A DNA stretch of 64,000 nucleotides from an uncultured bacterium (GCA_964448115.1 CAYUVA010000019.1:1-64000), one strand, 5' to 3'. Counted from the stretch's first letter, positions 1 to 64,000 are shown. A program made the numbers and translations. The notes: generated by a model from the sequence alone, not told the origin.

Positions 1-269
1 ACCTCGCGTTTTTGTCGCGGCTCGGCAGGATAGCCTCTATTATAGGTAGCAAGGATTTTTTCATAAGCTTGGATGGCTTTCTGATGATACCCCAAGCGTA
101 AACATATTCCGCCCAGCATCTTGACGTACTGGGGATATCCGTCACTGTCGAGCAGATCCTTGATTATGGCAAAGCTGTTCAAACACGCGTGCCAAAAAAC
201 CTCGGTAAGCCAGACGACAAGACGTGGCTTGTGGATTAAGGCTAAGATTCCATGGCCGTGACATATCAT
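1..269 (-). CDS. Partial ORF with a TPR-like motif, runs off the left edge (not in the ORF track)
   Basis: Manual translation from ATG at 269, which overlaps the TGA of the 62-aa ORF (ATGA): MICHGHGILALIHKPRLVVW...KMLGGICLRLGYHQKAIQAYEKILATYNRG..., open to position 1. LG..C..LG...KAI..YEK.L resembles a TPR helix pair. Confidence 0.45.
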   Translation of the reverse strand, partial: MICHGHGILALIHKPRLVVWLTEVFWHACLNSFAIIKDLLDSDGYPQYVKMLGGICLRLGYHQKAIQAYEKILATYNRGYPAEPRQKRE

Positions 270-454
270 GATAAGTTATACCTTTTTGAAAGGACTTGTC
301 CTTCTATCGAAAATCTAAGGACATTGCCCTCCTCGATAAAAATGACAGCCTTGCCTGCATAACGGCGATAGAGTTGATAGCGGCGGCCTTTGTATGTAAC
401 GTAGCCGTCATCCGCTACTACTTCGCTATTCTGTTCGTCGTGAGCAGTCTTCAT
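266..454 (-). CDS. Small hypothetical protein or gene remnant directly downstream of tmRNA
   Basis: 62-aa ORF; ATG lies 4 nt after the tmRNA CCA; stop overlaps the next ATG. Confidence 0.3.
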   Translation of the reverse strand: MKTAHDEQNSEVVADDGYVTYKGRRYQLYRRYAGKAVIFIEEGNVLRFSIEGQVLSKRYNLS

Positions 455-458
455 CGCA

Positions 459-816
459 TGGTGGAGGCGGCGGGAATCGAACCCGCGTCCGACAGCCTTC
501 CACTCCCGGCATCTACATGCTTAGACTACGGTAGTTTTTCTCACCAGTTGAGCCGCCCCGCAGTCCGGCAGCTAACCAGCCAGCCTAGGTTAGTTCTCGC
601 TCCAAGTGGTCCCCAGGTGAAACCAATGGAGCCAGCCCGACTCTCTGAGGCTCCACATCCTAGCTTCGGGCAAGCCAAGAGGGAACCGCTGCCTTTATAT
701 TAGGCAGCCAAAGCGTAATTATCGACGCTTGTCTGTTTGCCGCTTTTTACGAGGTCCGCGGCGCCTCGGCATGCAGCCAGGGCTTCATCTGCTCCCGTCG
801 AAGCCATTTCGCCCCC
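459..816 (-). ncRNA. ssrA: tmRNA, predicted tag peptide (A)VDNYALAA
   Basis: Minus strand begins GGGGGCGAAATGGCTTCGAC and ends GGGTTCGATTCCCGCCGCCTCCACCA; tag ORF GTC GAT AAT TAC GCT TTG GCT GCC TAA at 726..700; length 358 nt. Confidence 0.97.
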
Positions 817-824
817 GTACATAT

Positions 825-853
825 AATATAGGAGTTTTTCCTCCAACCGGCAA
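825..853 (-). promoter_or_regulatory. sigma70-type promoter for ssrA
   Basis: TTGCCG-17 nt-TATATT ending 8 nt upstream of the tmRNA 5' end. Confidence 0.7.
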
Positions 854-947
854 GTATCAGCTTACTGAAAGCATTCCTGTAAAATAAAGCGCTGAATGGA
901 CTTATCTTCCTGAAACTAGGCTATGTTTTTTGTTTTTGTTTTTTATT

Positions 948-3900
948 CTATGGCTGATACTTGAATAACTCCTCACCATATAGATCATGAATAGCGCTGA
1001 AATACAGGATGCCATCTAAGGCAGTCAAGTAAGTTGGTTCAGATGCCCCTGTTGAATGTATATCTCGCACCATATAGGTCCCGCCGTCGGTTCCATCAGA
1101 TCGCCAAAGCTCTAGATCGAATGTTCCATCATAGGCAGCAAAATAAAGGATACCATCAAGATCAAACATCCAATTGGGGTTACTGTTTGGAGCACCGTTA
1201 TTGATATCCTTGACCAGCTTAGTACCTGAAGCAGTACCACTCGTTCTCCATAGCTCGGTACCTTCAGATGTAGTAGTCGCTCTGAAATACAGGTAATTCC
1301 CGGAGACAGCTAAGCTGGTAGGGGATCCATTGTTGACACCTAGTTCGATATCCTTAAGTAGTTCTGTGCCGGCTTCCGTGCCATCGCTGATCCATAGTTC
1401 TCGACCTTCTGTTGCAGTATATGCTGAGAAGATGAGCTTATTTTTATACACAACCAGATATTGTGGAGATGAATTCGATGATCCCGTGTTAATATCTTTT
1501 ACCCTATTTGTTCCTCCTTGAGTGCCATCTGATCTCCATAACTCTCGTCCATAGACCGTGTCGTATGCACTGAAAAATAACTTCCCCTTGTAGCTGGTAA
1601 GGAATGAGGGATTTGAATTCCCAGCAACATTAATGTCCTTGACCAGCTCAGTCCCCGCTGTCGTGCCATCTGTTTTCCATATTTCAGAACCGTTTGTGCC
1701 ATCATTCGCTCTAAAGAACAGCAGGTCGCCTGCTACAGTGAGATATAGTGGGTAACTCGAACCTGTAGGATCTATATCCTTGACCATGTAGGTGCCTGCC
1801 TCGCTACCATCCGATCGCCAAAGCTCAACGCCATTAGTCCCATCAGTTGCACTGAAATGAAGGATGCCGTTTAGGTTGGTCAGTCCATCTGGATCACTAT
1901 CACCGCTCGGATTGATGTCCTTGACCATATAGGTACCTGCTTCGCTACCATCCGATCGCCAAAGCTCAACGCCATTAGTACCATCTGTTGCCTGGAAGTA
2001 AAGGATATCATTGTGGCTGAATAGAGCATCAGGTTCTGATGAGCCACTGGGATTTATGTCCTTTACCATGGATACCGTTTCGGTTACCGGATCATACTTG
2101 TATAGCTCCCTGCCAGCTCCAGAGCCATCATCGCTACTGAAGAAGATCAGACCACCACAAGCAGTTAAATATTTTGGGTCGCTATCATCAGAACCTGGAT
2201 CGATATCCTCAATAAAGGTAAGCTGGTCAATGAACGGGCTATAAATAGTTCTCACCAAGCGGAAACCAGTATAGTTATTCCTGAATGTAATTGTGTTGTA
2301 GGCACGGTTTGCAGATCTGGCGTATCTAGCGTTCTTGGTCCAATCGCCTCCCCTAACGCTTCTTCGTGTGGTGCCGCTGGTATAAGGATCAGCAAAGTAA
2401 TCCCCGACATCATCCAATGGATAGGCAATTTTGGCATCCCAACATAATTCCATAACATTTCCATGTGCATCCCTAAGGTTCCAGGGATTTGCGTTCTTGC
2501 TCCCTGCTGGCTCTGTGTGCCCGGGATCGTTAGCTGAGAAAACACATACAGACTTGAGTGCCGTGAGATCCGGTGAAGGAGAATCTGTATCACATGTGGT
2601 TGCATCGTAGTTTGGCTCATCGATAGAGAATGCTCCAATTGTTCCAGCTCTTGTGAAGTACTCCACTTCGCCCTCTGTTGGTAAGCGAAATCCATCGACA
2701 TTCATATTGCAGAACCAAGGTGCTGTGCTGTAGTTGCTGGCATCCAAGGGTGTCTCGAAGTAGATATCCTTGTAGTAGCAAGGTGTGTATCCCTGTTCAA
2801 TGGATAGCAGATTAGCGAACAACAAAACCTCAGGCCAGAGAACTCGCTGCACTGGATAGCTCATAGCCGGGCTTGCGGATGTATCAGAGGGATCGGCGAT
2901 CAAGCTTGGTTGAACAGCTAATAAGTCGCTCCACATCTGCCGTGTTACCTCTGTGGTCATTACCGAAATATCCCTGGATAAGGTGTGATAAAACCAATCC
3001 TCGTCACCGTCCCTGCATGCCTCGGTTGAGGGTGAACCCTGCCTGAAGCCAACAGAATTGGTTCGATGAACAAGGCGCATGGTTCCTACGATATTATCGG
3101 TCTCCCAAATAGTTCCCGGAAGCGGGGTTGGAGTGTACTGTGGATATAGAGGCCAGCCGAAAACCCATGCGGCACCGGAGTCGGTGTAAGGAACCGTGTC
3201 ATCATAAGCTGCTCCTCCAACGATATAGTCTCCATACATGTCCAATCCATTCATTTCTCCAAGCAAATCCATGGCACCTCTATCATTTGCAACGAATTTG
3301 CCTACCTGGTTCCAACCCTTGGAGTTCCTTTCGTACAGGTAAACAGCTCCTCCATCTCCATCACTATCATCATCCCCAATTGCTCCTACCGCCAAGTAGT
3401 TACCATGCAATGCCATGGAAGTACCCAAATAATCACTGGCATCGACTTCTCCTGCTGAAAGTGTAATCTTTTGGGAGAAAGTGAAATTGAAGTCTTTTGC
3501 ATCTGGTGAGCGCTCATATATGTAAACTGCTCCACTATCATAAACCGGGTCATTATCCTGAGGTGCGGAGATCGCAGCGATGTTATTATCAATGGCTACA
3601 GCATAGCCAAAAAGATCATTAGCTTCTGGATCTGGATTCTCAATCGCTTGGATCTGCACCCAATTGAGATCAGCTTCCTCGTATTTAAAGATATAAGCCC
3701 ATCCCATACAAGAGATGTCTGGACCAGAACTCTGTTCGGATTTCATAACCGCACCGATGATCATCAGCTCCCCACTAATAGCTACAGAGTAACCAAAATA
3801 ATCATCTGTGTCTGTATTATCACCAAAAAGAATCTGGTATTCGGTCGCATCAACCCCCTGTATTTTATAAACGAATGCAGCTCCCGAATCAGGAGGATCC

Positions 3901-4976
3901 AACCTGTCGCTATAGTACGCACCAACAACAGCCCAGTCCCCGCTAATTGCAACTGAAGTACCAGAAGATTCAGAATGGTCCGACCACTCAGGACGCAACT
4001 TGGCTACCTGAGTCCATCCCTTACCCGCATTCTCGAAGATATAACCGGCGCCCTCACCGATAAAAGTTTCATTGTCGCCAGGCGCTCCAACCAGCAGCCT
4101 ATTTCCATCCATAGCAACGCTATAGCCGAAATAGTGATAGTCTATTGTATCGTCAGGAAACAAAATATTCATCTCCTCCCAGGAGTTAAGCGACCTTTGG
4201 AACAGATAAACAGCCCCAGATTGAACAATAGTATCATCAAGGCTATTGCAAAAGGGCGCTCCAGATGCGATCCAGTTCCCATTTATGGCTGCTGCATAAC
4301 CAAAATGATTATTATCAGACAGGTTGCTGGGGATCAGCTTGCAGCCCTGAGCGCAAATCGGCGTAGGAGTAAAGGTCAGGGTAGAAATCGCTGTAGGTGT
4401 ATAGGTCGGCGTATCGGTCGGTGTATAGGTCGGCGTATCGGTCGGTATAGGTGTGTTAGTTGGAGTATTCGGTCCGGTAGTATTGGTAGGTGTACGGGTT
4501 GGAGTATTCGTCATTGTCGGTGTATGGCTCGGAGTCCAAGATGGCTCGCCGGTATTGGTCGGCGTTGCGGTCGCCTCCGGGGTGGCAGTCGCAGTCGGTG
4601 TAGGAGTGGCGAAAGTATCGAAGCATTTTAGTTCCGGCCAGGTTGCTGTGGTTTCGTCGCTGCACTTTGCAATCAACCCCAGGATTATTTTGGCAGGATC
4701 CAACGGTGGATCTATTGGAACCATAGGGAATGTCCAGACTGCCTCATCCACTTGGGTAAGAAAAATACCAGTAGGAGATCCCTCCACGGTTAATTCAATT
4801 GATTCTACCGTGCAATCTCCGCCGGTTACGGCGAGGATCTCAAAGGTCCCGCCACCTGTTGTTGAGATTGTTGTTCCCATGTAACCCGCAGCCATGATTA
4901 GCGGATCTGCACAGGATAAAGCAACTGGTATCAGTAGAAAGCATACCAGCAGGGTCAACGAAAAATGTTTAGCCAT
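948..4976 (-). CDS. Secreted multidomain protein: unnamed N-terminal domain, Pro/Thr linker, FG-GAP repeat propeller, FGE-sulfatase (SUMF1/CLec-fold) domain, ELWxxDGT repeats
   Basis: Signal peptide; TPTxTPT linker; repeated FGYSVA..G...VGAP..D...GAxYx[26 protein letters not shown]...GFRLVR; many [14 protein letters not shown] repeats. Confidence 0.88.
1778..1992. repeat. Near-identical internal duplication of one ELWxxDGT unit (two copies 141 bp apart)
   Basis: tccttgaccat(g/a)taggt(g/a)cctgc(c/t)tcgctaccatccgatcgccaaagctcaacgccattagt occurs twice; protein [26 protein letters not shown] occurs twice. Confidence 0.85.
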
Positions 4977-5221
4977 CTCTCTCTCTCCTTAATATTTAAT
5001 ATTGCTTAGTCCGTTTCCTTTTAGAAGGGTAACAATCCCTAGCTTCTCCAACTCAGGATTTATATTCCATAAGTTACTTGATTTAAATGATAAACTATAA
5101 ATTCAAGGAGGTAAAGGAAAAAATTAGTTTTTTTTCATAACAGAAAATGCAGATATCATTTTGATAACCCATTTATCAAGATCTCTTATACGGTGTTGGT
5201 TATCGACTTGCGTATTTTAAA

Positions 5222-5230
5222 TGTTATAAT
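5222..5230 (+). promoter_or_regulatory. Extended -10 promoter element upstream of the QueT-like gene
   Basis: TGTTATAAT about 30 nt before the ATG at 5263, followed by an AAGGAG RBS. Confidence 0.55.
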
Positions 5231-5262
5231 CTTTTCTGCATGCTCAAGGAGCGTTAAGTGCT

Positions 5263-6063
5263 ATGAAGGAACTATTTACCATGTGGAAACATACGCGGAT
5301 GGTGGTGCTGACCTCCATGTCCGCAGCGCTGTATGTAGCAGTCCTGGTACCTTTCAAGGGATTTCAACTCATCCCCGGCTTATCTGAACTCAGACCAGGG
5401 GCAGTAGCACCGATAGTCTTCGGCATACTGTTCGGTCCCGCCGGTGCCTGGGGTTCAGCTATCGGAAACCTCATCGGCGATTTCTTTGGCACATTCGGTC
5501 CCTTTTCTCTATTTGGATTCATCGGAAACCTATTCTACGGTTTCACCGCCTATAAGGCTTATGAGAGCCTAGGATTTCTGGTCAATGGAGCACACAAGGA
5601 TTTCCATCCCAAAAGCCTTGGTCTTACGGTTCCTGTTTCTATCCTGTGCGCAGCGGTATGCGCATCGTTTATAGGTGTTGCGCTCGATGCATTCGGGATA
5701 TTACCTTATGCGTTCCTGGGAGCGACCATATTTTTGAACAATGCCATTGTTGGTGTAATTCTATCGCCAATAGTACTGGGACTGATTGCTCCTAGGATAA
5801 AATCGTGGGGATTGATCTGGACCGATATAATGCCTGTAGAGGATCGCTCAAAGGGGATTGCATCAGGTATAGGTTACATTCTGCTTTGGATTGGAGGCTT
5901 GGGCGCATTTATTTCTGGACTCGCGGTATCACTTATCGGCTATGGTGCGAAATTCCTTCAGGGTGCACCACCACAGAGCGGACTAACTGGTATTGGAGTA
6001 TTGGCTGCTATGTCTCCATTTTTTGCTGCCTACCTGATCGGCGCGGCGATAAGCAAAAGCTAG
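5263..6063 (+). CDS. QueT-family / ECF transporter S component
   Basis: Polytopic membrane protein; MWKHTRMVVLT..SAALY, ELRP...P...G.LFGPAGAWG.A.GNLIGD. Confidence 0.75.
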   Translation: MKELFTMWKHTRMVVLTSMSAALYVAVLVPFKGFQLIPGLSELRPGAVAPIVFGILFGPAGAWGSAIGNLIGDFFGTFGPFSLFGFIGNLFYGFTAYKAYESLGFLVNGAHKDFHPKSLGLTVPVSILCAAVCASFIGVALDAFGILPYAFLGATIFLNNAIVGVILSPIVLGLIAPRIKSWGLIWTDIMPVEDRSKGIASGIGYILLWIGGLGAFISGLAVSLIGYGAKFLQGAPPQSGLTGIGVLAAMSPFFAAYLIGAAISKS

Positions 6064-6080
6064 GCGCCTAAGTCTGAATA

Positions 6081-7391
6081 TCAAAAGATATCCATGGGCA
6101 GGTTTATGCCCATGTGGCGCACTTCCTCGAAGAACTTGGGTACGATGCCAGTAGATTGGAATACACCGGTTACCTTGTTGTCCTTCATGCCAGTTTGCTT
6201 GAACAAGAAGATATCCGCCCTGGTTATGTTATCACCTTCCATGCCGGTTATCTCAACCACATGGGAGACCTTTCTGCTCCCATCAGGATAACGATGGACA
6301 TGAAAGATAAGGTTTATAGCCGAGGAGATCTGTCGCCTGATCGAAAGCAGCGAGAGCGCGGTTCCCGCCATAGAAACCATTGTCTCCAGCCTGCTAAGCG
6401 CATCCTTGGGGGAGTTTGCGTGCAAGGTGGTCATGGAGCCGTCATTACCGCTGTTCATCGCCTGGAGCATATCCAATGCCTCCTTGCCACGACACTCGCC
6501 AACGATGATCCTATCCGGCCTCATGCGCAGGGAGTTCCTGAAAAGGTCTCCAATGGTGATCTCTCCCTTGCCGAAGATATCGGGTGGCCTGGCTTCGAGC
6601 CTGCCTATATGGGTTTGAGAGAGCTTAAGCTCGGCAGCGTCCTCGATGGTAATTATCCTCTCAGTCTCGGGGACAAATGATGATAAGACATTAAGCAAGG
6701 TGGTTTTGCCTGCTCCCGATCCGCCAGAGACGATGATGTTTCTGCGGGTCAGTACAGCTACCTGCATGAACTTAGCCATCTCCGGAGAGATTGAGCCTAG
6801 GTCGATGAGATCTTGGACATTTATGATCTCGGTAACGAACTTGCGGATGGTGAGCATCGGTCCCTGCACGGCAAGCGGAGGAATTATAGCATTGACCCTG
6901 GAGCCATCCGGCAGCCTTGCATCCACCATTGGGGTTTGCTCGTTGATCACTCTGCCTAATGGATAAACGATGCGTTGTATGATCTTGATTAGATGAGCAG
7001 TGGATATGAACTTGCGATCGGTCTCGTATATCTTACCTTCCTTCTCCACATATATTTGGTCTTTCTTGTTGACCATGATCTCGGTAATAGTCGGATCGTA
7101 CAGGAAGCTGGCTATGGGACCTAGGGTTATCACGCCATCAAGCAGCTCTGCGATCAGCTTTTGTTTATCCTTAGTGGAGATCCCCATATCCTTGAGGATG
7201 TTCTGTATATACTTGGCAACCCTTATTCTTTGTGCACGGCTGCGTTCGCTATCATCGGTCTCCAAAACTAGTTCCTTGGGATTGATCTCTCGGTAAAGTC
7301 GGTCGAAGACCCGTTTTTTAAGCTCCTTTACCTCGCGATCCTGATATATGGTCTTGATAGCGGTTCCTTGAATGCTCTCTGCATCACCCAT
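6081..7391 (-). CDS. cpaF: CpaF/TadA-family pilus assembly ATPase
   Basis: EIMVN, PMVDARLPDGSRVNA, Walker A GGSGAGKTT, TIEDAAEL, LRMRPDRIIVGECRG, HANSP. Confidence 0.93.
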   Translation of the reverse strand: MGDAESIQGTAIKTIYQDREVKELKKRVFDRLYREINPKELVLETDDSERSRAQRIRVAKYIQNILKDMGISTKDKQKLIAELLDGVITLGPIASFLYDPTITEIMVNKKDQIYVEKEGKIYETDRKFISTAHLIKIIQRIVYPLGRVINEQTPMVDARLPDGSRVNAIIPPLAVQGPMLTIRKFVTEIINVQDLIDLGSISPEMAKFMQVAVLTRRNIIVSGGSGAGKTTLLNVLSSFVPETERIITIEDAAELKLSQTHIGRLEARPPDIFGKGEITIGDLFRNSLRMRPDRIIVGECRGKEALDMLQAMNSGNDGSMTTLHANSPKDALSRLETMVSMAGTALSLLSIRRQISSAINLIFHVHRYPDGSRKVSHVVEITGMEGDNITRADIFLFKQTGMKDNKVTGVFQSTGIVPKFFEEVRHMGINLPMDIF

Positions 7392-7506
7392 GTCGCAATC
7401 TCCCTGGAGAGGTTGGTTATTTACTCCAATTTTATTGGCATTATAGCATTATATTAAAACGGCAAGGGTAGTCAAGCCTTAATAATAAATTCAGCCTCAA
7501 GGTGCC

Positions 7507-8397
7507 TTATATACTCCTTACGAATATCTCGCCGTCGTTGGATTTTGCTGCCAGCACGCGGTTCTTGTTGTCTATATCGAGGTATGAAATTGGCACGAAT
7601 GCTAGCTCCTCGCCGAATAATTGCCAGGAGAGACCCTCGTTCTCGCTGACCATAACGCCCATCTCGGTTCCGATGAACATCCGATTTGTCTTTTTATCAA
7701 ACACGATAGAGCCTACATTCTCAAATGGGATCGACCAGAAGCGCATCCAGCTTTTGCCATTATCCAGTGATCGATATAACCCTCTTTTCATGGTTCCGAA
7801 GACCACGGTGGAAGGCTCAATGACCCAGATCGCCCTCACTTCAGTTATGGGATAGACCGGGTAAAAGCTGCGCAGGCTGTTATCGCTGGCAAACAAGCCA
7901 TCCTCGGTGCCGATGTAGATCCTCTTGGAGTTGGAGTAATAGCTATAGAGCCTTATGTTGTTTCTCCCGTAGGCTATGTAGTCCATGAAACGCAAGCCCT
8001 CTTTGGTCAACTGATAGTTGTGGGAGAACCCTTTGCGCAAAACATCGAAGAAAATGGCTTGCTTGTAGCCATGTGAGATTATCGTATCCGCAGCCAGCCG
8101 TACAATATGCTCCACTATCTGGAGATCGCGCTCCCTGAAGATTGTATTGCCAGAGAGGGTGAACAGGATATTGGATTCATCCATTGGACATATAGAGCGA
8201 AAGGAAAAACCGCGCATGAAGTCCATCTCCAGTTGAAGCCTAGTCCACTGATCCTCTACTACATCTAGCTTTTGAGGAGTTATGATCATCTTTTCCCAGG
8301 ACTCATCAAAAGAGGAGACAAGGGAGAACATGCCATCGATGAGGTTCTCATCATTGATCGATACCGAGTCCAGATTTACCTTTATCTCTCTGATCAT
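7507..8397 (-). CDS. Hypothetical protein with C-terminal BNR/Asp-box propeller repeats
   Basis: GLYRSLDNGKSW, VSENEGLSW, IYIGTEDGLF. Confidence 0.65.
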   Translation of the reverse strand: MIREIKVNLDSVSINDENLIDGMFSLVSSFDESWEKMIITPQKLDVVEDQWTRLQLEMDFMRGFSFRSICPMDESNILFTLSGNTIFRERDLQIVEHIVRLAADTIISHGYKQAIFFDVLRKGFSHNYQLTKEGLRFMDYIAYGRNNIRLYSYYSNSKRIYIGTEDGLFASDNSLRSFYPVYPITEVRAIWVIEPSTVVFGTMKRGLYRSLDNGKSWMRFWSIPFENVGSIVFDKKTNRMFIGTEMGVMVSENEGLSWQLFGEELAFVPISYLDIDNKNRVLAAKSNDGEIFVRSI

Positions 8398-8496
8398 ATT
8401 GCTTTCATCTTAATTGTTTTAGTCTTCATCCGTCCTCTATGTTGGATCTAATCATGGTCATCTTAGAAAGCATATCATGGATTGTCAACCTTTTAA

Positions 8497-8524
8497 GAGA
8501 CTTTAGACTTTGGACTTTAGTCTT
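8497..8524. repeat. Short 7-mer tandem repeat (agacttt)n
   Basis: agactttagactttggactttagtcttt in an intergenic spacer. Confidence 0.6.
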
Positions 8525-8583
8525 TATTGATTCGACTATCTCGATTTGTGATCACTCAAAGACGACCTTGAATATCTAATTAC

Positions 8584-8612
8584 TTGACAGAAACCAAGAG
8601 TGCTTTTATATT
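8584..8612 (+). promoter_or_regulatory. sigma70 promoter for tRNA-tilS
   Basis: TTGACA-17 nt-TATATT. Confidence 0.8.
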
Positions 8613-8654
8613 ACCACTGCTCTATTTGAGAGAATATCTAGGAAGTCTTTTCTA

Positions 8655-8726
8655 GGCGGTGTAGCTCAGGGGTAGAGCAAGCGGCTCATATCCGCTGCGT
8701 CAGGGGTTCAAATCCCTTCACCGCCA
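8655..8726 (+). tRNA. tRNA with CAT anticodon, most likely elongator tRNA-Met; CCA not encoded
   Basis: Acceptor GGCGGTG/CACCGCC plus discriminator A; D-arm TAGCTCAG..GGTAGAGC; anticodon stem AGCGG/CCGCT with loop CTCATAT; T-arm GGTTCAAATCC. Confidence 0.93.
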
Positions 8727-8774
8727 TTATCAGACATAAGGGGTGCGCAGGGAGTTCAACATGTAACCACCAGG

Positions 8775-8828
8775 CTAGACAACGACCTAACAATTCAACT
8801 AGTAACTAGACAAAAAGGAACTAGACAA
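8775..8828. repeat. Degenerate ctagacaa short repeats
   Basis: ctagacaa three times plus variants between the tRNA and tilS; reverse complement of the array at 53495-53556. Confidence 0.55.
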
Positions 8829-10226
8829 ATGCTGAGCAAGATCAGGTTGACCATTGAGCGGTATCAGATGATTAAGGAAGGAGATACCGTCATGATCGCC
8901 CTGTCAGGAGGACCTGACTCGGTCTGTCTTTTATTTTTGCTTAGTGAGCTGCGCAAGCTGATGGATGTTTCCGTGTGTGCTGGACATATAAATCATGGAC
9001 TTCGTGGAGAGGAATCGCTGCGCGACCAGCGATTCTGCGAGCAGATCTGCCAGCAATACTCGGTCCCTTTAAGGACGCACTCTATAAGCGATGATGAGTA
9101 TAAGGCTTATCCTTTTACCTCCTTGCAAGGAGCCGCACGGGAGCTAAGATACAAGTACCTGCGCAGGTTGGCTGATAAGCTCAATGCAAATAAAATAGCT
9201 ACTGGACATACAGCCTCGGATCAGGTGGAGACTGTGCTCTTTCGCATCCTGAGAGGCACCGGCATGGGAGGACTGGGGGGCATACGCCCAGTGCTCAATG
9301 ATATCATTAGACCGCTGATAGACCGCAGCCGCGAGGAGGTTTTAGAATATCTAAAAACGATGGGTGTGCCTTATATAATTGACTCCTCCAACCTGAAACC
9401 CAAGTACTTGCGCAATCAAATAAGGCTAGAGCTGATCCCAGTGCTTAAAAGAAGCTTCAATCCATCCATCTCGAACGCAATTATCAACCTGGCTGACCTG
9501 ATACGTGAGGAGAATGAGTACCTAGAATCCTTGGTCGATAAGGAATATGAATTCGGTATCAACGAGAAGACCGATTTTTCGATCGGTTTTAACCTGTTTT
9601 TATTAAAGACGCTTCACAAAGCATTGGCACGCAGGATCATCATCAGGCTATACAACGACCTAGTGAACTATGAGCCGGGTCTGCATCTTTCCAATGAACA
9701 GGTTGAGTGGATACTACAACTCGCCAGGGAAGGAGAGCCGGGAAACCAGATCGACCTGCCAGGCAACATAAGGGTTCACCTGCAATATGACCGCATCCTT
9801 TTTACTCACGAGGAGTATCCTCATGGAAGGGAGTTCGAGGTTCATCTTTCCATACCCGGCGAGGTCGATATCCCCCAGGCAGCGATGAATGTTAAGGCTA
9901 GCCTGATAGAACCTCAGCAATTTAAACAGATGCTTCCCAACGCAACCAGAAATGAAGCATTTTTCGATGTAAGAGATATAAAAAACACGCTGACCATTCG
10001 CTCTCGAAAGCCCGGAGATCGCATCGCACTTCCTGGCATGGAGGGAACAAAGAAGCTACAGGACATATTCGTAGATGACAAGATTCCAAGGCTCGAGCGA
10101 GATAGCATACCAATAGTATTATCCGGAAATGAGATAATCTGGATAATAGGCAATCGACAATCCAGAAATGCCTTAGTCAAAGCAGATACGCACAAGATAG
10201 TTCATATAAAAGGCACTTATATTTAA
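8829..10226 (+). CDS. tilS: tRNA(Ile)-lysidine synthetase
   Basis: PP-loop SGGPDS, HINHGLRG, ARELRY, TGHTASDQVET, IIRPL, RNQIR, TilS_C GTKKLQDIFVDDKIP. Confidence 0.97.
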   Translation: MLSKIRLTIERYQMIKEGDTVMIALSGGPDSVCLLFLLSELRKLMDVSVCAGHINHGLRGEESLRDQRFCEQICQQYSVPLRTHSISDDEYKAYPFTSLQGAARELRYKYLRRLADKLNANKIATGHTASDQVETVLFRILRGTGMGGLGGIRPVLNDIIRPLIDRSREEVLEYLKTMGVPYIIDSSNLKPKYLRNQIRLELIPVLKRSFNPSISNAIINLADLIREENEYLESLVDKEYEFGINEKTDFSIGFNLFLLKTLHKALARRIIIRLYNDLVNYEPGLHLSNEQVEWILQLAREGEPGNQIDLPGNIRVHLQYDRILFTHEEYPHGREFEVHLSIPGEVDIPQAAMNVKASLIEPQQFKQMLPNATRNEAFFDVRDIKNTLTIRSRKPGDRIALPGMEGTKKLQDIFVDDKIPRLERDSIPIVLSGNEIIWIIGNRQSRNALVKADTHKIVHIKGTYI

Positions 10227-10276
10227 ATATTTAATTTATTGTAGAATTAATACCTTCAAAATATAAACCAATTTTT

Positions 10277-10331
10277 CGTCCCGTATTTATTATGGGACGG
10301 GTATGACAATTGAGGAGGCGGGTATGACAAT
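10277..10331. repeat. REP-like palindrome with duplicated cgggtatgacaat
   Basis: Hairpin cgtcccgta-tttat-tatgggacg overlapping the first of two copies of cgggtatgacaat. Confidence 0.55.
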
Positions 10332-10442
10332 AGCTTCGAGCCAGATCAATTCTTCAGTGCTTCTGCTGTTTCCAAATCCTTTGATCTATCGGCTCTATCC
10401 AGTTAGACTATGCGAAATGTAAAAAAACTGCGGAGGTCGTAA

Positions 10443-11705
10443 ATGAAAATACTTGTAATCGGAGGGGGCGGACGCGAACATGCCCTTTGCTGGAAGATTA
10501 GACAAAGCCGATTGGTAGATACGCTATATTGTGCGCCAGGAAACGCCGGAACCGCTGAAATTGCGGAGAATGTCGATATCAAAGCAGAAGACCTGAATGC
10601 TTTGCTTGGCTTCGCCAAAAGCATCCGCATTGATCTGACCGTTGTCGGTCCAGAAGCTCCACTTGCCAAGGGAATAGTCGATCTCTTCGAGTCCGAGGGG
10701 TTGACCATCTTTGGCGCCAACCAGCAGGCTGCCATGCTGGAGGCGAGCAAGGCGTTCACCAAGCGACTCTTAGCTGAAAACAACATCCCCACCGCTGACT
10801 TTGCCATATTCACCGAGCCGATGGAAGCCTGGAACTACCTGAGCGCAGCCAGGATGCCAACGGTGATAAAAGCCGATGGACTGGCAGCCGGCAAGGGAGT
10901 TATTATATGCTACGATGAGTCCGACTGCCGCTACGCGCTCAAGATGATGATGGATGACAAAGCCTTCGGCAGCGCAGGAGAGACCGTGGTCATCGAGGAT
11001 TATATCAAGGGCGAGGAGGCGAGCTTTCTAGCCTTCGTAAGTGGCGAGCAAATCCTGCCCATGCTCCCCTCTCAGGATCACAAGGCGGTCTATGACAACG
11101 ACCAGGGACCTAACACCGGCGGCATGGGAGCCTATGCGCCAGCGCCACTGGTCGATGATGCGATGGGCGACAAGATAATGGAACAGGTGATGAGCCCCCT
11201 AGTCACAGGATTGTGCAAAAAAGGCATAGAATTCAAGGGCGTATTATATGCTGGCTTGAAGATATACGATGGAACACCCCATGTGCTCGAGTTCAATGTC
11301 CGTTTCGGCGACCCGGAGTGCCAACCGCTGATGATGCTGCTTAAAAGCGATCTTGTCGAGGCGATGCTGGCGACCATCGAGGGGAGGCTGGATGAGCTTA
11401 GCCTTGAATGGAAGCCGGGGGCTTCGACCTGCGTAGTAGCTGCTTCCAAGGGCTATCCAGGCAAATACCAGAAAGACAAGCTGATAAGCGGACTTGATCT
11501 CCTTAAAGGACACAAAGACCTGGTCGTATTTCACGCCGGGACGAAAAAAATGGATAACAAGGTAGTAACCGCTGGGGGAAGAGTACTTGGAATCACCTCT
11601 TATGGCGATGATATTAGGCAGGCACGAGAAAAGGCGTACCAGGCGCTACAGCAGATCAGCTTCGAGGGGATGCACTATCGAAGAGACATTGGCGCAAAGG
11701 CATAG
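10443..11705 (+). CDS. purD: Phosphoribosylamine--glycine ligase
   Basis: GGGGREHAL, APGNAG, VVGPEAPL, KADGLAAGKGV, GPNTGGMGAY, EFNVRFGDPE. Confidence 0.98.
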   Translation: MKILVIGGGGREHALCWKIRQSRLVDTLYCAPGNAGTAEIAENVDIKAEDLNALLGFAKSIRIDLTVVGPEAPLAKGIVDLFESEGLTIFGANQQAAMLEASKAFTKRLLAENNIPTADFAIFTEPMEAWNYLSAARMPTVIKADGLAAGKGVIICYDESDCRYALKMMMDDKAFGSAGETVVIEDYIKGEEASFLAFVSGEQILPMLPSQDHKAVYDNDQGPNTGGMGAYAPAPLVDDAMGDKIMEQVMSPLVTGLCKKGIEFKGVLYAGLKIYDGTPHVLEFNVRFGDPECQPLMMLLKSDLVEAMLATIEGRLDELSLEWKPGASTCVVAASKGYPGKYQKDKLISGLDLLKGHKDLVVFHAGTKKMDNKVVTAGGRVLGITSYGDDIRQAREKAYQALQQISFEGMHYRRDIGAKA

Positions 11706-11707
11706 GG

Positions 11708-11870
11708 AAGGCTTGAGGCTTGAGAAAGAGAGAAGAATCACGCAAAGAAGAAAAGAAGGTTTTATTCGTCATTGATACCAATCACTCTCCTCTATCACCC
11801 CATAACGGTATCACTTCTTTCTTTGTGCCTTTGTGCCTTAGTGGTTAATAAACCCTCACGCCTCAAGTCT
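11708..11870. repeat. Nested inverted short-repeat element in the purD-rmlA spacer
   Basis: aggcttgaggcttgag ... ctcacgcctcaagtct outer pair; cacgcaaagaagaaaag ... ctttgtgcctttgtgcc inner pair. Confidence 0.55.
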
Positions 11871-11880
11871 ATTTTACATA

Positions 11881-11909
11881 TTGCCAGAAGCAGTTGACAT
11901 TGATACAAT
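11881..11909 (+). promoter_or_regulatory. sigma70 promoter for the rml operon
   Basis: TTGCCA-17 nt-TACAAT with TGn extension; AAGGAG RBS follows. Confidence 0.65.
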
Positions 11910-11927
11910 GAGAAAGGAGCAAAACTT

Positions 11928-13007
11928 ATGGAAGCCTCGCATCTAAAAGGATTGATACTAAGCGGTGGGAGAGGGACACGGCTGAGACCGCTTACCTACA
12001 CCCGCGCCAAGCAACTGGTGCCGGTCGCTAACAAACCGATATTATTTTATGGCATAGAAAGCCTGCGAGACGCTGGCATAACCGACATAGGCATCGTTGT
12101 CGGAGACACTAAGCAGGAGATCATGGATGCGGTGGGAAATGGGTCCGCATGGGGCGTCAAGGTAACCTATATCGAGCAGGAAGAGCCGCTAGGACTAGCC
12201 CATGCGGTAAAGATATCCCAGCCCTTTCTCAAAGAAAACCCCTTTGTCATGTACTTAGGTGATAATCTCATCTTCGAGCGGCTAAGCCACTTTGTCTCTG
12301 ATTTTATCAAGACCAGGGCTAACTCGGTGATACTGCTCGCCAGGGTGAAGAATCCCCAACAATTCGGTGTTGCAGAGCTGTCCGATGGCAAGGTGGTTCG
12401 ACTGGTGGAGAAGCCGAAGGTACCAAAGAGCGATCTCGCCCTGGTCGGGGTATATCTATTCGACAAGAATGTCTTCGAGGCGGTCGAGCATATCAAGCCC
12501 TCCTGGCGCAACGAGCTGGAGATCACCGATGCGATTCAGTACATGATGGATGCGGGAAATACGGTAATACCCCATATCATCAAGGGATGGTGGAAGGATA
12601 CCGGCAAGATCGAGGATATCCTGGAAGCCAACCGTATGGTACTCGATACCCTTGAGCCTAAGATCGAGGGCACGGTCGATGATAGCTCCATTATAGAGTT
12701 CAAGGTGCGCATCGAAAAGGGCGCCAGGATAATAAATAGCACCATCAGAGGTCCTGCCATAATCGGCGAGAATGCCCAAATCATTGACTCCTACATCGGT
12801 CCGTTCACCTCCGTCTCCAGGGGAACCTACATCGAGTGCGCCGAGATAGAACATAGCATCATATTGGATGAGTCGAGCGTTCAGCATATAGACACACGCA
12901 TAACCGATAGCCTGATCGGAAGAAATGTAAGAATAAATAAATCCAAGCTCCGTCCGGTGGCGCTTCGCTTCATGGTCGGAGACAACAGCGAGGTAGGGAT
13001 ACTGTAA
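11928..13007 (+). CDS. rmlA: Glucose-1-phosphate thymidylyltransferase (long form)
   Basis: LSGGRGTRLRPLT, KQLVPVANKP, PLGLAHAV, YLGDN, EKP, ELEITDAI, WKDTG, C-terminal hexapeptide region. Confidence 0.93.
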   Translation: MEASHLKGLILSGGRGTRLRPLTYTRAKQLVPVANKPILFYGIESLRDAGITDIGIVVGDTKQEIMDAVGNGSAWGVKVTYIEQEEPLGLAHAVKISQPFLKENPFVMYLGDNLIFERLSHFVSDFIKTRANSVILLARVKNPQQFGVAELSDGKVVRLVEKPKVPKSDLALVGVYLFDKNVFEAVEHIKPSWRNELEITDAIQYMMDAGNTVIPHIIKGWWKDTGKIEDILEANRMVLDTLEPKIEGTVDDSSIIEFKVRIEKGARIINSTIRGPAIIGENAQIIDSYIGPFTSVSRGTYIECAEIEHSIILDESSVQHIDTRITDSLIGRNVRINKSKLRPVALRFMVGDNSEVGIL

Positions 13008-13468
13008 TGAAACTAATCGATGGCGTTAACATCAAGCACCTTCGCGTTATACCGGATGAGCGCGGTTGGCTAATGGAGATATTGCGCTGCGATGATCCGT
13101 TCTACCAGAAGTTCGGGCAGGTCTATATGACCGTTGCTTACCCAGGCGTAGTCAAGGGATGGCACTATCATAAGCTGCAGACAGATCACTTCTGCGTTAT
13201 CAAGGGGATGCTCAAGGTGGCACTAGCAGATCTGCGCGATAAATCACCGACTAAAGGGCTGGTCAACGAGTTCTTCATGGGCGAACATAATCCTATATTG
13301 ATCACTATTCCCCCCTATGTTGCACACGGGATAAAGGGTGTCGGCACCGAGCCGGGCTTCCTTATCAACATACCGACCGAACCTTACAATCGCACCAACC
13401 CGGATGAGTACCGCATCGATCCCCATGATAACGACATCGACTACGACTGGTCGCGAAAGGACGGCTAG
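13007..13468 (+). CDS. rmlC: dTDP-4-dehydrorhamnose 3,5-epimerase family (cupin)
   Basis: DERGWLMEI, PGVVKGWHYH, IPPYVAHG; coupled to rmlA and rmlB. Confidence 0.88.
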   Translation: MKLIDGVNIKHLRVIPDERGWLMEILRCDDPFYQKFGQVYMTVAYPGVVKGWHYHKLQTDHFCVIKGMLKVALADLRDKSPTKGLVNEFFMGEHNPILITIPPYVAHGIKGVGTEPGFLINIPTEPYNRTNPDEYRIDPHDNDIDYDWSRKDG

Positions 13469-14476
13469 ATGAAAAGGATGTTGGTTACCGGCGGAGCTGG
13501 CTTCATCGGCAGCAACTTCATCCGGCTTATGCTGAGAAAATACTACGATTACCGAATAGTCAACCTTGATAAGCTAGCTTATGCGGGCAATCTGGATAAT
13601 CTAAAAGATATCGAGCAGGATTCGCGTTACAGCTTCGTAAAGGGGGACATAGCCGACAAGAAGCTGGTCTTCGACCTTTGCTCGCAGGGATTCGATTACA
13701 TAGTCAACTTCGCTGCCGAGACGCATGTTGACCGCTCCATCGGGCAACCTGATGACTTCATCAAGACCGATATCATGGGCACATTCACCCTGCTGGAGGC
13801 GGTCAGGGAGTTTAAGATCCCCCGCTTCTTACAGATTAGCACCGATGAGGTCTATGGCAGCATCGAGCAAGGCTCTTTCACCGAGGCATCTCCCCTGCTC
13901 CCCAACAGCCCCTACTCGGCTTCCAAAGGTGGCGCAGACCTTCTGGTGCGATCTTATGTGGTAACCTACGGCATCGATGCGCTGATAACCAGAAGCTCCA
14001 ATAACTATGGGGCTTATCAGCACCCGGAGAAGTTTATCCCTTTGTTCATCATCAATGCCCTCAACGACAGGGAGCTCCCCCTTTATGGCGAGGGTCTGAA
14101 TGTGCGCGACTGGCTGCATGTCATCGATAACTGCCAGGCGATTGATATGGTGCTGCACGAGGGCATAGCCGGCGAGATCTACAACATCGGTGGAGAGCAC
14201 GAGGAGAAAAATATCGATGTGGCAAGGATGATCGTTAGGCGACTCGGCAAGCCTGAATCTCTCATCGTACCGGTCAAGGATCGCCCCGGACACGATAAGC
14301 GATACTCACTCGACACCAGCAAGATTAAAAGCCTCGGCTGGAAGCCTCGAACAGACTTCGAGAAGGGATTAAACGATACGGTCGATTGGTATGCCAGCAA
14401 CCGCTGGTGGTGGGAGAAAATAATAAACTCCCAACAATGGAAGCGATACTACGACCGCCAGTACAATAAAAGATAG
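13469..14476 (+). CDS. rmlB: dTDP-glucose 4,6-dehydratase
   Basis: TGGAGFIGSNF, FAAETHVDRSI, STDEVYG, YSASK, RDWLHV, DRPGHDKRY. Confidence 0.96.
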   Translation: MKRMLVTGGAGFIGSNFIRLMLRKYYDYRIVNLDKLAYAGNLDNLKDIEQDSRYSFVKGDIADKKLVFDLCSQGFDYIVNFAAETHVDRSIGQPDDFIKTDIMGTFTLLEAVREFKIPRFLQISTDEVYGSIEQGSFTEASPLLPNSPYSASKGGADLLVRSYVVTYGIDALITRSSNNYGAYQHPEKFIPLFIINALNDRELPLYGEGLNVRDWLHVIDNCQAIDMVLHEGIAGEIYNIGGEHEEKNIDVARMIVRRLGKPESLIVPVKDRPGHDKRYSLDTSKIKSLGWKPRTDFEKGLNDTVDWYASNRWWWEKIINSQQWKRYYDRQYNKR

Positions 14477-14491
14477 AGAGGCAAGGCTGCT

Positions 14492-15355
14492 TTGTGGACA
14501 CTGGTCAAGGTTTGCTTCTGGCTGCTTTTAGGCTCCAGCGCATTCAATGGATTCTTCTACGGCAATCGCTGGCAGGTAAGATTCAGCAAGCTCAAGGATA
14601 AGGATAGCTATCGGGGATACCACCGATACCTATGGACCAAAGCCCTGCTTGCTTTCTTCGCTGAGGTGGTGATCTCGCTTTGGTGCCAGTTCATTCTCCC
14701 CTTTTTCTGGCTTCCATCAAGGCTGTTTCCATCGCGCAAGGATAACAGCAAAGAACCGATCCTGTTCGTGCACGGCTATATGCAAAACTCCTCCAACTTC
14801 CTGTGCCTGGCGTGGCGACTATACCAGAGCGGGCTTATGAATCTCCATTTCATCAATATTCGCAGGATCTACAGCTCCGTGGAGCGCTCCGCAGAGCAAC
14901 TCAAGACAAAGGTTGAGGCTATTCTTAGTGAGCAGCCCGATGTCAAGATCACACTGATCGGGCACAGCCTCGGCGGATTGATCAGTCGCTACTACATCCA
15001 GCGTCTCGGTGGTAAGGAGAAGGTCAGGAGGCTGATCACCATCGGGACTCCGCATCATGGCACTGAAGCCGCCTGTTTCGGCTTTGGAGTCGCTGCGGCA
15101 CAGATAGTGCCAGGGAGCAGGTTCCTACAAGAGCTTAATGCGCCAGGCAACCTAGATGAAACGGTACCGATGATCTCGATATACTCAGACTTCGATCAGT
15201 TGGTCTATCCCTCGACCGCAGCCGTGTTGCCATCGCCGCAAAAAAGTATCGAGGTACCATACCTTGGGCATCTTTCGCTGCTTTATTCCAAGAGGGTTTT
15301 TCGCGCCATTAGAGAACTGGAACTGGAGTCTAAAAATCAAGCACCTTTTGATTGA
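14492..15355 (+). CDS. Membrane-anchored alpha/beta hydrolase (lipase/esterase)
   Basis: N-terminal hydrophobic segments; FVHGY, GHSLGG, IGTPHHGT, D..V, GH. Confidence 0.85.
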   Translation: MWTLVKVCFWLLLGSSAFNGFFYGNRWQVRFSKLKDKDSYRGYHRYLWTKALLAFFAEVVISLWCQFILPFFWLPSRLFPSRKDNSKEPILFVHGYMQNSSNFLCLAWRLYQSGLMNLHFINIRRIYSSVERSAEQLKTKVEAILSEQPDVKITLIGHSLGGLISRYYIQRLGGKEKVRRLITIGTPHHGTEAACFGFGVAAAQIVPGSRFLQELNAPGNLDETVPMISIYSDFDQLVYPSTAAVLPSPQKSIEVPYLGHLSLLYSKRVFRAIRELELESKNQAPFD

Positions 15356-17532
15356 GGGTACTTCAGGGCGTTTTTCTCGTCCATCTCCTCCTGGATAGCT
15401 TTATAGATATCAACCGATCTCGTAGGGTCTATGATGCTTATAACAAGGGCAAATCTCTGGTATGTGATCTCCTTTGGGAGATCCTTGACCGATGGCTTTA
15501 TGGTCAGACTCCAGTCGCTCCCATAGCCTGATCTCTGCCATGCGAAGATGCCGAATTTTATGTTATGCCTTGTTTGCTTGTTGGTCGCCTCGAAGTTCTT
15601 TGGACCGATGGTAGTCCTTCTGCCGGTAGCTCCTTTTTGGAAAGTTATGCCAAGATTTACCAACTGGTATCGAAAGGTGGTTCTATCCACCGGCGGGTCA
15701 TAGACCAGGGTGAAGATAATCCTCTTTTTTCCCTTAATTTTATCCATTACCTGGGGTATCCTGAATGGGATCGTTGCCTCGTACTTTAGGTTTAGCGAAG
15801 AATCTAGAATATAGGTGCAACAATGGGGATCAGAATACAGTGCCTTGTCCAGGTCCGGCATTCCGAAGCCAGTAGGATGTGAGGGCTTCTTGCCTTCATT
15901 TTGTTCCCTTAACAGGGCAGAATGGACTAATAGCGCTTTGAGCATATTGGTGGAAGCTCCTGGATAAGCATGAAGTATCTTGGCTGCCATCCTTGCCACG
16001 AGCGGATTTGCGAAGCTGGTTCCTATATCGTGACTGAAGAACTCTGACCTGCTTCTTCCCAAGGACTTCATGGCAATTTGTTCATCAAAGTATGCCAGTT
16101 TTGTGCTGTTGCCCCCATGTTCAACGAGGTCAGGACGCCATCTTCCATCGGATGAGCGCCCGCATCTTGTGAATGGGGATGGTTGCCCCGCCGGCGCAAG
16201 CGCACTCTTGTTGGAAAGTAAAGCCATACTGCCTACTGCCAGGATATTACAACCCTCAGCGGGAGATAGGATGGTTGAATTCGGGTTCTCCAGATAGTCG
16301 GGATATTGGCTATTATTAGACAAATATTCCCTTATCTCTTGTAGATGAATGTTGCCAGTAGAGACGGTGATCAGAACATCGTAGCGCCTCGCAATATTAT
16401 CAAGATCCTCGGATAAAATTGATATTTCCTCGGCTTTATTCCAGTTTATAGAAAGGTTATAAACCCTCACCTTTGGCGAATAGCGGCGGACGATATCCTC
16501 GATGATGTTTGCAAGGCTTGATATATATCCTCTCCGGTCATTTATCACCTTGGTCATCAAAACCTTTACATCAGGATTTCTCGGTCGCTTCCTGAAATTA
16601 TCCCCATAGGCACAAAGCCCTGCTATAAATGTCCCATGCCCGATCAAATCATCAGGTCCTCCGCTATCGATGGCATCGATCGCATCTAGTACACAATCTT
16701 TAAGCAGCGGATGCTCGCTGTATATCCCGGTATCAAAGACCCCGACTATTGGAGTATCAGCATCAATACTAGGCTTGAAATGATGGTAGTCTCCTTCAAA
16801 AGGGGATGTGGATTCAGTTTTTTTTTCCTCAAGCTCGATTTTGGGGGTCGTCCTCACCTTGTAAACTGCATCAAGCCCCTGAAGAAGCTCATCGACCGTT
16901 TCTGAATCCATTCTAGCAGAGGCGAGACAATAGCGATCGCTTAGAAGAGAGACACTCAGCTCCACACCCCTTGTGTCCAGAAATCGCTGCAAGGCATCTA
17001 GCAGATCCCGGTATTTGCCTTCCCCCATCTTAGGCAACAGCTCCACCTCTACCTCAACCTTCTGCGAGGGCTGCTTCTTTATCTTTCTTTTTAGACTCTT
17101 GGCTACCTTGTGGGTCAGGTCTTGAGCCTTTATCTCTTTAATATTGCTGAAGTAGGACTTGAGCTTTCCTCCCTCGTAAGCCTTGATGAATCCATCCAGC
17201 TTCGCTTTGTCTTTCTTATCAAAGGCTACCAGGGCGGTCTTTGCATCCAAGGTTACCAGCCTGGTCAAGCCGAGCTTCTCAAAGACCTTTCCAGATTGCT
17301 CCACGGTGTTTTCCAGCTTGACGATGAAATATATATCCCGGTCATCGTATAAAGCGCTTCGCGAGCTGGAAATAGCAAAGACCTCCTCAACCTGGTCGTA
17401 TAGAAGACGACTATGCTCACGAAATCCCATGCCGGTGGTCTTGGGAATGATCCTTCCCGGCTTTTTTCGCTTCGAGCTTACATCCTCGGCGGGAATGGGA
17501 ATGTGCTTATATTTCTTGTCATCATCACCCAT
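15337..17532 (-). CDS. Cytoplasmic S8 serine protease of the IetS/Y4bN type
   Basis: Triad FDTGI, HGTFIAG, GTSFANP; SPAE..NILAVGS, PSPFTRCG, PDLVEHGGN, KALLVHSA, GFGMP, TLVYDPP, QRFALVISI; no signal peptide. Confidence 0.85.
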   Translation of the reverse strand: MGDDDKKYKHIPIPAEDVSSKRKKPGRIIPKTTGMGFREHSRLLYDQVEEVFAISSSRSALYDDRDIYFIVKLENTVEQSGKVFEKLGLTRLVTLDAKTALVAFDKKDKAKLDGFIKAYEGGKLKSYFSNIKEIKAQDLTHKVAKSLKRKIKKQPSQKVEVEVELLPKMGEGKYRDLLDALQRFLDTRGVELSVSLLSDRYCLASARMDSETVDELLQGLDAVYKVRTTPKIELEEKKTESTSPFEGDYHHFKPSIDADTPIVGVFDTGIYSEHPLLKDCVLDAIDAIDSGGPDDLIGHGTFIAGLCAYGDNFRKRPRNPDVKVLMTKVINDRRGYISSLANIIEDIVRRYSPKVRVYNLSINWNKAEEISILSEDLDNIARRYDVLITVSTGNIHLQEIREYLSNNSQYPDYLENPNSTILSPAEGCNILAVGSMALLSNKSALAPAGQPSPFTRCGRSSDGRWRPDLVEHGGNSTKLAYFDEQIAMKSLGRSRSEFFSHDIGTSFANPLVARMAAKILHAYPGASTNMLKALLVHSALLREQNEGKKPSHPTGFGMPDLDKALYSDPHCCTYILDSSLNLKYEATIPFRIPQVMDKIKGKKRIIFTLVYDPPVDRTTFRYQLVNLGITFQKGATGRRTTIGPKNFEATNKQTRHNIKFGIFAWQRSGYGSDWSLTIKPSVKDLPKEITYQRFALVISIIDPTRSVDIYKAIQEEMDEKNALKYPQSKGA

Positions 17533-17578
17533 GGCTCTTATTTACCTAGTTGCAATCATCATTAAGGCTCTATATCCC

Positions 17579-18646
17579 CTAAAAGACATCCCATGGTTCG
17601 GGTAAGAATAGCCTTCTATAGGTCTCCAGGGCATATCGGTCGCTCATGCCGGCGATATAATCGCAGACGATCTGCTTCAGGCTCTCGTCCTTGAATTGGG
17701 GTTTGGAGTACATTTCATAGCGTGGTATCTGTAAAGGATGGTGCGAATAGTACTCGAACAGCTCGCGCAGGATCTTCTCAACCTTCACCATAGAAATCTT
17801 TGCCCTATCATCAAGGTAAACATTCTCATAAAGAAAGCTGCGCAGCTCGACAAGCACCTCATATAGTCCGGGGCTTGCCTTGATTGCATCAAGCTTGCTA
17901 TCCAACGATGAGTATATCACATCCCTGATCATACTATCGAGGCGGCTTTTTATGGTTTCTCCCAGACGCTTTGCAATATGCTTGGGCACTGAACCGGGTC
18001 GCAAGATACCGGCTCTGATTGCATCATCGAGGTCATGGTTCACATAAGCGATGATATCGCTAATTCGCACCACCTGTCCCTCAAGTGTCGCCGGGATCGA
18101 TTCGCTTGGTTCAAGGATGGGCATGTTCATTCCCTTGGAATGTCTCATGATCCCATCTCGCACCTCCCAGGTAAGATTCAGCCCCTCGCCATCATTTTCG
18201 AGCAGATCTACTACCCGTAGGCTCTGCAGGTTGTGTTGGAACTCGCTGCCCATGCACTCGGTAAGCACCTGCTCCCCAGCGTGCCCAAATGGCGTATGCC
18301 CCAGGTCATGCCCTAGCGCGATAGCTTCGGTGAGATCCTCATTCAAGCGCAAAGCTCTCGAGATCGTCCGAGCGACCTGCATTACCTCGAGCGTGTGCGT
18401 TAGCCTGGTGCGATAATGATCCCCAGCCGGGGATAGAAAAACCTGTGTCTTGTGTTTGAGCCTACGAAACGCCTTGCAGTGGATTATACGATCCCGATCC
18501 CGCTGGAAGTCGGTTCGGATCTCGCACTTAGGTTCATAATTCTGCCTGCCGCGGCTTTGGCTGGATGGACATGCTTGGGCACATAGCAAGCTCTCCTCTA
18601 TACTCTCGTAGCGTTGACGAATTGTAAGTTTATCTTCGCTGGACAC
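17579..18646 (-). CDS. dgt: Deoxyguanosinetriphosphate triphosphohydrolase-like protein (short HD-domain form)
   Basis: RTDFQRDRDRI, FRRLKHKTQVF, RTRLTHTLEV, HDLGHTPFGHAGE, DYIAGMSD. Confidence 0.95.
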   Translation of the reverse strand: MSSEDKLTIRQRYESIEESLLCAQACPSSQSRGRQNYEPKCEIRTDFQRDRDRIIHCKAFRRLKHKTQVFLSPAGDHYRTRLTHTLEVMQVARTISRALRLNEDLTEAIALGHDLGHTPFGHAGEQVLTECMGSEFQHNLQSLRVVDLLENDGEGLNLTWEVRDGIMRHSKGMNMPILEPSESIPATLEGQVVRISDIIAYVNHDLDDAIRAGILRPGSVPKHIAKRLGETIKSRLDSMIRDVIYSSLDSKLDAIKASPGLYEVLVELRSFLYENVYLDDRAKISMVKVEKILRELFEYYSHHPLQIPRYEMYSKPQFKDESLKQIVCDYIAGMSDRYALETYRRLFLPEPWDVF

Positions 18647-18664
18647 CTTGTTGCAACGGCTTCA

Positions 18665-19465
18665 TTAGCCTTCGGATTCTGCCTTTGACTCTACAAGTAT
18701 ATTCTCGGTTTCAGATTCGGTTGAGGATACTTGATCCATCCTTGCCTCGACCACAGCCAGCTTGCGCTCTGCCTGCCTAGCAAAGGTCGTACCCGGTTCC
18801 ACCTGGCTTTTTACCTGTTGATAAAGCTCCCTTGCCTTGGGGAGATTCCCTTTATCCTCGTATAGACGAGCTAGCTCCATTAGAGCCAGGAACCTCAGCG
18901 GCGAATCCGGGTACTGCCTGCTAATCTCTTCGAGCCTGGTCATCGCCTCATCGACCCTACCGTCTCCCTCCAGAGAAAAAGCAATTGCAAGCCTTGCCGA
19001 GGCTGCATAGTATCCATCAGGATACTTCTTTAGGTACTGCTTGAAGGTTTCGATGCTGCTGGTGAACTTGCCCTGCTCGTACTGCGCCTTGCCAAGGTAG
19101 TACAGAGCTTCCTCGCTAACATTGCTGCTGCTGAACTGGTTTGCAACTCGTGAGAAGTTTTCCTCTGCCTGTTGTAGCCTGAATTCAACCTCGTCTTTAC
19201 TCACCAGATCGTCGGTTCGTTGTACAGTGAAGGCGTTCGAGTAGTTATCCCAGGCTGTATAATATGCGTTGGCTGCCTGTCGGTTCATCGAGTCCTGGTA
19301 GTAGTTATATCCGAAGTATCCGACGATGATTAAAAGGACTCCGGTAACGATATAAGCTAAAGTGGTTCGATTCTCCTTGAACCATTCGATCGTCTCGGTT
19401 ACCCAGTTGACAAAGGGGTCTTCCTTCAGGTGAAGCTCCGCCTTTTTATAATGTCGCTTTGCCAT
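18665..19465 (-). CDS. Membrane-anchored TPR protein (YfgM-like)
   Basis: Start reassigned to ATG 19465 (MAKRHYKK) behind an AGGAGG RBS; one TM helix followed by TPRs (ALYYLGKAQYEQG, ARLAIAFSLEG, ALMELARLYEDKG). Confidence 0.85.
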   Translation of the reverse strand: MAKRHYKKAELHLKEDPFVNWVTETIEWFKENRTTLAYIVTGVLLIIVGYFGYNYYQDSMNRQAANAYYTAWDNYSNAFTVQRTDDLVSKDEVEFRLQQAEENFSRVANQFSSSNVSEEALYYLGKAQYEQGKFTSSIETFKQYLKKYPDGYYAASARLAIAFSLEGDGRVDEAMTRLEEISRQYPDSPLRFLALMELARLYEDKGNLPKARELYQQVKSQVEPGTTFARQAERKLAVVEARMDQVSSTESETENILVESKAESEG

Positions 19466-19619
19466 TCCAAAAGCCTCCTTAGAAAGAGTCCTCGCCCCCT
19501 GCCCTCTCCAAGTCTGGAGATGGGATGTCGAACTCCCCTTCCCCAAACTTGGGCAAGGGGCCGGGGGATGGGGTCTCCTTTAATTATCATTACACAAGGT
19601 TTGAGTTTAGCATAACTTG
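19426..19619. repeat. 194-bp direct repeat, copy 1 (promoter, leader and first 13 codons of the TPR gene)
   Basis: Identical to 23624.. over the first 134 bp, then 9 mismatches in the last 60 bp; offset 4198. Confidence 0.95.
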
Positions 19620-19804
19620 AAGACTTGATCATATATCGATTTGCATTCCCAGATCTTCAGTTTGAAATTGCTTTACTAGGGGGAAGTCCTTTTCTTGAAA
19701 AATGTTATCCCCAATCCCCAATGCCAAGAGCTTTATCAATTATGTTCTTCAAGTCAAAGGCTCTAAGCACCTTGACCCCTCCTCTTTTATAGAATAGATC
19801 ATTA

Positions 19805-21838
19805 CTATCTCATTATTAGCATTGGCTCGGACATGTTAGGAGTAACAAATATCATTTCAAGTTCTTGTAAAGTTTTACCCTCACAAAAGTCTATTAGTTT
19901 AATGATTTGTTCAAGATCTTGCTGTAAGTTAGAATCCATTCTCACATATAGTTGCATAATTACAAACTGCAAATCTAATGCAAATTGTTCATCAATTAAT
20001 ATTTCATTTGGCAATAAATCTCCATTGAAATAAAGTTTTAACATATTACATATTCTATTCACAATCTTCATTATATCTAATGAAAGATAAGGATCATTTT
20101 TTACTGTATGCATACTAGAATTGACAATTCTATATAATGTTTTTACTAATGAATCACCGAATACTGTATTTTCTATAATAAAATTTCTAAATAAATATAA
20201 TTCTTTATCTTTAGCATATTGTTCATCTCGATTTCCAAAGGTAATTGCTGATATAAAACCTTTCCAAAGAATATTTTCATCAACATATTCTAACATTATT
20301 GGATTATCATCTATGGTAATTGTTGCAATATTCGGAGAAATTTCACTGGTTTCATATCTTTCCCATGTTTCATTAAATATATTATAAATTAAATAATATC
20401 CCGGCGATTTTTCCATCTGGAAATCAAAAGTGATTTCTTGATTATTATTTGACCATAAAATAACTCTATAAATTCCTTCTATATTAAAAGTAAAACCATA
20501 GATGCTATTATTAACCCATTTTTTTTGAAAAGTCAATCCACATAAATATTTGTTTAGAAATTTTATTCCTTTATAAGCGAGCTTATATTCTAAAAATGGT
20601 TCGTTAGGGAAACCATTTTCAACATCAAATCTAGATCTTCCATCTGTAATAATACCTGATTGATCAAATCTATCAAAAGGCTGCACAGCGCAATTATGTG
20701 TTACATAAACATCATCTTCTAGACATTCATCTGTCTGGCATTCATAAATTATATTACTATAATTTTTATCTTGAAATAAGCACCAGGATTCTAAAAATGA
20801 TCCTTCATATAAAGTACCGCAATTTATTTTTTTAACATTATGAGATAATGCAATTACTATCTGTTTAATATAATGCCTAGCTTGTTTCAAATCACTACGC
20901 CATTCATAAATACTAATTTCAGGTGCATAACAATCGTATGGTAAACTACAATATCTATCACTATATGTGCCATGTTCAGTTATCCAAATTTCAGCGTCAA
21001 AACATCCACGTGAATTAAGTATATTTTTAATATCCTCTATTGAATCTGATAATTCGGCTTCAGTTTCTTGGCTTTGAAAATTATTAACAGGATTTGGATA
21101 TGGAAATAAATGTGCATCTACAAAATCAAACTCATCGCATTTAAGTCCACTAGGATTAAATATCGAATAAATCATTTCTTTAAGAAAATTTCTCGAACTT
21201 TGGCTTGTAAGACAAGAAATTCCTGTTAAGCCAATAACGGTCGCTAATTGATTACATGAATAGTAATCTTTTAATTCATAAATTACATTTTTTATATTCC
21301 TGAATGTCATAGAATATCCTATCGGAGAGAATTCATCATTTTCAAGATCAAGTTCATTGCCTACCTGCCAATAATCAACAGTACAAATTATTTTCATAGA
21401 TAAATTATTAATTATGACATCTTCTTCAATGAACCTTTTAAAACCATATAGACCATTAATTAAATCACCCCCAGGAGGGGTTGTAATATCTACTGTAAAA
21501 ACTATCTTTAAAGGTTGTTGTGGATTATTCTTAGAATGTTCAATTATATTTTTTATTCTTTCTAATTGTAAATAATATGATTGTTCATCTGTTTTAAAAA
21601 ACCAAGTTACTCTTATCCAACCAATGCCTAATTGTTCCGCATCTGATATTCTCCTTTCAATAGGGACATTGATTTCATTACCATAGAGATCAATTCCAAT
21701 TGGGTCATTTAATTATAAAAGTCCCATGTTTGGGTTACTTATAACTCCCCAAGAATTGATGTTTAGTATAAATAAAAATACTAATGAGATATTAGTGATC
21801 ATTTTTTCCTTTTGATTTAGCTTGACCGTCTTTTTCAT
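19805..21838 (-). pseudogene. Clan GH-A glycoside hydrolase with CFI-box-CTERM-like tail, interrupted by one in-frame TAA
   Basis: ATG 21838 with GAGG RBS is in frame with the 530-aa ORF; single TAA at 21715..21713 (codon 42); motifs LGIGWIRV, WQVGNE, DAHLFPY, IWITEHG; tail GFISAITFG...LFRNFII...FGDSLVKTLY. Confidence 0.75.
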
Positions 21839-21918
21839 CTGATACCTCTCTTTCTTTTTACATTACTGCTTTATTGTTTCTTATTGTCATTCATACCTTT
21901 TATAATCCTAATATCCTC

Positions 21919-23601
21919 CTAATTTCTATGGATGTCAATATATAAAAATTTCTGTGTTAAATGCTTCTTAGCATCATGATTAATGTATATGTCTATTTTT
22001 TGATGATTTGGAAGATTATATTCAAAATAACTTATATTCTTATCAGATAAGAATTGAATAGATCGCATTTGAGCAGAACTTAGCTCTCGTCCCCACGGTA
22101 TATTATAACAGATACGATGAATAGGTCCTATAACAACAGCATCCTGATTTTTTAAGAATTCATCAGTCAATGGTTTATTCACTAAGGGCCATGGTCTTTT
22201 AATTCTCATGTTTTTTATTTTTAATATATTTTTATAGAATTTAGCGATACTATCGGAAGTATGTACATGGCTAGCTAGCCACAGAACATCATATTGTCTT
22301 TGTGAAATATGTCTATTTATATCTAATAATATATCTGAAATTCTCCAATTAGGAACAGTATGTAGATCTGGCTGGATAATATAAAGTTTTCTTATATTTT
22401 TTTCATTTTTACTGCAATTTTTTTCAAATGAATGAAAAACAATTTCTTGTCCAAATATCACATTTATATTTAATTTATTCAAGTTAATCCTTAATCGTTG
22501 ATTTCTCTTTTCTAGTGGTGTAGTGATAAAAATCATATACATAAATGACATTATAATTAATGAAATAACAATTACTTTAACATAGATATTTTTCCAATAT
22601 CTATGATATCCATTTGCAGCAATCATTGAAATTATTATTATCAATGGCAATGTAAATCTATATTCTTTATTTGGGAATGAATAAAAAATGATTATAGGTA
22701 TGAATAAAATTATAAAATAAGTAATAATTTCTCTAAATTTCTTTTTGCTTATATTATCAATAATATAAAAAAATATTCCTATGCAAATTGTAATAAAAAT
22801 TAAAGCACCACATTGATTGGAAAATAATTGTTTTATCCATGTTATTATTTTAGACTGATTAATCTGCTTTAAATCACCAGCTTGACTGTGATAAACAAAG
22901 ACATCAAATTGATGGGGCAAACTACACCAATACCAAGATATAATTATTAGTATAAATATAATAATACCAGTAATTAAATGAAATATCTCTTTTTTATTAA
23001 ATAAGAAAATTGACTTTAAAATAATAATTAATAATAATGGAAGAGTAAAGATTAAAGCAGTTTGCCTAACAAGGAATGGCAAAGCCAATAAAACATAAGA
23101 TATATAACTATATATTTTTTTCTTATTTTTCGTTATTATAAAAAACCCTAAATATGATAAACTCATAGTAGAAAGCATCGCACCATCAGGAAAAAATTCT
23201 CTGAGATACTTTAATACTCCTGGAGAACATAATATTAATATTAAAGCAATATATGATTCATATAAATTCCTAATATAATTGCCGTAAATATAAAAAGATA
23301 ATATAATAATGATTGTCCATATTATTTGAGAAAAGTATAAACTATCTACGCTGCCATTAAATAAAAAAGATGCTGTCAGTCTTAATAGTGGGGGATAATC
23401 ATAAGACTGATACCAAGAATATTTTATCCCTGCTATTATTCCATTATTATCTATTTCCTGCTTAATATCATAAGCCGCTTGGAGATGTTTTGCTTCATCA
23501 ATACCTATGCTAGAATGTTTGGTAATCCATAAAAATTGCCATGCAACGAAAAATATTGTTGTAAAAATATATAAAAATTTTAATTTAGATCTATTCGACA
23601 A
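21919..23601 (-). CDS. GT-C fold membrane glycosyltransferase (ArnT/PMT-like)
   Basis: Many TM helices; DEAKH, YPPL, PDG, KEYRFTLP; TTG start with no RBS of its own. Confidence 0.8.
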   Translation of the reverse strand: MSNRSKLKFLYIFTTIFFVAWQFLWITKHSSIGIDEAKHLQAAYDIKQEIDNNGIIAGIKYSWYQSYDYPPLLRLTASFLFNGSVDSLYFSQIIWTIIIILSFYIYGNYIRNLYESYIALILILCSPGVLKYLREFFPDGAMLSTMSLSYLGFFIITKNKKKIYSYISYVLLALPFLVRQTALIFTLPLLLIIILKSIFLFNKKEIFHLITGIIIFILIIISWYWCSLPHQFDVFVYHSQAGDLKQINQSKIITWIKQLFSNQCGALIFITICIGIFFYIIDNISKKKFREIITYFIILFIPIIIFYSFPNKEYRFTLPLIIIISMIAANGYHRYWKNIYVKVIVISLIIMSFMYMIFITTPLEKRNQRLRINLNKLNINVIFGQEIVFHSFEKNCSKNEKNIRKLYIIQPDLHTVPNWRISDILLDINRHISQRQYDVLWLASHVHTSDSIAKFYKNILKIKNMRIKRPWPLVNKPLTDEFLKNQDAVVIGPIHRICYNIPWGRELSSAQMRSIQFLSDKNISYFEYNLPNHQKIDIYINHDAKKHLTQKFLYIDIHRN

Positions 23602-23623
23602 TTGTAATTTTTTCTTTTTTTAG

Positions 23624-23817
23624 TCAGGTGAAGCTCCGCCTTTTTATAATGTCGCTTTGCCATTCCAAAAGCCTCCTTAGAAAGAGTCCTCGCCCCCTGC
23701 CCTCTCCAAGTCTGGAGATGGGATGTCGAACTCCCCTTCCCCAAACTTGGGCAAGGGTCCGGGGGATGGGATCTTTTTTAATTATCATTATACAATGTTA
23801 AAGTTTAACATAACTTG
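23624..23817. repeat. 194-bp direct repeat, copy 2
   Basis: Matches 19426-19619; contains AGGAGG RBS, ATG at 23663 and a minus-strand TATAAT. Confidence 0.95.
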
Positions 23818-23866
23818 CAGCATTATTCATACTCGCTGGGCATAGCAAACAAGGCATATATGGAAA

Positions 23867-24529
23867 CTATCGACCTTCTGCTTCCAGGCTAGCTTTTTTC
23901 CTTAGCCCCAGCCTGATATCGCGCAGTGTGAGCAGCGCCGCGCCTACATTCAAGCCATGCTCCATCGAAGGATTGGAGCTTATTATAACCCGCACGATCC
24001 AACTCTGCTCCTTGACCGGTGAATACAGGTTATAAACCAAGATGGTGGTATTGAGATCCTCGCCGGGATAAAGGCTGTAGTTATAATACCCTCCCTTAAG
24101 GTCTCCATCTATCCACTCCCCTCTAAGCGAGTGCATCGGCTCAGCCTTGAAAAGCAATGTATATTTCAGACTGGTCAAGGGCACCTTCAGCTCGAAATAG
24201 ACCTTGTACTGGTTCTTGAACCTGCCCAATCTCTCACATCTCTTGAGATTGTTGAAGTATTTAGTGTAATTGTCGAAATCGAGCAGGAACTCCCAGACTT
24301 CGGACACTGGGTGATCGAGCAGGGTTATGGCAGTAGCCTGCTTCAGCGATCCATCCTCGTTGGACTCGATCAAGCCGACCTCTCCCCTTTGCAGCATCTG
24401 TATAACCGTTCCCTTGTCCAGGGTCATATCGAGGATCTTTATCTTTGTCCCATCTTGCCCTGATGCAGGGACGATGATAACGCAAAAGCAAAGTAATAAG
24501 CTAAAGATGATGCAAAATCTAAGGGGCAT
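23867..24529 (-). CDS. SRPBCR/START (polyketide cyclase-like) domain protein with signal peptide
   Basis: Signal peptide; PVSEVWEFLLDFDNYTKYF, IDGDLK; C-terminal helix. Confidence 0.75.
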   Translation of the reverse strand: MPLRFCIIFSLLLCFCVIIVPASGQDGTKIKILDMTLDKGTVIQMLQRGEVGLIESNEDGSLKQATAITLLDHPVSEVWEFLLDFDNYTKYFNNLKRCERLGRFKNQYKVYFELKVPLTSLKYTLLFKAEPMHSLRGEWIDGDLKGGYYNYSLYPGEDLNTTILVYNLYSPVKEQSWIVRVIISSNPSMEHGLNVGAALLTLRDIRLGLRKKASLEAEGR

Positions 24530-24533
24530 AGGC

Positions 24534-25352
24534 TCAAACTCCCCCTTGCAGGCGGGACATAACCTGGTCTGCGATGACTCCTAGGCTCTCGTTTATCACC
24601 AGGGTTGCCATGGAGTCATAAGGTGTGCTATCTCGATTCAATATTATAAGCCTGGCGCCGGATTGGAGCGCAATCCTGGGCAGGTCGGCAACTGGATAGA
24701 CAACTAACGAGGAACCGAGCACGATCATGGTATCGCAGGTTCGTGCCAGCTTGACTGCCCGGGCGAAGTCTTCTGCTGGCAGCGGATCGCCGAACAGCAC
24801 CACATCGGGCTTGATGACTCCCTCGTCCTTGTCGCAGCGTGGGGGATTTTGCCCCGAGGTGAACTTGTTGACGATGATCTCCATAGAGTACTTTTCCTCG
24901 CAAGTGGTACAGGTTCCCTCGCGCAGGTTGCCATGCACCTCGATTACATCCCTTGAGCCAGCCTTTTGGTGTAATCCGTCTATGTTCTGTGTTATAACCG
25001 TTTTGACTTTGCCCATCTCTTCCAGTACAGCGAGCATCTTATGCGCTTTAGTCGGCTCAGCGGAGATGATCTGTGGCACCAGCTCAGCAGAGACCTCATA
25101 GAAGACCTTGGGATTTCTGTTGAAGCCATCCCTGGTAAAGGCGACCATGGGATCTATTCGCGCCCACAAGCCGACATTAGGGCTTCGAAAGTCCGGTATC
25201 CCCGCCTCGGTGCTGATCCCAGCCCCGGTCAGAGCAGTAATGTATTTGCTGGTATTTATTACATCAACCAGCATCTGGTAGTCATCGGACAGGTTCATGT
25301 CGATTTCACCAACCTCCTTGATAATTCCAACCAGCTTCTTCAATAATACCAT
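24534..25352 (-). CDS. cobB: NAD-dependent protein deacylase (sirtuin); true start may be 25298
   Basis: TGAGISTEAGIPDFRS, TQNIDGLHQKAG, HG..CxxC, KPDVVLFG, GSSLVVYP. Confidence 0.93.
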   Translation of the reverse strand: MVLLKKLVGIIKEVGEIDMNLSDDYQMLVDVINTSKYITALTGAGISTEAGIPDFRSPNVGLWARIDPMVAFTRDGFNRNPKVFYEVSAELVPQIISAEPTKAHKMLAVLEEMGKVKTVITQNIDGLHQKAGSRDVIEVHGNLREGTCTTCEEKYSMEIIVNKFTSGQNPPRCDKDEGVIKPDVVLFGDPLPAEDFARAVKLARTCDTMIVLGSSLVVYPVADLPRIALQSGARLIILNRDSTPYDSMATLVINESLGVIADQVMSRLQGGV

Positions 25353-25355
25353 AGA

Positions 25356-26390
25356 TTATCTGAAACTTCCCAGAACCTCAATAGTCTTGTCAATATCCGA
25401 ATCGGATATATCCATGTGTGTAACCATGCGCATAGAATCGATCCCGGTGGCAAAGGCGAGGATATCGTTTTTAGCCAGGAACTCCACCAGGTCTTTTGCA
25501 GTCTTGCCTGGTTTTATGAGCCTGAAGCGCACGATGTTGGTCTGTACGCTTTCCATATCGATCTCAAAGGCGGGCATGCTATGGATAGCCTCGGCGAGCC
25601 TCCTGGCTCTACGATGATCATCAGCCAGCAGATTGATATTGTTTTGCAATGCGTATATGCCGGCGGCAGCCAATATGCCTGCCTGGCGCATGGCACCGCC
25701 AAGCATCCTGCGGAAGCGCCTTGTTTTGTTTATGTAATCAGCGCTGCCGGCGACCATAGCTCCCACAGGGGCACCAAGCCCCTTTGACAAGCAGAATGAT
25801 ACGCTGTCATAGTACTTGACATGTTCCTTGATGTCGTTCCCGGCTGCTATGGCAGAGTTGAAAATCCTTGCCCCATCGCAATGGATGGGCAATCCGTGCT
25901 CTTGGGCGATCTCGGCTATTTCCTTGAGCCAATGGCGCACAAAGACCGTGCCCCCAGCCGCATTATGGGTATCCTCCAGCCAGATAAGCCTGGTCTGGGG
26001 CATGGTGATATGTGCGGGTCTGATGCCTTGCTTTACCTCATGCACAGTAAGTGCTCCCTTGCTTCCCTGCAAAAGGTTGTATTGGACGCCGCTGATGAAA
26101 GGGGCTGCGGCAGCCTCATGGGTAACTACATGGGAGTCTCTCTGGATGATAACCTCGCAGCCGGGGGTTGCATAATAGAGCATGGAGACCTGGTTTGCCA
26201 TCACCCCGCTGGCAACGAACATGGCAGCCTCCTTGCCGAGCATGGAGGCTGTCATTTCCTCCAGTCGTTTCACGGTGGGATCATCGCGGAGCACATCATC
26301 GCCGACTATAGCCTCTGCGATAGCCTTTCGCATCCCCGGTGAGGGTCGGGTTACCGTATCGCTTCGCAGGTCTATCTTTCCCTGGTACAT
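25356..26390 (-). CDS. ltaE: Low-specificity L-threonine aldolase
   Basis: DLRSDTVTRP, VGDDV, EDTHN, HCDGARIFN, CLSKGLGAPVG. Confidence 0.95.
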   Translation of the reverse strand: MYQGKIDLRSDTVTRPSPGMRKAIAEAIVGDDVLRDDPTVKRLEEMTASMLGKEAAMFVASGVMANQVSMLYYATPGCEVIIQRDSHVVTHEAAAAPFISGVQYNLLQGSKGALTVHEVKQGIRPAHITMPQTRLIWLEDTHNAAGGTVFVRHWLKEIAEIAQEHGLPIHCDGARIFNSAIAAGNDIKEHVKYYDSVSFCLSKGLGAPVGAMVAGSADYINKTRRFRRMLGGAMRQAGILAAAGIYALQNNINLLADDHRRARRLAEAIHSMPAFEIDMESVQTNIVRFRLIKPGKTAKDLVEFLAKNDILAFATGIDSMRMVTHMDISDSDIDKTIEVLGSFR

Positions 26391-26598
26391 ATCTTGAAAA
26401 AATCCTTTCCATAATAACCTGATATTTTTACAATGAATAAAATCGTATCACCGGACAGATAAATTGCAAACCATTTTGGACTACTGCCTAAGAAAGAAAA
26501 TGTAATTTCGTGCATGATAATTTCCATAGCCTCATGTTTGTTCATTTGCTTTGAAAATGTTATCGATTTGAATTACTATTGTTTTTGAGGGCTGTAAT

Positions 26599-27900
26599 AT
26601 GAGGGCTGTAAACGACAGCCATAAATTGCAACAAAGACTTCTCGAACTGGTCAAGATCACCGGCAAGATAAACTCCGCCTGGAAGCTTGACGATGTGCTC
26701 AACTATTCCATGTTCCTTGCCGAGGACTTCCTAAGAGCCGGGGCTAGCTCGATATGGCTAATAGATAAGGACAAGGATGAGCTTTACTTCCGACTGGTGC
26801 GAGGAGAAAGCGCAGACAAGATCTCCACTATCCGCATGAAAATGGGGGAGGGTATCGTCGGCCATGTGGCTGCAAGCGGCAAATCGGTGGTAATAAACGA
26901 TCCAACAAGCGATCCCAGGTGGAAGCCTGTTGCTGATAATCGATCCGGCTTCGAGACAAAACAGCTCATATCTGTACCCTTAAAAGCCAGGGACGAAATC
27001 ATCGGTGTGATCCAGGTGCTCAATAAGGAGAATGAGGAGCCATTCAACAATGAGGACTTGTTTCTCCTGCAGATATTGGCGGACCAGGTGGCGCTTGCGC
27101 TGGAAAACGCCAGGCTATATGAGGAACAACTGCAAAAGGAGAGGATGCAACAGGAAGTAGAGCACCTTAAAATACTCGATGCCAAGAAGACGGAGCTATT
27201 GAATCATGTGGTTCATGAGCTGCAAAGCCCCCTGGCTAATATCATAGGTTATGCCAACCTCATCAAGCTGGTAATCAAAGATGATGAGGCAGGGGAACTA
27301 AGGGCAGGCGAAATCATCCTTGAACAGGCAAAGAGGCTCAATAGACTGGTAGAGGAGATGCTCGATCTAGCGAGAATACGATCCGGCAGGATCGAGATCC
27401 AGAAACATTCTTTTTCTATTACGGAATTACTCAAGCAAATCGTAGATAGCTTCTTATCCGAAGCAAAAAAGGCGAAAGTTAAGCTTCGCATCGAGGAAGC
27501 TAATCAGGATATCAACCTTTGCTCTGACCGTGACAAGCTCTCCCAGGTGCTATCTAATCTGGTATCCAACAGCATTAAATACGCGGGCAAAGGCTCCATA
27601 GTAACCCTCGGCTTCTCCTGCCGATCCTCAAAGGAGAACGATGATGTTGATATGGTAAAAATAATGGTCAGGGACAACGGGGTGGGCATTCCACTGGCTG
27701 ATCTCGACCACATCTTCGAGGAATTCTACCGGGTCAAGGGAAAAGGGAGTCATCCACCCAGCGGCACGGGATTGGGGCTTGCCATAACAAAGAGCCTGGT
27801 TAAAGCCCTAGGTGGTGAGATCTCGGTTAAAAGCAGGCTCGGCGAGGGGAGCGAATTCACGGTTACAATACCAACGAATCTGGGCAAACAAGGTGAATGA
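26599..27900 (+). CDS. Cytoplasmic GAF-domain sensor histidine kinase
   Basis: GAF (GEGIVGHVA, VPLKARDEIIGVIQVLNK); HELQSPL; NLVSNSIKY, DNGVGI, IFEEFYR, GTGLGL. Confidence 0.93.
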   Translation: MRAVNDSHKLQQRLLELVKITGKINSAWKLDDVLNYSMFLAEDFLRAGASSIWLIDKDKDELYFRLVRGESADKISTIRMKMGEGIVGHVAASGKSVVINDPTSDPRWKPVADNRSGFETKQLISVPLKARDEIIGVIQVLNKENEEPFNNEDLFLLQILADQVALALENARLYEEQLQKERMQQEVEHLKILDAKKTELLNHVVHELQSPLANIIGYANLIKLVIKDDEAGELRAGEIILEQAKRLNRLVEEMLDLARIRSGRIEIQKHSFSITELLKQIVDSFLSEAKKAKVKLRIEEANQDINLCSDRDKLSQVLSNLVSNSIKYAGKGSIVTLGFSCRSSKENDDVDMVKIMVRDNGVGIPLADLDHIFEEFYRVKGKGSHPPSGTGLGLAITKSLVKALGGEISVKSRLGEGSEFTVTIPTNLGKQGE

Positions 27901-27952
27901 ACAACAATGAACCTTAATATTCAAATAATCATACTAATGACAGGGGGATTAA

Positions 27953-28846
27953 ATGAGCAAACAGGTAATGCTTAGCAGCGCTATTTTGCTGCTTGTAGGA
28001 TTCATCGTTTTCAGTACAGGCGATGTCTATGCCCGTGAATATGGCTGGGAGATCGATCCTCAGATCGTCAAAGATGACCGCATTGCCGATCTCCAGGCGA
28101 CCTTGCAGGCAGCCTATGATGCCTTTGAGCAGAGGGAGAACCAGGCAAAGGCAAGGGATGCGGTAAGTCTCTTCGAGCAGGCGTGGCTATTGAAGCCCGA
28201 TGGCGTGGAGATATGCGGGATGCTCGCCAGGGCTTACTATTGGCTCGCCGATGCCTTTGCGAAAAATGAAGATGAGAAGATCGAACTGCACCACAAGGGC
28301 GCTCAATGGGGGGAGAGAGGGATCTACCTGTCGCCCTTGTTCAGGCAACAAATAGACAAGGGCAAGGGCTTCAAGGATGCTGTCAAACATCTCTCCGACG
28401 ATTACCTCCTGCCCATGTACTGGACAGCGTCGAACCTGGGGAGATACGGTAATCTCAAGGGATTCATGGCTACCCTGAAGACGGTGGGCGATGTCAAGGC
28501 GCTCAATGCCCGCATAGAGTACCTGGATCCTACATACGCTCATGCCGGCGCCCTCAGATTTTTCGGCGCATACTACGCAAAGGCTCCCGGACTCTTCGGG
28601 GGAGACATGGACAAGTCCAAGGAATACTTCGAGAGGGCTTTCGCTATTGATAACGATTACTTCGTAACCCATGTTCTCTATGCTGAGATGTATGCGGTAA
28701 AGGCTAAGGAAAAGGAGCTTTTCAAGAAACACCTCCAGTTCGTCCTGGATACACCCTCGGATGTGATTCCAGACAAGATTCCAGAACAAAACCTGGAAAA
28801 AAAGAAGGCAGCGGATCTGATGAAGCAAATAGATGAGCTGTTCTGA
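27953..28846 (+). CDS. Secreted TPR protein, TRAP-associated TatT-like
   Basis: Signal peptide; LDPTYAHAGALRFFGAYY..AP...GGD..KSKEYFERA. Confidence 0.7.
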   Translation: MSKQVMLSSAILLLVGFIVFSTGDVYAREYGWEIDPQIVKDDRIADLQATLQAAYDAFEQRENQAKARDAVSLFEQAWLLKPDGVEICGMLARAYYWLADAFAKNEDEKIELHHKGAQWGERGIYLSPLFRQQIDKGKGFKDAVKHLSDDYLLPMYWTASNLGRYGNLKGFMATLKTVGDVKALNARIEYLDPTYAHAGALRFFGAYYAKAPGLFGGDMDKSKEYFERAFAIDNDYFVTHVLYAEMYAVKAKEKELFKKHLQFVLDTPSDVIPDKIPEQNLEKKKAADLMKQIDELF

Positions 28847-28995
28847 GAAGTTTATATAGCCTCATTTAGAGAAAAATAGGCTCGATATCGCCATACTCGT
28901 CTAGCGATTTTCGAAAAAAATTTGGACTTATTGAAATTTAGACGGATTCGGGTATTATGATATTATAATATCTCATTAAAGCTGGGGAGCAGAAC

Positions 28996-31497
28996 ATGAA
29001 ACTAATAGGTAGATACACCCGGACAATAACGAGCTTATGTTTCCTGCTGATCTGCCTGGTATCAATAGCTTTATGCAAGCAGTCGATCGACCTGAAGCCT
29101 CAAAGCGGATTGGCGATAAAACCTGAAGCATTGTGGAAGACAGGACAACTAGGGGATAACCTCTGGATGTTACCTAATGGGCGGGCAATTGCGCCGTTAG
29201 GTAACAAGATCTGGTTGGATCGAATCCCGCTAGGCTTGGCGGTATCTTTGGATGGTAAATACATTGCAGTAACCAATGTTGGTCCCGGGGTTCGTCGCAT
29301 AACCTTGATCGATGCCCAGAGCGAAGAGATCCTGCAACAAGAGAGAGTCGAGCAACTTTACAACGGCATCATTTTCAGCCCGGATAGTCGCACCTTGTAC
29401 GCCTCTGGCGGCAGCGCCAATAAAATTTATGTCTATCAAAACTTACAGGGCTACCTCGCACCAAAGGCGCAGTGGGAGCTGGCGGGGGTGCCGACCGGCA
29501 TAGCCCTCTCTAGCGATGGTTCCAGGCTCTTCGTGGTAACCCAACTGACCCAAAGCTTATATGTTCTCGATGCCGATGATGGAGATATACTGGGGCAAAA
29601 GACCATGATCGGCGAGCAATATGGGGATCCATATATGGTTGCTGTAAGCCCAGATGGCAAGTATGCCTATGTTTCCTGTCAGCGAGGGGATATGGTAGCC
29701 TTCTTCGATGTCAGCGATCCTTCCCGCATATTAAAGACTTACGAGATCAAGGTCGGAAGATGGCCCGAGGCGCTGGAACTCTCTTCAGATGGCACCAGGC
29801 TATATGTAACCTGCACCGGCGAGGACACGGTGGAGGTCATTGACACGATTACCAAAAGACGGCTGGCAATACACGACCTCAGGCCCTATATTGATAGCGG
29901 CTACGGCAGCTACCCCAATGCACTTGCCTTCTCGCCGGATGGCAATCGGATCTACATCGCCCAGGCGAGCGACAACAAGGTCAGCGTTCTCGATCTAAAC
30001 AGCGGCGAGCTGATAGGAGCCATACCGGCAGGATGGTATCCCACTTCGGTCGCCATATCGCCTGATGGCAGAAAGTTCTATATCGCCAATGCAAAAGGGA
30101 TCGGATCGGGTCCAAAGACAGCAATTACCGGCATTGCAAATACATCATTTCTATCTATGGGAGACATTCCCTCAGACGATCAACTTGCCGAGTATGCGCA
30201 GATGATCCATAACTTCAATCACCTGCCCGGCAATCTATTCACCATTGACCAAGAAGGCTTTGAGAATCCCATTCCTCTTACCCGCGGTGGTGAGACGCCG
30301 ATAAGGCATGTATTTTTCGTGATCAGGGAAAACAAGACATACGATGCGTTGCTCGGGGATTATCCTGGGGGTGATGGCGAGCCGAGCATGTGCCTGGTCT
30401 GCGATGAGGTTACCGTGAACCTGAGAAGGCTAGTTACCGAGTTTGCCGCAGGGGATAACTATTATAGCAATGCTGATAACTCGCTGATGGGACATAGCAT
30501 AGTAACCAGCTCCATTGTATCCGATTTCGTGGAGAAGATGTGGCCTATGGATCGTAAGAAGTCCATAGAGCTAGATGTCTTCAAGAATCCATCGACCTTC
30601 CCCAAGAAGGATATGATCTTCCAGAATTGCCTGCGCCATAACATCGACTTCAAGGTCTATGGCGAGGCGGTAGGAGCTGGAAAGGACTGGTTAATCCTTG
30701 ATGAGAGGTATTTTAACTGGGGGCTTTATGATCCGCCCTTTTACTACATGTTTTCCAAGGATATCAACAAGATACAGGAGCGCATCGAGGACTGGGAGCA
30801 AAATGGATTGCCGACCTTCGTGCTCATGTTGCTACCGAATGACCATGCCTTCGGCGCAACCTATCCTTTTCCCACCTATAGGTCAATGGTTGCTGACAAC
30901 GACGAGGCGACCGGATACTTCATAGACTGGCTATCCAAGAGTCCTTACTGGGAGTCCTCGGTCGCTTTCATCATCGAGGATGATCCCCAGCAAGGACACG
31001 ATCATATTGATGCTCACCGCTCTTTGCTGCTGGTCGTTTCACCGTGGGTGAAGCGAGGCTACATGTCGCCGGTGCACTACTGCGAGGCTAACATCCATGC
31101 GACAATAGAGTACATACTAGGCATGGAGCCACTCTCCATATACGATAGCATCGCCCAGCCGATGTATGATCTATTCACCAATGAGCCTGATTTCTCGACC
31201 TTCGATTACACGCCGCGCACCTGGCCGGAGGAATATAATCCGCCAGGTACCAAGCACGCTGAGGCTAGCAAGGGGCTTAACTTCCTGGACCCGGACTCCG
31301 CCGAGGGATTACAGCAGATCATTGATGACTACAACAAGCATCTCAATATGCTCCAGCTTATTAGCCTTGAAAAAGCAGATATAGAAGAGCTACAAAGCCA
31401 GATGCCATATCACTGGAACCAGATATATCAGTGGGTATTAGAGATAAAACAAAAGCGGGACAAGGAAAACGAAAAGGAAAAAAAGATCCACAGATAA
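28996..31497 (+). CDS. Secreted YncE/YVTN beta-propeller fused to an alkaline-phosphatase-superfamily phosphoesterase
   Basis: LPNGR.I.P.G; repeated P..xA.SPDG; HVFFVIRENKTYD..LGD, LPNDH, VADND, IEDDPQ.G.DHIDAHRS. Confidence 0.87.
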   Translation: MKLIGRYTRTITSLCFLLICLVSIALCKQSIDLKPQSGLAIKPEALWKTGQLGDNLWMLPNGRAIAPLGNKIWLDRIPLGLAVSLDGKYIAVTNVGPGVRRITLIDAQSEEILQQERVEQLYNGIIFSPDSRTLYASGGSANKIYVYQNLQGYLAPKAQWELAGVPTGIALSSDGSRLFVVTQLTQSLYVLDADDGDILGQKTMIGEQYGDPYMVAVSPDGKYAYVSCQRGDMVAFFDVSDPSRILKTYEIKVGRWPEALELSSDGTRLYVTCTGEDTVEVIDTITKRRLAIHDLRPYIDSGYGSYPNALAFSPDGNRIYIAQASDNKVSVLDLNSGELIGAIPAGWYPTSVAISPDGRKFYIANAKGIGSGPKTAITGIANTSFLSMGDIPSDDQLAEYAQMIHNFNHLPGNLFTIDQEGFENPIPLTRGGETPIRHVFFVIRENKTYDALLGDYPGGDGEPSMCLVCDEVTVNLRRLVTEFAAGDNYYSNADNSLMGHSIVTSSIVSDFVEKMWPMDRKKSIELDVFKNPSTFPKKDMIFQNCLRHNIDFKVYGEAVGAGKDWLILDERYFNWGLYDPPFYYMFSKDINKIQERIEDWEQNGLPTFVLMLLPNDHAFGATYPFPTYRSMVADNDEATGYFIDWLSKSPYWESSVAFIIEDDPQQGHDHIDAHRSLLLVVSPWVKRGYMSPVHYCEANIHATIEYILGMEPLSIYDSIAQPMYDLFTNEPDFSTFDYTPRTWPEEYNPPGTKHAEASKGLNFLDPDSAEGLQQIIDDYNKHLNMLQLISLEKADIEELQSQMPYHWNQIYQWVLEIKQKRDKENEKEKKIHR

Positions 31498-31498
31498 A

Positions 31499-32035
31499 AT
31501 GATCATAAGATCGGATCATTACAGTGTATCGATAATATCCATGTGCATTCTAGGCACTTTGATCATAGTACCTGCCTGTAACCTGGCAGCCAAGAAGACG
31601 CCGAGCGATGCGCTGAATGACTTGATAAGATACTGCAAGGAAAAGGATTCAGCCAAGCTGGTTACCGTCATCAGCAGCGATTCTTTGCCGGTCATTGAGC
31701 GTTACCAGGAGATCTGCCATCAGCTACCCAGCGATAATATCCCCCCTGATCCAGTTAACCTGATAATGGATCAGTTCAGTGAGTATGACCCTTTGGTTAT
31801 ATCAGAGAGGATCGGAGAGGACGGAAGCGCAGTGCTTCATGTCATCTATGCCGATGGCATGGACGCAAAGCTGTACTTTGTCAGGGAAGATGGTACATGG
31901 CGCTGGAACCTGGCGCGAGAGCTTTCTCCGACGGTGGAGCTTATGGAGGCATACCTGGATCGCTATAATAGCTTCCATGAAGCAAAGGCGAGCGGAGATG
32001 TTGATAAGCTGCCTTCATTAGAGGACGAAGATTGA
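31499..32035 (+). CDS. Hypothetical lipoprotein
   Basis: Hydrophobic N-terminus ending VPAC; C-terminal FVREDGTWRW. Confidence 0.65.
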   Translation: MIIRSDHYSVSIISMCILGTLIIVPACNLAAKKTPSDALNDLIRYCKEKDSAKLVTVISSDSLPVIERYQEICHQLPSDNIPPDPVNLIMDQFSEYDPLVISERIGEDGSAVLHVIYADGMDAKLYFVREDGTWRWNLARELSPTVELMEAYLDRYNSFHEAKASGDVDKLPSLEDED

Positions 32036-32074
32036 GGAAATATATTTTACAATATAGAAATAATACCTGTCAAA

Positions 32075-33163
32075 ATGGAAAGGAGAAGTAGTAAAATGAA
32101 AAACTTTTTTTCCATTGTTTCGATTATCTTTCTTTCTATCTGTATGGCTTGTACAGGCGTTTATGCCTGGGGACCCTCGACACATAATGCTATAGCCCTG
32201 GCTGCGAAGAGCATTGTCGAGGAGAGCGACAATATAATGGACTGGGAACTATACGATGTAATCGAACGCTTCCCCGGCGCATACAAGGCAGGCTCGATAT
32301 TCCCCGATACCATGCTGGTTCACGCAAGGCAGATGGCTTTCTGGATACACCACCTTGAGTTTATCGATATCGAGACCAACTATTTCCTGGATAACTTCAG
32401 TGCCCCTTATAATGATGAGGCTTTGCGCATCTTGTGCCACTTCATGGGCACTACCACCCACATCATCGCAGATAATCGCTGGCATGGGGACTCGGAGCAT
32501 CCTTATACTGCCCTGCATCAATGCATCGAGAACGACCTTCCAGGCAATCCGCTCGCCGAGAGCATAATTGAGGCTGGTATCGACCTCTTTACTCAGCGAT
32601 ATGATCTTCATGGCGATGATGACCTGTCCGGATGGTTCATCCCGGCGGTTCACCTTGAGAAGATCTGTCGCGATAATGGATGGGGCGAGGAGGCTGATGT
32701 GAATAGGTTCGTGGAGAACACTCAATTCATCAATGTTGCGGTATGGTTTACCGATCAACTATGGGAGTACATCTTCGATGCAGCAAGGATAGTATTACCC
32801 TGGACACACGATCACTACAGGGAGCTACCTTATGGCGGATTGTTCGATGTCTTCGATGCCAGCGCAGCTCGAATCTCAGAGGAATGGGTGAAGATAAATA
32901 TATACCAAGACCTGTGGGCAAAAGGCTCATCGGCAACACTTATGCCTGGAAACCTTAATTATCGGCAACTAATGCTTCATCATAACCATCGCCACCATCA
33001 CTTTGCTGGATGCAACATCCCATTTTTCGACAAGGCGATAACTGCCCTTGAGCGAGGGATAATTAGGCAGGAAGTCTATCCGGTACCGGGGGGCTATGAG
33101 CTAGGTAATATCGAGATCATCGACGCTGAGGGTCTTGCTGACCTTTTAAGCGAATACCTTTAG
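32075..33163 (+). CDS. Secreted zinc-dependent phospholipase C family protein
   Basis: Signal peptide then W-G-x-x-T-H; GSIFPD, H..H, HIIAD..WH, E..ID. Confidence 0.8.
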   Translation: MERRSSKMKNFFSIVSIIFLSICMACTGVYAWGPSTHNAIALAAKSIVEESDNIMDWELYDVIERFPGAYKAGSIFPDTMLVHARQMAFWIHHLEFIDIETNYFLDNFSAPYNDEALRILCHFMGTTTHIIADNRWHGDSEHPYTALHQCIENDLPGNPLAESIIEAGIDLFTQRYDLHGDDDLSGWFIPAVHLEKICRDNGWGEEADVNRFVENTQFINVAVWFTDQLWEYIFDAARIVLPWTHDHYRELPYGGLFDVFDASAARISEEWVKINIYQDLWAKGSSATLMPGNLNYRQLMLHHNHRHHHFAGCNIPFFDKAITALERGIIRQEVYPVPGGYELGNIEIIDAEGLADLLSEYL

Positions 33164-36100
33164 ACTAAATGCAAATGCCTTAGGAACACGAAAAACTCGG
33201 CATTACCAGACATTTGCTGAAAAGCTGTAAATACATCCTTGGGATCTTTATATGTCATTCCCTGGTATTTGAATTTATCCAATAATGTATCGATTCGCCT
33301 TGCATCTGCAAGTAGAAACCCAGGATATCCAGCTATTATTTTCTCACAACCACTTATCAGTTCCTCATTCTCATTAGCGATCCTGTCAAACGCTCGCCTA
33401 AGATTACCGGGGTCGATGATCAGCAGTTCATTACCCGCGCTTGCGCTTATGGAGTAAGCTACCTTTCCATGCGCGGCAGCGATGGCAAACAGCCAATGAT
33501 CATGCTGTCCTGATGTGCATTTTAAGATCGGCTCAAAGCCCGTATTCAGGCATTTAATTGCATCCGGACAACGAATCATCCGTTTGCTTACATGGTATGC
33601 CAATGGGTAGAGCGCCAGCAGGTGAATATCCGCCTCATGTTGGAGATTAGAGCCAATGACATATAAAAGAAAACCATCTTTGTACGGAAGCAAACTCCAT
33701 TGATAATATCTACTTGAGTTTGGGTCATAGCCGGTAACATTGATGATTATCTCGAACCTGTCCGCAAGGCTCTCCAGGGTTGTTTCCCTGGCTTGGACAA
33801 TATAGGAAAATAATGGATTTACCTTGAAATCATACTCTACCGATGTTGAGTTATCCTTGGCCACCCGTTCGGCAAGGCTCAATAGTTTACGCCCCAGCTC
33901 ATCATCATTCATATCATCGCCTATAAATATGAGATCCTCCTGGGTGTCAGCTTCATCGTCCTGATAATCTGTATCAATAATTTCCTGCACGGTGTCTGAT
34001 GAAGTTTCAGCGGTCTCATCAGCGAACAAATCTGCCAACCTTCCAAGCCCGATGAGTAAAGGCTGGCTAAAAAAACGCTCCCTTTGATCCTCATCAGCAA
34101 GTGTGGACGCAGATTTTATCGAGCTGCTTATTGCATCTTGAGTCTTTTCGATGGCTCTTTTTTTATCCCCCTTATGATAGCGCACCAATGCCTCGACATA
34201 GTAAAGGTAAACGGCGAGAACGCCTGTATTATTATCATTACCGATCGGCTCATATAAATCTTCGATCATGTTCAACAGCATATCGAGAAAGGTTGCGTGC
34301 TCATGGACTGGGTAATCCGGGGACAATATATGATCTAAGCATAAAAGCCATGACCAAAGGTTTTCCCTTGACAAATGAGCGAATAGTCCTAGCTCTGTGA
34401 TCAGTTGTTCTGTATCCCTTTGTGCGATCTTAGGATCTTGATGATAATCATCGAGCCAAAGAAGCCGTTTGATCGTGTTTACTCTGGCTGCAAATGCTGA
34501 TCTTATCATAGAATTTAATGAAGCTCGCAGCTTTCCCAGACGCTTCCTTTGTCCAAGCAGGCTTTGAGCCATTAACAGGGCGATTTGAAGGCTTTGCGCC
34601 CTGAAACCTGTGCCTTCAAGTGAACTCAGTTGTTCCCCTGTCTCAAACTCCGCTTCTTCGAACCTTCCAAGCCAGATAGCGGCTTCTATGGACGAAATGA
34701 TGCTATTCAAACAAAGAAGCCTTTCACCAAGCTCCTCGCTCAGGTTCTTAGCTTGGTTAATGTCATCCTCTGCAGCCTTGAGATCCCCTGTCAAGAGACT
34801 GATATAGCCCTGGTTTATAAGGTTAGTAACCTTGGCTCGCGGATTCATCGCCTTATCAAGCAGCTCATTGCAATGCTCAACATGCTTGCTAGCACTTTTT
34901 ATATCCAACTCATCGATATATACCTGTGCCCGATGAGCATGACATAAAGCCTGCCAGGTAACTGATTTGATCGATACTGCTAGACTCATCGCCTCATCGA
35001 AGGAGGTATCTGCAAGCTCCAATTCGTCGTTATCATAGTATAAGGAAGCTAGCTCTATGAGCGCTTTTATCTGCTGTTCATAGAGCTTGTTTTCGATTGC
35101 GGAGCGGTGAGCCTGTTTGAGTCGCTTCAAGGCTTGGGCTTGATCAAGCCCTAATGATGCGATCACTCCCAGGTTGATGTTGGCGGTAACCTGGCATGAT
35201 ATATCTTGTGCCTTATGTGCATGCTCCAGCGATCTTGCGAAATACTGGCTCGCTTGCCCCAGATCCCCCTGCAACGAGTAGAGGTTGCCGATGTTCAGGG
35301 TAAGCCTGGCAATTAGCGATGGATCATTCGCCTTGTCGGACATATCAAGCGCCATTTTATATGCCTCTATCGCTTCTTCTGTCCTCCCCATGGTTGTATA
35401 TATATATCCCATGTTGCCATGAGCGCGCGCCAGGGCAACAGAATCCCCGGTTCGCTCAGCAATAATGCGAATCTCCTCCAGATCGGCAAGCGCGTGCTCC
35501 CCATCACCTATCTTAAAATATACCTCGGCGCGGCGATTGAGGATTTGCAGCCTTTTGTCAACCAGGCTTGGAGCATCTCCGATATGATCAATGCAATTGA
35601 TAGCATAGGAAAAATAATCGATAGAGCCTGGATGGTCATAAAGCTGAAGGCTCTTTTCGGCAGCGAGCAGGCTGTAATCGAGCGCCTTGTGGTAGTCCTC
35701 TGATGTGTAAAAATGCCGGCAAAGCTCGAAGATATGGTCGTCGATATCATCTTTGTATAAGCGCTCGATGAGTCTCCCAGCGCGGCGATGCAGCATGATC
35801 TTTTCATGGAGCTGAAGGTTCTTGTGCAGCAGGTCTTTGAGCTTCCCATGCTTGAATACGAAGACATCCCTTCCTAGCTGTCTGGCATCGGAGATGAAAT
35901 TCCCCTGCTTGAGACCGTTGATCATCTTGAAGGCAGCTACTCCCTCTAAACCAAGATACTCCTGGAGCATCTCAAATGACGGATTCTTACCCAGAACGCT
36001 CATGAAAAGAAGCAATTGGCGCTGCTCGTCAGGCAGCCTTTGCAAACGAGCAAGCAGGATCTTATCCAGGGAGGTTTCAGTCTCCAGCGAATCGATCTTT

Positions 36101-37815
36101 ACAGCTAGTTCCCATCGGTTGCGACTTCTTACAAGAACATCCCGATCAACCAGGTTCTGCATCAGCTCCAGAATGAAAAGAGGTTTACCGCTCGTATCAT
36201 CGAGTATCCTGGGAGCAAGAACCGAAAGCTGGGGTATATCACCGATCAACTCCTTGATGAACTCGCTGGTCAACACGAGATCGAATGGCTTTAGCTCGAT
36301 GACCTTTACCAGCCTCGATATCGATGGGCGTCGCCAGAACTCCATGTCTATCCGGCTAGTGTTTTCGATATGTGCCTCGTCGCTATCATAGGTGCCAAGA
36401 ATAAGGACAGATAATCCTTGATAGGCTCGCTGGTCATCTGTGAGTGTTGTCTGAATAGCCTCTTGCAGAAGATAATGCTCGAAAAAACGTATCGACTGGG
36501 GATCGAGAAGCTGCAGGTCATCGAGAAAAATGACCACTGGATATTGGCGAATTCCATCCCTAAGAACCGATCCAAGACCCTCGTTGATCCACTCAATACG
36601 CCTATCGAAGTCATCGGGTACGATGCTTTCATCGAATTCAACAGTATGTTTGATTTCTGGCAGTAAGACTGACAAAGCGCCTAGTGGCTGGGGATCAAGG
36701 TTCTCTAGTTGGATGCGTTCAAGCCGTAACATCTCCCTAAAAAGCTGGATCAATGGTAGAAACGGGGAGCTGGCTGCTGCGCCGAGATCGATCCTGTAAA
36801 ACTGGATTCTATTCAACTGACAGTGGATCTTGAATTCCTCGGCTATACGCGTCTTCCCGACTCCTAGCTCCCCTTCCATGATTACTAGTGAGCTTGATGG
36901 GGAGCGAACCATCTTGCCTTGTAAACACCCCTTCAAGGTCTCGAACTGAGGTTGCCTATCAACCATTCGGGCAGTAAGCACTATCCTCTCCGGCTTGGGG
37001 AGGGAGATTCCATACTCCGAGCCGATCGCAGAATCGAGATCCTGAAGCACCTCAAAACAAAAATGATATCTCTCCCGAGGATTGACTGCCAAGAGTCGAG
37101 CAATAATACCTTCAACGCTACGGGGAATCCAATCCACGATTCTTGATGGTGATATGTATTCTCCAAGAACTTGCTTGCGAAATACCTCGCCGACATCATC
37201 ACCGTAAAACGGCTTGTATCCGGTTACAAGCTCATAGAAGATAACCCCCAGAGAATAAAGATCGCTGGCAGCCGAGGTCGCTTCCCCTTGCAGCACCTCC
37301 GGAGCTATGTAGCCAATGGTTCCACGCACCTTCTGTTGCGTCCTGAGATCGACACTCCCCACTAGACCGAAGTCCATTAACATGGTGCGTTGAGGTGTCC
37401 TTATTACATTAGCTGGCTTGATATCACGGTGCAGTAGCCCCCTTGTGTGAATAAAATCTATTGCATAGAGGAGGTGCGCTATCATCTCAATGCAAAGGGG
37501 GAATTCGACCTTGCCGACAAGCATATTCAACGGATCTCCATCCACATATTCCATTGTAAAATAAGGTGTGGTTTTATCGAGATATCCGAAGTCATAAGCG
37601 CGGGCTATATATTCATACTTAAGTTCGGCGAGCACCTTGAATTCGCGCTCAAAGCGATGGAGTTCGCCTGCTTTTACCAGGCGAGTATCCAGGATTTTAA
37701 GCGCCACGGTTCGGTCTTTCAGGGTATCACGACACTTATAGACCGTGCCCATACCGCCCTTGCCGAGAAGCTTCTCAACCTGGTAACGGTTGTCGATAAC
37801 CTTGGGTGAATCCAT
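33160..37815 (-). CDS. Ser/Thr kinase - AAA ATPase - TPR protein with degenerate SpoIIE-like C-terminus
   Basis: GKGGMG, VALK, HRDIKPAN, DFG, APE; Walker A GELGVGKT, Walker B IFLDDLQ, GKPLFILE; TPR array. Confidence 0.88.
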   Translation of the reverse strand: MDSPKVIDNRYQVEKLLGKGGMGTVYKCRDTLKDRTVALKILDTRLVKAGELHRFEREFKVLAELKYEYIARAYDFGYLDKTTPYFTMEYVDGDPLNMLVGKVEFPLCIEMIAHLLYAIDFIHTRGLLHRDIKPANVIRTPQRTMLMDFGLVGSVDLRTQQKVRGTIGYIAPEVLQGEATSAASDLYSLGVIFYELVTGYKPFYGDDVGEVFRKQVLGEYISPSRIVDWIPRSVEGIIARLLAVNPRERYHFCFEVLQDLDSAIGSEYGISLPKPERIVLTARMVDRQPQFETLKGCLQGKMVRSPSSSLVIMEGELGVGKTRIAEEFKIHCQLNRIQFYRIDLGAAASSPFLPLIQLFREMLRLERIQLENLDPQPLGALSVLLPEIKHTVEFDESIVPDDFDRRIEWINEGLGSVLRDGIRQYPVVIFLDDLQLLDPQSIRFFEHYLLQEAIQTTLTDDQRAYQGLSVLILGTYDSDEAHIENTSRIDMEFWRRPSISRLVKVIELKPFDLVLTSEFIKELIGDIPQLSVLAPRILDDTSGKPLFILELMQNLVDRDVLVRSRNRWELAVKIDSLETETSLDKILLARLQRLPDEQRQLLLFMSVLGKNPSFEMLQEYLGLEGVAAFKMINGLKQGNFISDARQLGRDVFVFKHGKLKDLLHKNLQLHEKIMLHRRAGRLIERLYKDDIDDHIFELCRHFYTSEDYHKALDYSLLAAEKSLQLYDHPGSIDYFSYAINCIDHIGDAPSLVDKRLQILNRRAEVYFKIGDGEHALADLEEIRIIAERTGDSVALARAHGNMGYIYTTMGRTEEAIEAYKMALDMSDKANDPSLIARLTLNIGNLYSLQGDLGQASQYFARSLEHAHKAQDISCQVTANINLGVIASLGLDQAQALKRLKQAHRSAIENKLYEQQIKALIELASLYYDNDELELADTSFDEAMSLAVSIKSVTWQALCHAHRAQVYIDELDIKSASKHVEHCNELLDKAMNPRAKVTNLINQGYISLLTGDLKAAEDDINQAKNLSEELGERLLCLNSIISSIEAAIWLGRFEEAEFETGEQLSSLEGTGFRAQSLQIALLMAQSLLGQRKRLGKLRASLNSMIRSAFAARVNTIKRLLWLDDYHQDPKIAQRDTEQLITELGLFAHLSRENLWSWLLCLDHILSPDYPVHEHATFLDMLLNMIEDLYEPIGNDNNTGVLAVYLYYVEALVRYHKGDKKRAIEKTQDAISSSIKSASTLADEDQRERFFSQPLLIGLGRLADLFADETAETSSDTVQEIIDTDYQDDEADTQEDLIFIGDDMNDDELGRKLLSLAERVAKDNSTSVEYDFKVNPLFSYIVQARETTLESLADRFEIIINVTGYDPNSSRYYQWSLLPYKDGFLLYVIGSNLQHEADIHLLALYPLAYHVSKRMIRCPDAIKCLNTGFEPILKCTSGQHDHWLFAIAAAHGKVAYSISASAGNELLIIDPGNLRRAFDRIANENEELISGCEKIIAGYPGFLLADARRIDTLLDKFKYQGMTYKDPKDVFTAFQQMSGNAEFFVFLRHLHLV

Positions 37816-37820
37816 TATGC

Positions 37821-39452
37821 CTAGTTAACGGTGAGGTAAGGAAAACTGCCAATGATATTCCATGATTGGTCGTAACCATTAAGCTCAAGCAGCGTTTGAG
37901 ATGGTATGACCGAGGTTTCGCTAGCGGAAAGATTCAACTGTAACCCGAATATACCATCTCCAGCCCCGTAATCACCTTGGGAACCGTTATCGAACAGGTA
38001 GATATCGGTTGCATCCCCCTGGTAAAATATCTCCACCTGTTTAATATTCGTATTAGCAGCAAATGCGAGCATACTGAGCATCCCTCGTTCACCCTTGCTT
38101 AGCCTTGTATTCCAGTATCCTGCGAGCATGTATGAGAATTTCGGCGCTTGTTGCGTGGCGGTAGGGCTTGGGGTATAGGTGTGATCCGGCGTCGGCGTGA
38201 TGGTCGGAGATGGTCTCGGAGTCGGTGTGTTGGTGGCTGCGCCGTATTTTGTGATCGTAAATTCGTCCAAGACCTCTCCTCTTTCGCTCTGGATAGCCTT
38301 CAGGTTCAATATCCCCGCCTTGTCTATGCTCACCTTGCAAAGATTGTACTCTTTCTTCTTGGTGGCGATGTAATAGTCGGGACCAACATCGGAAAGCCCC
38401 CTTCCACCACCGCCGGTTACCACATAGATAATGCCCTCCGGCTCATCGTAGAGGTTCTGGTTGCTATCGGTTACCATGTTCTCCTTGAGGGGGAATGTTC
38501 GCTCGTAGAAGTGCTCATGGGCGCTGAAGACCACATCGACACCATGCTCCTCGAACAAGGGCACCAGGTGCTGCTGAATCTGCTCATTTCCACCCTGGTG
38601 GATATAGGGGCTGTGGTGCATATATACGATGATCCAATGGGTAAGGGGATCAATGCTGGCGAAATAGAGGTCGTTATTCAGCCAGTCGTACTGCTCCGAG
38701 GCTTGCTCAAAGGGGCTTAGAGTATCCAGAGCCACGAAGTGCACCTGTCCCCAGTCGAAGCTGTACCACTGCTCGTTGCCGGGAAGAATGAACCTGCCAT
38801 GGAAGCTGGTATATCCGAGATCGTTGCCCCAGATGTCCTCCTCTCTGTCCTCGTCTCCTTTGCAAGGCAACAAGGGTGCGATGGAGGAAAGGGGCTGTAT
38901 CATGTTCAGGTAAAGATCCCATTGGAAAAGGTATGGAGAGACGCAGGCAACATCGCCAGCGATGAGGTGAAGAGCGGTATTCGCCTGTGTAGCTCGGTTG
39001 ACCGCCGATGATGCCGGCACCGAGAAGCCGTGGGAGCCAAAGATGGTGAAAACGAAATCATCCGCATAATCTGGCGCTGTCTTGAAGACTCCCTCCTCGC
39101 TCCAGCCACCTTGATCGTTCCCACAGACATAATAATAGGTCGTATTGGGCATAAGCCCGGTTAACTCAGCAAAGTTGATCCAGACATCGCTCACATTAGG
39201 AGCTGGATACTTGTTGCCTAACGCCTGCCTGGTATATTCGCCGCTCGCCAAGCCCGCCTTGACATAAGGTGCATAATCTCCTCTGGTAGTCTCCCAGGTT
39301 ATGATCATAGTTCGGCTCGGATCTGTCTTGAAGGAGAGCCGAATATGAGCCGGCAGATCCGCAGCATAAACGACTCCGCACCCTACCAGTATCGATATAC
39401 AAAGCGACAGGAACCCTCTGCTCCAGCATTCCTCAGCCTTTGTCAGGTTCAA
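37821..39452 (-). CDS. Secreted purple acid phosphatase-like metallophosphoesterase with altered metal motifs, Pro/Thr linker and unnamed C-terminal domain
   Basis: FN3-like PAP_N (LTGLMPNTTYYY), WYSFDWG.VHFVALD, QYDWL..DL, H.H.YER, YVVTGGGG. Confidence 0.85.
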   Translation of the reverse strand: MNLTKAEECWSRGFLSLCISILVGCGVVYAADLPAHIRLSFKTDPSRTMIITWETTRGDYAPYVKAGLASGEYTRQALGNKYPAPNVSDVWINFAELTGLMPNTTYYYVCGNDQGGWSEEGVFKTAPDYADDFVFTIFGSHGFSVPASSAVNRATQANTALHLIAGDVACVSPYLFQWDLYLNMIQPLSSIAPLLPCKGDEDREEDIWGNDLGYTSFHGRFILPGNEQWYSFDWGQVHFVALDTLSPFEQASEQYDWLNNDLYFASIDPLTHWIIVYMHHSPYIHQGGNEQIQQHLVPLFEEHGVDVVFSAHEHFYERTFPLKENMVTDSNQNLYDEPEGIIYVVTGGGGRGLSDVGPDYYIATKKKEYNLCKVSIDKAGILNLKAIQSERGEVLDEFTITKYGAATNTPTPRPSPTITPTPDHTYTPSPTATQQAPKFSYMLAGYWNTRLSKGERGMLSMLAFAANTNIKQVEIFYQGDATDIYLFDNGSQGDYGAGDGIFGLQLNLSASETSVIPSQTLLELNGYDQSWNIIGSFPYLTVN

Positions 39453-39766
39453 TTTATTACCTCCCAGAAGGCAACTTGCTGATCATATATCATAGTCGAT
39501 GATTTTTTTCGAGGATGTTATCTCCATATTTCTGCAACTTTTTCAACCGCCAGGGTACATTGATGCAAAGTTTCACCGAGGATCTTCTTTGTTATCTTGT
39601 AACTTCAGGGTTAGAAGACCTCGCATCCATTCTTTGACATTATTTTAAAGGTTGGGTATGTAATATATTGCTATGTATCAGGAAGTGATCTCTATAGGGC
39701 TAGCACCCTTTGTAAATAATGCCTTTTTCAATAACACAAAACCTCATTCATCTAGGAGAGATAGCC

Positions 39767-42700
39767 ATGAGTAACAACAATACCCTCCGACTTTTGGGCA
39801 CGACTGTTGCGCTACTTCTGCTTTTTGCCTCTTATGGTTTCAGCGCGGTATGGGTGGCTGCTGATGAAGAAATGCACCCCACAGGTAAACAGCTTCAACT
39901 GGTATCAGAGCAGGATAATCGCATTGATGTTCGTTTCTCCTTTGCCGGGCTTACCATCCATGAAACTATGGTCAAAGGAAATATGTTCGCTGTTGCCCGT
40001 GCCGAGGGATTTGGCGTAACTAACCAGGTCGGCTTGCCCTTGCTGCCAGTTCTTAGAAAAGATGTGGAGATACCCCGCGGAGCCAAGGTCTCGCTCCAAA
40101 TCATAAAAGCAGAATACAGGGACTATAAACTCGAAGAACTAGGCATAGATCTTACTATTGCGCCGGTGCAACTGCCGGTGCCCAAGTATCTGCATCCCGA
40201 TGAGATCCCCTTTGTCATGGATGAAAAGTTCTATCAGCAAAGTGTCATCTATCCTGAGCAGTTGGCATCCATAGGCAATAATCATGTAATCAGGGGACAC
40301 GAGCTGGTTACATTGGAGATCTTCCCGGTCAAGTATAATCCTGGAGCAGGGATGCTTAGGGTTTACGATAGCATCGAGGTTCGCATCGTAACCAGCCCAG
40401 GAAGATACGACTATAGCGAGCTTGAACGCCTAAGCAGCCGCTCCTTTGACCGCATGATAAAAAGCATTGCGCTCAATCCCAAACTTCCCGAAGCGACCAA
40501 AAGCAAGGATGATCCAGTGCACGCCGAGTGCTACCTGGTGATCCTTCACGACAGCCTTCAGCTTGCTTTAACCCCATTTCTGCAATGGAAGCAGCAGCAG
40601 GGCTACCAGGTTATCATAAGGAAAATATCGGAGTGGGTCGATCCATCGCCAGCAAACATAACATCATATATCTCCGATGCTTATTTCAACTGGGATCTAC
40701 CCCCCTCGGAGATACTACTGGTCGGAGACACGGGGCAGGTGCCGTGCCATACTGGCAGCAATAGCGGCACTGCAACCGACCTCGATTTCGTAACCGTGGA
40801 TGGGGAGGATTATTTCCCTGATATACATATATCGCGCTTCTCCGCCACGCAGGGGAGCGAGATAACCCCGCAGGTTAACAAGCTATTGGCTTACGAACAG
40901 ATGAACTACCTGGTGCCCTCCTGGCCGAAGAAGGCTTGCTTCATAGCAACTGATGATTCTTACCACTATGATATTGCCGAGGGGACGCACAACTATGTGA
41001 TCGACAATTATCTTGCTCCGGCAGGCTTCCTGGTGATGGACAAGATATACGCTATTACTTACGGCGGCGATACCCAGGATATCAAGGATGCGATCAACGA
41101 TGGCAGGACCATTGTCGATTACTCAGGTCATGGCAGCACCTATAGCTGGGCGGGTCCGGATTTTGAGGAGAGCGACATTGCTAGCCTGACAAACACTATT
41201 TACCCGATAGTTATAAGCAATGCCTGCATCACCGGCACCTTTGATGTTGGCGAATGTTTCGGCGAGATGTGGCTGCGTGAGCCGAGCAAGGGCGGCTCCT
41301 GCCACTGGGGCGCCTCGGACAGCACATACTGGGACGAGGACGATATCCTGGAGAAGGAGATGTTCCGCTACATGTTCGAGGAGGGTTTCTTTGAAACTGG
41401 TGAGTTCTTCGACCTTGCCAAGTACGGGCTTTATCTGTACTACGGCGATGTTGACAATGTCGAGTATTATTACGATGTATATAACATTCTCGGCGACTGC
41501 ACCCAGGATATGTGGAGCGATTACCCGATGCAGGTTACGCCTTTGCACGCTGGCTCTGCGCCATTGGGCGAGGGAGAATATGAGGTGGTGGTTACCGCTG
41601 GGAACGATAAGTTCAATGTCGAGGGTGCTCTGGTCGCTATGAGAAAGGGTGAGGAGTTCAGTTCCTCTGGTTATACCGATGATACCGGCTCGGTTACGCT
41701 TTGGATAAATCCGCTGACCGACGGGGATATTAACCTGACCATCACCGGGCACAATCTGAAGCCTTACTTCGGCACTGTAACCGCAATGATACCGGGCTGT
41801 GGGATCGTGAAGATGGATAAAGATACCTATAGCTGCGATGATACTATAAATATCACTCTCTGGGATGCTGATCTTAATACCAATCCTGAGACCATTGAGG
41901 ATGCCAATGTAACCATTAACAGCACCTCCCACCCGGAGCCAATCGTGGTCAATCTTATGGAGACCGAGGTGGATAGCGGCAAGTTCGTCGGCTCCATAAA
42001 CACCAGCTCTGCCAAGGGCAAAGATGAGCTGCCGGTAGCTGATGGTGATACGATCACTGTTATTTATAATGATGCGGACTGCGAGGGGGAGCCAGCAGTC
42101 GTTGAGAAGACCGCTACCGCTGACTGCGTTGGTCCGATCATAAGCGGTATCGAGGTTAGCGGCATCACCGACACCAAGGCTGTTGTAACCTGGATAACCG
42201 ATGAGCCTTCGGACAGCATCGTTCATTATGGCACCGATCATCAACTGGGCAACCAGGTCTCCGATAGCTCAAAGAGCATTAACCACGAGGTGGAGATCAC
42301 CGGTCTAACCGGCGCTATGCTCTATTACTTCAAGGTCGGTTCTGCCGACGCGGTGGGGAATTATACCGAGGATGACAACAATGGCGATCTTTATATTTTC
42401 GTTACCGCCAACATCGTGAATGCCTTCACTTGCAACTTTGAAAGCCCCTGCGGACTCACCGAGGAAGGTGATGGACAGTGGGAGATCGATACACCAAAGG
42501 GCTTAGGGAGCGGATATTACGGGAATCCGGATCCTTCGGTCGATCACACCTTTGGCACCGCCGAGGGGCATATTATGGGTGTCGATATAAACGAAGACGG
42601 CATATACGAGTCAAACTCAGACTGCTCAATGCTGACCCCTCCCTTTGATTGCAGTGATCTGACCGAGGTCAAGTTGAGCCTATGGCACTGGCTCAACATA

Positions 42701-43480
42701 GAGAGCGCCTCTTATGATCATGCGATACTCAAGGGCAAAGCAGGCTTGAGCACCTGGCAGACGCTCTGGGAGCATACCGGCAGCAGCAGGAGCGACAATA
42801 GCTGGAGCGAATTATCGCTGGATCTCTCCAGTTTCGCTGATGGGAAAGCTAATGTGAGGTTGCTTTTCCAGTTGACCTCTGATTCGAGCGTAGAGTACAG
42901 CGGATGGAATATCGATGATATAAGGGTTTATGGATACGGACCCGCCTTCACCCCAGAGCCGACGCCGACCAGAACTCCTACAGCAACTCCTTACATTACC
43001 GATACGCCGACCCCGACCGCCACCGCGACACCGCAGCCGACGGATACACCAACAATGACGCCTACCGATACGCCTGAACCTACAGCGACTCGGACTCCTA
43101 CCCGGACGCCTACAGTTACCAATACGCCATCTGCCACCCATACACCGACCGCCACCCCAACTATCTCTACTCAGCGACCGATTATCACTGTTGGTGGATA
43201 CATGGACACCAGGCTTACTAGCGGCATTGAGGGAATATTGAACCTGCTTGCAGCCAGCAGCGACTTTGCTCATGCCGAGATCGATAATGTCGAGCTTTGT
43301 TACATGGGTGAGGGAACCGGCGTTTATCTGGATGAGAATCCGCCGGGAAGCGGCATTTACACTCTGCTTTTAAGCCAGTTGAATGTCCCGGTCCCGATGA
43401 ATATATTGCTCGAGATCGTTGCCACTGATATAAATAGCCAAAAGAGCAATCCCTGGCCATATTTAGTGGTGGAAGACTAA
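39767..43480 (+). CDS. Gingipain-like C25 cysteine peptidase with propeptide, accessory beta-sandwich modules, Pro/Thr linker and unnamed C-terminal domain
   Basis: Start at ATG 39767 behind GGAG; propeptide [27 protein letters not shown], catalytic YSGHG and NACITG, CFGE.W, YNILGD. Confidence 0.9.
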
Positions 43481-43520
43481 ACGAAGGATAGATCCAGGTT
43501 TAGAAGACAAGGAGGATTAG

Positions 43521-46500
43521 GTGCCCAGGTACACTGCTATACTTATCGCCCTTGTACTTATTCTATTACCCCAAAGTAGCTTCCAGTTGGAAGATGGCTC
43601 GATGATAAGATTGAAAAGAGCGGTATTCGATCCCCTGGTAAAAGAGCCAAGCATTAAGGATTCTCTCTCTTATCGACCCTCGCAGCTTCCAAAGCTTTAT
43701 TACGCCATAATCCAGGCGAACAGTCCGATTACTGATGAAATAAAGCGTTCTTGGATAGATGCCGGCGCTGTGCTCATGGACTATATCCCGGAGAACGCCT
43801 TTATCGCGAGGATAGATGCTGAAGCTGAACGACGATTAAGGAGCACCAAGAGCTTCCGCTGGCTGGGACTCTACCATCCGCATTACAAGCTATCCCCTAG
43901 CCTATTCGATATGGAGCCTTGGCAGCCGGGCAGATACAAGCTCTTTATCCAGTTGTTTAGCGGCGAGGGCTTCGATGGGGCGGTAGATGCGTTAGTTTCC
44001 GCTGGGGGAGAGGTGATCGAACTCGATGGAGCCTGGGATAAGCACAAGAGGATCGTTGCCATGTTCGATGAAAGCGTGCTATACAATGCAATAAACTCAG
44101 TAGCTCGCGTGATGTCAGTGGAGTGGATTGAACCGTATCCTAAATATACGCTTTGCAACGATCAGGGTATCTGGATCTGCCAGAGCGGTCTTTACCGTCA
44201 AAAGGCGACACCGGTCTGGGATAACGGCATTCACGGCGAGGGGCAGATCGTGGCTGTGCTTGACTCTGGTTGCGATCCAGACATGTGTTATTTTTATGAT
44301 GAAAGCCAAGGATTGCCCTCGGAGACACCCAACTACGATCAGCGAAAGATAGTAGCCTACCAGAACATAGGTGTAACTGGCGATTGGGACACGCATGGAC
44401 ACGGCACCCATACAGCAGGCACGGTTGCCGGGGACAACTTCGAGAACCCAATCATACATGACAGTGGCGATGGTATTGCTCCGGGTGCAAAGCTGGTCAT
44501 CCAAGACTTGAGCTATCAGGGTGGCTTCACCGTCCCCAGCTCGCTGTTCGATGTGTTTCAGCAGGCTTACGATGCCGGAGCACGAGCACACTCGAATTCA
44601 TGGCGCTTCCACAACAGCGAGTACGGAACTCACGCCCAGGAGCTGGATGACTTCGTATGGCAGAACCGGGACTTTTCTATAATCTTCGCCATGGGGAATG
44701 AGGGTCCCTCATCAGGAACCATAGGCTCTCCACCAGTTGCAAAGAACTGCGTCAGCGTGGGGGCTACTCAGGCAGGTATGAACGCGGAGAGCATGACCGA
44801 TTTTTCGAGCCACGGTCCCTGCCAGGATGGAAGGAGGAAGCCAGAGGTATCAATGCCGGGTGAAAACACGGTCTCGGCAGGCAATGATGGTAATCCTGAT
44901 AGCTTCAACTGCTCCACAACCACCATGAGCGGCACTAGCATGGCTACGCCTGGTGTGGCAGGATGCGTAGCCCTGGTTCGGCAATACTTCGCGGAAGGCT
45001 ATTACCCATCAGGCTCAGCCAGCGAGGATGATGCCTTCAATCCGAGCGCAGCGCTGGTAAAAGCTATACTAATAAACTCAGGGGACAATATGACCGGCGC
45101 CTACACTGCCGATAGCGGCTCCGGCTCTCAGCCCATACCGACCAACGGTCAGGGCTGGGGAAGGGTGAACCTCGATACAGCGCTATATTTCGCTGGGGAT
45201 CGCAGGTATCTTTATATTGATGATAACACCGAGGGCTTGAGCGCCTTTCAGAACATTACATATCGGATCGCGGTGATAGACAGCTTCGAGAAGCTGGAGA
45301 TAAGCCTTGCCTGGAACGACTATCCATCCACTCCAGAGGCACAGAAGAACCTGGTCAACGACCTGGATCTGATGGTACAGCATGGCATGACCACCTATCT
45401 GGGGAATGTTTATTCTGGGGGTCAATCAACACCTGGCGGCAGCAGAGACACCCTGAACAACAACGAGTGCGTGCAGATAAATAATCCCAATCCGGGACTT
45501 TATTACATAACCGTCCAAGCCAGGGGCATACCCCAGGGACCTCAGCCTTATGCGCTGGTGATAACCGGTGGCTTCCGCACCTCGGATGGCGATATCTCCT
45601 TCTCCAGCCGTAAGTTCAATTGCCACGATACCGTACAGATCACCGTTGCCGATATCGACCTCATCGGACAAGGCACATACACGGTGGAGGTTACCAGCGA
45701 CAGCTATCCGCAGGGCATGGAGGTGGAGCTTGTCGAGGTCTCCGGCGCTGGTGTCTTCAAGGGGGAGTTTCAGGTCGCTCCTGCCGGCAGCAAGGATGTA
45801 CTCCCGGTCAACGAGGGAGATATGCTCAATGCCCAATATATCGATGCTGACGATGGCAGGGGACATCAGAATGTGGTCAAGATCGCACAGGCAGCCATCG
45901 ACTGCACCCCACCTTTGATCAGCGATATACAGCTCAGCGATTACTCCCAGGACAAGGCGACCATCAAGTGGAACACCGATGAGAAGGCTACCAGCATCGT
46001 TTACTACGGCACCACCCCCGAACTCGGATCCCAGGCAGTAAATCAGCTCTACACCCAAGAGCATTCTGTTACCCTAGTGGGGCTTTCCGGTAACACCTTC
46101 TATTACTACATGGTCGCCTCCATCGACGAGGCGGGCAATTACGGCTCTGATGCCAATGATGGCAGGTACTACGGCTTCGTAACCAAGAACATCATCGTGC
46201 CCTTCTATGATAGCTTCGAGTTCATGCGCGGCTGGGCACAGAGCGGTGATGGTCAATGGGAGCGCAACTTCCCCCAGGGCAAAGGGGGCGGGATGCTTGG
46301 CAATCCAGATCCTGATCAAGACCATACCAGCGGCCAGGGTAAGGTCTTCGGAACTGATCTAACGCAGGATGGCAACTATAATCCTACCTCGGACTGCACT
46401 ATTACCTCTCCAGCTATCGACTGTCGCCAGTGCGTAAACACGGAACTAGGCTTCTTCCAGTGGCTCAACATCGGCGGCATGAGTATCTTCGGTACCACGG

Positions 46501-47294
46501 TAACCGCCCAGGTTAGCAACGATGGCGCCAACTGGACGACCATATACCAGGAGACGAGTCGCAGCGACCTCAGTTGGAACGAACAGGTGATTGATATAAG
46601 TTCGGTTGCCGATGGAAAGAACAATGTCCGCGCTCGCTTTCGCCTGCAGAGCAACCTGTTGTTTGGCGATTACAGCGGTTGGAACATCGATGATTTCTAT
46701 ATTCGCGCCACCAGCAACCAGGCGGCTCCCAACACTCCAACCCCGCTGCCGACCTGGACGCCGACTCCGTTGGGGCAAAAGACAGCAACCCCGACCACTA
46801 CCCCCACCGCCACCGGCAGCATATCGCCGACCCTGCCGCCGACCTCGACCAGGACTCCGACCAGCACCAACACAGCCGGTCCGGGCACTCCCACCAACAC
46901 TCCCCTGGCAACTGAGACGCCGACTGCGCCCTCAACCATTACCGCCACAGCAACCGCCACTGCCACGCCGACAGCCACTATTCCCGGCAGCAATCAAGGT
47001 CCCGATGTTTGGCTTGTAGGTTACATGGACAGCAGGTTAAGCAGCGCTCATGGCGGTAACCTGGTCATTCTCGGCACTTGCAGCGACCCGGAGGGTGATG
47101 CGATACTCTCAGTTGATCTTTATTATGCGGGGCAGCCGGCTGGTGTAACAATCCCATACAGTCAGGGCATATTCACTATGTCCATGCCGATATCGCCCGG
47201 TGTCCCGTCAGGACATATTCTGCTCGAATTCGCCGCAATAGATGCGAAATATAGCCGCGGTGCACTGAGTCCATTTCTCCACTGCGATCAGTAG
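43521..47294 (+). CDS. Secreted S8 subtilase (KP-43-like) with the same accessory modules, linker and C-terminal domain as the upstream C25 protease
   Basis: VLDSG, HGTHTAG, AKNCVSVGA, GTSMATP, PSAALVKA, QGWGRV, LVNDLDL; AAGGAGG RBS and GTG start. Confidence 0.92.
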   Translation: MPRYTAILIALVLILLPQSSFQLEDGSMIRLKRAVFDPLVKEPSIKDSLSYRPSQLPKLYYAIIQANSPITDEIKRSWIDAGAVLMDYIPENAFIARIDAEAERRLRSTKSFRWLGLYHPHYKLSPSLFDMEPWQPGRYKLFIQLFSGEGFDGAVDALVSAGGEVIELDGAWDKHKRIVAMFDESVLYNAINSVARVMSVEWIEPYPKYTLCNDQGIWICQSGLYRQKATPVWDNGIHGEGQIVAVLDSGCDPDMCYFYDESQGLPSETPNYDQRKIVAYQNIGVTGDWDTHGHGTHTAGTVAGDNFENPIIHDSGDGIAPGAKLVIQDLSYQGGFTVPSSLFDVFQQAYDAGARAHSNSWRFHNSEYGTHAQELDDFVWQNRDFSIIFAMGNEGPSSGTIGSPPVAKNCVSVGATQAGMNAESMTDFSSHGPCQDGRRKPEVSMPGENTVSAGNDGNPDSFNCSTTTMSGTSMATPGVAGCVALVRQYFAEGYYPSGSASEDDAFNPSAALVKAILINSGDNMTGAYTADSGSGSQPIPTNGQGWGRVNLDTALYFAGDRRYLYIDDNTEGLSAFQNITYRIAVIDSFEKLEISLAWNDYPSTPEAQKNLVNDLDLMVQHGMTTYLGNVYSGGQSTPGGSRDTLNNNECVQINNPNPGLYYITVQARGIPQGPQPYALVITGGFRTSDGDISFSSRKFNCHDTVQITVADIDLIGQGTYTVEVTSDSYPQGMEVELVEVSGAGVFKGEFQVAPAGSKDVLPVNEGDMLNAQYIDADDGRGHQNVVKIAQAAIDCTPPLISDIQLSDYSQDKATIKWNTDEKATSIVYYGTTPELGSQAVNQLYTQEHSVTLVGLSGNTFYYYMVASIDEAGNYGSDANDGRYYGFVTKNIIVPFYDSFEFMRGWAQSGDGQWERNFPQGKGGGMLGNPDPDQDHTSGQGKVFGTDLTQDGNYNPTSDCTITSPAIDCRQCVNTELGFFQWLNIGGMSIFGTTVTAQVSNDGANWTTIYQETSRSDLSWNEQVIDISSVADGKNNVRARFRLQSNLLFGDYSGWNIDDFYIRATSNQAAPNTPTPLPTWTPTPLGQKTATPTTTPTATGSISPTLPPTSTRTPTSTNTAGPGTPTNTPLATETPTAPSTITATATATATPTATIPGSNQGPDVWLVGYMDSRLSSAHGGNLVILGTCSDPEGDAILSVDLYYAGQPAGVTIPYSQGIFTMSMPISPGVPSGHILLEFAAIDAKYSRGALSPFLHCDQ

Positions 47295-47301
47295 AAGAGG
47301 A

Positions 47302-47485
47302 TCACGCAAAGACGCAAAGAACACCAATATCTGGTGAGGGTAATACCCGGGGGTGACTTGCCTCTTGGCGAGACGGGGTGTTTCATAATCCCGATTTTAT
47401 CGGGACTACAGATATATTCGCCACTTCGTGGCTTAGGAAAAGGAAAGCTCCTTATCACGGTATCACGGTACCACGGTACCACTTC
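47302..47485. repeat. Composite intergenic repeat region
   Basis: tcacgcaaagacgcaaaga; hairpin atcccgattttatcggga; 8-mer tandem atcacggt atcacggt accacggt accac. Confidence 0.6.
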
Positions 47486-47679
47486 TGCACCTCGCAATTT
47501 AATACCTCTGGTGGGTACAATCTTTAGAATGATTGACATCAAACCCCTTTTGTTGATAAAGTCGATCTGCCTGTTGAAAGCATGAACTTTAGTTAATCCA
47601 GGCATCCGAACCAGGTAGCTATGGTGATGTGCAAGGCGTAATGAAGCGTTTAGGCAGTACAGATAAAGAGGTATGAGTT

Positions 47680-48789
47680 ATGTCAGATAATATGAAAGCG
47701 GTGGTGAAAAGAAAGCCTGGATTAGGGGCGGAGCTTGACTCAGTCTCCAAGCCGACCCCAAGATCCAATGAAGTCCTAGTCCGTGTGATAGCTACATCGA
47801 TCTGCGGAACCGATGTGCATATCTATCGCTGGGATCCCTGGGCAGAACAACATATCACCGAGAAGAATCTTCCTCAGGTCTTGGGTCATGAGTTCTGCGG
47901 CATGGTTGAGGCGGTCGGCTCCTGTGTCCAAAACATCAAGGAGGGGGATTATATCTCTGCTGAGACTCATATCCCCTGCAATCGTTGCATCCAATGCCGT
48001 GGTGGACAGCAGCATCTTTGTCATAATCTCAAGATTGTCGGTGTTGATCGTGACGGCTGTTTCGCTGAGTATGTGGTCATCCCTGAGTCTGTATGCTGGA
48101 TAAACGATAAAAAGATCCCTCCCGAGTATGCATCAGTGCAGGAACCTCTAGGTAATGCTGTCTATACTGTTCTTGGTGAAGATGGGGACATCGCCGGCAA
48201 GAATATGGTCATTCTTGGTGATGGACCAACAGGCTTGCTGGCAACCGGTGTGGCAAGGGCTTGTGGAGCCACCCAGATTTTCCTGGTCGGGCTGAATGAA
48301 TACACGATGGAGATAGGGAAGCGCATGGGGGCGGATCACCTGCTTTTTGCCGGCAGCGATTCCATAGACCGGGTAGCTTATGTTAGGGATAATACCTACG
48401 GCTACGGCGCTGATATAGTGCTTGAGATGTCCGGGGCACCGCAGGCTCTCAGCGAAGGCTTGCAGATGGTGAGAAAAGGCGGAAGATTCAGCGCCTTCGG
48501 AATAATGCCGGAGGATAAAATATCGTTTGATTATAACCAACATACCGTCTTTAGCGGTATCCAGATACATAGCATCAATGGAAGGAAGATGTTCGATACC
48601 TGGTATAGGGTAAGAAATCTCCTCTCCTCGGGCAGGCTGAAGATCGACCCGGTTGTTACTCATATCATCCTGCTTAGCGACTTTAAGAAAGGCTTTGAGG
48701 AAATGATGGCTATGCCCCGAAAATCAGCTAAGATAGTCATGTTTCCCCACGAAGAGGACTATAAGGAGGCGCTAAGCAGAAGGAATTAG
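47680..48789 (+). CDS. tdh: L-threonine 3-dehydrogenase
   Basis: SICGTDVHIY.WD.WA, GHEFCG, SAETHIPC..C..C.......C, EPLGNAV, GRKMFDTW. Confidence 0.9.
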   Translation: MSDNMKAVVKRKPGLGAELDSVSKPTPRSNEVLVRVIATSICGTDVHIYRWDPWAEQHITEKNLPQVLGHEFCGMVEAVGSCVQNIKEGDYISAETHIPCNRCIQCRGGQQHLCHNLKIVGVDRDGCFAEYVVIPESVCWINDKKIPPEYASVQEPLGNAVYTVLGEDGDIAGKNMVILGDGPTGLLATGVARACGATQIFLVGLNEYTMEIGKRMGADHLLFAGSDSIDRVAYVRDNTYGYGADIVLEMSGAPQALSEGLQMVRKGGRFSAFGIMPEDKISFDYNQHTVFSGIQIHSINGRKMFDTWYRVRNLLSSGRLKIDPVVTHIILLSDFKKGFEEMMAMPRKSAKIVMFPHEEDYKEALSRRN

Positions 48790-48847
48790 TTGACTAAAAT
48801 AAATTTGTATAGCCTAGGTCCTGAGATAGCCTGAATAAAGGATAGCC

Positions 48848-49588
48848 TTGTATCGGCAATCGAAAGCGATAACTCTGGTAAGTTACGATTTCTCCGAGTC
48901 CCACAAGATCACCTCTTTTTTTACTCTCCACCAGGGACGCATAAAGGGTATCGCCAAGGGCGCTAAATCAGCCAAGAGGCTCATGCAATCAGCACTACAG
49001 CCATTCGCCATGATCGATCTTTATTATTTCCAGAAGGAAAACAGGGAACTTGTTCAGGTTATACGCACCGAGGTCATCGATTACTTCGAGAGGATAAGGT
49101 CTGACCTGGAAGCGACCGCCAATGCGCTATATATAATTGAGATACTGGAGAAGACTACCCCCTTGGAGGATCCGCTCACCGATGTTTTTCATCTCGCCAA
49201 GTGGGCGTTGCAGGCGATTGATCATGGAAGCGAGCCATTTATGGTTCGACCAAGATTTGAATTCAGGCTGCTTTCTATTCTCGGACTCCAGCCGCTTATA
49301 GACGGTTGCGTAAGTTGTCTGGAGCAAACTAAAGAAAATATGGCAGGCTTTTCCATATCACAGCGCGGATTGGTCTGCGATAAATGCTCAAAGACTGTTT
49401 CTCGCTTTATTAAACTACCGGCTGAAGCCATTGCTTTCTTGATAACGATATATAAAAATGAAGATGCAGGGGTTATTGAACTATCTAAAGAGGAAAGCCT
49501 GGCATTGCGCAATCTATTCGTTAAACTGCTCGCTGATGAGTTCGATATAAGACTCCATTCTCTGGACTTTCTAATCCAGGTCGAATAA
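48848..49588 (+). CDS. recO: DNA repair protein RecO
   Basis: ESHKITSFFT...G.I.GIAKGA, LQPF, FRLL..LG.QP....CxxC....CxxC. Confidence 0.9.
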   Translation: MYRQSKAITLVSYDFSESHKITSFFTLHQGRIKGIAKGAKSAKRLMQSALQPFAMIDLYYFQKENRELVQVIRTEVIDYFERIRSDLEATANALYIIEILEKTTPLEDPLTDVFHLAKWALQAIDHGSEPFMVRPRFEFRLLSILGLQPLIDGCVSCLEQTKENMAGFSISQRGLVCDKCSKTVSRFIKLPAEAIAFLITIYKNEDAGVIELSKEESLALRNLFVKLLADEFDIRLHSLDFLIQVE

Positions 49589-49633
49589 AGAATTGACATG
49601 CGATAAATACCATGTTTTAGTTGATGCTTGATA

Positions 49634-51790
49634 ATGAAAAGGGAAGATCATTGTGATTTTAGAGATCGCTTTTTGATCATAGTTCTCATTCTAATCTCGA
49701 TGCCTATGTTCCTCCGCGCTTGGGCAGAAGCGACGGGAGAGGATAAGCAAGATTATTATAAATCAGAGCCTAACCACAACATCAACCGCCATATATACAA
49801 GATTACTGTTACTGCCTTTGGGAGGGCGACCGGGACTATCGATGCTCCGCAGTTCGTGGAGGTCATCTCAAGAAACCAGATCAACCAAAGAAATATAAGC
49901 ACCATCCCTGATGCTCTGACAGACTCTACAGGCATCCTGATCCAAAAGACCAATCTTGGAGGTGGTTCTCCATTCATTCGTGGGCTTACCGGCAAGCAAG
50001 TGCTTATAATGGTCGATGGAGTGCGCATGAACAACTCCATATTTCGTTACGGGCCAAATCAGTACCTTAATAATATCGGCTTGGATGCAGTATCATCCCT
50101 GGAGGTCGTTCGCGGTCCCGGTTCGGTGCTCTATGGCAGCGACGCCCTGGGGGGCGTGATTAACATCCTAAGCAGGGATAAGGGCAGCTTTGGGGACCAA
50201 CCAATCAATGCTCATATCTTGTCAAGATACAACTCTGCGACAAACGAAGCCTCTGGTGCTCTTTCATTATTCGGTCACAGTGGGAATTGGCGCTATGATA
50301 TTGGTGGAGCCTATAGCGACTTCGATGACCTGCGTGGAGGTAGAAACACCGGCATCCAAGAGCATACCGGCTACAGCCAGTTCTTTGGTTCTGCTAAGCT
50401 GATATACTCACCTGATAACCTTACTGATATCACCTTTCGATATACCCATCTGAGGCAGCATAAGGTCCCCCGAACAGATAAATTCGTACTCAACGATGAG
50501 GCTTTCTATTATGATCCCCAGCTTTGGTCATCAGCTTATCTCAGGCTCAAGCGGAGCTTCGAGGATTCTATCTTTGATTGGTTTGAGACAACGATATCGC
50601 ACAATCGGTCATTGGAGGGGCGGACTAGAAGAGCATCTCAAAGCGATATCAGGCGAATGGAGAAGGACGATATGGAGACCTGGGGCTTCGTATTTCGAGT
50701 TTCCAGCGACCTGTTAGCCAACCACTCCCTGCTATATGGCTGCGAGTATTACAGCGATTTCCTCTCAAGCAGCCGCTATGATAGAGACCTAAGCAGTGGA
50801 GATATCGAGCAAGGAACCAGCCCTTATCCTGACAAGTCCAAGTATCGCAGTTTGGGATTATTTCTTCAGGATGAGATTCAACTCACAACAGCCTTCAAAC
50901 TTCTCCCCGGCTTGCGTTACAGCTACATCGCGACTGATATACCCTTTGGCGAGCCATTCGGCACCTTCAGCGACAGCTACGAGTCTTTTATCGGCAGTAT
51001 CATGGCGCAGCACCGGTTGAGCCACTTCGAGAGGTTCAATCTTATAATATCTCAAGGATTTCGTGCACCAAACCTGGAGGACACCGCCGTGCTCAAGGCT
51101 GAAACATTCGGTATGGATGTTCCAAGCCTGGGACTTAAGCCTGAAAGATCCACCAATTATGAGATCGGCTTCAAGTCAAGGCGTTCATCCCACTGGCTGA
51201 ACACCTCTTTTTTCTATGCCGATTACACGGACATGATCAAGCGAGTCAATGGCACCTATAACGGCTTGGATTACTGGGACGAGAATGGCAATGGGGAGCA
51301 AGACCCGAACGAGTTGCCGGTGCTTCAGCGCAAGAATACAGGCAGGGCTTATATATGGGGATTTGAGATGCAGGGTGGTCTATGGCTTACCGAGTTGCTT
51401 GGCAACCATCTTTCCATTTCGGCAGGGTATTCTTATTACCTGGGGCACGATGAGACCGATGATGAGCCTCTTCGCCGCATTCCACCGCAACAGGGAAGGC
51501 TTGAACTGAGGTGGCAGAAACCGGATGATCTCTATCTGATTGATCTTGTAGTCCGCTTTGCGGACAAGCAGGATCGGCTTTCGGACGGTGATATCGATGA
51601 TGGAAGAATACCAGAAGGGGGCACTCCAGGATGGACTACTTACAACCTCTATTTCGGACTTAAGCCCAAACAAAACCTTAAAATCAATATCGGAGTCGAA
51701 AATATAACTGACAAGGACTACCGCATACATGGCTCCGGGATAAATGCACCTGGCAGGAGCATTTCCATTGGCTTTTCCTTGCAGGTGTAG
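49634..51790 (+). CDS. TonB-dependent outer membrane receptor
   Basis: ITVTA TonB-box-like; GGSPFIRG, DGVRMNN, EVVRGPGSVLYGSDALGGVIN plug; FRAPN; C-terminal NITDKDYRIHGSG...PGR. Confidence 0.93.
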   Translation: MKREDHCDFRDRFLIIVLILISMPMFLRAWAEATGEDKQDYYKSEPNHNINRHIYKITVTAFGRATGTIDAPQFVEVISRNQINQRNISTIPDALTDSTGILIQKTNLGGGSPFIRGLTGKQVLIMVDGVRMNNSIFRYGPNQYLNNIGLDAVSSLEVVRGPGSVLYGSDALGGVINILSRDKGSFGDQPINAHILSRYNSATNEASGALSLFGHSGNWRYDIGGAYSDFDDLRGGRNTGIQEHTGYSQFFGSAKLIYSPDNLTDITFRYTHLRQHKVPRTDKFVLNDEAFYYDPQLWSSAYLRLKRSFEDSIFDWFETTISHNRSLEGRTRRASQSDIRRMEKDDMETWGFVFRVSSDLLANHSLLYGCEYYSDFLSSSRYDRDLSSGDIEQGTSPYPDKSKYRSLGLFLQDEIQLTTAFKLLPGLRYSYIATDIPFGEPFGTFSDSYESFIGSIMAQHRLSHFERFNLIISQGFRAPNLEDTAVLKAETFGMDVPSLGLKPERSTNYEIGFKSRRSSHWLNTSFFYADYTDMIKRVNGTYNGLDYWDENGNGEQDPNELPVLQRKNTGRAYIWGFEMQGGLWLTELLGNHLSISAGYSYYLGHDETDDEPLRRIPPQQGRLELRWQKPDDLYLIDLVVRFADKQDRLSDGDIDDGRIPEGGTPGWTTYNLYFGLKPKQNLKINIGVENITDKDYRIHGSGINAPGRSISIGFSLQV

Positions 51791-51802
51791 CAGCCAGTCC
51801 AT

Positions 51803-51831
51803 TTGACAAGGAATAAAAGCTGTAGGATAAT
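51803..51831 (+). promoter_or_regulatory. sigma70-type promoter
   Basis: TTGACA-17 nt-GATAAT upstream of the C45 peptidase gene. Confidence 0.55.
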
Positions 51832-51865
51832 TGTTCTAGAACATGGTTAAAATAAGGGGTGAGCT

Positions 51866-53497
51866 ATGAAAACTGCAAGGATATCGGTTGCTTCGATTTT
51901 TATTATTCTACTTTGTGCGTTCGGTACCATCCAGGCTGCCAGTCAGCAAGTGATCGACATGGAAGGCAATGGCTATCTTGAGCTTTACAATGGCAAGAAG
52001 GTGCTCCATGTTAAGGGAAGCTATTACGATATGGGCTTCCAGTACGGCGCGATGATGCAAAAAGAGCTTGATGGGGTCAAGAAACTGCTTGCCGTCCTTA
52101 TTGAGGACTATGGTCTTCCTGGCTCGATGGTCGATACGGCGGCTAGCCTGGCAATGAACCTTTATTATCCTTACTTTGATCAATGGGTGCGTGATTATAT
52201 TGCAGGTGCCGTCGAAGGCGCTCATTCGAGGGATCCAAATGCAATAATAGATACCGACACACTGGTACTACTCAACGCCATTATTGATATCGGCGGCGCC
52301 TTCGGAAGCATCGACATAAACTGCGACAGCTTCGCTGCCTGGGGGAGCTTGACCGAGGATGGCAAGGTATTCCAGACCCGCAATGTCGATCTATTCTATG
52401 GATATGGTCTGGAAAACTATGCAGCCATAGTGGTTAACAAGCCTACCGGCAAGATCCCTTACTGTAATCCTGGTTGGTGGGGGCTGTTCGGCACCGCCTC
52501 CGGCTTGAGCGCCAAGGGCATTGGCGTGGGACAGATCTGGGGTTATAGCATGGATAATGCAGTTGGTCGCCCCTGGCCGATACTGGTCGCAAAGGCATTA
52601 TCAGAGAAAAGCAGTTGCGTGGAGGTGGCTTACGAATTCCGCGATGAGCCGAACAATACCTATGGTTCCAATTTCATCTTCGGCGACGCGACAAATAATA
52701 TGGGAGTCGCGGTCGAGGTAACCGCTAGGATGTGGGCGATGTTCTACGACAACGACCCCCGTGAACTTGAAGCGCAGTACAACGGCGAGCCTTATGCCAT
52801 CTTGATCGATGATGCTGTCTTCAGGGCTGATACCGCCATGGATCCAGATATTCGCTCTCGCCAGACCGCATCAAATGGTCCAGATGGCGATCCGAGGACC
52901 TCCGGCGCATATCGTAACCGCTACAAGGGACAGGCAGATCGCATAATAGCCTACCGCGATGCCGGGATACCTATCGGGCACAAGGAGGCTGAGACCATCT
53001 CCAGAGAGACCGCGATGCCGAGCAGCTCTTTGCAGTGCTGCGTTTATGCCAATAGCGACCTTCAATTATGGGTTGCCGACGCATGGTACGACAGCGAGGG
53101 TAACCCACGCCCTGCCTGTGAGAACAAGTATTTTCACTACAACTTCGACAAGGCGCTACCAACGGTTGACCTGCGCATCAACAAGCAAAGCTTCCGCCCT
53201 GGGGATACGCTTACTGTAACCCTAGAGCTTTCAAACTATGGTAATGGGTCAGAGGTGCTGGTCTATACCTGGCTCCAGTTCGATGGCGAGTATTTCTTCT
53301 ATCCGAGCTGGAACACCAAAGCTACCTCAATGCCCCTTAACATGACCAAGAATTACAATAAGCAGTTGGAGATCATAAATGTCATGCTGCCGCCAAGCAC
53401 CCCCAAGGGCACTTATAATTGGGGCGCAGCCCTGGTAGATGCACAAAGCGGTGCACTGATAGACTTCTCGTTACAGGAGATGACCTTCTGGCATTAG
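51866..53497 (+). CDS. Secreted C45-family (Ntn) autoproteolytic acyltransferase/hydrolase with C-terminal beta-sandwich domain
   Basis: GSYYDMGFQYG, nucleophile in NCDSFAAWG, TRNVD, G..G..SG. Confidence 0.8.
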   Translation: MKTARISVASIFIILLCAFGTIQAASQQVIDMEGNGYLELYNGKKVLHVKGSYYDMGFQYGAMMQKELDGVKKLLAVLIEDYGLPGSMVDTAASLAMNLYYPYFDQWVRDYIAGAVEGAHSRDPNAIIDTDTLVLLNAIIDIGGAFGSIDINCDSFAAWGSLTEDGKVFQTRNVDLFYGYGLENYAAIVVNKPTGKIPYCNPGWWGLFGTASGLSAKGIGVGQIWGYSMDNAVGRPWPILVAKALSEKSSCVEVAYEFRDEPNNTYGSNFIFGDATNNMGVAVEVTARMWAMFYDNDPRELEAQYNGEPYAILIDDAVFRADTAMDPDIRSRQTASNGPDGDPRTSGAYRNRYKGQADRIIAYRDAGIPIGHKEAETISRETAMPSSSLQCCVYANSDLQLWVADAWYDSEGNPRPACENKYFHYNFDKALPTVDLRINKQSFRPGDTLTVTLELSNYGNGSEVLVYTWLQFDGEYFFYPSWNTKATSMPLNMTKNYNKQLEIINVMLPPSTPKGTYNWGAALVDAQSGALIDFSLQEMTFWH

Positions 53498-53556
53498 TTA
53501 GTTATCTAGTTGTCTAGTTTCTAGTTGTCTAGTTTCTAGTTGTTTAGTTGTTTGTT
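53495..53556. repeat. Tandem 7-8-mer array (ctagttgt/ctagttt)
   Basis: tagttagttatctagttgtctagtttctagttgtctagtttctagttgtttagttgtttg. Confidence 0.8.
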
Positions 53557-53653
53557 TAATAGACCTCAAGCCAAAGACTAATTTTTATTCTGCAACACTA
53601 CCTTGCAATCAAGGCTTTGCATTTATCCCCTTCAGCGACTAAAATCGAGGCAA

Positions 53654-54748
53654 ATGGCATCAAGGTTTTCAGATCTCAAGGATGCAAAGCTACCGGAGCT
53701 AAGAAGACTCTGGTTAGTGCTGCTGGGCTTGGTGATAATTATTGCTATCGGCACCATTGGATATACCTTAATATGGTCTGATTACCAGGGACAAAACTGG
53801 ATAGATGCCCTCTATATGACCATTATAACCCTCTCTACGGTAGGTTATGGCGAGATCCATAAGTTGACACCTGTTGGAAGGATCTTCACCATCATCATTA
53901 TCCTTGCTGGATTTTCGCTGTTTGCAATCGGGCTTAGCATAACCTCGCAGGTGATCATCGAGGGGACATTACGAAATATCTTCGGAAGGAGAAGGATGTT
54001 GAAGGAGATAGATAAATTAAGGGATCATTATATAATTTGTGGTTACGGCAGGATTGGTTCTCTAATCTGCCGAGAGATATCGCGCATGGGCAAGAAACTG
54101 GTTGTAATTGAGGGCGATCAAGACACTGCACAGCGGGCTATGGACAATGGCTTTCTGACCATTATCGGTGATGCAACTGAGGATGCCATCCTTTCCATGG
54201 CAGGTATTCAGCGAGCAAAAGCCTTGGTTGCGACCGTTTCCTCTGACGCGGCTAATGTATTCGTTACATTGTCTGCAAAGAATCTTCGCAAGGATCTATT
54301 CGTTTTAGCTAGAGCCACGCAGGAGCGCTCGGAGACCAAGCTGAAGATGGCTGGTGCAGACAAGGTGCTCTCTCCCTATACGATCGGCGGAGTTACCATG
54401 GCAAATGCGCTGCTTAGACCAAATGTCTATGAGTTCGTAGAGATGACCACTACCGATAACGAGATCGATCTTAGGATTGAGAGCGTTGAGGTGGATACCT
54501 TCTCATCGCTGGCAAAGGTTCGCATTGTCGAATCAAATATAAGGCAAAACCTGGGTATTATCATATTGACAATAATCAGGGCTGATGGATCCAAGGTGCA
54601 TAATCCCTCGCATGATACGATGATCCTTCCTGGCGATACCCTAATTGCCCTCGGAACCCGAGAGAATCTCGATAGACTGGAGGCGATAGCAAAAGGAGAG
54701 GAGCATCTGCCAGCCATGATAAAGGATTATCCTGACAACCAATCTTAG
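53654..54748 (+). CDS. Potassium channel with RCK (TrkA-N/TrkA-C) domains
   Basis: TLSTVGYGE selectivity filter; IICGYGRIG, GDAT, AGADKVLSP; start reassigned to ATG 53654 behind GAGG. Confidence 0.92.
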   Translation: MASRFSDLKDAKLPELRRLWLVLLGLVIIIAIGTIGYTLIWSDYQGQNWIDALYMTIITLSTVGYGEIHKLTPVGRIFTIIIILAGFSLFAIGLSITSQVIIEGTLRNIFGRRRMLKEIDKLRDHYIICGYGRIGSLICREISRMGKKLVVIEGDQDTAQRAMDNGFLTIIGDATEDAILSMAGIQRAKALVATVSSDAANVFVTLSAKNLRKDLFVLARATQERSETKLKMAGADKVLSPYTIGGVTMANALLRPNVYEFVEMTTTDNEIDLRIESVEVDTFSSLAKVRIVESNIRQNLGIIILTIIRADGSKVHNPSHDTMILPGDTLIALGTRENLDRLEAIAKGEEHLPAMIKDYPDNQS

Positions 54749-54794
54749 CTCCATCAGCATGTAGCATGCGCAAGATAGCTGAAATATAAATAAT

Positions 54795-55427
54795 ATGAGC
54801 CGTGAAAACATAACTAGATTGAGCATCTCCCTGTTGGTGAGCATATTCGTTGCAATATTATCGGTCTATTCTCTTGGCTTGTTTTTCTTGATCCGTCCGT
54901 TAGCTCTGCTGGTGGTTGCTCCGATTATCGGATTGATCAGTTTCTTGCTCATCGAGTTGGAGTTGGTTGCCCTTGGAAACCTGAGGTTAATCCCTGGTCT
55001 TTTTATCTTTTGTATCCTGGGAGTCATGGGAGGGGCTTTGGTCTCTTGGTTTGCCTTTACCGCATACTATACTTCTTTGCGTTATTTTTATCCATTGACC
55101 TATATTGGGGTGGAGAGATCCTTCCTTTTAATGCTTGCTGGGATTGGCTGTGGATTGGTAACTAATATAGCCCTGTTCGTGCAATATTATCTGATCACCT
55201 ATAGCTTCAGACAACAGCCTAAATTAACCTCTAACAAACAAAATTTAGATATTGATAATCACCCACAGGAGGATGAGCTTGTAAGCGTGGAACTGGCTGA
55301 GCTTTACCTTGTCCAGGGACACTTAAAGGACGGGAAAAGAATGCTCGATGCCATACTAGCAGAACAGAAGGATAACCAGCAGGCGCTCGAACTTCTTCGG
55401 CGATATTTCGATGCAGATAAAAAATGA
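54795..55427 (+). CDS. Hypothetical membrane protein with C-terminal TPR-like motif
   Basis: About 4 TM helices; ELAELYLVQGHLKDG. Confidence 0.65.
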   Translation: MSRENITRLSISLLVSIFVAILSVYSLGLFFLIRPLALLVVAPIIGLISFLLIELELVALGNLRLIPGLFIFCILGVMGGALVSWFAFTAYYTSLRYFYPLTYIGVERSFLLMLAGIGCGLVTNIALFVQYYLITYSFRQQPKLTSNKQNLDIDNHPQEDELVSVELAELYLVQGHLKDGKRMLDAILAEQKDNQQALELLRRYFDADKK

Positions 55428-55621
55428 TATAAGTGAAAGGTGCGATCTTTGAGGCATGAAATTTCTATAGCCACCAAGGCATCCCCATGTCGTCTAAACA
55501 TAGACGCGAAGACACAGATAAAATACTTCTTTTCTTCGTATCTTCGTTTGCGCCTTTGCAGTTAAATGACCCTCAATCCTCGATCCTTTAAGTTCAGCAC
55601 GATAAGTGTTATAAACTGACT

Positions 55622-57103
55622 ATGATTGTAAACCTATTAACTCATACCGCCCGTCTTTATTCTTATGCCACTGCGTTCGCCTTTGCTTGTGGCATACTTA
55701 TTCTCGGTTGCGATGTATCCGAGGAGGATGTATTCCCTGCCGGCTTTATATGGGGAACCGCAACCTCAGCATATCAGGCTGAGGGGGACTGCCACAACGA
55801 CTGGACTGAATGGGAGCAGATCGAGGGCAAGATATACAGCGGCGAACGCTCCGGCAAGGCGGCAAATCACTATGAAATGTATGCTGAGGACCTGGCTCTG
55901 GCTTCATCGCTGGGCAATAATGCCTATCGCTTCTCCATCGAGTGGAGCCGAATCGAACCTCAACGAGACCAGTGGGATATGAATGAGGTGCGGCATTACC
56001 ATGATGTCATCGATGCCTGCTATGAAAACGGCTTAAAACCAATAGTTACATTGCACCACTTCACTCATCCCACCTGGGCTATTAGCCCCCTGCATCCCGA
56101 TGAGGCGATCGGGGACTGGGCTTGCGATGAGCTGGTCGATGAGTTCGTTGAGTTCGCCAATTTCTGCGCCCAGCAATACGGTGCAAAGGTGGATCATTGG
56201 ATAACTATCAATGAGCCGATGGTTCACCTGACCCATGCTTTTCTGCTCGGCTTGCATCCTCCCGGCGAGATCCTAAACCTTGGAAAGCTGCAAAAAGGTA
56301 TGGCCAACATGCTATTTGCCCATGCCAGGGCTTATAAGGCGATAAAAAATAAGGACGAGGTCGATGCAGACCACGACGGCGAGGCGAGCATCGTGATGAT
56401 TGCCAAGGCGATGAGCAAGGGGATACCTTATGATGACAGTAATAATTCGGATATCGAGGCAGCCGAGCGCTGGAACTACATATATAATAAGCTTTTCCTT
56501 GAGACCCTGACTGATGGATACCTAGATTACGATCTTGATGGCTCCTATGATAATCAAGCTACGGTCATCCCCGAAGGCTATTATGATGAGCTGGCGGGGA
56601 CGCTCGACTGGATAGGGATCAATTACTATGCTCCGACTCGCCTGGACTCCCGCTATCTCAATGTTCCCCCCTTTTATGCCTATCCGGACAACCGCGCGAA
56701 AGAGAGCGAGCCATCTAATGACATGGGCTGGCGCATCTATCCGCCTGGATTGTATGATGTGCTTGAGATGGCAGCCGGCTTCGATGTTCCTTTGTTAATC
56801 ACCGAGAATGGTATGTGCGATGAGGATGATGACCTTCGCCCCGCATTCATCGTAAGCCATCTATTGGGGGTACTCTGCGCCATCGAGGATGGGATCGATG
56901 TACGCGGCTACCTCTACTGGGCGCTGATGGACAACTTCGAGTGGAACAGCGGCTTTTACCCGAGATTCGGCTTGTTTTATGTCGATTATGAGAATGACTT
57001 CCAGCGCATCGAAACCACCAGCAGCCAGTGCTATGCTGATATCATCTCCAAGGGATGCATTGATGATACAATCAAGGATAAATACGGGGAGATAGAGTAC
57101 TAG
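55622..57103 (+). CDS. Glycoside hydrolase family 1, probable lipoprotein
   Basis: ILGC lipobox; FPAGFIWGTATSAYQAEG, RFSIEWSRI, TINEP, ITENG, DNFEW. Confidence 0.93.
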   Translation: MIVNLLTHTARLYSYATAFAFACGILILGCDVSEEDVFPAGFIWGTATSAYQAEGDCHNDWTEWEQIEGKIYSGERSGKAANHYEMYAEDLALASSLGNNAYRFSIEWSRIEPQRDQWDMNEVRHYHDVIDACYENGLKPIVTLHHFTHPTWAISPLHPDEAIGDWACDELVDEFVEFANFCAQQYGAKVDHWITINEPMVHLTHAFLLGLHPPGEILNLGKLQKGMANMLFAHARAYKAIKNKDEVDADHDGEASIVMIAKAMSKGIPYDDSNNSDIEAAERWNYIYNKLFLETLTDGYLDYDLDGSYDNQATVIPEGYYDELAGTLDWIGINYYAPTRLDSRYLNVPPFYAYPDNRAKESEPSNDMGWRIYPPGLYDVLEMAAGFDVPLLITENGMCDEDDDLRPAFIVSHLLGVLCAIEDGIDVRGYLYWALMDNFEWNSGFYPRFGLFYVDYENDFQRIETTSSQCYADIISKGCIDDTIKDKYGEIEY

Positions 57104-57108
57104 GCGCC

Positions 57109-57858
57109 ATGGAAGAAGCCTACGATCCATTGCAGATCAAGCTGGAGATCTTCGAGGGACCGCTCGATCTTCTGCTGCACCTGATACGCAAGCACGAGCT
57201 TGACATATATGATATCCCCATCGCATTTATCCTGGAGCAATACCTGCAATACTTGGAGATAATGAAGGAACTTAACCTTAGCCTTGCCGGCGAGTTCATC
57301 CTTATGGCTTCGACCCTGATGCAGATAAAGTCTAAAATGTTGTTACCAGTAGAGGAGAAGGACGAGGAGCTGCAAGAAGAGGATCCTCGAACTGAGCTGG
57401 TGGATCAGCTCATCGAGTATGAGCGCTTGCAAAAGCTGGCTTCGAGGCTCCAGGATATGGAGGCAGCACACCTCGCTTGCCTGGAGAGGGAATTCTCGGA
57501 TATCGAAATCGATGAGCTTGAGGGAGATATCGCAGTCGAAGCCTCCATATACGATCTAATAGATGCCTATAGGCAGGTGCTTAAAAAACACCCTGAGATA
57601 CAGACCATAAGCATCGACTACAAGACGCTCTCGGTGCGGGAGAAGATGACCTATATATTAGAAAGGGTTGCAGAGGGTTCCCTCTCCTTCGCTGACCTTT
57701 TTAGTGCCCAGGATAGCATCATGGACATAATCGCCTGTTTCCTGGCGCTGTTGGAGCTTATCCGCCTTAAGGCGGTTCGGGCTGTGCAGGTAAGTCGCTT
57801 TGGAACCATACATATTATCCCGGGTGATACCGAGTCGATAACTGAGTTGGAGACATAG
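57109..57858 (+). CDS. scpA: Segregation and condensation protein A
   Basis: FEGPLDLLLHLI, QYLQYL, MASTL..IKSKMLLP, FLALLEL. Confidence 0.96.
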   Translation: MEEAYDPLQIKLEIFEGPLDLLLHLIRKHELDIYDIPIAFILEQYLQYLEIMKELNLSLAGEFILMASTLMQIKSKMLLPVEEKDEELQEEDPRTELVDQLIEYERLQKLASRLQDMEAAHLACLEREFSDIEIDELEGDIAVEASIYDLIDAYRQVLKKHPEIQTISIDYKTLSVREKMTYILERVAEGSLSFADLFSAQDSIMDIIACFLALLELIRLKAVRAVQVSRFGTIHIIPGDTESITELET

Positions 57859-57865
57859 GCGACCG

Positions 57866-58405
57866 ATGGAACTGGAGCGCATAAAGTCGATAATCGAGTC
57901 GTTGTTGTTCGTGTCCGAGCGCGCCCTGTCATTGGATGACCTGCGCCGGGTATTCGAGGGAGTGGAGCTTGAGCAACTGCGACAAGCCATGATGGAACTG
58001 CTCGAGGAATATAGCCTTAACGGGGAGGGAGGAATTATCATAAAACAGGTGGCTGGAGGATACAAGTTCTACACCGCGCCGCAGAATGAGCTTTGGGTCA
58101 AGGAGCTTTTCGCCTACAAGGGGAGAGCCAGGCTATCCAAGGCTGCGCTGGAGACGCTGGCGATAATCGCCTATAGACAGCCGATCAACACCCCTCAGAT
58201 AGACGAGATAAGGGGCATAGGCTCTATGGGAGTGATCAAGACCTTGTTGAAGAAGCGTCTCATCAAGATCCTTGGTCGCCAGGATGTTATTGGCAGACCG
58301 CTTCTTTACGGCACCACCGAGGAGTTTTTGTATCACTTCGGCTTGCAGGATCTAAAGAGCCTCCCCAGAGAGGATGAACTTGAAAAACTGCTCGAGGAGG
58401 AGTAA
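57866..58405 (+). CDS. scpB: Segregation and condensation protein B
   Basis: IESLLF, LSKAALETLAIIAYRQP, GRPLLYGTTEEFL. Confidence 0.96.
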   Translation: MELERIKSIIESLLFVSERALSLDDLRRVFEGVELEQLRQAMMELLEEYSLNGEGGIIIKQVAGGYKFYTAPQNELWVKELFAYKGRARLSKAALETLAIIAYRQPINTPQIDEIRGIGSMGVIKTLLKKRLIKILGRQDVIGRPLLYGTTEEFLYHFGLQDLKSLPREDELEKLLEEE

Positions 58406-58431
58406 TCACTCAAAGCTAAGGAGATAAGATC

Positions 58432-59571
58432 ATGGACTTTTCGCTAACTAAAGAGCAGCAACTGGTTCAGGATATGGCAAGAGAACTTGCCCGCAATGAC
58501 ATAAAGCCTAGAGCAGCAAATCTTGATCGTGAACACGGCTGGCCTTCCGAGAATCTCAAGCAGATGGCTGAACTGGGACTTTTAGGTATGATGATCCCCG
58601 AAGAATGGGGCGGAGCAGGAATGGATACGGTCAGCTATGTGCTTGCCTTAGAGGAGATCGCCGCCGCCTGCGCATCCACGGCAGTGATCATGGGAGTGCA
58701 TAACTCGCTTATCTGCGATCCATTGCATCGACTCGGCACCCAAAGGCAAAAAGAAAAATATCTGACCGATGCTGCCCAGGGCAAGTTCATCGGCTGCTTT
58801 GCGCTCACCGAGCCGAACGCCGGCTCCGATGTTACCAGGCTCGCCACCACAGCAGAAAAGGTCGGCTCCGAGTACATTCTAAACGGAAGCAAGATATTCA
58901 TATCCATGGCAACACACGCCGAGCTTGCCCTGGTCATGGCAACCACAGACCGCCAAAAGGGAACCAGAGGCATTAGCGCCTTTTTAGTAGAGAGCAACTT
59001 CAACGGGTACAAGGTAGGCACCGTGGAGAACAAGATGGGGCTGCACGCAAGCGGCACCGCCGAGCTTTACTTCGATAACTGCCGCGTCCCCGAAGAGAAC
59101 CGGCTCGGCGAGGAAGGGCTTGGCTTGATAATAGCTCTAAGCTCCCTGGATTGCGGTCGGGTCGGTGTGGCAGCACAGGCACTGGGCATATCGCAAGCTG
59201 CGCTCGATGATGCGCTCAAGTACAGCCAACAGCGAGTGCAATTCGGAAAGCCGATCTGCAACTTCCAGGGCATCCAGTGGAAGCTGGCTGACATGCAACT
59301 GCGCCTGGAGGCTGCACGACTGCTTACCCACAAGGCTGCCTGGCTGCGAGATCAGGGCCAACGCATAACCAAGGCAGCATCACTAGCAAAGCTCGCCGCC
59401 ACCGAGGCTGCCTCGTTCATAACCCACCAGGCGCTGCAGATACATGGCGGATACGGCTACATGAAGGACTATGATGTGGAGAGATACTTCCGCGATGCCA
59501 GGGTAACCGAGATCTACGAAGGCTCATCCGAGATCCAACGAAACACGATAGCCAAGGAGATGCTGAGGTAA
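58432..59571 (+). CDS. Acyl-CoA dehydrogenase (short-chain type)
   Basis: FALTEPNAGSD, NGSKIFIS, KMGLHAS, R.QFGKPI, QIHGGYGY, IYEGSSEIQ. Confidence 0.95.
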   Translation: MDFSLTKEQQLVQDMARELARNDIKPRAANLDREHGWPSENLKQMAELGLLGMMIPEEWGGAGMDTVSYVLALEEIAAACASTAVIMGVHNSLICDPLHRLGTQRQKEKYLTDAAQGKFIGCFALTEPNAGSDVTRLATTAEKVGSEYILNGSKIFISMATHAELALVMATTDRQKGTRGISAFLVESNFNGYKVGTVENKMGLHASGTAELYFDNCRVPEENRLGEEGLGLIIALSSLDCGRVGVAAQALGISQAALDDALKYSQQRVQFGKPICNFQGIQWKLADMQLRLEAARLLTHKAAWLRDQGQRITKAASLAKLAATEAASFITHQALQIHGGYGYMKDYDVERYFRDARVTEIYEGSSEIQRNTIAKEMLR

Positions 59572-59573
59572 CC

Positions 59574-61061
59574 ATGTCTAATACACAGGTACGAACCCGC
59601 TTTGCGCCATCGCCGACTGGGCATCTGCACATCGGTGGAGCCAGAACCGCCCTTTTCAATTGGCTCTTTACCCGTAAAATGGGGGGCAACTTTATTCTGC
59701 GCATCGAAGATACTGATCTAAAACGTTCAACCGAGGAGTCGATCCAAGAGATTATAAGCGCGCTTCGCTGGCTGGGATTAGATTGGGACGAGGGACCGGA
59801 TATCGGCGGCGAGTTCGCCCCTTATCGACAGAGCCAAAGGCTCGATAAATACCAGGCAGCAGCCGAAAAGCTACTCGAAAAAGGCTCCGCTTATCATTGC
59901 TTCTGCGAGGGGAGCCGTTTTACCACCAAAGAGGAGCTATCCAGGCTGGCTGCCAGCGGCGAAAAGCTCTGCCAGTGCCACGAATTGAGCACGGAGCAGG
60001 TGCAGCAGAAAATCGAGGCTGGGAAGGTCCCAGCGGTGCGTTTCAGGGTCGATCCCGCTCGGAGAATCGAGTTCATCGATACACTACGCGGGCATGTCGA
60101 GTTCAAACCTGGCACTATCGAGGATTTTATCATACTCAAATCGGACAGGATGAATGGATACGCCATCCCTACATATAACTTTGGCGCCGTGGTCGATGAT
60201 GTCGATATGAGGATAACTCATGTAATTCGGGGGGATGATCATATCTCTAATACCCCTCGCCAGATATTGCTTTACGAGGCGCTCGAATACCCGATACCAA
60301 ACTTCGCACATGTGCCGATGATCCTCGGCGAGGATGGCACCAGACTGAGCAAACGACACGGAGCTGCCTCGATCCAGGAATTCAAGGAGCAGGGATACAT
60401 TCAGCAGGCTATGATCAACTTCCTGGTGCTGCTTGGCTGGGCTTACGATGATAAACAGACCCTCTTTACGCTCGATGAGCTTATCGAGAAGTTCGAGCTT
60501 AGGCGGATAAGCTCCAATCCAGCGCGCCTGAACCTTCAGAAGCTTGACTGGATGAACCAGGTCTATCTTAAAGAGATGCCTGCTGATCAGCGCACCCGCC
60601 TGGCTATACCGTTTCTGATCAAAGCCGGGCTGTTCGATGAGCGATATGCTAAAGAGCATTTCGACTATATAGTCCAGGTGATCCAGGCAATCGGAGATCG
60701 CCTGAAGAGGCTCACCGATGCAGCACCGCTGGGTCGATTCCTGTTCGTTGAGGATATCGAGTACGATGAAAAGGCATTGAAAAAGCACCTGGGCAGCGAG
60801 GATAAACGAGCCTTATTGGCTGAGTTGATCCATCGCCTGGAGAAGGTTGAGCCATTCGATATGGCAACCATCGAGCGCATCATCAAGGATTTCATTAAGG
60901 AAAAAGGTATCGGGATGGGCAAGGCGATACAGCCTCTGCGCGTTGCTTTGACCGGCAGCGCAGTCAGCTTCGGCATCTACGAGATCCTCACCCTGCTAGG
61001 CAGGGAGCGAATGGAAAAAAGGGTAAAAAAACTACTTGACAAGATCGGGTTTGAGACCTAA
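59574..61061 (+). CDS. gltX: Glutamate--tRNA ligase
   Basis: RFAPSPTG.LHIGG, LRIEDTD, THVIRGDDH, LSKRHG. Confidence 0.97.
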   Translation: MSNTQVRTRFAPSPTGHLHIGGARTALFNWLFTRKMGGNFILRIEDTDLKRSTEESIQEIISALRWLGLDWDEGPDIGGEFAPYRQSQRLDKYQAAAEKLLEKGSAYHCFCEGSRFTTKEELSRLAASGEKLCQCHELSTEQVQQKIEAGKVPAVRFRVDPARRIEFIDTLRGHVEFKPGTIEDFIILKSDRMNGYAIPTYNFGAVVDDVDMRITHVIRGDDHISNTPRQILLYEALEYPIPNFAHVPMILGEDGTRLSKRHGAASIQEFKEQGYIQQAMINFLVLLGWAYDDKQTLFTLDELIEKFELRRISSNPARLNLQKLDWMNQVYLKEMPADQRTRLAIPFLIKAGLFDERYAKEHFDYIVQVIQAIGDRLKRLTDAAPLGRFLFVEDIEYDEKALKKHLGSEDKRALLAELIHRLEKVEPFDMATIERIIKDFIKEKGIGMGKAIQPLRVALTGSAVSFGIYEILTLLGRERMEKRVKKLLDKIGFET

Positions 61062-61064
61062 ATT
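61036..61064 (+). promoter_or_regulatory. sigma70 promoter overlapping the gltX 3' end
   Basis: TTGACA-17 nt-TAAATT. Confidence 0.7.
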
Positions 61065-61070
61065 AGATAG

Positions 61071-61195
61071 TAGAGGCGCCTTTGAGGTTGTGTCGTATTC
61101 GATATATCGAAACACACGGTGAGGAAACTTAAGCTGTATGGAAACTAACCCGGTTTCCCCGTCTTGAGAGCATTCTTAGGGCGGGGAGATTTTTT
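61071..61195 (+). ncRNA. Candidate structured sRNA or cis-regulatory leader, family not recognised
   Basis: Lies between a promoter and a terminator; several hairpins including TTCGATATATCGAA and TGAG-GAAA-CTTA. Confidence 0.45.
61154..61195 (+). terminator. Intrinsic terminator-like hairpin that also covers the RBS of the next gene
   Basis: 16-bp stem tttccccgtcttgaga/tcttagggcggggaga (with G-U pairs), loop gcat, then T6 immediately before ATG 61196. Confidence 0.75.
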
Positions 61196-62260
61196 ATGCA
61201 CCAGCAGATCGCATACCGTTTTTATGAGCCTGGAGACGAGGAGGCTATAAACGAGCTTTTTAGGCGGGTTTATTCAAGAAAACGCAGCATCGAAGAGTGG
61301 AGCTGGAAGTTCTTTTCTCTGCCCATTTCTGAACCTATCATCGGGCTTGCCTTCACCAGCGATGATCACCTGGTGGGTCATTATAGCATCATCCCGTTTA
61401 AGTTTAACTTTATGAATAATGATATCATCGCTTGGCAGATCGTTGATATAATGGTTGATGAGCGCTATCGAGGGCGGGACATCTTTCAGAACCTGGTGAA
61501 GATGGTTACCCGGCAAAGCCTGAAACGAGGAGCAAAGTTCCATTATGGCTATCCCAATCGGGTATCGCTCCCCATCGGCAAGGCAAAGTTCGGCTGGGAG
61601 ACTGTTTTTGAGATACCCATCTTTTGCAAGTACCTGGGTTTCGATTATCTCAATAAAAAAAACATACCCATCGTTGGTGGATTGTTCGATCGTTTCTATC
61701 TTAGACCTGGCTTAAAGAAATGCCAAAGCGTACTTAATCAATCCAGCTATCGTCTGCAAAGAATAGACGATTTCAGTGGGCTGGCAGGCAGCGATCTGTT
61801 CGAGCAACTGCGCGAGAATTCTCCTATCTGCACTGTACGCAATGCGGAATTCCTTGAGCAAAGGTACATGAAACATCCCCATAAGGAATATATTAGCCTG
61901 GCAGCTAGTACCGATGAGGAATCGATGGGATATGTCATCCTTGGCGAGGGGGAGGAGGATAAAGGTGCTCTCTACATAGCTGACATATTCAGCATTGATC
62001 GACCATGCATGCAAAGCATGCTTGCACAGGTTATACTTTATGCTTATGAGAAGGGCTATGGAGCGCTGAAGTGCTGGGGAGCACCAGGAGCATTGGGCAA
62101 GAAACTTGAATATTTTGCACAAGCATTTGGATTTGTTAAAAGACATAGCGGGATCGTTCAAGAGGTTTTTTTGTTGAATACTTTGAGCGATAAGGAACGA
62201 AAATATCTATTGAACCCAGCGAATTGGTACATAACGAGGGGAGACTCGGATACAATATAA
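61196..62260 (+). CDS. GNAT-family N-acetyltransferase (tandem GNAT)
   Basis: W.WKF...P, LVGHY, DIMVDERYRGR.IF, YGYPN, C-terminal WYITRGDSD. Confidence 0.85.
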   Translation: MHQQIAYRFYEPGDEEAINELFRRVYSRKRSIEEWSWKFFSLPISEPIIGLAFTSDDHLVGHYSIIPFKFNFMNNDIIAWQIVDIMVDERYRGRDIFQNLVKMVTRQSLKRGAKFHYGYPNRVSLPIGKAKFGWETVFEIPIFCKYLGFDYLNKKNIPIVGGLFDRFYLRPGLKKCQSVLNQSSYRLQRIDDFSGLAGSDLFEQLRENSPICTVRNAEFLEQRYMKHPHKEYISLAASTDEESMGYVILGEGEEDKGALYIADIFSIDRPCMQSMLAQVILYAYEKGYGALKCWGAPGALGKKLEYFAQAFGFVKRHSGIVQEVFLLNTLSDKERKYLLNPANWYITRGDSDTI

Positions 62261-62354
62261 TCAATTTTATGGCAAGATCTGCATACCACGAACCAGGAGA
62301 TCGAGGCAGTCAGGGATGACTTCGAGGAGATCTTCGCATCTATTCCACCTTGCG

Positions 62355-62412
62355 TTTTTTGCACTCTTTGCGTCTTTGCGTGAGATTCCTTTCCTCCCTC
62401 GCGGCTTACGCG
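62355..62412. repeat. ctttgcgtctttgcgtga-type intergenic repeat
   Basis: 62365-62383 is the exact reverse complement of 47302-47320. Confidence 0.7.
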
Positions 62413-62417
62413 TATTT

Positions 62418-64000
62418 CTACCTGAACTCGAAGCGGAACTTTAGTTCGCCGCCGAAATTGCCCAGCTCGTTGCGCTTGCCCACCAGCACCATGTTGTCGG
62501 AAACCTCGTATTCTAGCATTATCAGCGATGACTTGTTGGAGCCCATCTGCGTGGAATAGAGCACATAAATATTATCAGCCAACTTTTTCCCAACCGTCAG
62601 CCTCGCTGCTGTCATGCCGCTAGATTGCTCTGTCTCGGCTACTGGCTCTATTCGGAAGCGATCCAAGCCGATCATCTGTGCACGTTTCTCTATCTGATTG
62701 GTCAGGTAAGCAGAAGCTAGCGAGGCAGCCTGGGTGGCCATGGTGGCGTTCCCGGATTCTCCTTTGAGGCTCTCCATTGTCTTGCCAGTAAAAAGCAGCG
62801 CAAAGCGATCCACCTCTGGCATTGCCGGGTCGCTGTCCAGGTTGACCATGAAGTTGGTGTAATAGCTGCCGCTTACGCTCAGGGTTAGCCTTACATTGTC
62901 AATGATACTGGTAGCCCTGAAATCGACCGTCGGGTTTATCTTGACCGGGTCGATGAAGTCAACCACTGCCGATTCGATGGTGAACTCGTTGTTCCACAGG
63001 ATCAACTTTCCCTTGCTCGCCTCGATTCGCCCGAAGATGCGCGGTGAGTCGGTAGTTCCCTGCACCATAAGATCCGCATCCATATACATATTAGCCACAT
63101 CGTTATCGATTATTATGCTCTGGGGAGCGAGTATATGGATATTGAGTCGCGGGTTGAAACCGCCGCTTTTCGCCTTTTCCTCGCTCACTCGCCGAGCGGT
63201 TACTATGCTCATGCCGGACTCGAAGATCATGTAATTGGGATTGATATCCTTGGTGATGCGCAGGCGGTCGATGTTGACCTCCCCTCCTATGTTCATATCC
63301 TCAAGGTTGCCGATTATGTTTAGCTTGGCGTGGCTTTTGATAGAGAGCACCTGTGGCTGGCGGATGCTTATATCCTTTGCCTCAACGATAATATCAACAA
63401 AATCAAGCTTAGCGCCATCGAGATTGATGAACCCACTGGTAGAGATATTACCTCCCCCTAAACTCGCCCCCAGTTCCTTGATATTAACCTGATTGCCATC
63501 AAAGGTGATGTTCCCCTTGAGATTCTTTACCATCTCCGGGAAGCCGATGTACTTGAAGGAGCAGTCATCGAAGGTGATGTTCCCAAAATACTGTGGCGTT
63601 TTAGTCGCACCGCTCAGCCGCATCTTGGCATTTATCACCCCCTCGGTAGCGCCGATGCTCTCCACGAACAGCCCAGCTATATCGAGCTTGATGTTAGAGC
63701 TTGCGGTCAGGTCAGCAGATCCCTCCAGATCTGCGCTCCCGGATAGGGACAAATCGATATAATCGCCCCTAAGGTGGAATGAATCGATCACCATGCGGTT
63801 ATCCTTGAGCGATACCACCAGTGGTTGCGGATTGTTTATGCCTAGGTTCATATAATTGAAGTTCAGGTCGCTTATATTAAGCTGCGCGGTCAGGTCTTTT
63901 ATCTCCAAAAGCTTCCCGTGTACTGATACAACCCCCTGTATGCTTCCTCTAGGCAGCGAGGAGCTTGTATCCAGAGCCATTGCAGCCAGCGGCGCAAGAT
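62418..64000 (-). CDS. tamB: Translocation and assembly module TamB/AsmA-like protein, 5' end outside the window
   Basis: Beta-taco repeats; DUF490-like C-terminus (ADL.V.GT...P.I.G, L.SDP.MPE.D..ALL..G, TVGKKL...YV.Y, LEYEVS, FRFEF). Confidence 0.85.
   Translation of the reverse strand, partial: LAPLAAMALDTSSSLPRGSIQGVVSVHGKLLEIKDLTAQLNISDLNFNYMNLGINNPQPLVVSLKDNRMVIDSFHLRGDYIDLSLSGSADLEGSADLTASSNIKLDIAGLFVESIGATEGVINAKMRLSGATKTPQYFGNITFDDCSFKYIGFPEMVKNLKGNITFDGNQVNIKELGASLGGGNISTSGFINLDGAKLDFVDIIVEAKDISIRQPQVLSIKSHAKLNIIGNLEDMNIGGEVNIDRLRITKDINPNYMIFESGMSIVTARRVSEEKAKSGGFNPRLNIHILAPQSIIIDNDVANMYMDADLMVQGTTDSPRIFGRIEASKGKLILWNNEFTIESAVVDFIDPVKINPTVDFRATSIIDNVRLTLSVSGSYYTNFMVNLDSDPAMPEVDRFALLFTGKTMESLKGESGNATMATQAASLASAYLTNQIEKRAQMIGLDRFRIEPVAETEQSSGMTAARLTVGKKLADNIYVLYSTQMGSNKSSLIMLEYEVSDNMVLVGKRNELGNFGGELKFRFEFR

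Follow-up and report, generated by a model that had tools for sequence, protein, structure and literature searches.

Several described modules invite comparison with the domain discussed here. The C-terminal domain (CTD) of the T9SS is a small beta-sandwich found at the end of exported proteins and is, in the strict sense, C-terminal and present in a single copy. Dockerins are helical calcium-binding pairs. “Choice-of-anchor” domains are those that lie upstream of one of several alternative C-terminal anchors. Finally, a catalytic domain followed by a Pro/Thr linker and a terminal beta-sandwich is the architecture of CBM-bearing enzymes.

The stretch of DNA analyzed here (the window) comprises 64,000 nucleotides of one contig of an uncultured bacterium (GCA_964448115.1, CAYUVA010000019.1:1-64000). 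An initial annotation proposed that an unnamed domain of about 100 residues recurs on four unrelated secreted proteins of the window, in three cases at the C terminus behind a Pro/Thr linker (on a phosphatase-like protein, a C25 peptidase, and an S8 peptidase) and in one case at the N terminus of a 1342-aa protein, and that this domain is a lineage-specific module that routes or tethers its cargo at the cell surface. Profile matches place all four copies as described, and a composition scan finds a Pro/Thr-rich linker of 39 to 96 residues at each. The features are as follows.

948..4976, minus strand: gene for the 1342-aa exported protein (domain, Pro/Thr linker, seven FG-GAP_2, FGE-sulfatase-like, eight ELWxxDGT)
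4341..4628, minus strand: Pro/Thr-rich linker after the N-terminal copy, 96 aa (composition scan)
4617..4916, minus strand: domain copy, short variant, N-terminal in the 1342-aa protein (profile E 1.2e-40)
37821..39452, minus strand: purple-acid-phosphatase-like gene (Pur_ac_phosph_N and Metallophos)
37824..38159, minus strand: domain copy, long variant with the DNGxxGDxxAGDG loop, at the exact C terminus of the phosphatase-like protein (profile E 3.3e-38)
38136..38252, minus strand: Pro/Thr-rich linker of the phosphatase-like protein, 39 aa (composition scan)
39719..43480, plus strand: C25 (gingipain-family) peptidase gene (Pfam)
42932..43189, plus strand: Pro/Thr-rich linker of the C25 protein, 86 aa by a sliding-window rule (composition scan, translation)
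43163..43477, plus strand: domain copy, short variant without the Asp-rich loop, at the exact C terminus of the C25 peptidase (profile E 4.7e-42)
43521..47294, plus strand: S8 peptidase gene (signal peptide, Peptidase_S8, PPC, FN3/PAP-N-like, Pro/Thr linker, domain)
46710..46997, plus strand: Pro/Thr-rich linker of the S8 protein, 96 aa (composition scan)
46989..47291, plus strand: domain copy, short variant, at the exact C terminus of the S8 subtilase (profile E 1.1e-39)

The C25 protein reads, in order, signal peptide, Propeptide_C25, Peptidase_C25, FN3/PAP-N-like and MAM-like domains, Pro/Thr linker, and domain, with the linker as called running a few residues into the domain start; in the 1342-aa protein, the N-terminal sequence places the copy directly against the signal peptide. 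The Pfam and NCBIfam assignments to the four proteins confirm that the cargo is unrelated. In pairwise BLASTP comparisons, the C25 tail matches the other three copies at E 2e-12 (S8 tail), 6e-14, and 2e-7 (N-terminal copy), with identities of 25 to 36%. Judged by these alignments, the four window copies are homologous, the range of E values (2e-7 to 6e-14) excluding chance.

How does this locus compare with the modules outlined above? The window tails stop 3 to 4 residues past a WPYL-type motif and show no hydrophobic segment, in agreement with the claim that they lack a transmembrane anchor. An end of the LPXTG or PEP-CTERM type (motif, hydrophobic helix, and basic tail) is absent from these tails, which finish in WPYLx[IV]x(x), and the T9SS CTD models (TIGR04183 and PF18962) match 0 of 39 aligned copies (NCBIfam at E <= 0.01, Pfam at E <= 0.1); the tails are thus distinct from all three, as had been claimed. 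A TIGR04183 search of the whole genome gave no match, its controls being silent too. Pfam has no match on the four window tails, and a Pfam scan of the 39 copies returns only faint Ig-like matches, e.g., Big_7 (PF17957) in 3 of 39 (best E 0.012). Neither PF00404 (dockerin), SLH, nor any CBM family in Pfam matches the four window proteins or the 39 copies.

Several other genes lie in or near the window. A second S8 subtilase (731 aa; positions 15337-17532, minus strand) lacks both the Pro/Thr stalk and the domain; exported peptidases thus do not all carry the tag. A further carrier gene, encoding 635 aa, lies about 5 kb beyond the window end on the same contig (C19:69169-71076, match at C19:70765-71070). 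Adjoining the phosphatase-like carrier gene is a gene for a 1551-aa protein (33160-37815, minus strand) that combines a Ser/Thr protein kinase, an AAA_16 ATPase, and a long TPR region and whose approximately 400 C-terminal residues are unannotated. A low-GC island (19805-23601; GC 0.275 to 0.293 versus about 0.48 in the flanks), which may have been acquired horizontally, encodes a 530-aa ORF without a Pfam family and a 560-aa GT-C membrane glycosyltransferase (PMT_2/Glyco_transf_22-like). The latter enzyme could in principle glycosylate Pro/Thr stalks; nothing connects the two here. GT-C glycosyltransferases are numerous in this genome.

The four copies first noticed turn out to be a large undercount. 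The window's own genome (3.98 Mb, 86 contigs, 94% complete) yields 150 scored matches to the four-copy profile among 219 candidates. In a census by hmmsearch on all stop-to-stop ORFs of at least 80 residues, the four-sequence profile finds 193 copies on 159 proteins, and two rounds of profile rebuilding raise this number to 200 copies on 162 proteins (one copy in 126, two in 35, and four in one). The carriers account for 161 of 2928 nonoverlapping ORFs (5.5%) and for 151,327 of 1,213,588 encoded residues (12.5%). That is, one eighth of the organism's coding capacity is given over to proteins with this domain, and no curated family covers the whole module.

The anatomy of the carriers is consistent. 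For 142 of 162 proteins (88%), no more than 15 residues separate the end of the last copy from the stop, and in 86 of 99 C-terminal cases the stop follows the WPYL-type motif after 3 to 4 residues, with variable final residues. A Pro/Thr stretch of at least 15 residues (median 60, maximum 204) stands ahead of 100 of 156 first or sole copies and ahead of only 4 of 38 later copies, and the domain is present in 126 of the 164 ORFs of this genome that contain a Pro/Thr-rich 20-mer; stalk and domain thus form one cassette. The expected association with signal peptides also emerged: by rule-based heuristics on stop-to-stop ORFs, used in place of a gene caller or SignalP for both signal-peptide and linker counts, 133 of 153 carriers with a complete 5' end test positive, compared with 646 of 2304 other ORFs. 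Inspection by eye reveals a hydrophobic leader in most of the 20 negative carriers but not in about 5, and a lipobox-like motif occurs in only 8 of 153. Two carriers of 289 to 295 residues with redoxin-like N-terminal parts (C51:10139-11026 and C82:171-1040) lack a signal peptide when read from their first start codon; unless these starts are mis-set, they are exceptions to the rule that carriers are exported. Five others continue for 44 to 145 residues past the domain (C53:14193-17885, C16:63855-66227, C29:36661-38718, C25:34153-37008, and C1:76596-78365) and share the end P-x-x-P-S/A-N-P-x-P-x-x-G-A-T/V-x-V-x-P-N(P). We rejected read-through of these GATxVxPN(P) tails, as the stops are TGA, TAG (three times), and TAA and the downstream frame is not open; by sequence, the motif looks like the first strand of a truncated Ig/FN3 domain.

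Because the copies so strongly favor the C terminus, a role in export or sorting must still be considered. Under such a scheme, the domain would be a C-terminal signal for a translocon or a sortase-like enzyme, to be removed afterward or used for covalent attachment, and would occupy the slot of the T9SS CTD, which it resembles in size, beta-sandwich fold, and cargo number. However, the strict C-terminal, single-copy placement of the CTD is not what we find for the 199 copies whose position was assigned: about 6 occupy the N terminus, 19 have an internal position, and 33 precede a terminal copy. The N-terminal copies start a few residues from the predicted signal-peptidase site and are followed by the linker. 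An export signal would also sit oddly on long, flexible Pro/Thr stalks that set it apart from its cargo, and the residues past WPYL are not conserved.

The relationships among the copies suggest an old family. The identity of each copy to its nearest neighbor has a median of 46% and exceeds 60% in only 8 of 199, and we read the copies, from these sequences, as old paralogs of a family that has been maintained. On a tree of the 199 copies, the state “C-terminal” versus “other position” switches 37 times (shuffled mean, 50), each N-terminal copy neighbors a C-terminal one, and tandem pairs are sister copies in just 1 of 35 cases. Two variants exist, a long one with an Asp/Gly-rich loop between two strands and a short one without the loop, and variant type is phylogenetically coherent (23 changes on the tree versus a shuffled mean of 63).

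Outside this genome, the family is large and restricted to few lineages. Searched against 1.84 billion cluster representatives, the profile recovers 1167 proteins at E <= 0.001, 618 at E <= 1e-10, and 191 at E <= 1e-30. Among the best 150 of the 1167 representatives, 24 of which are this genome's own proteins, the domain is C-terminal in 117, near the N terminus in 5, and elsewhere in 28. The genome is the sole representative of its phylum in our genome set; among 40 other sampled genomes, which are its kin only at the level of the taxonomic domain, one (CSSED10-310) carries the module. Within CSSED10-310, 11 of 14 genomes have it, with 4 to 49 matches each, and it also occurs on one contig labelled Candidatus Coatesbacteria. 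This pattern agrees with the proposed lineage restriction. The CSSED10-310 genome announcement, the only dedicated paper that we found, predicts Gram-negative, possibly motile heterotrophs and is silent on the domain (PMC8248873).

Is the domain really unnamed? It has no Pfam model, as described above, yet one NCBIfam model, NF041940 (choice-of-anchor X, 37 positions), the sole NCBIfam match, covers the central loop of the long variants, so the claim stands in part. At E <= 0.01, this model matches 23 of the 39 aligned copies, each time on the loop of the long variant; across the genome, it matches at 59 places with E <= 1e-3, and most of these exceed its 25-bit cut-off. In the window, it scores 26 bits on tail residues 55 to 76 of the phosphatase-like protein and gives no match at E <= 1 on the C25, S8, or N-terminal copies. 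By sequence, then, membership in NF041940 holds for long variants only. The motif of the model appears in 11 of 39 other sampled genomes (the 40 less the CSSED10-310 one), in 1 to 4 copies each; the full-length domain profile scores these proteins weakly, at 5 to 36 bits, and 3 of 11 examined end in T9SS-type tails, a circumstance that counts toward the export reading. We found no work on choice-of-anchor X or NF041940 by name, and, judged by title and abstract opening, none of the choice-of-anchor papers listed concerns X.

Based on an AlphaFold2 model of the C25 tail built on the 39-copy alignment (mean pLDDT, 90.2), the domain of approximately 105 residues is confidently modelled as an Ig/FN3-like beta-sandwich of seven strands. 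The modelled strands fit the sandwich of the Ig-like/E-set group, and the sequence match to Big_7 is faint. Foldseek against the PDB finds no match at E <= 0.001 (best E 5.8e-3), its top rows being CbhA Fn3-like modules, a sulfite-oxidase dimerisation domain, and the Ig-like domain of P. gingivalis PPAD; an independent structure search (VIA) gives a best Z of 8.1, with a flat list of Ig and FN3 domains. The profile's best match among PDB sequences (E 0.024) is spurious, and an ESM Atlas search returns only unnamed clusters (score 0.90). As modelled, the fold is generic. A two-copy homodimer prediction scored 0.00 against a mark of 0.42, which counts neither for nor against self-association. 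The copies are acidic, with a median net charge of -8 (negative in 98%), and depleted in Lys (1.8% versus 5.4%) and Arg (2.5% versus 5.1%).

Could such a sandwich be no more than a structural part? In that case, it would be an inert, protease-resistant Ig cap or spacer that aids folding, solubility, or stability and that spread by domain shuffling, with no common ligand. The nearest structures are indeed linker modules of secreted glycosidases (CbhA Fn3-like, chitinase A1 FN3, and xanthanase), and the depletion of Lys and Arg would suit a genome with six gingipain-family peptidases, gingipains having Arg/Lys specificity. However, a spacer has nothing to hold apart when it caps the unattached end of a 60-residue stalk, the fact that Pro/Thr stretches and the domain so rarely occur apart points to a function of the domain's own, and some 200 diverged copies have been retained. 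A passive role is further at odds with the small, conserved protein described next. On balance, we find it improbable that the domain is passive.

A small open frame of 171 to 264 residues contains the best-scoring copy of 10 of the 11 CSSED10-310 carriers, and the window's own genome has an equivalent:

C4:99847-100407 (locus L049:7848-8408), plus strand: cargo-less protein, 186 aa, of the window's own genome

Compared across this genome and eight CSSED10-310 carriers, the cargo-less proteins have 163 to 222 residues and consist of a signal peptide, a spacer of 50 to 90 residues for which the model shows helices at low confidence, and a single domain of the long variant that ends in LWPYL[TN][IV]; the orthologs have 28 invariant columns in common. 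A conserved protein without evident cargo speaks against an export signal, and its invariant columns speak against an inert spacer. In our genome, its gene adjoins an AhpC/TSA lipoprotein gene and a gene for a GH31 enzyme with an N-terminal domain copy. In CSSED10-310, its neighbors are housekeeping genes (KhpA, FabF, Mfd, SelA, IF-2B-family, and HD-GAF), whose order is conserved only inside that lineage; the synteny does not reach our genome, in which the unannotated neighbors F2, F5, and F7 have no convincing homolog (best, F7 at E 3e-4). For these reasons, we rejected the neighborhood as a source of partners.

The cargo itself is diverse. We scanned 70 of the best 150 representatives, taken in rank order with at most 1300 residues each and 49,000 residues in total, nearly all of them two-copy proteins. 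Their cargo includes S8 and M14 peptidases, FG-GAP repeats, PQQ-type propellers, BNR, beta-helix, lamin-tail, PKD, FN3, and prenyltransferase-like domains, and 33 of the 70 have no family at E <= 1e-5. The domain terminates all 6 C25 genes of the genome. Elsewhere, 33 of 115 homologs of the C25 protein list PF18962, the T9SS CTD (32 of them together with PF01364), and 3 list dockerin, whereas our domain is found on only 3, namely, the window's own protein and two without a public source. Such cargo families are typical of the T9SS and are in keeping with an export signal.

The same inventory raises the prospect of binding outside the cell. The domain might recognize, in the manner of a CBM or an adhesin, a polymer or surface outside the cell, such as detritus, mineral, or prey cells, and thereby direct many hydrolases to a common substrate. 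Its carriers share the layout of CBM-bearing enzymes; the structure search lists one CBM-family sandwich (2c4x, Z 7.5) amid many Ig and FN3 rows; the cargo includes peptidase, GH31, BNR, beta-helix, and phosphatase domains; and tandem copies would give avidity. However, much of the cargo is nonhydrolytic (FG-GAP, beta-propeller, LTD, and PKD) or, in the 33 scanned carriers noted above, falls into no Pfam family. It is also difficult to picture one external ligand for about 160 such different proteins, and no CBM family is matched, so we rate this reading as quite unlikely.

What envelope would these proteins meet, and what machinery would handle them? The cell is diderm, judging from its genes: three BamA-family (Omp85) frames score above the TIGR03303 cut-off (C2:65262-67889, C9:52567-54936, and C25:48306-50705), and TonB-receptor and TamB genes lie within the window. 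SprA, the T9SS translocon, has no match in the 94%-complete genome or in the sampled CSSED10-310 carrier, in a search that matches 17 of 41 sampled genomes, 8 of them above cut-off (the controls of a first SprA run had been silent). T9SS machinery was judged by SprA, and sortase-type signals were judged by the sequence of the tails. If the domain is an export signal, carriers without SprA must be served by another route. Two GspD-type secretins are above cut-off in this genome; we rejected them as a specific partner because a noncarrier has two as well. The number of BamA-family paralogs was discarded as a clue to a partner, since carriers have 1 to 4 and three noncarrier CSSED10-310 genomes have 2 to 4, and C25 as a PorU-like sortase was discarded, since six C25 genes occur here and fourteen in the sampled CSSED10-310 carrier, and these behave as cargo.

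The dedicated translocon or scaffold that the initial annotation envisaged did not appear: these searches identified no translocon, processing enzyme, ligand, receptor, or cohesin-like scaffold. Such an outcome (BamA numbers are alike in carriers and noncarriers, C25 is multicopy cargo, and the conserved neighbors are housekeeping genes) speaks against an export signal and taken together with the N-terminal, internal, and tandem copies leads us to doubt that the domain serves primarily in export. By the same token, it agrees with a passive module and leaves room for both the passive and the external-substrate readings.

In total, the observations outlined above lead us to a tentative preference, held at somewhat less than even confidence, for a model in which the domain tethers its carriers noncovalently to a ligand that they share in the envelope or matrix of the producing cell. 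In this model, carriers would be exported by Sec signal peptides, as sequence heuristics suggest. Their probable way across the outer membrane would be a type II route, in view of the GspD secretins and the negative search for T9SS. The module would then stand at one end of the mature protein, mostly the C-terminal and sometimes the N-terminal end, usually on a Pro/Thr stalk of about 60 residues, and would bind its ligand noncovalently, thereby keeping many different enzymes and adhesin-like proteins near the cell. We speculate that the Asp-rich loop of the long variants and the net charge of about -8 reflect binding bridged by divalent cations and that the cargo-less protein may be a free form that occupies or organizes the same ligand.

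We favor a tether because the module occurs at either end, in tandem, on a long flexible stalk, and in a conserved cargo-less form. Of the two functions originally proposed, routing is thus weakened by the N-terminal, internal, and tandem copies and the cargo-less protein, and a tethering, dockerin-like role fits the architecture better; with no partner or machinery found, the mechanism is one that we infer. Other observations count against a tether. Generic Ig/FN3 sandwiches are often mere spacers, an exact C-terminal placement in 88% of carriers is how a C-terminal export signal would look, and the gene neighbors of the cargo-less protein are housekeeping genes. The surface location of the carriers is also putative, and they could be periplasmic or released. 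One may go further and posit an undescribed surface-display system of T9SS-free diderms, for which the domain would be the address tag and the cargo-less protein the core component. About 160 proteins would then dock, via a possibly glycosylated stalk, on a shared envelope receptor or lattice, and the system would be common to a monotypic phylum and CSSED10-310; we regard this more elaborate proposal as unlikely.

If the domain is a tether, it would define how two rare, uncultured diderm lineages without a T9SS build their cell surface, and it would provide a simple sequence marker for the surface proteome of both. Although the organisms are uncultured, tests of binding lie within reach, because the domain is of modest size, its structure is predicted well, and expressing it is easy.

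Returning to the described systems, the T9SS CTD offers a clear parallel: the CTD and this domain are both small beta-sandwiches that end very many unrelated exported proteins of a diderm cell, and their cargo families are similar (C25, S8, FG-GAP, PKD, and beta-helix). In contrast to the CTD, the domain also occurs N-terminally, internally, in tandem, and on long Pro/Thr stalks. With dockerin, cohesin, and SLH modules, it shares the character of a noncatalytic terminal module that follows a Pro/Thr linker, is common to many enzymes, may sit at either end, and can be duplicated, whereas its model is all-beta and the dockerin is helical. The likeness to choice-of-anchor X lies in the long-variant loop, L-x-D-D/N-G-x-x-G-D-x-x-A-G-D-G-x-Y, which fits NF041940; the difference is that the model spans only about 20 to 25 of the approximately 105 domain residues. 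Elsewhere, the motif belongs to internal Ig-like domains with sequence beyond them, but here the domain is itself the terminus, and in place of an anchor downstream we find nothing after it in 142 of 162 carriers. As far as sequence can tell, the family is a lineage-specific terminal offshoot of a broader, uncharacterized Ig-like group, of which the existing model catches only the loop.
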